From: Antedon mediterranea
Lineage: Eukaryota; Animalia; Echinodermata
Reading direction: 5' to 3'
Assembly (NCBI RefSeq): GCF_964355755.1
Contig: NC_092670.1
Location: forward strand, 32,042,388 to 32,106,387
DNA: 64,000 nucleotides
Position 1 is the first letter of the stretch. Each line of letters opens with the position of its first letter. Both the position numbers and the translations under genes were made by a program. The notes below the pieces were generated by a model. It was not told the DNA's origin and ran no database searches. It worked only from the letters and a program-made list of their open reading frames with translations. Below are positions 1 to 64,000 of the stretch, piece after piece.

Positions 1-106
1 CATTTATTTTCTTCCTTTAAGATTATTGAAACAATAATAGAAAAATAAAATAAATATATATACTGTACAGAAGGTAGAGATAATAAAAAGGAAGGAGGCA
101 GTGGCC

Positions 107-272
107 ATATATTCACCATTCACACTTAGGCTGAGGGAAACACCCTTAAAATTAAACAAATCTAAATGAATACAATTTAAGGGAAATACTTAAATATTTA
201 TTGAGTTAAGTGAACTACAGTACTTATTATTTAAGGGAAATATCTCACTTAGGTGTGATTGGTGAATACAGC
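107..272. mobile_element. Degenerate hairpin/MITE-like element
   Basis: Imperfect inverted ends atattcaccattcacacttagg / cttaggtgtgattggtgaatac. Confidence 0.4.
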
Positions 273-667
273 CTCTGGATACCAGAGTCGGGTCTGCATG
301 AGATACAGGGAATGACAATTGACAATAAAAAGAGAGTTTTAAATCTCCTGATAAAAACTACATCAAAAATATAGGGGAAATCTAATTCTTTTGTTAAGCA
401 CATTGAGGTTTGGCTATAAGCCCCATTTATCTATATATTAATGAAGAAAATTTAAGGTTCATGGTACGCCATGTGTAATGTATGATGTACTGCAAACCTT
501 ACTTTCTTCGGCATACAAAAGATTACTCCAGGTGTTTCAAATAATTTAAATCAATGTATGCTAATTAGCAACATTATGCACACAACCATTTTTGTTTCAA
601 ACTTTAGGTACAGCTCTCCCACCCTTTTTCCACACCACTAAATGAATAATTTTCTACTGTTTTCCAG

Positions 668-943
668 GATGATCCCAGAATCATGGCACCGTACATAATG
701 ACATTCTGCCTCGCAGCTGTTGCCAACGTCTACCATTCATCACTGTTGATCTGGTTTGTGAGGTGGAGAGGATTCAAGAACATCCTGGCCTTCTTTATTC
801 TCAGCAGTAGCAATATGTACCTGTACGTACACCACATGCGAGAACTTTGGATGATCATTTTTCATATTCTTGTTACAGTCTGTAGCACATTTGAGGTCTA
901 CAATCGAAGGGTAAAGGTCAAGCTGTCAGACTATACAGTATGA
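668..943 (+). CDS. Terminal coding exon of a multi-pass membrane protein gene (upstream exons not identified; probably outside the window)
   Basis: Acceptor ttttctactgttttccag ends at 667. Phase-0 reading DDPRIMAPYIMTFCLAAVANVYHSSLLIWFV...VKLSDYTV* has three hydrophobic stretches and is GC-richer than its flanks. Family not recognised. Confidence 0.6.
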   Translation, partial: DDPRIMAPYIMTFCLAAVANVYHSSLLIWFVRWRGFKNILAFFILSSSNMYLYVHHMRELWMIIFHILVTVCSTFEVYNRRVKVKLSDYTV

Positions 944-2080
944 TCATGGAGCATGCTGCATGGTATGATCAATATACTGTAAGAATATTTTTCCGAGTGT
1001 TGATAAAATTATTTTCAAAGTTCAAATTCGATAATACAAAAAATTGTACATATATTTAAGTGCTCAAATTGCATGATGCTAATATATTATGGTAGTAAGA
1101 ACTGCTTTACAGCAGTGTAGTCACTGTAAATTTTCTTGTTAGTTTTCCCTTAATAATTTTCAATTGTATATAATGTTCAGAATATCAATGTAGGCGGATT
1201 GGAATTTCTCTTTGCCTATATCAAATTTATATACTGAATTTGTCAGGCACGAGAGAAAATCCAAACAGCCCAGTAATATTATTTTTTAAATAGAATGTAC
1301 TTATTCTTCTAAAATTGTATTTATTTAACCTAAATACCAAATTGTATATCACATGTGCTAACTGAATATTTCTTTGTTATTCAGTACTGTATACGAACAT
1401 AAACCAAAGCCCATTTTCTAAATAATAGTAGTAAAAGTAACATGCAACTTCTAAGCCTACAATAGAAATACAGTACAACCTACCCTAAATAGTAGCATAG
1501 TGATATTACAGTCAACCATAATATTTCTGATTATGTAGAATGCAATTGCTTATTTCTTTATATGTGGATGTATCATGCTATAAGGCTAATTTTAAAGTCT
1601 TCTACCTAGATTAATTTCCCACCCCTAGACTTTCTAGGCAGGTTGCTGAACAACAATGTGTGCTATCACGGACCAAAAAACTGTTAATAAATGAAATTTA
1701 AATGTTATTAATATACCCACAAACAATAGCATTAGACAACACAATGCATTAAGATTAAGGTTAAAATGTTGTCATAGCAATCTATATACAGTAGTGTCAC
1801 TTCTGTATTAAAGTGTGCCGAATATTTATTGTATTTATATCAACTGGTAGATTTAATATTTGTTATCTTTATATTTTACAGATTTTTTAAAATTGTTGAG
1901 GTATGTAAACATACTGTACAATTGTAGTTATATTAAGTTAGCGGTACACCATGTACCATGTATGTAGTTCTGAAAAGAACTTTTGAAGTTCTCTCAATAT
2001 GCATGCGAATCACATTGATTTCCACCAAACCTTCAAACACTACATTGCAGTTTTATTATACAGTACAAGTTGAATGCAGC

Positions 2081-2150
2081 TGTCACTACAGTGTTATCTA
2101 TTGTATACCTTAATATATTAAGGTATACAATAGATAACACTGTAGTGACA
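2081..2150. repeat. Perfect 70-bp palindrome with no spacer
   Basis: tgtcactacagtgttatctattgtataccttaata is followed directly by its exact reverse complement. Confidence 0.95.
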
Positions 2151-3032
2151 ATGATAAACGCCCTTTTTCATTTTGTCTCACTATGGTAAACTAAATATAT
2201 CACATTGTGGTTAAAATCACAGTTTTCCATATCAAGTTGTTGTTTTCACGCTGTCTATACATATTTACACAATACTTGGGGACATTTAATTATTTGGGTG
2301 CAGGAACTAGATTAGGATTTATGTAAGGTACTTTAAATTATATTATTTCACAGAGGGATGTATTTACAGTACATCCATAAGCATGGTATAACATTCAACA
2401 TAGGTAAAAAGGTTATATTTTGGTAATAAAATTGTTAAAACACAACATAACTAGTCTGATTTTCTTGAATTAATTATATTCCAGGCAGAAAATCTTGGAA
2501 TTGCTATTGTGTCCTAACAATGCATTGCAAGTTTTAGCAACACTTAATCACACTCATTCGAAATATACAAATGAGTGTGAAAAAGCTCAGATGTACCCAT
2601 ACTGTACTGAGTCTCCATATATGGCATTACTGTATGTGACCAGTATCATAGGCACATTCTGTAGAAGTGTCACATATGTATAATATGTGGCACCTGTAAG
2701 TTTAGACTTTGCCTACAGAGAACCACCTACCCATTAGTGATTGGTTACTACAATTGTATTGAAATGCAACGTTACGTGTTCTACAGGCTAGTTTCCATTC
2801 GAAAAGAAACAAACCATAAATTACGTACAAATGTAAATATATGAGCTGCTGTTAGTAACACAGAGGGAGTGTGTACACGATAATTGCATGCATAAACCAC
2901 TGCCATGTTCGCTTGTGTGCAGATGACCAGACAAAATTTTAATTTTTCAAATGTCTTTAAGTTATCGTTTAAAAGTATAAGTAGAGAATACATCTTTACT
3001 GTCTTTTGAAATAACTTCAATTAAGATCTGAA

Positions 3033-3311
3033 CAGTGGCGTGTGGCGCAGTGTGTTGGACATTGGACTACTGATTGTGGTTCAAATCCAACTCTTGTTGC
3101 ATTGCGTGTATCCTTAGGCAAATACACCCAGGTGTATAAAATGGGTACCGGTTATATCAAGACAACTTTGGGCTGATTACTAGCTGCATTATTATATGGG
3201 AGTATGTTTCCATAAGTGTTTGATTCAAAAAATGACCAGGGTAATAATGTGCAGCGCATTCAGAGCTTGCTAATATGCGCTACATAAGAATGAACTATTA
3301 TTATTATTATT
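3033..3311 (+). mobile_element. tRNA-derived SINE with Deu/Nin-like core and L2-like tail
   Basis: A-box-like tggcgcagtgtg, B-box ggttcaaatcc, core tccttaggcaa...cacccaggtgtataaaatgggtaccgg, and tail gcgctacataagaa...(tat)n. Confidence 0.75.
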
Positions 3312-5181
3312 AAATGATTAATATATTTGATATATAACCCGATTTACAAGCCGGAGTACGACACATTTGATTATCCTTTACAGGAAAGAACAAGTTTATT
3401 GTAGCATACTATGATTCAAGCCTGTAGCCAAGGATGGGGAAGGAAACAAGGGTTTGAACTTTTCTTGAAGTTCCCTTTTAAAAATAAATATTCGCAGGCT
3501 AGCTCATGATGATTTTTGCCTTCTTTTGTGGAAAAACAAACCCCCTGTAACATCCTGGCTACCAGCTTAAAATTCACCATTTTTCCATATACTTTGTAAT
3601 GCATGATAAATTCAAATGCTGGTGATAATTCACGTTTCTATCACACTATCCTATCACTTGTATATTAAAATTAAAAGAAAATGATCAACAAAATTGGAAA
3701 ACAAATGTTTTAATTGCTAAAATATCTTGCAATTTTAAAAAGCAAAGCATAACTAATCTAATAAATCATGATATGGGTAATAAAAATTAGAACAATAACA
3801 TTAGAAGAACATTTTTCATGTAAGCAACATTTTTGATTGGTTTATTAAAGACGTTGGGGGTGCTAAAATAACCAGACATTTTCTGGACCAATTTCCATTT
3901 ATATTTTTTAGGTAACTCTGTGTTGCCGTCAAATAGTGAGGAAAACATCCCATTTGCATACTATTTGTAAGGGGCATGTCTACCTGGTTCTGGCGCGTGT
4001 ATTGGGTTCTAGTCGTGTCTACCTATTTTATTTTATTTTATTCATTTCGGCAATAAACATAAAATAATAATTACAAAAAAAAACATAAAAATATATATAT
4101 ATATATATGAAAAACAAGACACGAGGCCGAGGAAAGACAAAAGCATTAAACAAACGCTGTCACCGGTAAGGTGTGTCTCTCCAACTTGGTTCTTGGTGTG
4201 TCTACCAGGTTCTGTGCATGTATATAAGAAACAATCGGGGTAAGATTTGGATATCAGCTTGTGTAATATAACACTGAATTACAATTTTTTTTTGTATTTT
4301 TTTTGTTGTAAAATCATTTTTACCTGACAATGGAAAAAGCCACAGTCCTTAACAAACAAGATCAACTTAAAAAATACATGGATCAGTAGAACATATATAA
4401 AAATTAAAATGTATACCATCAAATTTGTTCACATCTTACTTAATATTATTACCAAACTAATCATAACAGTTAACACTAATTTTCAATTCTTCTCAATCTG
4501 TTTAGTGCCATTTTTTCCTAGCACCAACAGAAAACTGAACATGCAGTAGGTAGAAATGAGCATAAGATATCATAATCCTATCCTAACAAAAAAAATGTTA
4601 AATATAAACATTTGCCAACATGTCATGATTTTCAAAAGTAATCTCGACACAGTCAAGAGAAAAAGCAATTCTGGGCTTTTCAAAAAGTATCTAAGCAAAA
4701 CATTTTTATTTACAGTATATAACTCATGTTAGGATGAATCATGGTAGCCAAGTAGATACTAGACTATCGTGCAGAAAGTTTGTGTCATCTTTCATTTTTC
4801 TAAGGTATAGCAAATACATTTGCGAATGGTGAGAATCAGAATCAGAATCTGTCATTTCTGTCACATAACTTTGTATAATATAGACATAACTACTGCGCAT
4901 TGCAAAACACTGTATCTATATGACCAACTGCCGTAATCATTCTATCTGAAATGTTTATTTCAGATGATAGTTCAGAAAATTTTTAATAGCTCCCAAAAAA
5001 TTAAAAAAATCACAAGCATCATAAACACTGCTTAATAAAGCAAATTATTTACTTTTCCACTGATAAATCTTTTTAAAATCCAATGCCAAGTTTTTCTTAT
5101 ACGATACAACTTATACAAGACAAAAAGTGATTAAAATATTACAGTTATTTTATTCTCTGCGTTACATTTTCTGCATCGTCT

Positions 5182-8100
5182 TCATCTCTTGCGCTTAGCC
5201 AGTGCTAGTGCTAAGGCATGTGAAACCTCATCCGCTATCTGTATAAGCAAACAAAAAACAATATTTAATATATTAGACAATCGTTTGTCTATTTGAATTG
5301 ATACACAGGTATATTGTTCTTTTTATGTAAAAGAACAATATCTGAAACACTTTTAAGAAATATTTTGAATTCCAGTTTTTATAGACAATCGCTTGTATTT
5401 GAATTGACGTATCTTTCTATAATATTACTGTATTGAATAAAGGCACCCCTTTTATAAACTCTTCCTACAGAACATTAGTTGGAATAAACGCCCACCCCCT
5501 CAATTAAACATGAGGGGGAGGGGGGGGAGTTTATTTATTTTGTGCATTACGTACACAATTTTGTTTTGTAGATAGATTGTAGTAGAATTCATTCACTGCC
5601 ATGATCAACAATTTACCAAACATATTTTAACATATTTTTTCTGTATTTTATCACATTTCGACATAATTGTACTTGTTCACTTTTGGGGGTATTTATTTTA
5701 TTATACATGTTACCATATTACACCCAAAAAAATAAACGCCTCCACCGAATAAACGTCCCCTTCTAAAAAAAACCCACAAGAAGCATTGAATAAATACGGT
5801 ATAACATTATTCTAGAACAAATTTAAATTTCTGGCGAGCAAACTGCAGTGAATTGCAACTTACCGGGTCTTTTGTAGCGATCCTCTTTCTAGGCTAGAAA
5901 AAAAATGAAGCAAAATGAAAATAATGTTAATTAAAATAAAAATATTTTTTTTCATATTTATTCCATGTGTATATGAGTATGAATATTTTACCCAGTTAAA
6001 ATGGTTCCTACTGACCAAAGTTTAATAATAGCTAAGTCCATAACAGCAATTACCTAGGTATATAACTAAGCCCTTATATGCAATTTTTAAAAAATACAGC
6101 TTATTATTTTGGATTCATAAAAATCTTACCGGCTCAAAAGCATCAGGCCCTGGACGATACCGATGACGTGCTATCAAAGATCTCGCATTCAAAGGACGGG
6201 CAGGTGGTAGCCTCCCTGGACTGTAATCGCTTGGATATCGGCCTCTCACAGGAGGGCGGTCTCTTTCGTACATATCAAGTGCAGGATCTTTGTACCTATC
6301 TTCTATGTACCTGGTTCGAGGACTATCTCGTATTAAATCTTCTGGATAAGAATCTCTCACTGGATAATCCCGATATCTTGATCTGGCATCTATAGGATCC
6401 TCATGTATATCCCTTGGATCATCTCGGTATAAACTATGTCGATCTCTGATGCGATCATTCAATAAATCTCGAGGAGGTTCAGGATATCGGGATTCTCTCC
6501 AATTTTCCGGATGTTCAGGCAAACTCCTTGGCTTCTCACGCAAGTAAGGATCTATTGGATCTTCATGCATGTTCCTAGGACGGCCACGCTCGTGCAATTC
6601 GCTAGGATATTCATGAAAAGCCAGAGGATGGTCACGTAATTCCCTAGGACGGTCACGCAAAACCCTAGGATGGTCATGCAAATCTCTAGGATAGTCACGC
6701 AAATCCATAGGATATTCACGCAAATATCTAGGATCACCATGCAAATCTCTAGGTTCACCACGCAAATTTATAGGATGATCAGGCAAATCTGATGGATAAT
6801 CATCAAAATCTCTTGGATAATCTCTTACATCTCTTGGATAATCTCTTACATCTCTTGGATAATCTCTTACATCAGGTGGATAATCACTCACATCTGGTGG
6901 ATAATCTCTTAAATCTTGTGGATCTTCCAAATCATGTGATGGATGAAGCAAGTCTTCTTGCTGAAGATAGTCATCTCTAACATAAAGATCACTCTTTGGA
7001 TTTTGTAGCTGGGGGAGACCTTTCTTAGCGTAATATAACGCTTTTTCTCGTTCATATTCTAGTCTCTCTCTGTAATAATCTCTTTGATCTTTGGGTATGA
7101 ATTCTTCTGTGAAATGCCCTCTAGGGGGATTAACGTCACCTTGACCTATTTCACTTGCCTCAGGATATGGTAAACTTCTTTGGGGTATGTTTCCCATATT
7201 TCCAGAATCCTCACTGAAATAAAAAAAACGAAAATAAACACATCTTTGTTGAGAATTATTTTCATAATTTTTAAACCATAATTTAAATGACTGAAGTAAT
7301 CATTCTATTAATTTTTATGACATTGCTTTTCTGTCTTGATTCCACACAAATTTAATGAATTCTTTAATATCTCGATTCCTTTGCTTTGATGCTTATTTGA
7401 ATTCTAACATAAGATTTAGATGTTACGCCGAAAACTCCCTCCCGCCTTAATATGATGAGATGAGTTTGAAGCCATGCTTTGAATTGAACAAGAATTGTTA
7501 TAAAATGTAAAATGGAAGTTTACAGAGTATAAAAGAAGGCTTTGTTCTACACTACCTTTCAAGATCCATCAGTGCTGGGGGTGGTTTTCTATACATCTGA
7601 ATACCTGAAATAAGCAAACAGATGTTTTTTGGTAAATTATTTCTACCATACCACAGACAATTGATAAAGTACTTTAGTATTGGTAGCAATATGTGGCCTG
7701 GATATTTTAGTATCTGACTATGATTTGCAAAATTGTATTCTTAGGAAATAAACCAGGATTTACAACTTCATGCACAAGTAAAAATCTAGAACTAGAGATG
7801 GGCAGGGCACATAATGTTTTTCTCCTATCAGGTTAAGGCAGAATAAACAATCTATAAATAAAATTTCTGCCTTAACCAGATAAGAGATCAATACTGCAGG
7901 TAAGACATGTACAAGTGACAACTCATCATGGAATGGACTACAAGAATAGGCACACAAGGCCAAGGAAGAAAAAAATTAAATGGAGAGATAAGATTGTAGC
8001 TTTTGCTGGCATATCCTCCATGAGAGCTGCACAGGACAGAAATAATGTATGGGTTCAGCTTGGGGAGGCCTTCGCCATGCAGCAGTCCGAAAATGGCTGA

Positions 8101-11100
8101 AATGATGATAAAGTCAGGTTTGCCTTACAAAAAGGAAGTAAAGTAAGTTTGAACATTTTGCAATGTTTTTGGTTGTTATGCTACAAAAGTCCTATAGACT
8201 ACAAAAACTTAATTATATTCTAATACTTTATGACAAAAAATGTGATCATATACGGACATGATGATGTCATATCACTACCATATTTAAGCATATCACTACC
8301 ATATTTGGGCACATCCAACTTGTTTTGTCAAACTAGTAGATAGTGTAGACAAAGCTTTACACTCCTCAACAAACCACTAATTATCATAATCAATGACAGC
8401 TAGAAACTAACCTTGTTGCAACCGATGTTCCTTTGGTACAATTACTCTAATCCTTCCTCGTCCATGGAGCCTTTCCATTTCTCCGACCAATTCAGTAAGA
8501 TAATTTGATATCAGTTCCTTAGGTTTTTGATCACTTTCTTTGCACATTTTCACAAAGTTCTTGGAAAAATCCTTCTTAGTTTTGGTCTGTAGTGAAATAA
8601 AATAATTACTGTACTACTGTATTTTATATTTAGATGAGACCACTTATGTTAGTGATAAGATCCCTTATGTTAGTGATTCTAAACTCTAGCCTACATTTGC
8701 AAACAAAAGTTTGATAAAGTATTCTAGTCAGCTTAGTCTACACTAGGAACTTGATATAACTTGAGTTTGAAAGCTAAAGTTTGCTAGTATGGGCTACGCT
8801 TGGACACCATCAGTACAGAAAGAATTAGAAACTAGAATGTAATGACATTTTGACGATATATATATAGGTGTTCTTTGTGAATTGTTTTTTTTTAACCATA
8901 TTTAATGATTTAATACCATCCAGCAAAATTGTTGATCATTTAGGACCCTCAGGTACAGGCAATGAGAGTAAAGCATCTTGCCTAATGATGCAATTAGTAT
9001 GGTACAGATAACCTCGAATCCATGCCTATCATGCCTAGTCCGATATTATCAATACACCATCACTCTCCGGTATATATACAGCACCCGCCGCTATTTCTAG
9101 GCGGTCTCCCATCCAGAACGCGACCGGGCCCAACGTTGCTTAAGTTCGGTGATCTGATGAGAACCGGTGTTTCAACGCAGGATAGCCGTATGTATGAATT
9201 AAGATAATGTTACCTGTATTTAATTTTAAAAGCGCAAACACTACATGCACGTACATAATACATGTGTACAGAATAGAATAATAGGACCAATACGTTTTCA
9301 CTATATTTAGAGGAATGATTTTTTTAAGTAATATTTTGCAGATACCCACATTACTGAGAACACCTGTGAGTAATGAACTGGCAGGTCTGTGCACCTTAAA
9401 TTGCCGGTAAACAGAAACAGTAAGGTGGGTTCGATGGTCCCCTTTTTTTTTTGTTCTTCTTTTTGTTTTTAGTTTCATGGTTGCATTTCTCATGGTTTTC
9501 ACAAGCGCCTTGAGCATTTTGTGGATATGTGCGCTCTATAAATCTTATTATTATTATTTATTATTATTATATTCTTATATTGCTGAACTAGTGAATATTT
9601 GATTTGAAAGGATATGTTTGTTGTATGCAGGAGAAACAGAACGGTGAAAAGAAAAGTTGGAACCATTCATCGTTCATAGCTTTTACATTTATTTCTAAGT
9701 CTCCTGTGTGGGCCATGACATGTAACAACAATAGCTTCATACTTACTAAATAGATAAAACGATGTCTGTTGCCAAGTAAATGTGCTGTCACTGAACCTGA
9801 TGACACGACTATGGTACATAGCAAACAAACAAATGGTGTATCAGGTACATTCATTCTTCTCTCTATCACATGCTCCATTCCTGGTGGAAAGAACACAAAA
9901 AAATTGGTTAAAAATACATCTAGGAAATCAGTCTATACTGTACATTGGCGATATGGTACATTTAGAGATAACTGTTTATCTCCCCAATTCTCATAAATTT
10001 CCCGTTGGAAGGAGATTATTTTGCAAAATGGCTGTCAACATGCATTCTGAAAACCTAGACTAGGAGAGGCCTGCACTGCGTTCAGAATGGCTAGCAATGA
10101 CAATGATTTTATTTTTATGGAATGTCTTGCATACATACCAACCAAAGGTTGTTTACATTCATCTATGGAATATTGGATAGAACACGGCAAATCTGTTTCT
10201 ACATCTTTTGTAGTAATATCCGCTATCCATTCTTTGTCTAAAAGAGAAGAAAAAAATGAACCAAATTTAAAAAGGGTCAAATGTTATATTGTAAACATTT
10301 ATCAGTATTAAAATTGGATTAACTTAACTTAATTTTTAACACACAGATGTTTCTGTCTCTTTAGTATGATATAACTTTGGATAACAGTTAGTAATGATCG
10401 AGTTAACATAAGGAATGAAACCAAAAAGATATACAGTAATTACCATACAGTATAACAATACAATGAGGAGCTTTCAATTTGTGAAGACAAACAACCTAGA
10501 CATTAGCTAGGTCATGTATTTGAAGATAAAAGAACCTTCAAATACAGAGCAACAAAAGAATGGAATCTTTTACCAACTGAAACTAGAACAAAAGTAATTG
10601 TACGCATGCAGGGAAGTTCAGGACATGCTTCCATACTCTTTTCAAATGACCGATGACACATGAATGCTTTTGTTGTCGGTAGTCACAAATCAAAAGCTCC
10701 TGTTAACCCTACCATTTGAAGACACCTAAGTTTACTTACAGTGAAGTTTGGTGTCACAACCAAACATTTAAGAATGTAACTCTCAGTGGGTTTCTGCTAA
10801 ACGCCAGTAAAGCTAAAACCTATCCCGTTTTAATTTTCATTTTCATAAGGAAACCATTGTTTTTACAAAATTGACGCATTAAAATGATTCAAAAGAGCAA
10901 CACATTAATAATTTCTTCCATAAATTTTGCTGTTGGTTATATGGCGTACAGCAGCGCTTAATTACATAGTAGGGAGCTTTCGCAGGAGCAGGTAAATGTT
11001 AACTTTAACAGCGAACAGTTAACGTACTTGTTTTGTTTTGATTTTACGCTTCAACCGGATGTGCAGAATGCATGTGTCGCACACACAACTTTTTCAATGC

Positions 11101-14100
11101 GAAAGTCAGGGTAAGTCCCTGACGAAGGTACGGTAATAAATGCAAACATTACTTTGTTTTGTTTAACTATTTTGTCTCGTAACCTGCGCAAACATACGCC
11201 GCTTGTATTTCAAAGAAAACGGAATACCTTGGGCCTAGTACTAGGCCTAGCTATTAGCATGTTTAATCATGCATATTTGGTGATAAAATATATTGCGATG
11301 AACAATTCTTATTACTGTATTTGGCTTAATTAAAAACGTAACTTTTTTTTTCTTAATTATTTTGGAGAAATTGAATGATTCTTCCATTTTTTGATACCCT
11401 TCGTATAACGTTCGACGCACGTACCTAAAGTTTAAGCGCGCTAGCAATCAGAAAAATGTTTATAACATATTTTTACGCAACTTTTTTATTGCGACCGTCA
11501 CAGTGAAGGTACATCTGGTACGCTAATAAACACAAACATTAATACTTTGTATTGTTTAACTATTAAAGTAGGCATGCGCACACCCCACCCTGCTACTACT
11601 TCAGTAGCAATCCGCAAACGGACGTCGCTGGCTGAATTTCCTGCAAAATATAGGATGCGAACATTTTTTAAATGCTGCAGGGTGGCTAAGAGATTTTTAA
11701 AAATAACGATATTCTAGCGTTGTTAGCGCTTTATTAAAAAAAAATTGATGAAAATGTTTGTTGTGCAGATTTTTTTTATCGCAATGTAATGAAAATCTTT
11801 TGTGAACTGTGACAACGCAACACAACAGTGTCATGTATCGTGTACGTTATAAAGGGGAAACTCCGGGCTGCTGCGCTGAATTGTTTCGGTGGATCAGGTA
11901 AATTTTTACCCTCCAAAAAATACAATGCAATGTCCATGGACCTACATGTCCATATTCCTAAAATTGTCTTACCCAGCTCCAACCATGGATGGGGCCGAGG
12001 TGACAGACTCTTTGATTGCCGAAATGTAATTATGCATGTGTGGTGCACTTACAATGTCATTTCCGAAGACCTGAAGTCCATATATTCTTTAAATGTTCAG
12101 CCACAACCATAGTGGGGCTGAGGTGTGATGGACTCGCATTACCTTCTTGATGTTAGTCTACCTGGGTAGTTGGGCCGCAGGTTGGATCCGGTGAAATAAA
12201 AATGTTGCGCAATGGTGCTTTAAACAACGCATGTTACATTTGAATTTTCTCTAATATTCTACCTTCTAAGTAAATTTTAACCTTACAGTCATGGTGGTAA
12301 AATGTTTTATCATGATCTTGTAAACACCAAAGCAGTACTGACGACTATTTGCATTGGCAATTTGCTTACACATCTTGTGACGACACTGGCTGAATTGGGC
12401 TTTAAACAACATGAGTTGTTGATATTCTATCTTGTTTTATAGTGTACTGTAACTAAATTTAACCTTACAGGCATCATGGGAAAACCATGATTGGATCATT
12501 TACATATGATTTGACAAATCAAATCAAGGATTACAATAAATATAGTAATAAAAAGGAAAATGAAGATTAATTTACAACAAATTTATAGACATCTACCTGC
12601 ATGTTACTATTGTTCTATCCTCGATCGGGGAGGGGGAGGGGGGAGGGGGAGGGGGGAGGGCAGGCAGTTTCCTGCACATATATTATTTGTAGTTAATAGA
12701 TTTACTACAGAAATACACATACAACTTCGAGTTCAATAGAAACATGCAGTTTGAGTCAACTATTGCTTGGGATGTAAAAGATAAATCAATATAGTATAGT
12801 ACTTTGTACACACTAAAGAAATACTGTAGTTTATATACAGTACATTTTTTAGAGCATTTTCTTTGGTAAAATTTGTCTGTTTCTAAAAAAATATCCTTAG
12901 AAACCAGATAAATTTATTTCTACATACTGTACAGTAGTAGAAAATAGTTTACTGCAGTAATGCATATCTAAATATAGATGTGCAATTATGTATACTGCAG
13001 TAAAATATCATAGTACCGTATTAATAACATACTGACAGTAAACAATGTAGTTACTGCAGTAAAATACATATTCTTTGGTAATAAATCCATATAGGATTTA
13101 ACAGGTCATTCTAGATATCACCAGACCCGATTCATTTTTTAAAATATTTGTTGTAATAATGCATACAGATAAAAAATTGTACTGTAGTAAATGCAGGACT
13201 TGAGTCAAAATGGAAGAGACTAACATTAGCACGTACTGCTAATGACACATCCAATAATGTAACTACTTTCTATCCGCACGGTTGATCATGCACATTCTAC
13301 TGTGAGACTATACACATGGTACAGAGGTACTATATGCATGATTAACCATGCAGATAGAAAACAATGTGATAAATTCTTGTCCCAATGTGTCGATAGTCTT
13401 CATACCGATAGCAAATACTAAATGCCACGTAGAGTTCACTATGCCGATAGAAAAATATTACATTACTTGCACAGTTCACTGTGCAAATAGCCTTATACGC
13501 ATAAACTGCAGTAAAACAATGTACTGCAGATGATCAATATTATTTCGCGAAAATATGCTGCAAAAAAATGCATTTTTGTTTGCCATGACGCATTTTTAAA
13601 GCCTAGACTACACTAAGAAACTTCAGTTGGCAAATGCAGAGTTTAGCCCAACAAAGAAGAGTTTCTAAATTTTGTGGACCACTTGATCAACTCCAGCAAA
13701 CTGTAGGAAACTTGTTTAAGGATCATTTACACTAGGAGTATAATGATAATAGATGAACATGCATTTTTCTTACAGAAAACAAACAAGTTTTCATTCTATA
13801 ACTATTATAGAATAACCATTTTGTCTTTCAAATCAAATCAAATGACTTCATAATCAATAGAATTGTTGTATCTTCGCGATATAATTGCTCCTACTGATCA
13901 TGACGTAGTTTGATAATAAAAAAAACGCTTATTTTATAGTCTTAGAAAGAAATACTTTTATCTCTTTTGTTTTCTGTAAGAAAAAAGCATGTTTATCTAG
14001 GTATCATCATTATTGTCCTAGTGTAAATGGGCCTTTAGGTTGTGCATCTTCTTGACAAACATTAGCAAACAAAAGTTTGGTAGTGTAGACTAGGTTTAAG

Positions 14101-17100
14101 GCATGCTCCTTGCTAGTTTCGCAACATTAATTCCTGACATGGGTTTTTAGCTTCATGACAGGTTTAACCCAGTAACTTCCTAGGGTTCAATCCTGACCTA
14201 GGGCCAGGGTTGTAATGCACGACTATTTCAACTCTACTTCCTAAGCCTCAATTAAGACTTGCTCGCAGTCGCAGTAAAAATGATTTACAATTCACACGCG
14301 TATGTTACATATTCTTTGGTACCGGTGTAAGTTTTAAAGCCTCTGATTGGATATAAACACAATACATAAGTATTGCTCATAAACACAATGCACAAAAATA
14401 TCAAAATACCTACAGTAAAATACTGTATAAAATTCTATGGGATTTTTTTTTTTTTCATTTCTGTTGGGGGATTCATTTATTTTTTTGTAGAAATTATTTA
14501 TATTTAAAAAAAACATTTAGTTAACACTTACTCAAACCTAGCTTTTTATAACCTATATTTTAAAATATAACACACCTACATTTATCTCTGCCATTTGATT
14601 GGATGATACATAAGAGCTGTGCATAAATTTTAAGCAACACAAGACATTTGCTTGTTAGGCAATCATCCTATAGTGTTAGCAATCAATAACTGCTCTACTC
14701 CGTGAGCTATAATTTGTAATGTTTATAGCCTTTGATATTCACAGTAGATGTGTTATAAAATATAAAACAATTAACAAATATTTGATATTTGTGAATATAG
14801 GTAATATTTTCATTTGTTGAAAGATGTACTGGTCTATCCAACTAGACTCCACCATTTTTCAACTCAAGAAAATACTATCCGACATCACACTCATAAACAT
14901 TTATTTTTGTTATACTAATCTTAATATTAAAATATTCTGAGGGCAGACAGATACTCTGGAATGGAACAATGCATCTTCTGAATATTTGGAAACAATGTCA
15001 ATGTCTTGGTTGAGTGTGATTTGTAAAAACAACGATCTTCTCCAAACCAGTACTTACTTTTCTGATAGTGTTCTAGTTTCTGCAAAAAAGAAAACCAAAT
15101 TCACAAATTATAAATATCAAAATAATAAAATATTTCTTTTTCTTGCTCTTTTATCAACAACAAAATTGTTAAAATAACATTAGAGACTGTTTTTTTTTTT
15201 TCATATATTAGTTCACTACACTATCACTTACTACATTTGGTTCTTACATTACATACAAATATGAAAGTAATAATTTATTTAGTGACGTAGTGATGTCCTG
15301 GGTCGCATGACCGTGCAGTTAGGTTCAAATCCATGTGTTGTCCTCTTAGAAGTGTCCATTGTTGCTAGGCACACTGTCACTTAGTATTAAATGGCTTATT
15401 TAAACAGCATTATCCTCACATAAAATGCGGGTGAAAAAATGAATTGTGCATGCTTACCAGTTCACAACGATGTGCAAAAAAGTGGTTAGCATTGATAGTG
15501 TGAACAAGTTCTACTACTACTAATGTTATAAATATTTTTTTTTAAAGAAAATAAAATAAAGACAGTAATATACATTGTTAACAACTAACAAGTTATTAAC
15601 AACATTACAGTATCTCAGCTTTCTGACAAAAATCAGCATCCTCCAACTGTGCCTATGGAACTGGAGTATTTGTCTAAACCTCTGTCTACACTATCAAACT
15701 TTATGTGACAAAAAATGTGATGTGCCTATACATGGACATGATGACATCATATCACTACCCTATTTAGGCTCATCACATTTTTTCTGTAAAACTAGTTTGA
15801 TAGTGTATATAGTGAACAAAAAATGGAACTTCTGTCGACCAGTTCCTAAAAATGAGAAATCTTTCTATACTCTGCATCTTGCCAATATGACTTACTGTAC
15901 TATAAAGGCCAGTTGAAATAAAAATGCTCTATTGCCACCAAGCAACCTGTGCCATAAACAGAACATAGTTATTTCAATGTTCTGCCGCCAGTTCCAGTTA
16001 GTGTAGCGTCTCTGACGATGGAAACGCTGTATGTACTTTTAAGCGACTAAACACGAATGAATACCGGATTATTAAAGGATGGACATTTCCGATTGTGCCT
16101 TCTACTTTACGATCTGTGGCCACACAACAGACTGTATCATACTGTAACCATATAATACAGTGGCTAGAAAGCTTATAATGCCAACGTATAAAATTGAATC
16201 CGTTTTGTTTTGCAGCGCCATACTAAACTAATTCATTGCATGCATTTAAGGAATGCTTCCTCACTCAATTCAGTTTTGGTAGATTCACAATATGGATAGG
16301 TCAAAGTTTGTCACAAATAAAAGCTCCTAATATCAAGCTACAGTTAGATGAAGCAATGGTGCCTTAACAATTGTGTTAAAGCAGTTCCTTAAAACTAGTT
16401 GAAGAAGGGGTAGCAATAATTACAGAATGAGCAAGTGTAGTGTGCGAAGTGTGTGAAGTAGTACTTCCTTGATTCTGTAGAATGTACCACATATAAAAAT
16501 AAATACATAGTTTAGGGATTATGTATTGAAAACATTGAAGAAGCTTTCTACAATTTCTGTCATAGAAAGATTTACTTGCATAACATTCACTATGATTTTT
16601 TTTCCTGCTATGCAGACAACAAAAACCAAAATACACACACTACAGTAGTGCCTTGGTATCGTATACACAATCAGTGTGTATACTAAATGTAAATTTACAG
16701 TTAATGCTATTTATGCTATGTATGGTATATGTATATACATACACTTAGATGGTGTGGTATTGGTAATGGTATACTGTGCACAGTAGCTTAGACAAGATTC
16801 AGTGGATATGATCAGGTGTCTACCCAGTCCATGGGGATCGGCCTCAGCTCCTAAAGTAAAGAAACTGAGGCCATGAACTGGCAATCACTCAACTAATTTT
16901 AAAATAGGCGTCCTCAGTCATACATTAGTTTTTAACTACCATTAGTTAGATAACTGTTAAATATTGGAAAAAGGTAATTACTCACTGTAGACTCACCCTA
17001 GCTCTGTACACATATGATTCTCGGAAACATGAATTGCAATAGTTTTTAACTGATTAAATAACATTTTAAGGCTTGACGAGGTAGTATTAAAGAGTACAGG

Positions 17101-20100
17101 TATTGAATGACAATTGACATGTGGCCCAGAAGAATATTATTTTAAAAATATACAGTAGTCCTACTGTATTAGTATTATTGCATACATAATTCAATGAATA
17201 TTGGAAAAATGATACCATACTACCGTTTGATGTTTGTATTGGTATACAGAAATCATTTTTATATAACACCTAAATAAATTCCTGTCATTTGATTGGACGA
17301 ATGTGGGTCACATGGCGTGCAATAGTACGCACTATTCAACGATCGTTAAATAGTACTTTTTGAAACATTTTTGTGTACGAAAAAAAAACGTCTAGATGTT
17401 ATATAAAACAAATAATGAATGTTTTGTATTCGTGTAATGGTACAAATAATGGCACTTGGTGAATGATGAAAAGTTATATCAACTCGGCTTTGCCTCGTTG
17501 ATATAACCTTTCATCATTCACCTCGTGCCATTATTTGTACCATTGCACTCATAAACATTCATTATTTGTATAATATTTCACAAAGTAATACATACTGTAC
17601 AAGTACTATGATTTTAACAATTTCAATTCATCAACAAAATTGCATACAGCAAGTTAATTAACATCATGGTGGGCTAACTTAATGCAACGCAGACAACTGT
17701 GTCTATTTGTTTAAAAATAGGCTAAAGGAGGCTTGGGTATTAAACAATCCATTAAAGTTCACACCGTTTGTACAATATGACATGATATTACTGCGAGCCA
17801 GGGCCTATAAGCAATATGCTTCCCTCTATTTCCCTCTATTCATACGACTATGAGGGATTACAAGTAAATAAGCGCTCTGAGCATCTGAAAAAAAAAACCA
17901 GATCTCAACTGTAAAGTAATGCAATTTTGTTAAGTTGAGTTTGGTGTTTACTTTTTCTGGTGTGAGGCTAACGCTTTTTGACCCAACCTCAAGCTCTCAC
18001 ACCAGGCACCTAAAATCTTACACTTTTCCACCAATCTCAAACGTTCTTCTAAATTCTGACTGTTATCATGCGCAGCCTAGAACTACAGATCCTAGGCCAC
18101 AACAAAATAAATATAATTATTAACTTGATAGGAATATGTTAATGAATAAAGGATAATGCTTCAGTCCGGGATACATCGACCCGGCTGAGACGTATCCCTC
18201 ACATTTAGGCCGAAACAATGCAGGTTGGGGACAGAGGCTTCTGGTACGGGGTCATGATTGGGAAATGTCAAGGCAACAGCAAGCTCAAACCTTATAGTAT
18301 TGCACCGCTGTGGGTTATGGTAATACTTGAATGAACCCCATCAAGGTTAAGGAATTTGTACTGGGAAGGTTTTAGACTTTTTCAAGTGCGTATGAGGAAG
18401 ATACTGGCTTCTGAGAGTAATGAGGTATCAAAATGAACGGAATTGTACTGTTTTAAACTACAAAAACTTGAAACCTGCCCTGGGGCAGATATAATTTCTA
18501 GCAAGATATATTTGTCTGTATCTGACAAAAATAGTAGTAGTCAGCAGGTCAGTGGTTAAAACATCTTCAAATTTGAACCACCTAATTTATGTTTAAATGT
18601 TTGAAATTAATTGCTTTGTTAAAATGTCAAAAATACAAGGTATCCCTCCACACAGATCACGAAAAGGCATGATGCAAAAAAATCAAAATATGAATTAGGA
18701 GTAATAATAAATATTTCAATAACACTGTACAGTTGAAATGTACAATATGCGAAAGAAAAATGTTCTGGTTGGAGCTCCACTCCACTTGTTGTTATAACTA
18801 CATCAGTGTTCTCCCCAGACCTTTGAAGCGTCACAGAACCGTGACGCTTGGGTTCTCTACCGTGACGCTTTACGGTCGGCCGTGACGCTTAAAACCTTAT
18901 CCGTGACACTTAAAAATATCAACCACAACAATCTAAAAATAGATTAACAGGCAGGTACGGTACTTTCTGCGTAACAAAGTGTTAAAGAACTGAGACTCGC
19001 TTTCACCGGCCGCCGAGAGATGTAAACACGTGTTTTGTTACTGCCATGTCTCTCTTTCGATCTCTAGTATTGGCTGTTGTCTAAAATGTGGTAACTTGTA
19101 TATTGTAAATAAAGTAAATGATTGATTGTATTGTTTTTATTATTATTTTATTACCGTACTGACGCGGGTATAAGCCCACCCCCCTTGAACATGAAATCAC
19201 GTCAAGTTTGGGGGGTGGGCTTATACCCGAGGATCCAAAAATGCAGATCGTCAAAAACAGCACATGATGTACACTGTGTATTCCACCATGCGAGCGAGCG
19301 CCCTCACGTGTACGACGTTGCCTCTCTAATACACGAGGTGTAGAGTGTCAGAAAATTAAGCTTATAGTTCGTGTAATTTATCGTAGAATATCTTATTTTA
19401 AACATCAATTGAACAAGAATTTATCAAGCAGAAAAGCAAGTATACAATGTTCGTTAAATAGAAATGTACCAAAGAAATTTAATAAGCTTGTTTATGGCAG
19501 CCGATACCAAATAGTGGTTTTCCGTTTTGGCGACTTGTAGCGTCGTGTGTGAAGCGATCTTCGACCGAGATGGAGTGTAATCAAAACAGGACCGCTAGGC
19601 CTCATATGGCCTAGCGTATATTAGCCTAGCTTGGTTATGATCAAAGGTAGGTGTATTCGGTGTATGGACGTCGGCAAATACAAAATAATGTATTACGACA
19701 CACACTGTAGATCTTCGAATTAATGGGTGGGCTTATACCCGAGTGCCTAATTTTTCATGAAAATTAGTCAAAAGTCGGGGGTGGGCTTATACCCGAGTAT
19801 GGGCTTATACCCGCGTCAGTACGGTATTATTAAAAATAAATATCAATGATATTATTATTTTCAATATCACACTGAATTAATCGACTCTATCGGTGGGATT
19901 TACTCTTTCGTCGGTAACATACGCACGTCATCAAATGATGTCTAGGCGCAATTCAATGCTAGCTGCTTTGATCGTATAATACATTCAAAAAGGCTACAAT
20001 CGTTTTCCTATTTGCTAGTGCGCTACAGTCTTATTTCACTTAACTTAAGGTACAATTGTACATCGGTGCTAGAATGTTTTAGGCCCTACTTCGTGAGAAA

Positions 20101-23100
20101 GTCGAGTGACAAGGGATGTCACATGGTATTGTGATATCAGTACTGCATACTGTATGTCACATGGTGCTTTCACCGGCCGCCGCCGAGAGATGTAAGCACG
20201 TGTTTTGGTTACTGCCATGTCTCTCTTTCGATCTCTAGTATTGGCTGTTGTTTGAATCGTCTAAAATGTGGTAACTTGTATATTGTAAATAAAGTTTTCA
20301 GTTAAAACAATGATTGATTGTATTATTTTTCTTGTAAAAATGTTATGGATCTATGGATCGGTGGGATTTACTCTTTCGTCGGTAACATACGCACATCATC
20401 AAATGACAAAGGCGCGATTGATTTTCTAGGCGCAATTCAATGCTAGCTGCTTTGATTGTATAATACATTCAAGAAGGCTACGATCGTTTTCCTATTTACT
20501 AGTGCGCTATGAAGTCTTATTTCTGGGCAACTAGAGGTGTCTTACTAATGAGTAGGCCTAGTTTTATTTCATCGGGGCTTTCCCCCCAATGTTTGTATTT
20601 GAGCGCAAAAAAATGTTTTTTTATCGCATATGTTTACCCGCAGGCGGAAAAAGTAGGCTATGATCGTTTTAATGTTTGCTAACACGCTATGAGGTGTCGT
20701 TTCCGGCTAACTACAGTTGCCTACTGATGAGTAGGCATTTTTTTTTTTTCATTTATCGCGTATGTTTACCTGCGGGAAAGTTGGCTACAATCGGCCTGTT
20801 TGCTAGCGCGCTATGAAGTGTCCTTTCCGGCCAACTACAGAGTTGTCCTACTGATGAGTAGGCATTTTTTATTTCATCGGGGAATTCCCCTTGACGTTCG
20901 TAATGAACGCAAAAAATGTTTCTTATCGCGTATGTTTACCGGCGGAAAAAGTAGGCTACAATCGTGCGGTTTGCTAGCGCGCGCTATGAAGTGTCTTTCC
21001 GGCCAACTACAGACTTGCTACTCATGAGTAGGCCTAGTTTTATTTCATCGGTGAATTCCCCTTGACGTTCGTATTGAACGCAAAAACATTTTTTTATCGC
21101 GTATGTTTACTGGCGGAAAAAGTATGCTACGATGGTTTACTGTTTGCTAGTGCGCTATAAAGTTTCGTTTCCGGCCAACTAGAGTTGTCCTACTGATGAG
21201 TAGGCTTAGATTAGGCCTATTTTTTCATTGGGGCTTCCCCCTGACGTTCGTAATGAACGCAAAAAATGTTTCTTCGCGTATGTTTACCGGCGGAAAAAGT
21301 TGGCTACGATCGTTTTGTTGTTTGCTAGCACGCTATAAGTGTTATTTCCGGCCAAACCAGAGGTGTCATTCAACATAAATGTTATGTGCGAGAGTACCAT
21401 TTCCGGCCATCTAGGGTGTAAATTACCAAAAATCGCTTTGCCACAGCCCCAACCATGGTGGGGCGGTGACTCAAGTACTTAGTGTCGGAATGAGTGATGA
21501 TGAATCTTCCATTCTAAACACTAAAGCGTGGTTCCCACTAGCGACGCAACGCAAGGACGTAACGCAATGCAAGTGAATTGACCAATCACAAGCGATGGCT
21601 TATTCGCTTGCATTGCGTTTACGTCCTTGCGTTACGTTCTAGTGGGAACCAAGCTTAACAATTCGTGACTAGACACATTTAAACCATACACCTTGTGTAA
21701 GCGAGTCTGAATGTAGCCTAATGCGGGTGCAGGGCTAAGAAATATGACTGCACCAGATTGACATTTTTGTTTTTGTTCTGTAATTCACCCACTTTTTGAT
21801 CGATCGTGCGGCCAAAACAAATGGAAGACTCTTAAATTATCGGCGAAAATACAGAGTTCCCTCAAATTGTATCAACAGATTTTGACAAAAACAGAAAGAC
21901 AATTAATGCAGCAACTATTCAACGTCAGACTAGGCCTATAGCTAGAGTACGATGTTCGTACGTTACCCATGTTTACCAGCTAGGCCTAAAAACTAAGCCT
22001 AGCTAGAGGACATTCACAGCGAGCTATAGGCAGTACATTGTTTCTATCTTTTTATCATAATTTAACATAAAACGTACAAGACAAGGATTGACCTGGTTTA
22101 ATGTTTTAAAAGTACATTATGTATTCTTTTTACAAAATGTCAAATTGTAGGGAATGGGTCTTTAAAGAAAATTACACATAAAATAATCACTTCTAGTAGT
22201 GGTAGGTTTGGCCTAGCCATTAAAAACATAGACCAAGAGGCTATATTTTGTCAAATAGATATGGATAGACAAAAGTAAACAGTAGACGTACAAGATTATT
22301 TATTGCTTGGTAGCCTTTCATACTGTACTACGATTGTATAAAACAAGCAGCAACTAGATTTTGAGTTTGTCACTTTTGTTTAGCTATCCGCACAGTAAAC
22401 ACCATGCACACAAGGTTAGAAAATGCGCACAAAAAACGATTATGCCATTATGAAATGAAGATAAGTTAATTAGAAACTAATTTTGTAGATTATCAAATGT
22501 TAAATGCAAGTGCGCACATAACTTTTTGTGAAACACGGCATTTTTAATCCAGAGAATGTTTGCTCTTGAATTAAACTTTTACGTGTCAATACAAATTATT
22601 GTTAGTTTTTAATCTATGATCAAACATTGAAATTCATGAGATCGCGCATGAAGTCATGTTGTGCAGTTCTCTGACATCATTGAAAAATAGGAGTGCACAA
22701 AGTCCATATGTTGACAAAGTTATGAAATGTTTCGATTACAAGGTTTAGACTATGAGATAAAGACACAAAAATGAAGAAAGAATAATATGGGGTAAAAAAA
22801 AAGATGATGAAGATGAAACAGGACAATCGCAAGGAGATATCCGCAAACAAACAATTAATAATGTTTATGTTGGCAGAAACGGATGCCGTATGAAAATGGC
22901 TTGTTGCCAGAGAAAAGGACTTTAAAGTTTATAAAATTAAATGGAATTTTTCACAAAAGGTATAAAGAACAAAAATCAAGTACCTTTAAAACGGTTTTCC
23001 TATATATTTGCTTCATGCTTTGTCTGCAAAAACATGCTCGCAACGTGAACAATGTCAACAATTTTGAAAATGCTCAAAATGACCTGATGAGCATTTTTTA

Positions 23101-26100
23101 TGTTGAAGCGCACCTAAACTGTTAACTATTCTAAAAAGTTTCTCTTTGACTTGGAGCATACTTGTTTAAGTATTCATTGAAAATTGTTCCTAGTGTAACC
23201 CTCCAAATATACAAGACATAACGTCCGATAGAGGGCGGCAGAGAAAGGAAAATAAATAAGACGGAGCACATGTGTAGATATAAAGGAGTGAGAATAAAAC
23301 ATCCAAAACCACTACTGTATACATATTTGAAGTGTGTATTTTCATTATTATTGGAGTCCGGAACATAACATAAAATATCAAGTATATATTATATGTTATA
23401 TTGGTGCCGTAACCAGGATTCTTGTATTACATCGGCAAGACTACATCGAATCGCTGTAGCCTGACTCAAAACATTCACACCACACAACACGGACTACGCC
23501 GCACGTTCGCCGTCTGTGGAGCCGTTCCGATACGGGTATACTCTTGTCAGAATTTCATTTTATTTATTTCCGATTGTCTACAATTAACGGTACAGTATAT
23601 GATTTCATTCATACTTCGATCATCTTGTTACTGCAGTTACATACAGACATTAATTATTCGAGTACTGTGTAAGATTAAAACGATTGACGTGTTTGTACTT
23701 GCCCAGCCATAACCACGTGTGTAAGATCCTGTTCATTTATAGTTATACTGTACATCGACACACGTTGCATTTTTAATTGTTAGCAATGGCTACATCAAAA
23801 GAAGAGAATTTACCTAATAATATTCAACAGGATACCAAACAAACGCATCGCTCTGTTCCTGAATCTACAAGATGTGGTAGAGTTGTTAAATTACCGAAAC
23901 GTTTTTTAGAGTAACGGTTACTCTACAGTTTCATTTATTTATTTCTTTATTTCTTTATTCATTTTTTTTTTGCGCGGATACAGATAAGGACAAGATATAC
24001 GCAGAGGCTATGATTTTGCCGTGCGCGCGCATAATTTTTTTTTGCACAAGTGTTTGTTAAAGTAGAATAGATTTGTTTTATCCAGGTTTTTAGTTAGTGG
24101 TTGGGGGCCTCCTCCTGTTCCTGTTCAGTCATCGATCTACATTTACAGTCAAAATATGTTTTCATCAGCCTGATTATTCCAGAATATTTTGAGATTGTTT
24201 ATTGTGTTTTTATTGATTATGTTTGAAGATGGCCTGTACTGTATGCTATTCATACAGTATGTATGTGTATGTTTTATTGATTGTCAGTTTATAGGGTACG
24301 CTGTTCGTATGGTATTTAGACAGAGAATGAGTTTGAATGAATGTTTTGTTTCGTATGCAGTTCATATGTTGCAGGTACAGGTGCTGATGTACGCTTTTCG
24401 TATATTATATGATTGGAGTTTTATTTCTATTGTTGCAGAGAGTGAAAGATTTTTTTTTGGAGAATGTAGAATTGGTGGAGAATTTTATTTTAGATTGAGA
24501 CCAATCAGATGTTACAAAGTAACCTACCAATCAAGTTAGCAAGTTACCAATCACCACACCTACCAAACACGTTTACCAATTACCAATCCTTTGACGAGAA
24601 TACCACTTGATGTTATTTAATATACAATGGCTACAATAACCTATATCAAACTATTCATAATATGGATTTCTAAATACTAATTTAATGTTCCGAATAATAA
24701 TTATTTTATCATTTGAAGAAGTGGGACACTTCTCAGTGAGAGGGGGAATAATGTAACCCTCCAAATATACAAGACATAACGTCTGATAGAGGGCGGCAGA
24801 AAAAGGAAGATAAATAAGACGGAGCACATGTGTAGATACAAAGGAGTGAGAATAAAACATCCAAAACCACTATACATATTTGAAGTGTGTATTTTCATTA
24901 TTATTGGAGTCCGGAACATAACATAAAATATCAAGTATATATTATATGTTATACTAGTAGTTATTTATGATCAAATATAAAAAGTCATAAAATCTAACTC
25001 TCCACTAATGTCATTAACAAAAGTCATATGCACAACGTCAAATAAATTTACATTCTATATAACATGATGACTAAGTTATGAAATTAATCTTTACTATTTA
25101 TTTTAGAGAAAAGTCTCGATCAAAATGGCACAAAGAAAAGATTAAAAAAGGAACCCATCACAAGGGATATCTGTTGTAAACAATGAATATCACATTTAAA
25201 AGTCAATGATTATTTGTAAGATTGCGCTTTTGAATGCAGAAATAGACATAGAAGTGCAAGATGTAGTTTAATCCAGTTGGATGCAGTTCAATCCGATTGG
25301 ATACAGTTTAATCCAGTTGGTTACAGCACTGCTGCTACTTAAATAAGTAATTACTTTAAATATAATTAATCCTACAAATGGTTATCATAGGAATATTTGA
25401 TGTGTAGCTCTAGCACCAAACTTAAGTCGCCTTAAGCTTATGAAGATCTGTAGTAAGGCAAATCTCATAGATACTGATAGAAACATAAGCGGAACATTAT
25501 ACACTTAAAAACTAATTTCAATAACCAAGGCACAATATAAAGAATTCTTACCTTTATATGTCTTGATGACATTTCATGCTCCATCGGGTTTAAATATGCA
25601 TTTTGACAATGGCCGCAATCCTTGAATACAAAGGATAAAAACATTAATTTTTTTACTCAGATGTAAACGGAAGAAATACTGGGATAATGAAAATTAAACA
25701 CCCAGTTTCATAGGCAATTACAACCCTTTTTTGGGGTAAATAACTAAGCCTGGATTGGCCCATGAACAATAACAAGATGAGTATTTCCCTTCTGAGATAG
25801 CTAGAGGTTATTACAGGGGTGCTAGCAGGTACCACATTCTAAATATTGTTATTGCTTCTTTCATAGCTGTAAAGAAGTAGCAGTGGTAACAAATATTGAT
25901 ATTGAACCTACCGTACAGAAAAAATTTTTTACATCATCTTCTGTGACTTCTTCAGATGTTGATTGATCAAGGTCCCCCGTTTTCACAGGATTTGGTTGCT
26001 CCATTATCTGATGTGGTGGTGGAGGAGGTGGAGGTTTCTTTAAAATGTTGTCTAAGGTTTGAGGATCTGCAAAATTATAAATATTTTGAGCTTGTGCTCT

Positions 26101-29100
26101 TGCGTTAGACTTCTCCTGCTGTGATAATGCATCAGCCTGAAATGAGTACTTTAATAAGACATTGTAATATCTATTTGGTCTGAATGATTACCTGTTTGCC
26201 ATGAAGACTTTGGTTGTTGCAAAACAGATGCTGGAGATTGCTGTTTATTTGCATTACTATCAGATCTTTGATGAGAAGCATTTCCATCAAATTCATGTTG
26301 CAAATTCTTGTTTTGAAGTTGTGGCACTGTCTGTAATGGTTGTTGTGGTAATGATAATGGAGGTTGGTAGAAATAAACTTGTTCAGGTTTCTCTTTAGGG
26401 TTTTGTTTGGTTGTTGGTTCTTTAACAGCTTCCTGTTTTGAAGTGGTTTGTTGTCCAACTGACTGTTCTGATCCTGTCTGCTTTGTTTGGGGGAGCTTTG
26501 GTCCAATCAATTTTTCAGGAACTTTAGGTCCAATAAATGCTGGAGTAGGCTGTTGTTTGTCATTTGACTTATCATTTAATTTCTGTGATTGTATTTTTGT
26601 TTCACTGTGTTGTTGAGTTCTGTCTGTTATCTGAGGCTTTGGTTGCTGTACCATAATTGACTCCTGATGCAAGGATTGTTTGTTTTGTGATATTGTATGT
26701 TGTTGGTTAATTTGTTGTGATGGTGTAGGTTGTTGGCTAATTTGTTGTGATGGTGTAGGTTGTTTGTTTGATGATGGAGGTGTTTGGTACCTCTGTTGTG
26801 ATACTTGAGGTTGTTGGTTAAATTGTTTTGATGGTGTAGGTTGTTTGTGTGATGGAGGTGTTTGGTACCTCTGTTGTGATACTTGAGGTTGCTGGTAACT
26901 CTGCTGTGGTGTTGGAGTTTGTTTTTTACTCTGTTGTGATACTTGAGGTTGTTGATTAAATTTTTGTGATGGCGTAGGTTGTTTGTTCGATGATGGAGGT
27001 GTTTGATACCTCTGTTGTGATACTTGAGGCTGCTGTTTAAATTTTTGTGATGGCATAGGTTGTTTGTTTGATGATGGAGGTGTTTGGTACCTCTGTTGTG
27101 GTACTTGAGTTTGCTGATAACTCTGTTGTGATACTTGAGGTTGTTGGTAACTCTGCTGTGGTGTTGGAGCTTGATTTTTACTCTGTTGTGATAATTGAGG
27201 TTGTTGGTCAAATTGTTGTGATGGAGTTTGTGGTTTCTGCGATGATGGAGGTGTTTGGTACCTCTGTTGTGGTACTTGAGGTTGCTGGTTAAATTGTTGT
27301 GATGGCGTAGGTGGTTTCTGTGATGATAGAGGTGTTTGGTACCTCTGTTGTGGTACTTGAGATTGCTGATAACTCTGTTGTGATATTTGAGGTTGCTGAT
27401 AACTCTGTTGCGGTTTTGGAGTTTGTTTGTTACTCTGTTGTGATAATGGGGATTGTTGGTTAAATTGTTGTGATGGCGTAGGTTGTTTGTGTGATGGAGG
27501 TGTTTGGTACCTCTGTTGTGATACTTGAGGTTGCTGATAACTGTGTTGTTGTGTTGGAGTTTGTTGGTAACTCTGTTGTGGAGGTTTTTGAACAACTTTT
27601 TCTGCTGGTAGAGGTTGTTGGTAACTCTGTTGTGATGTTGGAGTTTGTTGGTAACTCTGTTGTGGAGGTTGTTGAACAACCTTTTGTGTTGGTGGAGGTT
27701 GTTGGTAACTCTGTTGTGATGTTAGAGTTTGTTGGTAACTCTGTTGTGATGTTGGAGTTTGTTGGTAACTCTGTTGTGGAACAACCTTTTGTGTTGGTGG
27801 AGGTTGTTGGTAACTCTGTTGTGATGTTGGAGGTTGTTGGTAACTCTGTTGTGATGTTGGAGTTTGTTGGTAACTCTGTTGTGGAACAACCTTTTGTGTT
27901 GGTGGAGATTGTTGGTAACTCTGTTGTGATGTTGGCGGTTGCTGATCACTCTTTTCTGTTGGTAGAGGTTGTTGGTAACTCTGTTGTGATGTTGGAGGTT
28001 GTTGGTGACTTTGTTCTGATGTTGGAGCCTGTTGGTAACTCTGTTGAGATGTTGGAGTTTGTTGGTAATTCTGTTGTGATGTTGGAGTTTGTTGGTAACT
28101 TGGTTGTGATGTTGGAGCTTGCTGGTAACTATGTTGTGATGTTGGAGCTTGCTGGTAACTATGTTGTGATCCTGGAGCTTGTTGGTAACTCTGTTGTGAT
28201 GTTGGAGCTTGTTGGTAACTCTGTTGTGATGTCGGAGCTTCTTGGTAACTCTGCTTTGATGTTGGAGGTTGTTGGTAACTCTGTTGTGATTGTAGAGTGT
28301 GTTGGTAACTCTGTTGTGGAGGTTGTTGAACAACCTTTTGTGTCGTTGGAGGTTGTTGATAACTTTGCTGTGATGTTGGAGCTTGTTGGCAACTCTGTTG
28401 AGATAGTAGAGGTTGTTGGTAATGCTGCTGTGGAGGTTGTTGAACAACATTTTTTGTTGTTGGTGGAGGTTGTTGGTAACTCTGTTGTGATGGTGGAGGT
28501 TGTTGGTAACTCTGTTGTGATGGTGGAGGTTGTTGGTAACTCTGCTGTGGAGGTTGTTGGTAACTCTGCTGTGGAGGTTGTTGGTAACTCTGCTGTGGAG
28601 GTTGTTGGTCAGCGTTTTGTATTGGTGGAGGTTGTTGGTAATGCTGCTGTGATGTTGGAGCTTGCAGGTAATTCTTGGGTACAGGTGGAGTATTATGCTG
28701 TTGAGTTTTATTTTCCTGTTTGGTTTGTTGCTGTTGTCCTCCATACGTATTAGTGTTAGGTTTCTTTCCTGTCTGTAGATTTTTAACTTTTTGACCAACT
28801 TTTTTAATTTTAAATGGGTCCATCATCAAAAGTGAAGGAGGCTGTGCTGGAGGTGGTGATGGTGGCAGGGGTGGTGGAAGAGGCTCTTCTGCATCTGGTG
28901 GAGGAGGTGGGGGCTGTGAAGCTTCAGGTACAGCAGTTTCAGGAAGTGGTGGTGGAATGTCAGCTACAGCTCCAACATCACCAACCATGTATTGGTTACT
29001 TTCTGCCACAGTGCCAGAAGTTTGGTCTCCAATTGTTCGCCCACGACCTTGGCCTACAACACTGGTGTAACTTCCAGCACCTCTGCCTCGATTTCCGCCT

Positions 29101-30011
29101 CTGCCTCGAATTCCACCTTGATTTTCTCTTCCACGAGGAGCTCCTTTGCCTCTACTACCCTGCCTTCCCCAAGAACTTTCTTGACCACCAAAATTCCACC
29201 GGTTTGAGCCTTGATCTCTTTGTCCATAAGATGAATAAGACCGCTGTTAAATAGAATAAAGTGATTTTAAACTACAAAAACTGCACTAATAATTATCAAA
29301 ACAATTATCCTGTTAGTACTGTATCATAGAACAGGATTCTTGGCAGCATGTGAAGAATGGTGGTATTGTACTGTAGGTGATCACAATATCAATAATAAAT
29401 TTCAAATGGGCTATGTTCTAAAGTTTGTAACCTCAAAACAACTCAACATGATGTTCTTTCTGAACAACCAAGGTTTGGAAAGATTAGTATCTACCGGAGA
29501 GAATTACAAATTAAACTGACCATTGAGTATTCTTAGGAATATAAAGCATGGAATATTGATGATTTTGCATTTATTTTGTTGTCAGAGAGTGAGACTAGAT
29601 CTGAAATTTAACTGTTACAATTCATTGAACCAGGAATTAATAGCAATGCCCTACAGACCTACAGTAGATGTTTTGCTACTCATTCGGGCAAACACTGCAG
29701 GAAGAAGAACTTTGGACGTTTAACTAGCCTATTGTATTGTAGGTCATGATGTTGGGAAAAAGGCCCAGTGATATTCAGTAGTTGGTAAAAATATTAATGG
29801 CATGGCATGATAAATATACAGTAGATGGTTTTACTTGACTATATGGATCCCGATACCCATCATAGCTGGACTGGCTGTATCCTTGATAAGAGGTTCCATA
29901 ATAATCAGCCTGGTATGAATCTTGGTAGGAATATTGCAGTGCTTCATTCCTATTTGATGCATACTGTGCAGCCTCCTGCATTAGTTTCTGTATCTCTGAT
30001 TCATAATCCAT
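5182..30011 (-). CDS. Large low-complexity, probably nuclear RNA-binding protein (about 1700 aa): SYQ-rich N-terminus, RGG, poly-Pro, Gln-rich repeats, two U1/matrin-like C2H2 fingers, RDYP heptad repeats
   Basis: Phase-consistent GT-AG exons: 29835-30011, 26192-29243, 25912-26066, 25552-25620, 15058-15079, 10139-10237, 9747-9880, 8412-8586, 7556-7604, 6130-7213, 5864-5893, 5182-5238 (5103 nt). Fingers FCTDC-x12-H-x5-H and VCLLC-x11-H-x5-H; the C-terminus is ALAKRKR*. Confidence 0.8.
6500..6930 (-). repeat. Coding 21-bp (heptad RDYPxD[V/L]) tandem repeat
   Basis: (cttggataatctcttacatct)n on the + strand; translates as DVRDYPRDVRDYPR in exon 6130-7213. Confidence 0.9.
8884..9190 (-). mobile_element. 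5S rRNA-headed SINE (5S + tRNA-like + core + tail), copy 1
   Basis: About 9077-9190 is the reverse complement of a 5S rRNA-like sequence (ACACCGGTTCTCATCAGATCACCGAACTTAAGCAACG...GGATGGGAGACCGCC). It is followed by a body shared with 52626-52745 and an A-tail. Confidence 0.85.
9490..9572 (+). mobile_element. L2-type LINE/SINE 3' tail remnant
   Basis: aagcgccttgagc...gcgctctataaatct(tat)n. Confidence 0.55.
14180..14262 (+). mobile_element. tRNA-SINE fragment, same family as 63510-63640
   Basis: gggttcaatcctg...cagggttgtaa...gactatttcaactctacttcctaagcctcaa is shared by both copies. Confidence 0.55.
15676..15812. mobile_element. MITE family A copy (TIR aagctctgtctacactatcaaact)
   Basis: Matches the other family A copies at about 8225-8356, 45615-45745, 53517-53627, 55602-55751, 56137-56245, 60001-60164, 60294-60442 and 62875-63035. 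Confidence 0.8.
17258..17572. mobile_element. Non-autonomous element ending in a long hairpin; left end duplicated at about 30619-30705
   Basis: tatataacacctaaataaattcctgtcatttgattggacg... recurs near 30620. An imperfect ~165-bp hairpin at 17405-17571 is centred on actcggctttgcctcgt. A degenerate relative lies at about 14550-14915. Confidence 0.7.
19154..19824. mobile_element. Non-autonomous Tc1/mariner-pogo-type DNA transposon (MITE)
   Basis: Perfect 24-bp TIRs ccgtactgacgcgggtataagccc / gggcttatacccgcgtcagtacgg, with TA on both sides. Confidence 0.85.
20480..21365. repeat. Degenerate tandem array with units of roughly 120-180 bp
   Basis: Recurring tttccggccaacta...ctactgatgagtaggc...tatcgcgtatgtttacc...gcggaaaaagt...tttgctagcgcgctat. 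An adjacent duplication pairs about 19000-19140 with 20168-20330. Confidence 0.85.
21524..21656. mobile_element. MITE family B (TIR aagcgtggttcccactag), internally shorter copy
   Basis: Hairpin element; a longer copy lies at 42925-43105 and a related fragment at about 41440-41560. Confidence 0.8.
23194..24953 (+). mobile_element. Small non-autonomous LTR retrotransposon (Gypsy-like), 1.76 kb
   Basis: LTRs at 23194-23400 and 24752-24953 (TGTAAC...TGTTATA), 4-bp TSD CTAG, PBS TGGTGCCGTAACCAGGAT (23402-23419, complementary to the tRNA-His 3' end with one mismatch) and PPT gagagggggaa before the 3' LTR. No gag or pol ORF. Confidence 0.92.
26700..28660 (-). repeat. Coding Gln-rich tandem repeats (30-bp QQSYQQxPTS units grading into longer QQPQVSQQRYQTPPS units)
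   Basis: Repeated gttggtaactctgttgtgatgttgga motifs inside the 3052-nt exon 26192-29243. Confidence 0.95.
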
Positions 30012-31637
30012 TGTGATAAATCTACAAATAAATACATATAAAATGAGATTAGAGACCGACCTTGATGCACACTTTAGTAACATATCAATAACATATCATT
30101 AATCCTACAGTAATATCACTTAGGAATACTGATGGTTAGTGTAATATAAATATTAGTGTGAAACTACAGTATGTTTTATAAACCGATCTATTGTAAGAAA
30201 AAAAGAGAATTGTATTTGCTTTAAAACAGTTGCAAAGGTTATAAAACTTTTTTACGATTTTGGCCGTTGAACAAAGTTGTAAACAAGCTTTACATACAAG
30301 GCCTGATTATCTGGGCCTGATCATTCATGTTTTCAGACAAAAATACAAATATGAATGAAGGTTTAATTTTATTTATTTTCCTTGTGGATATTTATTATTT
30401 GGTCAAGGAATATATATAATTGCTCAAATTAAATTTTTTATTTTTTTTATTGTACATCTTGGTATGTTATCCTGTTTTAAATACATAATTACATCCAATT
30501 AGAATGCGCAATGCACTTTGGGTTGTACTGTACATTATACTTGCTGATGCAGTATATAACCACCTCCCACATAAGGCACAAAGATGCCATGTGGGGCACA
30601 AGTTACTGCTATTTTATATTATATAACACCTAAATAAATTCCTGTCATTTGATTGGACGATTGTGGGTCACATGGCGTGCAATAGTACGCACTATTAAAC
30701 GATCGCGGATGAATAAAAATCTAGTACACAAATTATCCTATGATATGGGACAAAAATATTCATACCATGTAATACATTTTTAAATAATACCGATTGAGAT
30801 TTAAACAAATGATTAAAATTGTATTATTTGAATTTCTATATTTAGAGGAATTAAAGTTATAATTAACTAAATCATTATGGGGTCAGATATACCAATTTGA
30901 GGTTAGGTAAAGGTCAAATCATTACGTTAAATGTGTTATATAGTTGCAAGTGAATACAACAATTGTCAGTTATTAATAATGTATCCTTTATTAAAATACA
31001 TAAAATAAACAATGGCCACTTAATTAATAATAATTCGTTAAATACAAAGGACGGCTGATGTACCAAACAGCGGTAACTGTGCACCAGTTTGCGGTACCCA
31101 ATTTGCAGTAATGCTTTTAATTGATATGCCGCTAGAGTTTGGTCACATGACTGAGAATGTTCAACTTTTAAACTTTAAAACAAGATCGTAGTGTTTAAAA
31201 GCATAAATAAAACGCAAACAATTCATATTTAATATTAATTCTTGTTTATTATGTTTAAAATTAATTGAAAATATCTTTGCATTTACATATTTAATGTGAT
31301 AATAATAAAAAAATATTAATTAAAAACCAACCTACTGTACCACTAATTGGATTAGGCCACATGGCTGGTCCAATTAGCGGGTTTTTCTTCTACATCCCAT
31401 AATAGTAAGACAATCGTACAATAGAATAGTCCATGGGGTATTTTATTTATTGAGTTATTGTGAAATGCAGTTTGTAGGTATATCACGTCACATGTGACTT
31501 ACCTACATGTACAGTAAGTGGAGGGTACCCCCTTTCTTCAGTTCGCGCTAAAGACATGAAATTGTCCACATGGGGTCAAGAGGTCATTCATTGTTTTGAT
31601 GGCTAGCGATGAAATAGCTTAGGGATTATAAAATAAC

Positions 31638-32785
31638 GCCGTGGCTAAAGATACGGTACCGTATCCTAACTTGCTAAAGGTACGGTAAAATTGCATTACG
31701 TCATAATCAGCCAATGGGGTGCTGGTACGTGTGTGACGTCATCGTATAAGGGCTTGGGATTTTTTTTCATATCGCAAAAACAGTGATCAACCGGCGGCTT
31801 AACATTTTCTTTATGCTTCATTTATTGCTATTATCCCCGTCGTGTGACAAAAACTAAATGTAGCTTAGGCCTACAGTACGTCTGTTATTATTGATAGGCC
31901 AAAACATGTTGATTCTGATTCTAGAATTACAGAAATTTACCGTTTCAAAAGAGGCCTACTACGTACTATAACCATGCTACAGTATATCCTATAGCCTAGT
32001 CTCGGTAGGCCTATATGAGTTTGTTTGCCAGGCTGGGGACAGCTGCATGTGTGCGCTGATTTCTGTGACTAAGACCTTGGGCTAGGCCTATTGTCTAAAT
32101 CATAATATTTGAGGGCCCCTTTATTGTCCGCATTTGCTTTGGTTTATGGTCACCATCTGTAAACAAAGTTTATTAAGAAATATATGCCTAAATAGGCCAT
32201 TTGGAATATAAGTTGTCCATAACGAAACAATGCTTGATAGATAATTTATGACGTGTATTTCTTACAAAATAATCAATTTTTCTTTAGATATTCGATGTCG
32301 AAGACTTCTGATTTTGTGTGTATGCAACGAACTGACGTGCGCGTGCGCAACAGGATCTCATGTGATCTCGAATGATCACCGTAGCGAAATAAAACCCTCA
32401 TAGTATGGACAAATTCAGAACTAGACGCAACACAATTTCTAATATTGAATTATAATTCCTTTACTTCTAATTTGGCTATCAACATATTTCTACTACAGTG
32501 TATAATGTTGTATAATGAAATAATATTTGAGATTGAGTACATGTTTTAAACGCTTTATGTAACGTCCACCAACCACATGATCTTGCTCTATTACCGCATC
32601 GACGATTCAACATTGCTAGGTCTAGCCCCGAGGCTGAGTTACAGAATCACCAGCGCACACATCCATGCAGCCTGGCGATAGGCATTCTCTACAGACGCGA
32701 TGTGAAAAAAAATTCAAAGTCTTATACGATGACGTCTGATTATGACGTAATGCAATTTTACCGTACCGTATCTTTAGCCATGGCT
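31638..32785. mobile_element. Non-autonomous DNA element with long imperfect TIRs
   Basis: gccgtggctaaagatacggtac...tacggtaaaattgcattacgtcataatcag...gacgtcatcgtataag is mirrored at 32717-32785. Confidence 0.7.
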
Positions 32786-33263
32786 ATAAAATAAACGATT
32801 GTAACTTTGAAAGAAAATATTAAATTAAAGGTACTCTACTACTAACATAAAAAATAAATAATATAAATAATAATAAATTACATTAATAAATAAATTAACC
32901 GCTAATTGGTACATCTTCTACCCTGATTCTTTTTAATTAAAAATGTTAAAACGGTTCAAAACGCACCCCATACAAATTAGCACAACAAATTAGACAACAA
33001 CCTACCACCTACACATTTAACATGTATTTATTTACCTAACTTCTATTTGGCAATTTTCATTTTTTTTTTTAATTTGCTATTTATTTGGTGAAAACAAATC
33101 GGCGACCTTTTGCAAAAACAAATTTGACCTTCCTTACTTAGGAGGCCTACTAGTCTAGATAAGATTCGGTATTCTTTTTTTAGTATAAAAAGTACTGTAG
33201 TGTAGCCCTGCCAACGCGGCGGCTGCAGTTTCGCACCACACCGTTATATCTTTGATTTCTCAC

Positions 33264-33430
33264 CTAAAGTTTCCTTTTTCACACTCACAACATAATATTT
33301 ATGTAAAATGTTTATACGATTCGACCACTTACGAAGAAATTTTTTTTAAATAACAATACTTTTCAAAACATTTTAAACGATACTGAACTCGCTGTCAACA
33401 CACTGCGAAATGTTCGCCATCTTATATTTA
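33264..33430 (-). promoter_or_regulatory. Putative non-coding first exon/TSS region of the zinc-finger gene
   Basis: YY1-like AAGATGGCG on the - strand at about 33415-33423, followed by a donor AG|GTGAGA at 33263. The first coding exon has an acceptor at 30022, so an upstream exon is required. Confidence 0.45.
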
Positions 33431-34147
33431 TCACTTATACTTATCACTTGACAGAATGTATGCTTCATTTTCCCCAAAAAATGTAGAAACTATAGAGGGC
33501 AATGTTATAAAATCGGATTACACATATAGGCCTATTTAGTTTTGAAAGGCAAGAAATGTTTTCAGCTGGCGAAATAGAGGTTAAATTAATATTCCATTAT
33601 TAGTATTATTCATATTAATAGGTCCTATCAAAGAAAATTTTCTCGGTCACTAATCAATACATTCACTAAAACTATTTTCACGCTGCTGTTCTAGCCCGCT
33701 ACGTCCCATTAGAAATACTCAATCAGAAGCTAAAGCAAGCAGCAGTTATAGTTCTAAGGACAGACAGTTTTGTGAAAATGGAAACTCCACTATGATTTAT
33801 TGATTCCAGCTGCTACAGTAGACCCAAAAAACGTCTGGGAAAGAGTCTATTATATTATTAGGACATGCCATGCTAAAATTACAAATCCCTAAGCATTTCT
33901 GGTATATTCACTGTCAGATATTCATTGAATTATTATCGAAACAGTCCATTAAAGTTTGTGTTTGTAATAGGATACTTCACAATTGAAATATCTAGGGTGA
34001 TGAAGTGACCTCCAGATTTGACCTTAGCAATAAAATTAACTAAAGTGACAGAAATTGAGTATTCACTTCTGTAACAAAAAAATAATATTTATTCACATAT
34101 AAAAAAAGAAAAGAAACCCAAAAACCATTGTCTGACAGACAATTTAA

Positions 34148-36239
34148 AGGGGGATTCTGGGTTTAAAATTGCTTTTAAATATCGTTTATTTATTAAAGAT
34201 GTATTGTCCCTTTGACTAATTCCAAAAAAATAAAAAATAAAAGATTTCGAAAAAAGGTGGGTCATTTTGAAGTATCATAATAGTTATTAACTATCACCAA
34301 AAATTTTTCGAAAAAAAAAACATTTAAGTGAAATACAGACGTTTTTTTGTTAAAAAAAATAACGTTGACTTCCAGTCAAAGTTTTCAATCAAAACATATC
34401 CCATAATGAAACGCGCTTGTTTGGCTACTCTGTATGCATAATCATAAAACTTCCTCATGATCTGTGTGAAAATACCTTCTTAACCGTGACGAGTTGTAAA
34501 CAATCCTAATTTAGCATATGCATAATGCGTACTCATGGTTTGAAATCTTTGTTTACTTTCGCTCGTGACGATTTTCCAGATGAAATGTAATCAAACTAAT
34601 TTATCTGTTAATTACGTAAACTTGTTGTTTTTGGCTCAAATTTCGACTTAAAGTGAATAACTTTAATATTACTTTGATATGGCCACTTTAAATTTAGAAT
34701 ATTTTGACCTTAATTTTTTTGTGTTTCAAGGGACAATACATCTTTAAATAAAAAATATTATAACAATATAGACATGTCAGAATGAAGAAATAATAACGAG
34801 AAATTAAAAAAATAAAATTTCATATACATTTTAGGGTAAATTCATGGAAAGTCTGTTTTTCAGCAGCTTAGGGAAGCTCATTAATATTCATGAGATATTC
34901 ACAAAATCACGTCATCAGTGGATTCCAAACTCGCGACGTCATGTACTGTACGTTGTGTTTGTCAACTAATTTACATCTTTCAATCTTCCCTGTCAAACGA
35001 GGACCACCCGATCATTGTGAAATACATTATTTGTAGATTTTCTAAGCTAGGCCTAAAGCGTAATAATAACAGTAGTAGCAGCATATATTTATTTGACATT
35101 TAATAAAATACAAAATTTAGTACAGATTACGGAGTCATAAATTATTATTATTAGTATTATCGGCTTCACGTACTAGGCTAGGCCTAGCCTAAATCATTTT
35201 GACTAGGGATTAAAACGCTAAAACATTGGGACCCATCATGGGCCTAGCTAGCGTACTACTAAACGATTGGCCCATAAATAACAAAACTCAGTGGATTCCA
35301 AACCCATCCTATCAACCATACTCCTAAACAATCTAAACCTAAAACATTCTACAAAATCGGCTGTAAATATCGCCGTCCGCACGTATGGTGTCCCGATCGT
35401 CTAAGTAGGCCTAAAATAGGCCTAGTTTACTCTCCAAAAAAGCGGATATACTACTGCATCAAGCAAGTAGACCAGGTAGTAGGAAGGAGACCCGGCCCAG
35501 TTAAAAATTGAGCTAGCTAGTGTGTAGTAGACCCTATGCGAATTGATACTACCAGGCCTTTTACTAGGCTACACTTCTTAAAATTAGCAATACTTATGTT
35601 TACAAATATTCCACTCTCTCATTCGAGCTATATTATCTATACCATTCCGGTAGGTCGAGTCGACCTTCAATCAAATACTGTACATCGTTCATGTTGTAAT
35701 TATAGACGGGGTATACTCGACCCGACCAGTTTGGTATTGTATACTGTATCTGCTTATCACGTGACGATGCCAGGCATGGGCAGGTAGAGCACGTGTATCG
35801 TCGTCTCGCTCTCCTCGCTCTCTCAGCAGGAATGTATACGTTACGCTTCATTGATTTTGAAGGCTTTCCCTAAGTCAGTGCGAAAATCGGCAAACGTAAA
35901 GTGCAAACATATCTAATTTTTCACTGTTTTGATGAATTTTCATAGAACATTTACTTTATAAATGGGAAGACCGACTAAAATTACATCAGATAAGTATAAT
36001 TTTACAAAAGTAATTGATATGGTTAATGATAACGAGTCGTCGGAAGATTGACCATTTCACGAATTTCCTATTCTGTAACACAGTGTCATATCGCCGTAGC
36101 TGCACTTGTAATCTGGCCTCATTTCACAGCCTTCGTTCTGCTTCACTGGGCGCTTATATAAATTGAAACTTTTACCGTTCAAGAGACAAACAAATATATT
36201 TTACATTTTTTACTATTCATTTTAAACCCGGAACCCCCT
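34148..36239. mobile_element. Non-autonomous Kolobok-like DNA transposon
   Basis: TIRs agggggattctgggtttaaaat / attttaaacccggaaccccct, with TTAA on both sides. Confidence 0.75.
34197..34743. mobile_element. Nested Kolobok-like MITE
   Basis: TIRs agatgtattgtccctt / aagggacaatacatct with TTAA TSD. A solo end of the same family lies at about 37747. Confidence 0.8.
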
Positions 36240-36936
36240 TTAAGTATTTGTTTGTTGCTTTAAATTACATTTTTTTCAGGTAAAATAACTATTATGTGAC
36301 AATAAAATGACACATTCAAAAACAGTTGAAATAAAAAATATTTTTCAATAAGCGAGCAGCGTTTTTTGTAAGAAATATTTCTTGTTTAATAGTGAGATAG
36401 CAATATTTGCTATGATCATGGATTAATCCATGCTGTGTACACTGTGTTTTACATATTGAAATTGAAATACGGTTTATGATTTTTAAAACTATGAATTGTT
36501 TTTTAAAAAATAAAATGTTTTTTGTACGGATTCATATATCGTCGCCGTTTTGATATGTACAGCTGGTTCTTTATAAAAACCACTCTCTGCAGTTTAAAAA
36601 TAAAAACAGAAAATAAAACATACATTGATTTCTGGCAATTTTCTGATTCTAAAATGGCCACAGTTATATCGAAGTATTCGAGGAAAAGGAGCTGTTTTGA
36701 AAGGCATTTTTTATTGTGATAAGGTAATTTAAAGGTGGTTAAATCATGGGAACATGTTAATTAATGGCCCAAAATTGTATGATGTGGGTGTGTGAACAAA
36801 ATTAGGTGAGAAATCGAAGATAATAACAGTGTGGTGCGAAACTGCAGTAGCGCCCTACTAACTACTAGTAGAGAGAGGAGGCTAGGCCTGTACTAATAGT
36901 AAGCAATCTTCCCTTGTTGGCGCCTCTACTGTGACT

Positions 36937-37111
36937 CAGGGAAAATTTTCATTTAAACATTTTGTTTAGCAATATTGCTAATCAAACTGATTTTTAAGTC
37001 GAGAAACATAGTTTTGTATAGTATTTTTTGCTACACAATTTTCAAAATGTGTAGCAATAAGGTTGTTTTGTATAGCTTTTTGCTATGCTACACTGGCGAA
37101 AATGTTCCCTG
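36937..37111. mobile_element. Short MITE with apparent 5-bp TSD
   Basis: cagggaaaattttc...gaaaatgttccctg flanked by TGACT on both sides. Confidence 0.55.
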
Positions 37112-37595
37112 TGACTATGTAGACCTGTAGCTTGACCGGCTAGGCCGCTCTTCCTCTAGGTCTAGTAAGCTAGCCTGGGCCTAGATAGTAGTAGTCTAGG
37201 CCTTATTCTCTAATCTTACTCCATCCACCCACCAGGCTAGGACAATCCTCTGACTCATCACACACGATGCGCACCACCAATTATATTGTTTCTGCATTTA
37301 TGTTTTAAATAATACTAAATGTGTTTTACCTGTTACACAGATACTAAGCCAAAGTCTAATCGTGACTACACATAATATACAGTTAGTTTTCTTGATTGAA
37401 GAAAGATAATTATGAATCATACAAAAAAGACGCCGACGATGATCGCAAAAGATGCATAACATGTGTTTAAATCCGGGATATCGTTGCTCTCTGCGCGCAT
37501 GCGTATTTTAAGAAAAACATTGAGGGCTCCCTTCTAGTTTATTTTTTTGTGTGTGAATCATACTAATGGTAATTACAACCAACTCCTTTCAGGTA

Positions 37596-37668
37596 GCCTC
37601 CTTGGCGCAGTCGGCAGCGCGTCAGTCTCATAATCTGAAGGTCGTGAGTTCGAGCCTCACAGGGGGCA
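37596..37668 (+). tRNA. tRNA-Met (CAT), elongator type
   Basis: Full cloverleaf GCCTCCT-TG-GCGC AGTCGGCA GCGC-G-TCAGT CTCATAA TCTGA-AGGTC-GTGAG TTCGAGC CTCAC-AGGGGGC-A. A and B boxes are intact and a T-run follows. Confidence 0.96.
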
Positions 37669-37671
37669 CCA

Positions 37672-37685
37672 TTTTTTTTTTTTTT
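37672..37685 (+). terminator. RNA polymerase III oligo-T terminator
   Basis: Run of Ts immediately after the tRNA and CCA. Confidence 0.8.
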
Positions 37686-39000
37686 AAACTTTCATGTGTT
37701 TTAATAATTAAATAATATTAATAATAATTTACTCTTTTTTATAATAAAGATGTATTGTCCATAAAAAAACATGAAGATAAATGAAGTCAGCCTTTTTATT
37801 GTTAATGACCACTTCCATCCAAAGAAAACAACAATGTTTTCACTCATAAAACGACAAAATAAAGATTGTTGCGATGCAATGTTGCGTAACCAATAGAATC
37901 AACTGGGGTTTTTCTAGTATGCTTGGAGTGTGATAACGTGACATTTTTCACTATCACACTACTGGCATGGCGATAAGGCTAGTAGTTCCACCAGAAAAAA
38001 AAAAACAAAATATTTAAAGAGTATTAGTAAAAAGGTTCATCTGGATCTCTGTATAGTATTCAAATATTTTTTTCTTTTGGATCATCCAAAGGAAAAAATT
38101 ATTTGAATAATTTCAAGAGTAGTCAACAAAATAAATAATAATGAATAAATACATAAAGGACATGGCAACACGAGGACAGAAGGGACGCTGGATAAAAAAG
38201 TTAAAACTTGAGTTAGAGAGAGACTAAAAATGCTTCCACTTGGATAGGTTAGTTTTTGATGACGAAATCTCCTTTACCATTAAAAAAAAATAATTTGTTT
38301 TTAATAATACAAAAACTAGTGACGCAATTGTATGTACTCGCCGTTATTGAGATGGTTATTATACTATATTCCACATACCGATATGTGGTTTTTGTTTTTG
38401 ATTTGATCTGATCATCTGAGATTGCTTCCCCACCCCACGGACTTGCCGATATTTTTTAGTAAGTAAATGTGACGTGCATAATTTCTTTTGACAAACAAAT
38501 AGCAAATTGACGTGACAAAACTAAATTACTACTTCTAATGTTTATTTGTTTTACTTTTCTGTCACGGGGCTAAATAATTAGCAGTTAACATACTTTGGCC
38601 TTAAAAGTAGTGGCTTGTTTTTTTCGGGACACCTACACAAGATGATCGTTTATATTAAACAATATATATTTTAGTAAATATACTATCAATTATACAATAA
38701 GATAAAATTAATATTCCATATGAATTGGCTATTATTAGACTAGAATAGGTCTATATAAATCATCGTATAACAGGCCTCTTATTCTATCGTTGTCGGGTTA
38801 TAAATTGGTTGAGAGGTTTGCCCTTTCATGTATATAATAATGTCTGCGTGTTGACTTTTTAAATACTTTTCGCCTTGTTTGCCGGTGCGATTTCCGTTCT
38901 CTTATTCAATAGTTAAAAATACACTGAAGCAAAATTAAGTCTTTGCAGCGTGAGACAGACCAATACAGATGTATGCACCGTCGGTTCTATGCCTACTTCC

Positions 39001-42000
39001 TTATATTGAAATTCCATTTGGTATGTTATCGGGATGGAGATTGTTGTAGGGAAATTCTCTGGTAGCATTTCTTTTATCAATCGTAGTTGCTGCACTTCTG
39101 AGGTCCCTTCGGAATCTAAAAGAACAAAAGGTGTTTACCATTATGGAAACTTTTCGACATGGCACCATGGCAAGAACATTGCTCACGCATGGGTAATTAC
39201 CAATCGAAATTGTGATAGGTTTCGCTACTTTAGAAGTGGGGAACGATCATTTCTCTTTTAAGTATGCCCTCACATTTGATATCACACGCCATGCAATCGA
39301 AGCCTGAATCTAAGAAAACAGAAATGGTTCCATTCAAGACTATTTTATTACGCACGGAATTGAGGTTATAGTATGGAGAGCTGAAACATTTTTGTTTAAA
39401 GTGTATGGGCTTTGATTGTTGAGTAAAGATAGCGTACATGAGCTCGATTCCAGGGGTGGCGCCAGGATCTTCCCGACGCGGGGGCTACATTCCCCGACGA
39501 GGGGGCTATGCGAGCGAAGCGAGCATCACAAGGCTGGGGGACAGGGGGCCGCCAAGGGCCCCCGGTGGGGGTCCAGGGGGAGAAGCCCCGGGAGCAACGC
39601 GTTCTAGCGTCATTTGAGGTCATTTTAACCAGATTTAGTGTAGCCATTTTTTCCATTTTTTATAATGCATAAATAAAATACTGCGTGCAAAAAAACGATG
39701 CGCGATGACTGTTTCAATCCATATTTTTTCAATTTAAAAAATAAAAGTTCAAAGAAAATTTAGAAAAATAGAGTTGGAGGTCCTGGAAATTGGACTTATT
39801 ATACTTCAAAACATGAAACAAAATATATAAGTCCCTATCATGGTTGTGACTGAGCTAAGAAATGTTTGAAAAATAGAGATGTTAGGTCCCGGAAAATGCA
39901 CTTCTTGTACTTCGAAATATGACCAGCTTTATTGTTGGGGCTGAGCTAAGAAAATGTTTAAAACTAGAGCTGCAGGTCTTCAAAAAATTGCATTTTATAC
40001 TTTGGAAACATCAGGCCCAGAGGCTTAAAAAAACGCAAGCGTAGACCTTTTTCAGTCGGGGAAATAAGTGTATTCCTCCCAAGTGTATGCCTGCGTACCA
40101 TCTGGACTTCCGAGTGGTGAGAAATTCATGACATACAGCACATTGAAAATTTAATAACTTAGCTATAATAAGATGTTGGCTAAGCGAAAATGTTATGTTT
40201 TTTTGTTTAGTAATGGATGAAATATTTATTCTAGGTGCCCCACGGTACAGAAGGTTACTTGTAAATTAAAAAATTGGTGAACATACGAACAATTAACATA
40301 ATTCGTTTATTGCTGTAGTAGTGTATACGTCGACACAGTACACGACGTAACCGTCGGTAAACTTCGCCTGGAAAATAACTACAGTACACATTTTGGTCCC
40401 TGGATGGAACATGATATCACCAGGGAGTTGTTCTAATAACAACTCCCTGATATCACGACCCAACGTTGAACGATTCGTACAAAGGGATACCGCCAGACAA
40501 GTGCGTACCTATAGCTATTGTTTAGTAGTAAGTTAGATCGCTGGCAATAATGAATGCATATAAAGTTCATAATATCACTCTGACGTACTCTCACGGTCAA
40601 TGAAACGTCGAGGTTTTCTAGGCGCTGAAAGCTACGAAGTGAACGCGAACGAATTATATTCCCCGACAAAAAGTACCCGAACCGTCGGTAAACTTCGCCT
40701 GGAAAATAACTACATTACACATTTTGGTCCCTGGATGGAACTTGATATCACGCGTCTCGACCCAACGTTGAACGATTCGTACAAAGGGATACCGCCAGAC
40801 AAGTGCGTACCTAGCTAATGTTTAGTAGTAAGTTAGATCGCTGGCAATAATGAATGCATATAAATTGCATAATAGCACTCTGACGTACTCTCACGGTCAA
40901 TGAGACGTCGCGGTTTTCTAGGCGCTGAAGCTACCAAGTGAACGCGAACGTTTTTTACTGTATATTATATTCCCCGACAAAAAGTACCCGTGTTCCCTTC
41001 GGTAACCGTCGGTAAACTTCGCCTGGAAAATAACTACATTACACATTTTGGTCCCTGGATGGAACATGATATCACGCGTCTCGACCCAACGGTGAACGAT
41101 TCGTACAAAGGGATACCGCCAAACAAGTGCGTACTAGCTATTGTTTAGTAGTTAGATCTCTGGCAATAATGAATGCATAAAAGTTCCCTCTGACGTACTC
41201 TCACGGTCAATGGAACGTCGTGGTTTTCTAGGCGCTGAAGCTATATGAAGTGAACGCGAACGTTTTTTACTGTATGTTATATTCCCCGACAAAAAGTACC
41301 CGTGTTCCCCGACGGGGGGGCTAGGCTCCCCGACGAGGGGGCTAGAGCCCCCGTAGCCCCCCCGCTGGCGCCACCACTGCTCGATTCACTATAAAATGGT
41401 ATAATGAGCCCTCATTGTAGACCTGCTCAACGTTAACACATTGCGTAAGCGCAACGCAAGTGATTTGTTGACCAATCACAAGCGATGGATTACTGTCAAT
41501 GGTCAAATTACGTATGTGTGTGCCTACGACGTCCCTTCGTTGAGTCAAAGCGGCGGAATCAAGCATAAAGCTACATTCATTTTATTTGTTTTACAGACGA
41601 AAGATGGTACCGTTCAATTCTTTGATGTTCTATTTTATACAGCGCCGTCTTCCGCCGTTCCATGAAACGGATCAAGTATGAATTTAGCTTTATAAGCATT
41701 TTTTTCTTAGCTTAGGCTTATTTATTCTTCAGTTTTTATTGCAAGAAAATTAGAATAGAAACCAGAAATATTAGTAATGTTGTTATTTAGATAAATGTTT
41801 AGGATGAATTAAATTGCTGTTCTTACTGTTGTAAAGCTTCGCAACATTCTTCACTGTATAACCACGTGCTTTCAAATTCACCAAGTTTACTTTTACTTAT
41901 TAAACTCCATAGTTTGACAACAGCAAGCATTCCAAGCATCTTGTTCTTTTCTGGTAATGCCGCCATTAAATCAGATTCTGTCCGTTCAGACTATAGATGA

Positions 42001-45000
42001 AAATAATAATTATTTATTTGAGTGAATCGTCGGCAGACGTAGGCCTATTTTATTTTATTCAATACACAGCCAAGATATACAAACAACTTCCGACAGGCAG
42101 AGAGTAAGCCTACCCTGTACAAAACTGTTGACACCAAACAGCTTTTACCATTTTAGATCTAAAAACGGTTACAATTGAACATTGAAATTTGGATGTTTGA
42201 AATAAATCTCTCTTTGTGACGTCTAGGCCTACTCGTCATCATCCATTTTATAACTTCAAAACAAGGATATTTATACAGTAAGCCTACCTTGTCCATAGGC
42301 GGATCTCCCCTCAGCAGGGTTGGGTAGGCTGGTGGATAGGCGTATGATTCGTAAATGTTATGTTGTGATGATGCATATCCAGCACTAGCTATGTAGATTA
42401 TCACTGTGAACATTTCAATAACCTGTTCACGAGATTCGAACCCATCATTTCCTGGTAAACCCTGTTAAGAAAATATTACCGTTTTAGTACAATGAGTGAA
42501 TTTACTACAAAACGATATCCTCGTCATCTAGCTTGAACGGGTTAATACCATTGATGAGGACCACCTCTCAACCCTCCCGATAATAGAAAAAAGTCAGATT
42601 GTTCGAGGAGAGTCATCTCACGCTCTACCGCTAAAATTCAGATTCTCCCAATGGAAAAATAAAAAATAAAACAAAACTTCAGATTATAATTGTAACTACT
42701 GTACTCTAGATAGAGAAACAGAATACACGTATCAGTCCCTAAGATATTTATAATCAATTCATGCATTGTTTAATCAGAGAAGAGTAAAATTACGCTTGTA
42801 CACTTGCCCAGGTTTCATAAGTGAATAAGTTGGCACCATATTCTCCGGGTTCGCACGTCTGACATACGTACCCATGTTTACGCATTGTCCCGTGTATAAT
42901 AAATAACAAATACTGTATTTAGTAAAGTGTGGTTCCCACTAGCGACGCAACACAAAGACGTAACGCAACGCAAGTGAATTGACCAATCACAAGCGATGGC
43001 TTATTCGCTTGCGATAGCTAACTGTCTATAACTTCGCTTGTCATTGGTTAAAACGCTTGCGTTGCGTTTACGTCTTTGCGTTACGTTCTAATGGAAACCA
43101 AGCTTTAGAAGCAACAAACCATTCAGATTTATAAAGGAATATATCATTTAGGCCTACAATAACATTATTTTCTTTACCGGTATCGCACATCCACCAGCAT
43201 CTACGTTCTTCGACAGAGTGCTTCGAAAGCCATGCAATTCAAAGTCATTTTCAACCTGATCGTCTGTCTCTAAAATATGATAAAATCACGTATATAGGCT
43301 TAATATTCGTTAAGAATTACTTTTTGATGATCAAAAACATATTTGAAAAACAAGTTTTACGAAATTGTTCTCAACGTGCACGAAACTGTTTTGAACAACT
43401 TTTCAAGAAGAAAATGTAAGTAAGAAATCCTTAAATAAAACCTAAAGAACTTTTAAAACTCTAACGACATTCTTTTCTTTTCCTTTAAGCTACCGGTACA
43501 ATGTTTATCACTCCCAAATGTTAATGGTATATAGGCTTTTAAACATATTTAAAATTAATTGAATTACCAAACAATGGAAATACTATAAGAATACGCACAA
43601 ACCAATGCTGTCGATTTGCGCGAATAAATTGCCAGTGGAAAACAGGCTTAAGGTTGTCAATTACTATTGGCCTTTACGTTTTGCCAGATATAAAAAACAG
43701 CTACGCTCAAGAATAGTGTGAACGGCCGGTCATGATATAGCCTACTAATAGAGGTGGACTAAATCAAGGCTTACTGTAATACGCGTTGACAACAGTCGCT
43801 ACATATTTCTTAATGGCGTTCCATATGAGTAGACCGTCGTCCCTGTAGTGAAAATTTGGCAGGACGTCCTCATCAAACACTCCGCGTGCTTTCAAGTTTG
43901 TAGGGAGTACTTCTGTGGTTTGAACTGTTCGAGTTTTACAATCGTTTCGGACAATTTTGAAGGAGCCTTCGCAGCCCATCTTGAAGAAGGAATCGAATGT
44001 ACCATTACTTCCAATCAGTTTGTTAATAACTTGGCTGAATGTAAAGATACAAAATAAATCTCAAACAATTTGTTACAGGAACTTATCTTTTGAGTAAAAA
44101 CTATAAAGTCAGGTTTGCGGTGTATAGGTTCACACCATGTGTTTCCAAAAGGAAGTTTGGAATGTTTCGACGTTTCCGTTGATATTAATTACATAACCAC
44201 GAAGAGTAAAGGCACACACATGGTATACCGCAAACCTGGCTTTACGAATGGTTATACGACATGTAAAATAAATAACTAGTAGGCCTAGGCCATAAAGCCA
44301 AATTTGCAGTACACTCTTTTCAAAAAGGAAGTCACAGTATGTGTGTGTACCGCAAACCCGGATTTAATATTATAACATTGCTCATCATGCAACATTAGAT
44401 TCTTAAAGTACGTGTTTTCCAAATTGTGGCTTAAATAATGAGCGGATAACACCATGAAAGAGTGATTTAACTTCACTTTTTCTTGTCAGCACTGTAGAGC
44501 CACACGAATTCAGAAATCAACTTTAGTTCCCATGTCAAAATAAAACCTCTTTTAAAAGACAATAGATGAACAATATTGTCTATTGTGTTATTTATTTAGC
44601 GCCGCGGCAAGAAGAAAGTTTCCATTATAAGGACAAGATATCTTTCGTATGAGAAAATACACCATCTCGTTCGTCTTTCTTGGCTGTCAATTTTATAACA
44701 ATAACAAAAAAGATGTTTGTGTCAAACACCAGTAAGATGTTTGTATCAAACACCCGTAGGCCTACATACCTATTGGTAGCCATTACATCCTGTAAATGAG
44801 GAGCAAGCAACCTGTGGAGAGGATGAGAAAGAGAAAGATGTCTGTGCATCGTAACAGCCACTGACTCCAAGATGAAGTAGATAAAGCAGTAAGTCGAAGA
44901 CTGGTGGTAAGAAACGTCTGCTAAATTGAACCACATCTTGGCTAACTTCCATGTGTATTCCGGGTCATTCGGCAAGAAAACCTGTCAATTCGATAGAATA

Positions 45001-45677
45001 ATGTATTAATATTCTATTTATTTTGTTACTATTTTTTATTTTTTATAACCAAAATAGTTTGACTAACAAATTTTTTTTCATTTCTTTTCGCTTTATTTTG
45101 TAAAATTTCCCGGACTTTTTTTCTATTTTTATCTAAGTTTCTGAAATTGAAAACAATGGAAAACCAGTCTGGTGAATTACTGTGGTATGACAAATAGTTA
45201 GAAATGTTAGAATTTCTTCCTATATTTCACGTTTTGATCATAATTGTCTTTATCTTCCTGTGGAAAATATTACATTTTGTTTCACTAGACTAATTATAAT
45301 TTCCATAGTTGTGGACGAATAAAGTTATTTTCTTAAACACTACCAAAACCAAAATGTTGAAATGTACCGGAGGTTTAACAGCAGCATGCGGAGGCGCCCT
45401 CGTTAGTTGAATTGCGATTGGTCGAAGTTTTTTATCGCCTCCAAGGAAATATAATGCAAACGGACATGGTAACTGAAAGATAATAAATTCAAAATGCTGG
45501 TACAGTATTGTCTATTTTTATGGTAGATGTAAATTAGACTTTATACACAGTAGCTAAATTCTGTGTATCTAGGCACATTTATGATAAATGTGACCTTGTT
45601 TTTACCTAAACCTTAAGCTCTGCTTACACTCTCATCTAGTAATACTATTATAGTATAGTGATATGACGTCATCGTGT

Positions 45678-45714
<37 letters not shown>

Positions 45715-48700
45715 ACATACAAGTTTGGTAGTGTAAACAGAGCTTTAATTAGACTTTATACACAGTAGCTAAATTATTCTAGTGTAGCTAAGCACATTAT
45801 TATGTACGAGATTATTTTTACCCAAACCTTAATCTAACCTCAAAATAATTCTTATAATTTAGTTGGAACATATGGCTTTGTATATATTCCTATTGTACAT
45901 GGAGATCCGCTACAGCAGTACAGAGGTTTTATTGTTGTATTAGAATTATATGTGAATGAATGCAGAGTGTAATTTACTAGATCTAAAAAAACATGTATTT
46001 ACTCACATATTTAATATCAACCATCACGTGATAGTCTATAACAAAAATACGTTTTTTTGTTAAAGCTTCTTCAAATTTTAACCCTTCAAGAAACGGCTCA
46101 ACCATATCTTCTGTGACGTAAAACCTGCAAAAAACATAACAAAAGAAAGGACTAAGATCAAGGAATGATTGTATGGTGTATAATATTAGAATTGTTCGCT
46201 TATTTATCCATGGATTAACGTATTGACAAAAGTTACGCATACAAACTTATGAAATATTAACCAGCTTTTTAATTTCAACTGGGCATATAAGCTTCGGATT
46301 AAGTTAACTGCTACTGAAACAATTTCTTAAAAGCCGTGTAAGTAGAATTTGTTTACTAACGAACCACTCGAAATCTATTTTTTAAAAGATAAATCTACAA
46401 TTAATGCCGCTAATCTCAAACAAAAACGTTCACGTTCAGGATTTGACATGTTTTTTAAAGAAGCTTTAATATTAACTAGGCCCAAATTTTCGACAAACTA
46501 AAAACGGTGATATTTGACCATCATTTTGTTACGTTATTTGTTGTAAATGTTTGAACTTTGCGTCAGGATGGTCATTGAGAAGTATGTACTTGTTATAAAG
46601 TACAAATTACGTCAGGGTAGGGCATCATCAATATTTGACCAATTACGTTATTTGTTAGTACGTTGTATTAAGACAGTGATCAATTGCAATCCTGTATGCG
46701 TTTACATAGTTAACAAGGCCATATACATGGCTGCAGCGCAGTCGCGTGCGCAAATTTGAGTTAGTGTTTACCAACCAACCGACCGACATAGTGACTGTGG
46801 ACTGTGGACTCGCGTTACACGCGACTAAAAATAAATAACAAATCGTAAGAAATAGAGAGAACGTGAAAACTAACTAGTGTAGATTAATACATCAAATGTG
46901 ACAAGCTATTATGAAGCAATATCATAAAATGTACATACCCTTCTGGTAATTTTTCACAGAGTTTAATTTGAGTTGGGTTACATCCATTGAGGGCATTGTT
47001 TCCAAATACTTCATCGCTGTCCCACGTGTCGATAGACTGTTGAAATAACATAACATTGTATATAACAATCTTGGCCTCTTCGTTCACGAAAATTCCAAAA
47101 AGAATATAAACTAGATTGACCACAAATTAGTGCCACTGAATAATCACCATACAGTCCATATTGTATACTCTAGATTTGGTTCATTTACTTTATTCCTGTT
47201 GTTTATACCGAATAACACCAAGGCTAGGCATATTTATTTATCTAGCTGCACCATTCACCTTTCAATCGATGACACTGGCAAACACAACATGTCAGTAGGC
47301 TATATGTAATATTTAACGATTCAAAATATTTACAAGCAATTACAATACAATATACATGGCAATCAGGGAGTAATTTATTTCATAAAATAACATTTTTTTT
47401 ACCAGATAAATAAATATCAAAATATAAATGACTGCAATCAATTTGTACAATCATGAAATTAGAAATAATCTTTGGCGATCAATATATAGGCTTATCCATT
47501 TTAACAACATTGTTTTAGAATTTTTTTATATAGATGCAGTGCACATCATAACAAGAAAGGACAGGAATGATAGAACAAATTAATAACAAGATGGTCGTTA
47601 CCTTATATTTCATTTACAATGCAAATCCAAACAAGACAAAGATTTTAGTTGGTCTTCTTGTCAAATAAGTAAATAAATGTAACTATTATTATTATTTTAC
47701 ATTTTGACAATAAAGTATGTAAAAAACCAGTAGGCCTAATTTCATTCTCTTTTGATCTAAATAAGACAATTCGTTCTTAATTGAAAACCTTGGTAAAAAA
47801 CGTATTCTGTCCGAAAAAGTGCGCAGAGCTCTCCAAAAAGAAAAACATTATGTAGGATTGTTGGTGATTATACGAAACATACAAAGAGAAGCTAGATATT
47901 CTGACGACTGCTCTTGATGGTGATTTTGGTATATACTAATACGTTTCTGACAAAAAGGAACGGGAGACATACAACTTACCGATGGCCGATGAAAAGTGTA
48001 CTTATAAATTGTTTCAAAGTCAGCAAGAGATTTGAAGTTTCTAGCAGTAGCTATTGCGATTAATTCAGAGTTGATTCGAAGTTTACGGGCGGTTGATGTA
48101 AACGATTTCTAACAGAAACAAACAAATACACACACTATTTAATTTGATATACAAGAGATACTCAACAGTTCTTTTCAGAAGTAAGGTAGTGTACCGCGAA
48201 CTTTAAATCAACATATCAACATCCTGATGTTGTCTGGTTAAAAATTTAATGAAATCCTAAATTCACTGAATTGACAGATAAGATTAATTAAGGCTTTAAT
48301 TGGTTTCAATTGAGGCGTTCTTCTAAATAGGACTCTTTGGTGGGCTTCTTTATCTTAAATTGATTTCAATATTACATTTTTTAAAGATTACTTTTGCAAA
48401 CCAAATTGATGGGTTTCTTTTTTTGGTCTACATATTATGTATAATGCTCTATAAAAACAGTTTCTGAAAGGGGATACATTTTCAAGAATTATAAATATTT
48501 ACCAGTTGATCCGACCGAAACTTTTCGTCACTGGGAAGTGTTCGTACCTGAAAAATAATTTACATTACTAATTCAATTCAATTGAATTAGCCACTAATCC
48601 GCATCAATTGCAAATGCAAATTAATCTAAATTAAATGCATAATAATTACTTAATTAATTATTTCATTACTTGTTGGAGTATCGGTAAATTAGGCCTATAC

Positions 48701-50815
48701 ATAACATTATAAAGTAAAAGTATTTATTTAAATGTTTAATTACGTCAATGAATAATAATACTTTTTGCTATTTTTAAATACATGTACATGCATGTGTACA
48801 ATTATTCATTTGAATGTTATGTTTTTAAATAGGTAACGCTTTTAATGTTTTAATTATTACATTTTTAATATTCTAAACAGATTTTCTCAATTTCCGAAAT
48901 CAATAAATTTTACTGATTACCGATTATCGGAAATTTCATTACCATGGAGACAAGATCGATACAGAATGTATATGTTCATATAGGCCTACCTGTACAGGTA
49001 AACCAGGAATCTTCTGCCAATATTTGTAAACGTTTCGTTTTCCCAAGAGTTCCTCTTTACGCTGTCTATGCTCGGAGTCAAGCTGAGGTAATTGACAGTC
49101 ATATCGACTCCATCTGAAAAATAATCACAGATAATAATAATAACGCTATGGTGTTTGAGCATGCATAGTCCGAGTTTCTAAATACCCATTTTTCAGCCGT
49201 AGTAAACAGTAAGCTACCGTACGGTAACTGTTTCCTAATGATTCTGTTCTCTTGTATATAACTGCCTAAAGAAGGAGCGGCGTGAAAAGAATAAAAATTA
49301 TAATGAATAAAAGAGACCGGAGGTAAATTGAAGATCACTGCATTTTTCAGAAAAAAAAAACATGTTACCAAGGAAATTATAAATGTTCATTGATTCAAGG
49401 TCAAATTTTAGAATTGTATTTTTCCATACCGATTTCTATGTTGCAACTTTTATGAAGTAAGCCTCTCCAGATAGTTTAATTAATGTTCAATTCAATTCTT
49501 ACGACTAAATGAACTAACTTTATTGTGAAAGTATTAGGATATGTTGTAGCTTTACCTTTTGCAAGGTGTCTCCAAAAAAAAGAAGAAAGAAAGAATATGC
49601 CTAGTGAAAGTAAGACTATAATATACCGGTACAAGAGCTAATTAAGACATATTGCTTGTTTAATCGTTATTTATTTGGTGTTGTATATACTGTATATATA
49701 TAAATTGTATTCACGAGACTGATGTGGAGTACAACTTGTTTAATCAATATTGATTGTTTTTACACAAGTTCGTGATATTACAAAAAAAATCAACAAAAAT
49801 ACGACAAAAAAAAAAGAAAAATTTGAAATATTGTAAGACTATTAAAACGTGTTTTGTTTGATGTTTTTATCTGTGTTTATTTTAATTGCTATATAATATA
49901 TTTGTTCACTCATAAGCCAGAATTGACTGTTTTTGTTATAAACAAAATGATTACTAGTATTTTAAAACTTGAATACAATTGGTTAAAAATGTCAGTCTTT
50001 GTGATCTTTTAGTAAATGTTTAGATAAAATCTGTAATTTAGAAGAGGGAGCACGTTCCAAAGTGGGCCAAGTACGCGTTGCCTGGAGTGCTAATCAAACT
50101 TTGTAGAGTTGAAAAATGGGTCGCCGTACTTATTTTTCCCACTGTGCCTTATTAGACTATTATATAATCCATTATATGGTGGTTATTGTTTGTTTAAGTT
50201 ATCAAATAATAACAGTTTATGAACTTTTACTATAAAACAGGGATGTTTACATTTGACAAAGGATCGACATACATTCCTAACGTATCGTAAGATTCCTACT
50301 CTATTGTATAATTGGTCTCTGACGTTTTATTACCGTCTGTTATTGTATTGTATTACCGTAGCAGACACGGGTGCGGTTTACTTGCTTATCTACCACAGAA
50401 CAGTAGCGTAAACCTTGACTGTACTATATACGTTAGGCCTACTGAATTCTCACCTTGTTTTAGTTCCGCCTTTAATCCACCTGTTGATGGGGAATTCATA
50501 AAATTTTCCGTTTACATGATCCGTAACGATAATGAACTCGACGAGCCAGTTATCCCAAAACAGCCACCTGTCTCGCCAAAGTTCAATCTTCACGATTTCA
50601 CCAAAGTCACGGAGATTCTTAATCGGGAATCGATCATTATGGCCTGGTTCAAAATCATCTCTAAACCGAACGTCGAGTTTGTAATCTTTGGATCGTTTAC
50701 CAGTATTGTTCAAAAACGCTATGAAAATATTCCCGTCTGTACCGGCTCCTTTGCGATCAGATGTTTTGACAATGACCTCGTAGTTTTCTGTAGTGTTTGA
50801 CGAAGAGTTTCCCAT
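39001..50815 (-). CDS. Lipoxygenase-family protein (PLAT/LH2 + LOX domain, 665 aa) lacking the canonical iron ligands
   Basis: 13 phase-consistent GT-AG exons: 50454-50815, 48990-49113, 48503-48547, 47980-48108, 46939-47036, 46007-46124, 45368-45472, 44770-44981, 43775-44034, 43178-43269, 42288-42461, 41827-41990, 39001-39115 (1998 nt). Motifs VKTSDRKGAGTD, WDSDEVFG..NGCNP, LRPIAIQL, WKLAKMW, HPLHRLLAPH, YRDDGLLIW, PYNNLHPDNIPNGISI*. Confidence 0.95.
39451..41379. mobile_element. Non-autonomous hAT-like DNA transposon in the last LOX intron
   Basis: TIRs CAGGGGTGGCGCCAG / CTGGCGCCACCACTG with an exact 8-bp TSD CTCGATTC (39443-39450 and 41380-41387). Confidence 0.9.
40350..41310. repeat. Three tandem copies of a ~320-bp unit inside the hAT element
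   Basis: accgtcggtaaacttcgcctggaaaataactac recurs at about 40350, 40681 and 41005. Confidence 0.9.
42925..43105. mobile_element. MITE family B, longer copy
   Basis: aagtgtggttcccactagcgacgcaac...gttacgttctaatggaaccaagctt. Confidence 0.8.
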
Positions 50816-52199
50816 GTCTGTACCACTTGACCGCCAAGAGCAATTCTAATCTGGTTATTAACAGTAGCTAGCAGGAACAACATAAAAGAGACAACAATTA
50901 TAAATTGGTGGTGAACGTCGTATCGACCGGACGCGATTTACTTCCTGAAATGTTACTCGCAATGAGTACAAATACCAGGCTCTTAAAATGAGGTCATTCC
51001 TATCGGAAACCCATGGCAACAGAGGGTTAACATAAAGGCAATTCCAATGGACAAGAAGACTCGCCTAACTTTCCTTTACGATAGGTGTTGATTGTGATTT
51101 TAGGGCAATAGACCATGAATAACGGTGTTTTGAAAAAAGGGTCAATGTCGTTCATATGCAAATTATATAATGCGAAACGAAACCATAAATAAACGTTATT
51201 ATTCAAGTGTAACTGTACACGATACAATATAAATCCCCCTTGGTGACGTTCAAGTCACTCCAGTAGGCCTAACATTGTATTCAATGTTATAACGGTTATC
51301 AACAGAAAATATAAATGAAACTAATAGAACAGATACTGTTAAATAAACACACATTATGGACCAATAAAAATAACTAATTAAAAACAAGACCACAACAGGA
51401 ACAATTATGATATAGACATTTTTAGTGTACGTATTAGGGTATAAACTTTATTTTATTGCGCACACAGTAAAAATATAATACAGTATAATGAATGTAAATG
51501 TAACTACCCCTTCACTCTGATGTTTGCACCTTTATGCCAAAAAGTATAGTACGGTCTAGGGGCATCTTGGCTAGTATTGTGACTTGATTAGTACAAATAA
51601 CATTGATTGACATTAACGTATAAGGGCCTAATTGTAAAATATTGAACTTGAATACTTACTATAGCAACTTATTTATTGTCATTCGTTTATACTTTTAACA
51701 ATAATTACATTTCTTTTTAGGTACTAACAAAACACATACACATTGATAATAATATACAATTATATTTATGTTGTCGGTAAACACATTTATAACGAGTTCC
51801 ATAACGATAAATAATCATTTTAATATTTCATTTTAGAACCATTTTATATAAGTTATTGTATATCAACAATACGTAATTTTATCCACTGAAGATGTCTATA
51901 TTGAATATATTATTAATACATATTCAGTGCTTCTTGATAAAAAAATATTTATTGAATGAAAATACTATTGCGGGCTTTGGACGGTTATGAATACAAAGGT
52001 GATTTTAGTGTTTTATAATATAAAATATTATTATATAGCTATTCTATTTTCATTAAAAAAAACTTCCCCTCGGCTATTTAAGAAGAAATAATCATTTCTT
52101 CAAGTACGCCTGAATTTATATTTACTAATTTATTTAATTTATATTATTAAATTTAAAAATCCACTTACTTAATAATGATCACAGACTATTACAAACAAA

Positions 52200-53150
52200 T
52201 AATACTTAATAATTTTAAATATCGCATTATTTTATTCAAGGTGGTAGACAAAAGTAGATATTGTTTATTGACTTTCGATTACATGATGGGCGTTTTGAGC
52301 GTGAATTGTGAACATTATGTTTACACACCATTACATTCAAAACTTACATTCAAACAAATGTAAGTTTTACTTATTAATAAATGAAAGACTAATTACAAAT
52401 GAGAGTTATAAAATTGCTTATATGAATGTTTGACATACTTTATAAATAATTTTAAATATCACATGACTTACGGTAATTCAAGGTGGTAGACCAAAGTAAA
52501 TATTGTTTATTTATTTTTTTTTTTTGTATTTTGTATTTTGTATTAATATTTGTCCTCAGTGAGGTAATTCGGATTAGGCCCTCAACGGACCCACGGCAGC
52601 CAGCAGTGCAGCGCCTACCAGATTAGGCAATGAGAGTAAAGCATCTTGCCTAAGGATGCAATTAGTATGGTACAGATAACCTCGAACCCATGCCTATCAC
52701 ATGCTAGTCCGATATTACCATTACCCCATCACTCTCCAGTATATACAGCACCCGCCGCGATTTCTAGACGGTCTCCCATCCAGAACGCAACCGGGCCCAA
52801 CGTTGCTTAACTTCGGTGATCTGACGAGAACCGGTGTTTCAACGCAGTATGGCCGTTTAGGCCTATATGGGCGTTTTGAGCGTGGTTTGTAAAAATTATG
52901 CTTACACATCATTATTACATTTTAAAATCGACTAAGTTTTACTTATTAAGAAATGAAAGACTAATTACAAACAAAAAAATAAATAAGAGGTATAATTGCT
53001 GATATGAATGTTTGACATACTTAATAACTAATTTTAAATATCACATTGTTTATTCAAGCTGGTAGACGGAAGTAAATATTGCTTCTTTTTTATTACATGA
53101 TGGGCGTTGTTTATTCGTGATTAATGTTTGGAGTCATGCTTACACACCAA
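52200..53150. repeat. Three degenerate ~250-bp tandem units, the middle one interrupted by a SINE
   Basis: ttcaaggtggtagac...gtaaatattg...atgggcgtt recurs at about 52234, 52477 and 53054. Confidence 0.75.
52511..52862 (-). mobile_element. 5S rRNA-headed SINE, copy 2
   Basis: - strand reads GCCTAAACGGCCATACTGCGTTGAAACACCGGTTCTCGTCAGATCACCGAAGTTAAGCAACG..., then a tRNA-like segment with GGGTTCGAG, core CCTTAGGCAAGATGCTTTACTC and a (tacaaaa)n/A tail. Confidence 0.88.
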
Positions 53151-53516
53151 TAAATGTTGTGATAGCACCCGTGACCGACGAAATTCATAAATTGGCCGAG
53201 TCACGGACCATTACAATGCTATACTCGCTTTAGAAGCAGATGCTCGTAAACTTTGACATCATCGAAAACGCCCTATCTACATCTAACAGGCTAAATTATT
53301 TTAAATAATCTATTACATTCTACTCTTTAAGACTATTACATTTATTAAATATTTTATAGTCTTTTTTTGTACAATTAATCAAGATTTTTTTCAGTATTTA
53401 CATTGCAAGCAGTAGCCATATAGCGTACACGTTTTTTAAGAACCAGAGAGAGAGTGCCAACGCCGCGCGTTCCACTGTTGGCAGTCAAGTTCAAGAACAG
53501 AAAAGCATCGGGCCTT

Positions 53517-54045
53517 AAGCTCTGTTTACACTACCAAACTATGTGCCAAAAATAATGCGATGTGCCTATATATGGACACGATGATGTCATCATATTTGGA
53601 CACATGCCACTAGTGTAGACAGAGCTTTAGATTGATTGATCAAGTTTTTTTATTAGCACATCCAAAACCCCCATTAAAAAAAATGTGATGTGCCCATGGA
53701 CATGATGATGTCATCATATTTGTACACATCATACTAGTGTAAACAGAGCTTTAAAATGATCAAGTTTTTTTATTAGCACATCCAAAACCCCCCATTAAAA
53801 AAAAATGTGATGTGCCCATGGACATGATGATGTCATCATATTTGGATACATCACACTAGTGAAAACAGAGCTTTAAAATGATCAAGTTTTTTTATTAGCA
53901 CATCCAAAACCCCCATTAAAAAAAAATTGGATGTGCCCATATATGGACACGATGATGTCATCATATTTGGACACATCCCACTAGTGTAGACAGAGCTTTA
54001 GATTGATCGATCAAGTTTTTGTATTAGTACATCCAAAATCCCCGT
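53517..54045. repeat. Tandem array of ~125-bp units built from MITE A plus flank
   Basis: About four copies of gatgtgccc...gatgatgtcatcatatttg...ctagtgtagacagagcttta...gatcaagtttttttattagcacatccaaaacccc. Confidence 0.85.
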
Positions 54046-54169
54046 TTCAGAAATCTTGGATCTTCTCTTGCAACCAGAAAGAAACTCCCAAAACATGGAT
54101 AGGCCTACCACAACATTTCATTTTTAAAGCCATGACTTGACAATGACATCCGAGTCATAGTTTTTTTTT

Positions 54170-54417
54170 GTGTTTTTTTAAAACCATATTTAATGAGGGT
54201 GATCCATCCAGCTATTGCTGATCATTAGGGACCCTCAGAGGTTCACAAGACAAACATATACACAAGATGCTCTACATAAACAAATTCTTATTACAAGTCT
54301 TTGGGAGTGGAGTAATTTGGTCCTTAGAAAAAATCCTGACATGTGAGGGGACTTAAACCCAGGACCCTGGGAGTGGTAGCCAAGCATCATAACCACCAAG
54401 CCACAACTCCACTCCAC
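54170..54417 (-). mobile_element. tRNA-headed SINE
   Basis: - strand GTGGCTTGGTGGTTATGATGCTTGGCTACCACTCCCAGGGTCCTGGGTTTAAGTCCC head. The tail is shared with the 5S-SINE at 8884-8952. Confidence 0.7.
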
Positions 54418-55114
54418 TTAGTGGTAATAAATACACATTGAATTATTTATATGTGGAAACAATCTACCTGGGTTGCATTGCTAAAACAACAAATGATTGA
54501 TTGAACTTGAAGATGTGACATATAGTTCTTAATATAAAATTGTTCACCTTTAGCCCTATATGGCACAGATGAACACTGGCAAGAAAGTCAAAACTTTTCA
54601 ATAACATGCCCATGGCAGCCTAACGGGACCTATTTTGTATCCACTACAAGGCAATATAACAACAGAATGCTGAGCTCCGGAGATCAAAGGGTTTACATGT
54701 GGCTGCAACACGATCAGTTGCATGCCCCTTAACAGACACCGCTCACCACGAAGAATATGTATATATAGTACTGTAGGTATTTGTCGCAGCCAGACATAAG
54801 ATCAAAGGACTGTTACGAGTTCCTATCTTGGAAAGGTGAGGTCAGTGTCCGGTCAGATAGCCTCGGTGTGAACTAGTACAACGGAGTAATCACATAGGCA
54901 CGGCTCCAGGGGCGGGGGGTGATGGGCTGGGTGGTGTGTATATCTACATATAAAACCTGGATAAATCTAGATACACCGAGAATGTAAAGATTTTAATTTT
55001 TGAAAGTAAAAGTAGAACATTTTAGTCTCTCTGGATAATTATAACTACATCTATATAAAATGCTATAAAATGATAAAATCACACAATAAATGAAAAAAAT
55101 GAAATAAAACAGTA

Positions 55115-58100
55115 TCATTGCATTAGGCATGCCGCACTTGTCGTTTTACCATCATTATTTTTCTTGGCGACTTCACTCATTCCCACAATCCTCCCCACTG
55201 AACGGAATTTAGCCAGTTCACCATAGTATAAGGTGTTCTCAACTTCTTCTAGTGTTAATGTATCTCGTTTCTGTTGTTTAGCTGTCTGTACAACATTGTG
55301 AAGTTTTTGCTGCAAAAGAAAACCAAAGTCTTATGAAAAACCTATTTGTTGCATTGGCGGTTAAGGCTGGGGCGCCGTAAAACCATTTCCATACAATTGG
55401 CACAGGATCAAGTTAATAAAAAGACTGTATCTTTATACTCACCATTCTTTGTTGTAACTTTTCTACTTTCTTTTTCTCTGTATTTAAATCCACCATTAAT
55501 TTATATTTTTCTTCATCAACCTGAGCGTAGTAGATAACATGGTAAACGATAAAAAAACCTCACAGATACTGTGTATGTTAAGAATTCAATTTAACAAGAG
55601 TAAAGCTCTACACTATCGCAATAGTTTGACAAAAAAAATGTGATGTGCCCAAATATGGTAGTGATATGCTTAAATATGGTAGTGATATGACATCATTATT
55701 TCCATATGTGCCAGGCACATCACATAAAGTTTGATAGTGTAGACAGAGCTTAAAAGATGTTCACTGATTATGGTCATATTTCATTTCATTAGAATTAACA
55801 ATTTCAGTATAAGGAGGGACAAAGTCAACAAAAGGAAGACCAAGAGTAGAGCTCGATCAAGTTGGTCACCTAAAATTGTTAATTGGCTGTTGTTGAAATC
55901 ACTGATGTATCAAGCATTTGCAATCACTGATAGCGGTCGTGTATGTTTGTTAAGCTATGGTGAATCTAGCCTCTACTGCTTGCTTTTAATAAACTCTACA
56001 TTCAAGGTGTCTTTTATTTTGGCAAAATATAACACAAAGACAACAAACAGCAAATAACATGAAAATAACCAGATACAGTATATATTCCCAGATCTAACCT
56101 GTAAAAACAACCAGTTTCCATTTTTTGTAACTGCCTTAAGCTCTGTCTACACTATCAAACTAGTTTGGCAAAAAAAGTGTGATGTGCCCAAATATGGTAG
56201 TGATATAATGTCATCGTGTCCATATATGGGCACATCACATTTTCTTTAATCTGTAAGATCTTAATCTGTAAGTTGAATATAGCCTTAAATTTAAAGAGAT
56301 TAGTACAATTTTGCAATCCATACTTGAGAAAAACTGCGGCTCACTGCTGACGACTGCTTTCCACGTGAAACTCGTTGAGGTGTACCGCCTTCTTTTTGTC
56401 GCCCCATAATGTTTATCACTAACATTTCCTCTGATAAATAATCTAATAGCTGTTGACATAAAATGAAATATCGTGTTAGGATGTGAAAGTTAGTAGTTAA
56501 TAGCAATAAAATAAATACTGTTTAAGTATAAGAATATGCTATGATATGCTCAACACGTTGTATTGTAAGCATCTAAATATCGGCATATCCATATCCATTC
56601 ATATCCATTCATATCCATTATGGTGGTGAGTGAGTGATGGAGTATTCAGCGAACCTGATTGGCTGATATGATGAAGCTATATTTGATGGTCCCTCTCCAT
56701 GGTGGAATGCTATTTGAGCTGTGGTTGTGTAGGAGTACTCTTTAGTAGTTTAATAATATCTCTATGACATTAATTCAGATGACAAATGGAAACTTACATT
56801 TTTAGTGACTGGACTGAAATGTAATATACGTTCATAGCAGTATTCTGGATTTCGTGTACCACCAATTTCCTTTGTTATTGATGCGTTTTTTTCAACATAA
56901 AATTGAAATTTACAACAACTCTAAAATGAGAAAATTATCATTAGTTGTTATTAAAACCGTGCGCTAATTTCTGATTATGACTTAAAATACAGGTGGCCCT
57001 CCAACTAAAGTCCACATGTAGGGACAGTATTTATTGCTCCTTCTTGTATTTTCTTTGTCTTTGGTTTTGTTACGATAACCTGTTAATTCAGTTTTCCATT
57101 TATTAATTTTGTTTTCACTTGTTTAAAATTTGCTATTACTTTTAAGGAAAACATTTTTTTTTAAATGTAAGGGCTTAATTCTACCAATTTGAAATTAAGG
57201 TTCAATTTTGTATGTCAAAGCAAAGTATCCTCACATCATCATTTTAAAAAAGCGTTTTGCAATATTATGTTTCAAATGATCTAGAAAGGAGGAGCTAACG
57301 TACCTTGGCAATCCGAGTCGGTAATCCTCTTCCATACAGAATTTGAAACTTGTAATGAGCTGATTTTCCAATCTAATGAAAGAGAAAAATATTTAAAAAT
57401 GCAAGCATTGAAAGAAAACAATTTTAGAAAAAGTCAATACAAACTTCAACACCTGCTACCATTGATAAGGTTGTCATGACATTAACAAACCATCAATAAT
57501 CATCTATATAAACTAAACGGACAATTTAGAGAAATTAATTTTATGATGAGCATATTCTGGACATGCCTCTAATGACTTTCACTATTAATTCATTTAAATT
57601 AAAGTTTAAAAACCTTATTCTATCATAGTTTGTAAAAAGTAATGTAGTATTTATTTATTTCTAGTGACTGAGGCTAAATAAGGTATTTTAACCCTTCTAT
57701 CCCAAGTGACTGAGGCTAAATAAGGTATTTTTAATAGGTTTAGGAAAAATGCAAAATACATTTTTATGACTGTAACTTTCTGCAATTGTTTTATTGTTAT
57801 ATGAAATGTTTTGGCCTTCCGAAAAATTGCATTTTATTTTTTAACTAGGTCAAAGGTCAACGATCAAATGCCCAAAAAGTGCAATTTAGTGGCCCTGTGT
57901 ACATACACGGGCCTCGCAGCCTGGGACAGTAAATTCTTCAAAGGGTTAATATTGTATTTTATATTTTAAGGAGTGTTTATATTATATTATTTTAAAGAGG
58001 GCCCAGCTGGAAGGGTTACCCTCGCTAAATAAAGTGGAAAAAACCAAAATAAACTCCTAACACCATTGATGATTACCAAATCTTTTGGATCATCCACAAA

Positions 58101-61100
58101 TTCTTCATCAGGCAGGTCGGAACCATCTTCTTTACAAGGGTTTACCTCGACCCTTAGATGACCTTGCTCATTTCCCCTGTAGTCTGTTATCCAGACAGTC
58201 TCTTCCAATTCAATCTGATAGGCCAGAGGCTGCAGGTAGATGTGAGCATTTCCTACAATGATCTCTGTGTCTGCTGGTTCCCAGAATGGGTCATTTTCCT
58301 GTAGGATAACATAGATCAATCAAAATCAATTTATTCCATAAAACTAAAGATATGCACATCAAAACTTTTATGGAAAAGGGAACTAAAAATAAACAAAGCT
58401 TCTAAGCCGAGACCTTTAAAGAGCAATATGGTGATAAGAAGTTAATAATATAACAATACAAAATGACAATAAAAACAAAAACGGCACTCCTCTCCGCCTA
58501 CTCTAAAATTCTTCTATATAAGATTTCTCCGAAAAAAAACCCCCAATGTTTGTGTCTTAATGATGTGTGTGATTGGGCTAATTCACTACAACCTCGTGTA
58601 TGCAAGTTTGGTGTAATGGTTATATATAACCAGCCTTTCAACTAACAATAGTTTCAGTTGAAACAATAGAACAGCAATGCCAAAAACAAACGTGTGAATT
58701 TTTAAAACTACTCGTATCAAAAAACCTGTAAGTCAGATTTTAATTTTTAATAAGCTTTTGTGATGTGACCAATATATCAATTTTCCTCAAAATAAATAGG
58801 CATGTTCTGTAAGGATATACTAATTTAACACCAAAATATTCAGGAAGATTGTGCTAACAATCAAAAAAAGCAAGTACTATAAATTGGCAAAATTCTAAGA
58901 AGAAGAAGTAATGACAACTATAAGAACCACAGATAATACAAACAATAATCAAATTATTAAACTATATGTAACTATGGTATCATTGAATTGTTTAAAGTCT
59001 CTGTATACCATGTAAGAATCTCTGAATTATTGTTGTAAAAAGAAACCATTTTACAGACATGATACTGACAAGAGGCAGCTAGAGATGTTGGTGGTGGTGT
59101 TATCTACAACTATGAGAAGTTAAGGAAGACAAACAAAATCTCACCTTTTCTCTGTCCCAGTCTTTGTCACCTTCAACAAAATACTGGTACATCTCTTGCA
59201 TAAGGTATCTTCTGTTTAAGAACTTATCTTTGTTCCATAAAAACTCATTTTCATTCTTGACATTCTTCATAATCACCATTACCTACAAAATACACAAGTA
59301 ACATTGGTGTTGGTATTCCATGATTTAAATACTTACCTGGATAGATTTACAATACAACTTTAATACAGAAAACTACAGAAAAACTTTGTATTTTCATTCA
59401 TATTATACTTGACAGGATTTAGGAACAATGTCATGATTATAAAAGGTACTGTAAAATGTACTGTAATCAAATTTAATATATCATAGAAAACAATGGTTTT
59501 TAATTAAGTGTAATAATAACCTATAATAACAATCTGGTGTGATCAAACATTATTTCTGTTAATATGAGACAAAAGACAAAAATACAGAATAAAGATTAAA
59601 GCTACATAATAAGGATGACAGAGACAGACAGAAGGTAAAGAGAAAACAGGACATAGGAAGTCCGTCAGGAGGGAGGTTGCTTCAAATTGAGTAAAAATAT
59701 CTTCTGCCATGACCAATATGGAAAAGAAAAAAACAGAATACAGTTACCTCTGTACGACCAGTCTTGAGACCTCTTGCTTTTGGGGAAACAAGAGCAATTT
59801 GGAATCTTACATTCTTCTTAAGCTCATCACTCATGGCATTTACTTCATTTACCATTGGCACCATCTCAATCAAGTCTTCCTGGAGTAACAGATCCTCTAA
59901 AAAAGAAAAACTCATTCAATAATAACTACTGTATGGCTTCTTTTCTTTTTTTAAGACCCTCTTGAATATATCTGTGCTGTAAAGAGGTAGGTAAAGTGAA
60001 AAGCTCTATCTACACTATCAAACTAGTTTGACAAAAAAAGTGTGTTGTTTCCAAATACGGTAGTGATTTGCCCAAATATGGTAGTGATATTACATCATCA
60101 TGTCTATATATGGGCATATCACATTTTTTTTGTCACATAAAATTTGATAGTGTAGACAGAGCTTTAGTTTAGAGTCTGTTTTCACCAATATTAACTTTAT
60201 TATATTACACCTAACAAATTTTACAGTATTTCGATCTAAGTAGTAAATTCATTTCTGGCTCAGTTGTATATTTCTAGTATTAATATTAAGTGTAAGCCTT
60301 GTCTATGTGACAAAACAATGTGATGTGCCTATATATGGATATGATGATGTCATATCACTACCATATTTGGGTATATCACTACCATATTTGGGCACATCAT
60401 ACTTGTTTTTGTCAAACTATTTTGATAGTGTAGACAGAGCTTAAAATATGATGGAACAAAACATCATAACTCAACTAATAACTAAGGCTGGGTTGAATAA
60501 AGAAGTCGAAATCTTCATTCATAATTGAAGGAGCACAAATAAAATCTTGTTACATACCTTTTGACTTCCCTGGACCCTGTTGCACGTCAAAACCTGAATT
60601 TGCTGCAATTTCTTTCTGAGCCTGATCATATGTAACTGGAGCAATTACTTCCTGTTTTTGTTTATTTTTGGCAAGATCTTGTGGATGGTGGAATATGAAA
60701 AGATGTTTTGACCCAAACATAATACTGTAAAAACATATAAAATATAATAAATATATTCTTACTTACAAAACTACATAATAAGGCATCCTATGAACAGCAA
60801 ACAAACGAAAGACATTTGAGAGTTATAATGATTATGAAGTGGCCTCACAAAGTATGCTAAGGGTATCATAAGTGGCGGATCAAAGAATACCCATTTTGAA
60901 ATAGGTGGGGACCAGGGCCTAAAAGAAGTGAAATGAAGAATGAATCTTTTAAATTGCAATTTCTGAAATTTAGAGAGGCCCAGGCCCTCGCTTGAATTCT
61001 GATCATTAAAAATCCCCTTTAAGCAGCATTGCTAGTACCAATACTTAGAAGTTTATCAGTAACTTTACTATTAAATAAAAAATTATGAATCTCAGATGAA

Positions 61101-63872
61101 ACTACTATTTGGATGCAAGAAATATCTGTGTTGTTGCTGATGATCAAAGTAAACAGAATTTTGATGATAGGGTGCATTTACAGTCATCTTTTCATGGTTT
61201 TTTAAAGCATGTTACCGTTTTATTTGATGAAAAATAAATTACCGATCATTGTGGTGAAGCTCAATTTCTCCATCAACATCCTTTCCATTGACAAGTGTTT
61301 TTGCAGCAGGTAGAACCTTTAGCTTGACACAATTCTTCTCATTAACCACAACAGCATGTTCTGGCTGGATACTATATAAGCAATGTCATTTTTTTTGTTA
61401 TGTAATGCGTCCGTCTATGTTTTATGTTTAGACTACAAAGACAAGCCACTTTGGCTTCTGTGTATCTAACCCATAAAACTGTTAAATGTTGAATAAATAT
61501 TGTTTAATTCAGATATAAATAACACTATTGATATGTAGGATGATTCCATCATTGATCATCACCTTTATAACACACCTGATTGTATTATTGCAATTTGATT
61601 GTTCAATTACGCATCACGTGTCATTTGAAATTAGCCCTATCTAACAAAAAACTGATATCTAAAAGTGATAATTAAGCGCTCGAATGTACAGGTTCCTGTA
61701 ACCATTTGACGTTGTTGACTGATCGCATTCAGAAATAACTTGTTGTACGCTTTTTGTTGCTCTACTCCGCATCTAAATTTGGAGCACTGCCTTTTTATTG
61801 GCTTAGCTTGTCGGCCTAGCATTCGTCAATGATTCATGATGGATAACATTTAAAAAAGTAGGTGTGTTTAAAAAAAAATAATGCATTTTGTATTTGTATA
61901 CACTTATTCTTATGTAGATGTGGAAACAACGGCTTGATTATGGATGAGAAATGGATACAGACATACAGATTATGATCACAATTACAATGATACATAGATA
62001 ACGATTTCACATATATTACATTTCACAATTATGATATTATCCTCCTCACCTAAGCCCAGAGAGTACAATATCAGGCATTGCCTTAGCCTTGTCATTGCCA
62101 ATCTTGGAAACACCCTCTTTTGCAAAGTGTATTACAATACCAGTAAGTGCCGGATCCTCATTCAAGTTCCAAAAATGTGGTATTACTTTCATCTCTTCTT
62201 GTTTTTGTCGCTCTTGCTGGAGTTTTTCCTACAATTGAACACAACTTGCCATTCAGTATTCTATGATCGACTATATAATGTTTTTTTTGCTCATAAAATA
62301 TGTGTATATTAGCCTTTAGAATATGATATACAGTAGTGCAGTAGCATTGACTTCTGAGAAAATTCCTTTGTTTTTCAAAATCATCTCACAGGAAAAAATA
62401 CAGCATTAACTTCTGCTAATTTCTGTTTCTATGGATTTTTTTATTACCATATTTACAGCATTGACTTCTGAAAGATGTTCTGTTCCTATGATTTTTTTTA
62501 ACTTACCATATTTGCAGCATTTACTTCTGAGAGTCTCTGTTCCCATGTCTTTTTAGCAACTTCCATTTCTTCTTCATTCTGTTTTAGCTGCATCAACAGA
62601 TCCTGTTTCATCTGATCAACCTCTATAATTTGCAATAAAAGTGAATACATTTTTAGACCATTTTTATTAGTATTGCTGCAATAAATTTCAACATTTTAGG
62701 CTAAACTGATTGAACATGCTCATTTAAAAACAGATTTTAGGGGATTTTGCAATAAATATTTCATAAATAATAATGATATAAACAATAATTTTTTTTTTAA
62801 TGACCAGTTCATGTACTTCCTTGGTGTTGCCACATATTATCATCATCTACATTCATTTTACGTTATTTAAATTAATCTCTGTCTACACTATCAAACTTTA
62901 TGTGACAAAAAAATGTGATGTGCCCATATATGGACATGATGATGTGATATCACTACTATATTTGGGCATATCACTACCATATTTGGACACATCACATTTT
63001 TTTGTCAAACTAGTTTGATAGTGTAGACAGAGCTTTATGTCCGTCTGTGTAAATATCTTTTACGTCACTTCTAAAATCTTATCCTTTTCAATAATTCTTG
63101 TTGGTCTTTCAACGCTGTGAGACATCAGTAAAAAGCGCTTTATAAAAGTTTATTATTATTATTAATGATCATGTGCATAAAAATACAACCAATGAATAAG
63201 AACTGAGAGGAATAAAAATAAACATTTTCTTATACCTGCTTCAGTGAATCCTTGCTGTATTGTTTCTGTCGTACCCCCTCCGCCTTGCTTGCTCTTTTCA
63301 AGTGCTTCTATCAATCTGGCATTCTCCTCTTTCAATTCTCTTATCAATTTATCTGTAGGGCTTTCATTCACTATAGCCTTCGTTTTAATTGCTTTTGCTC
63401 GGTCCGCTATTAGAAAAAATAATTTAATTAGTACATTATTTTAAAAAATGTTACACATAGCTGGTAGAAAATATATAATATTGCAAATTTTAGATGATTG
63501 GGAAAAAGTGGGGCTGTAGATTGGTGGTTAATATGCTTGCTTTCCTATCCCTAAAATCCCGGGTTCAATCCTGCCCTAGTGCAGGGTTGTAACTGACGAC
63601 TCTTTCAACTCCACTTCCCAAGCCTCAAATGAGACTTAGTTTAAAAGCACGATACCTGTAAGTTATTAAATAGTTTATCCATCCTGTAATTGGTGAGTTA
63701 CTCGCTGTTGGATGCATGTTTTTCTACTGTACTAAAACTCCCCAAAAACCACAACATTTTTTTAAAATATAAATAATAAATACATGAAATAGTATGAATT
63801 GTTTATAATACCATAACGCAGTGTAGACATGGTTTCCTCAAAATTAATGTCAGCAGGACTAATAGCAGCAAT
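55115..63872 (-). CDS. KIF28: Kinesin-3 family, KIF28/KLP-6-like protein (3' part: motor end, neck coil, FHA, stalk, CaaX tail)
   Basis: Exons 63812-63872 (IAAISPADINFEETMSTLRY), 63236-63406 (ADRAKAIKTKAIVNESPTDKLIRELKEEN), 62507-62622, 62050-62228 (PHFWNLNEDPALTG), 61243-61371 (IQPEHA...VNG...LHHNDR, FHA), 60558-60724, 59748-59896, 59145-59282, 58077-58298 (DPFWEP), 57304-57372, 56798-56920, 56324-56449, 55443-55520, 55115-55309. Most of the motor domain lies beyond the window. Confidence 0.9.
60001..60164. mobile_element. MITE family A, full-length copy
   Basis: aagctctatctacactatcaaact...aatttgatagtgtagacagagctt. Confidence 0.85.
62875..63035. mobile_element. MITE family A, full-length copy
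   Basis: ctctgtctacactatcaaact...agtttgatagtgtagacagagctt. Confidence 0.85.
63510..63640 (+). mobile_element. tRNA-derived SINE, 5' part
   Basis: ggctgtagattggtggttaat...cccgggttcaatcctg; body shared with 14180-14262. Confidence 0.6.
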
Positions 63873-64000
63873 CTATTAAAAAAATACAAAGCAATGGTTA
63901 AAAGTGTGTCTCATTTCTTAAAACATAGACAATCAATATAATACAAAATATTAAATTGAATCATAAAATGAAAAAAATAAATTAATCATAAAAAACATAA

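What the first reader, a model, noticed from the sequence alone, without database searches (positions are those of the whole stretch)
39001..50815. Intact lipoxygenase gene with all three iron-binding His replaced by Tyr and the Asn ligand by Gln
Seen in sequence: 13 exons splice in frame to 665 aa with no stops or frameshifts, and the structural motifs and C-terminal Ile are kept. The canonical HQxxxHLxxTH motif reads HQSSTYCFIY (TAC codons at 44889-44891 and 44877-44879). The canonical HAAxNF motif reads YASSQH (TAT at 42375-42377). Established: these positions correspond to human ALOX5 H367, H372, H550 and N554, which form the non-heme iron site together with the terminal Ile. Inference: three parallel His-to-Tyr changes in an otherwise maintained gene look like a functional shift rather than decay. 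It could be a metal-free lipid-binding pseudo-lipoxygenase, or a new tyrosinate-ligated metal site with different chemistry. Each change needs only one C-to-T transition, so mutational ease is a caveat.
Basis: partly seen in the sequence, partly recalled or inferred. Interest (0 to 1): 0.9.

Follow-up and report, generated by a model that had tools for sequence, protein, structure and literature searches.

The report
Iron-free lipoxygenase kept by feather stars
Two families of feather stars keep an intact lipoxygenase-like gene that has lost the residues holding the catalytic iron yet is about as conserved as its intact sister genes, so it likely does a non-enzymatic, membrane-binding job rather than using a new tyrosine-based metal site.

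Summary
The gene is real: 13 GT-AG exons give 665 aa, identical to a RefSeq protein of the crinoid Antedon mediterranea. Contigs of an RNA-like run skip five of its introns, and DNA contigs carry the same Tyr codons. The tyrosinate-site idea fails: the orthologue in Anneissia japonica (another family, 78% identical) has Phe/Tyr/Cys, not Tyr/Tyr/Tyr. The protein is constrained like its ligand-intact paralogues, differences cluster at the old metal site, and the PLAT domain is unusually conserved (100/107 vs 72/106). Best reading: a selected, probably metal-free pseudo-lipoxygenase acting through membrane binding (inferred). Loss of two or three His recurs about ten times in animal lipoxygenases (13 of 236 homologues). 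My paper searches found no description, and the scan had not noted it on other DNA. dN/dS, metal content and activity are untested.

The parts
50454..50815 (-). Exon 1 coding part, aa 1-120 (ATG at 50815; holds the PLAT domain); the transcript extends upstream to at least 51140
   Evidence: X1 record 7 covers 50454-51140; in-frame stop upstream
50465..50782 (-). PLAT/LH2 domain, aa 12-117; 100/107 identical to the Anneissia orthologue over aa 11-117; keeps D27, D48, D53, D54, E56 and W113
50555..50566 (-). Aromatic-rich PLAT loop W84-L85-F86-W87 (predicted membrane-inserting loop)
   Evidence: 3 and 4 aromatic residues in the two orthologues, the top two of 95 rows (noticed post hoc)
48990..49113 (-). 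Exon 2, aa 121-162
48503..48547 (-). Exon 3, aa 163-177
47980..48108 (-). Exon 4, aa 178-220
46939..47036 (-). Exon 5, aa 221-252
46007..46124 (-). Exon 6, aa 253-292
45368..45472 (-). Exon 7, aa 293-327
44770..44981 (-). Exon 8, aa 328-397, the helix that carries the first two ligand positions
   Evidence: joint 44034/44770
44877..44891 (-). Y358-C-F-I-Y362: old H-x4-H motif, one residue shorter; orthologue has F..Y and the same deletion
43775..44034 (-). Exon 9, aa 398-484; holds V400 (44030-44028) at the Gly/Ala stereo-switch and the retained L404
43178..43269 (-). Exon 10, aa 485-515
42288..42461 (-). Exon 11, aa 516-573
42354..42377 (-). Y544-A-S-S-Q548-H549-N-I551: old HAAxNFxQ motif; orthologue has C544, same Q548, H549, I551
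41827..41990 (-). Exon 12, aa 574-627; W601 (41909-41907) replaces a Leu kept in 89 of 96 homologues
39001..39115 (-). Exon 13 coding part, aa 628-665 with terminal Ile and stop; the transcript continues to at least 38500

Best explanation
This is an intact, spliced crinoid lipoxygenase paralogue that has lost all three iron-binding histidines and is likely a metal-free pseudo-lipoxygenase that would act by docking on membranes through its highly conserved PLAT domain. Shown: gene structure, splicing of five introns, loss of the ligands, an orthologue in a second family, protein-level constraint, and the excess conservation of PLAT. Inferred history: a crinoid-specific duplication left several ligand-intact copies, and one copy lost the ligands, one residue of the metal-binding helix and second-shell residues before Antedonidae and Comatulidae split. 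Inferred mechanism: no iron, hence no dioxygenase or hydroperoxide-isomerase cycle. The catalytic domain is kept as a folded body with a probably narrowed cavity (Val/Ile at the Gly/Ala switch, Trp for Leu, Tyr for His). The retained acidic PLAT residues and the added aromatic loop would give Ca2+-dependent membrane binding, where the protein would serve as a scaffold or competitor at the surfaces the active lipoxygenases use. My odds: about 0.85 that it is a selected non-oxygenase, about 0.58 for this PLAT-led mechanism.
For: Orthologue P0002: 665 aa, 78% identical, F/Y/C plus Q and the same deletion; different family. Tree of 45 rows: the pair has SH-aLRT 100, stem 0.51, tips 0.14/0.14, against 0.18/0.24 for the ligand-intact sister pair. 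Differences between the orthologues avoid family-conserved columns: 7/89 vs 56/188 in variable ones, p=2.6e-5. The old metal site is the exception: 4/8 vs 4/99, p=8e-4; both orthologues depart from consensus at 8/9 site columns vs 11/99 elsewhere. PLAT identity 100/107 vs 72/106 in the sister pair (p=1.6e-6), catalytic domain 332/445 vs 319/442 (p=0.45); second intact pair 55/69 vs 66/70 over aa 48-117 (p=0.012). D27, D48, D53, D54, E56 align with the acidic loop residues of coral 8R-LOX (their Ca2+ role is recalled). AlphaFold2 pLDDT 92.8, pTM 0.93; TM 0.87 to 5-LOX; Z 46.4, rmsd 3.2, 637 aligned to 15-LOX-2. Five spliced joints in X1, none in DNA runs. PLAT is tied to Ca2+-dependent membrane binding (PMC7436259, passages).
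Against: No metal, activity or binding measurement. Only one orthologue was found. No dN/dS: constraint rests on protein comparisons. The baseline P0005 is a truncated model (571 aa) with a partly degenerate PLAT, which inflates that contrast. The catalytic domain is less conserved than in the P0011/P0124 pair (408/542 vs 447/536, p=0.0012). An ophiuroid paralogue pair with intact ligands also has PLAT above catalytic domain (99/104 vs 366/438), and the sponge-type His-less pair shows the reverse (21/106 vs 182/440). The metal-site window and the aromatic loop were chosen after seeing the data. Y362, C359, Q548, H549 and the terminal Ile are kept in both orthologues, which a remodelled site could also explain. 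Three of 6 listed exonic variants are non-synonymous, not significantly below the neutral share (p=0.13). The Gly-2 myristoylation-like start is shared with intact paralogues (37 of 98 rows).
Confidence: 0.58

Rival explanations
1. A new enzyme on the lipoxygenase scaffold: the residues shared by both orthologues (Y362, C359, Q548, H549, terminal Ile carboxylate) form a remodelled site, metal-free or with a different metal, acting on lipoxygenase products such as hydroperoxides, epoxides or allene oxides.
For: These positions are identical in both orthologues; a polar His replaces a Phe conserved in 94% of canonical rows; the terminal motif is intact; stem branch is long (0.51 vs 0.31), then slow.
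Against: Flanking site positions 358, 361, 363 and 544 differ between the orthologues. Bulky changes at 400 and 601 suggest a narrowed cavity (inference). Shared residues may be packing fixes after metal loss.
Confidence: 0.14
2. A dedicated allosteric partner: it would dimerise with an active paralogue and tune its activity or product, like the proposed allosteric monomer of ALOX15 dimers.
For: Antedon has at least six paralogues with all three His (P0004, P0011, P0014, P0016, P0122, P0269). Dimer allostery is proposed for mammalian ALOX15 (PMC11593649, passages, which says the data suggest but do not prove it).
Against: The excess conservation is in PLAT, not in the catalytic domain, whose helices form the known dimer contacts (recalled).
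Confidence: 0.13
3. An abundant structural or storage protein recruited from an enzyme, as with enzyme-crystallins (recalled analogy), with the fold kept for stability.
For: Whole fold kept; spliced contigs present in the RNA-like run.
Against: Does not explain 93% identity confined to PLAT. Contig depth cannot measure expression level.
Confidence: 0.08
4. One reading: three tyrosinates replace three histidines to form a new Fe(III) site with different chemistry.
For: Tyr at up to three positions in Antedon. Phe and Cys in Anneissia are each one base step from Tyr codons (genetic code), so a Y/Y/Y ancestor is possible. One paper speculates, untested, that a single His398Tyr variant of human ALOX12B might still ligate iron (PMC3840004, passage).
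Against: Equally constrained orthologue keeps only 1 of 3 Tyr. The deletion shifts the register, so Y358 may not be the first ligand. Second-shell Gln lost (95 of 96 others keep it). Tyr is simply one of the single-base neighbours of His: replacements in 236 rows were N 11, R 11, L 6, Y 5.
Confidence: 0.04
5. Young pseudogene or assembly error.
For: Several paralogues could cover the function; 3 non-synonymous variants among 6 listed exonic ones.
Against: Full-length 665-aa frames in two families; non-random constraint; spliced transcript and matching DNA contigs; 0 of 11 variants in 43065-45531 are exonic although 27% of it is exon (p=0.03).
Confidence: 0.03

Closest known systems
Coral 8R-lipoxygenase (Plexaura homomalla AOS-LOX; PDB 2FNQ, 3FG1, 4QWT), 11R-LOX (3VF1) and human ALOX5 (3O8Y)
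   Same: PLAT plus catalytic domain, best PDB sequence hits (E 6e-91 to 9e-83), predicted fold TM 0.85-0.88, terminal Ile, the shielding Leu (L404), acidic PLAT loop, interdomain Trp (W113).
   Different: No ligand His, Gln for Asn, one-residue deletion in the ligand helix, Val at the Gly/Ala switch, second-shell Gln lost.
Crinoid ligand-intact paralogues XP_071956418.1 (P0004, Antedon) and XP_033100800.1 (P0005, Anneissia)
   Same: Nearest relatives, 50% and 48% identical; sister pair (98), unresolved three-way fork with P0122.
   Different: They keep H/H/H/N and Gly at the switch, so are predicted R-type enzymes.
eLOX3 / ALOXE3 hydroperoxide isomerase
   Same: A lipoxygenase paralogue without ordinary dioxygenase activity that works downstream of a partner enzyme (PMC13059375, passages).
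   Different: Its isomerase cycle runs on the iron (same passages); this protein lacks the ligands, so it cannot work that way.
Other His-poor LOX-like proteins: Sycon ciliatum XP_065186429.1, Branchiostoma XP_078689697.1 and XP_078602947.1, Tubulanus XP_074652900.1, flatworm, mite, barnacle and Ciona proteins
   Same: One or no ligand His in a full-length LOX-like chain.
   Different: Separate origins (10 changes for 13 rows), other replacement residues; auto-annotated or unnamed; whether each is functional was not tested.
Pseudoenzymes in general (pseudokinases, iRhoms; recalled)
   Same: Duplicate keeps fold and constraint, loses catalytic residues.
   Different: No lipoxygenase example turned up in my searches.

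Membership tests
Animal lipoxygenase (active enzyme) | PLAT (PF01477) plus lipoxygenase domain (PF00305) | tested here: met
   E 2e-17 and 1e-56
Animal lipoxygenase (active enzyme) | Lipoxygenase fold | tested here: met
   predicted model only:
Animal lipoxygenase (active enzyme) | Three fixed His metal ligands (PMC13059375, PMC3840004) | tested here: not met
   0 of 3 in both orthologues; 207 of 236 homologues have 3
Animal lipoxygenase (active enzyme) | Fourth ligand His, Asn, Ser (or Gly) | tested here: not met
   Gln548 in both orthologues
Animal lipoxygenase (active enzyme) | C-terminal Ile/Val carboxylate | tested here: met
   I665 in both
Animal lipoxygenase (active enzyme) | H-x4-H spacing in the ligand helix (pi-bulge, recalled) | tested here: not met
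   one residue missing; a gap in this stretch in 6 of 236 rows, all among the 13 with at most one His by this alignment
Animal lipoxygenase (active enzyme) | Gly or Ala at the stereo-switch one turn before the invariant Leu | tested here: not met
   Val400 / Ile; Gly 47 and Ala 43 of 96 others
Animal lipoxygenase (active enzyme) | Bound Fe/Mn and PUFA dioxygenation | not testable with these tools
   needs purified protein
eLOX3-type hydroperoxide isomerase | Iron centre retained for redox cycling | tested here: not met
   ligands absent; mechanism per PMC13059375
Tyrosinate-ligated Fe(III) proteins (intradiol dioxygenases, transferrin; recalled) | Ligand Tyr conserved across orthologues | tested here: not met
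   1 of 3 Tyr kept in the one orthologue
Tyrosinate-ligated Fe(III) proteins (intradiol dioxygenases, transferrin; recalled) | Phenolates converge on one site; charge-transfer band | not testable with these tools
   model coordinates were not returned
Pseudoenzyme | Fold kept, catalytic residues lost | tested here: met
Pseudoenzyme | Transcribed and spliced | tested here: met
   five GT-AG joints in run X1, whose RNA status is the tool's guess
Pseudoenzyme | Purifying selection | tested here: met
   protein-level proxies only; dN/dS not run
Pseudoenzyme | Measured lack of activity and a shown non-catalytic role | not testable with these tools
   bench work
Pseudogene | Disabling stops or frameshifts, uniform divergence | tested here: not met

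The most novel reading that the evidence does not exclude
Animals have repeatedly (about ten times in this sample) turned lipoxygenases into iron-free proteins, an undescribed class of pseudo-lipoxygenases. The crinoid one is a Ca2+-triggered membrane adaptor or a metal-free handler of lipoxygenase products that steers oxylipin output of its active sister enzymes.
Probability: 0.3. Interest if true: 0.75.

Novelty: new variant of a known kind. Interest (0 to 1): 0.5.

Why it matters
Reviews call the three His ligands common to all lipoxygenases (PMC13059375) and invariable in a 153-sequence alignment (PMC3840004). A conserved, expressed paralogue without them would be a natural test of what a lipoxygenase body does apart from catalysis (membrane docking, dimer allostery, lipid holding), which is debated for the mammalian enzymes. 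It also shows that database names such as '5-lipoxygenase-like' overcount active enzymes in invertebrates: 29 of 236 homologues here lack at least one His. The more striking claim, a tyrosinate metal site, is unlikely.

Tried and rejected
Whole genome not held, so synteny and paralogue positions were not examined; tblastn with four paralogues finds only this locus in the window. My first exon set had exon 9 one base too long and broke the frame; corrected. No run on record as RNA was listed; X1 is a guess. A second, narrower read-laying was not obtained, so 57 of 97 variant rows and 155 joints stayed unseen; splicing of introns 1-7 is not directly shown, and X1's letters at the Tyr codons are inferred only from the absence of a row. 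dN/dS could not be computed: no nucleotide sequence of the orthologue. Search for further crinoid orthologues or fragments gave none (2 hits of 314 candidates, both distant). The careful IQ-TREE search did not finish; the quick tree was used. The model's secondary structure merges helix types and gave no coordinates, so the pi-bulge and site geometry were not seen. No complex prediction was run: a pass could come from likeness to solved LOX dimers. Paper searches (listings only) found no account of this gene or of a pseudo-lipoxygenase: 12 papers; 59; 9; 8; 111, 15 listed; 0. No divergence date found. The 11R-LOX structure paper is not held, so the Ca2+-ligand identities are recalled. Most subscription papers and all supplements were not searched. 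In the survey, 39 of 275 proteins were dropped for not covering both motifs or under 20% identity; the 236 include near-duplicate isoforms, and the register of P0172 is uncertain.
Full report
Observation. The minus-strand gene at 39001-50815 has 13 exons, 12 GT..AG introns and a 665-aa frame, with an in-frame stop just upstream of the ATG. The protein equals P0001, RefSeq XP_071966226.1 of the feather star Antedon mediterranea, with PLAT and lipoxygenase domains.

Is it an artefact or silent? Four runs were laid. X2 contigs span all three Tyr codons with no difference from the window. X3's 4 and 6 differences and X4's 11 over 43065-45531 are all listed and fall elsewhere; one of three differences in an X4 contig over exon 11 is not shown. 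X2-X4 are one sample and may be the assembly's source. X1, from another study and guessed to be RNA, has contigs that skip introns 8 to 12 at the predicted ends; the DNA runs have none of these joints. Introns 1-7 were not among the 15 joints shown.

Against 5-LOX, 8R-LOX and 11R-LOX the ligand helix is one residue short. HMMER puts Y358 on the first His; MAFFT puts the gap on that His and Y358 on the next Leu. Either way no His remains. Both crinoid copies also share His549 for a conserved Phe, Ile551 for a Gln kept in 95 of 96 homologues, Thr396 for Ile/Val (95 of 96), Val or Ile at the Gly/Ala stereo-switch (Gly or Ala in 90 of 96) and Trp601 for Leu/Phe (95 of 96). The switch and the shielding Leu one turn later are described in PMC13059375 (passages); that Leu is kept (L404). 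That these changes narrow the cavity is my inference.

The decisive comparison. One orthologue was found: P0002, XP_033111083.1 of Anneissia japonica, 665 aa, 78% identical, family Comatulidae against Antedonidae. It has Phe, Tyr and Cys where Antedon has Tyr, Tyr and Tyr, with the same Gln and the same deletion. A tyrosinate triad is therefore not conserved. Among family-conserved columns the orthologues differ at 4 of 8 around the old site and 4 of 99 elsewhere (p=8e-4; window chosen post hoc). A Y/Y/Y ancestor is possible by single base steps, but Tyr is one of several single-step outcomes from His, and Asn and Arg are commoner in the survey.

Selection. In a 45-row tree the pair is well supported (SH-aLRT 100), has a long stem (0.51) and short tips (0.14, 0.14), against 0.18 and 0.24 for the ligand-intact sister pair. 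With ligand columns removed and 236 rows the tips are 0.17/0.16, between intact pairs at 0.20/0.24 and 0.097/0.12. Differences avoid conserved columns (7/89 vs 56/188). Polymorphism is weak evidence: 0 of 11 variants exonic in one stretch (p=0.03), 3 of 6 listed exonic variants non-synonymous (p=0.13). No dN/dS was possible. The predicted structure is a complete lipoxygenase fold (pLDDT 92.8; TM 0.87; Z 46.4, rmsd 3.2, 637 residues).

Where selection is strongest. PLAT is 100/107 identical between the orthologues, against 72/106 for the sister pair, while the catalytic domains are alike (332/445, 319/442). A second intact pair gives 55/69 against 66/70 over the shared PLAT part, but a better-kept catalytic domain (447/536 vs 408/542). 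Of 17 pairs only this one and an ophiuroid paralogue pair have PLAT significantly above the catalytic domain. The acidic residues aligned with the 8R-LOX calcium loop are kept (role recalled), and one loop carries 3-4 aromatic residues, the most among 95 rows. PLAT domains mediate Ca2+-dependent membrane binding in animal lipoxygenases (PMC7436259, passages). Caveat: baseline P0005 is truncated and partly degenerate.

Mechanism. I commit to a metal-free pseudo-lipoxygenase that would bind membranes through PLAT and act there as scaffold or competitor beside at least six ligand-intact paralogues: 0.58. Rivals: a remodelled site using the shared Y362, C359, Q548, H549 and terminal Ile (0.14); an allosteric dimer partner, as proposed but unproven for ALOX15 (PMC11593649, passages) (0.13); a structural protein (0.08); the tyrosinate triad (0.04), for which PMC3840004 offers only an untested remark on a single human His398Tyr variant (passage); pseudogene or error (0.03). 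Lack of metal and activity is inferred from sequence, not measured.

Context and novelty. Of 236 homologues covering both motifs, 207 have three His, 16 two, 7 one and 6 none. The 13 with at most one need 10 changes on a FastTree, at least 9 forced by starred branches, in sponge, amphioxus, nemertean, flatworm, mite, barnacle and tunicate proteins. All 6 rows with a gap in the ligand helix are among these 13. I did not test whether those others are functional. Reviews treat the three His as fixed. Six searches (listings only) showed no description of this gene or class, within a library lacking most subscription papers. Earlier notes of this scan hold no lipoxygenase case, only two analogous iron-less enzymes in other families.

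Verdict. Real and maintained; a new pseudoenzyme variant of the lipoxygenase family, not an active member by its ligand test, and very probably not a tyrosinate metalloenzyme. Interest 0.5.

Noticed in passing
window 39451-41379 (intron 12): 1929-bp insertion with an exact 8-bp target-site duplication and 15-bp terminal inverted repeats (14/15 matching), hAT-like by recalled hallmarks. Contigs of X2 and X3 run straight across the empty site, so it looks polymorphic. It contains internal tandem copies and is high-copy.
   Followed up: partly
window about 42920-43080 (intron 10): Short, extremely high-copy repeat (summed contig depth above 400,000 in the DNA runs, with opposite-strand joints); probably a small inverted-repeat element.
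   Followed up: no
window about 55100-63440, minus strand: Exons of a kinesin-like gene upstream; weak Kinesin_assoc hit below the curated cut-off. KIF28-like by recall only.
   Followed up: partly
window 26154-29246 and 6118-7299, minus strand: A 1031-codon Gln/Pro-rich repetitive open frame and a 394-codon Asp/Tyr/Pro/Arg repeat frame, no Pfam hit; probably exons of one or two large low-complexity genes downstream.
   Followed up: no
proteins P0140/P0170, P0153, P0205, P0086, P0150, P0172, P0191, P0183, P0213, P0262: Other LOX-like proteins with one or no ligand His, of separate origin; P0140 and P0170 (Sycon) share the same K/N/F/H set despite 41% identity.
   Followed up: partly
proteins P0051, P0272-P0274 vs P0271; P0096, P0098, P0112: Lytechinus copies have Arg for the first His while the close Strongylocentrotus protein keeps His; three coral-type proteins have Leu there and a non-canonical C-terminus.
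   Followed up: no
window 41942, 42390, 43868: Non-synonymous variants in laid contigs (K590Q, I539M, D454N), none at ligand positions.
   Followed up: yes
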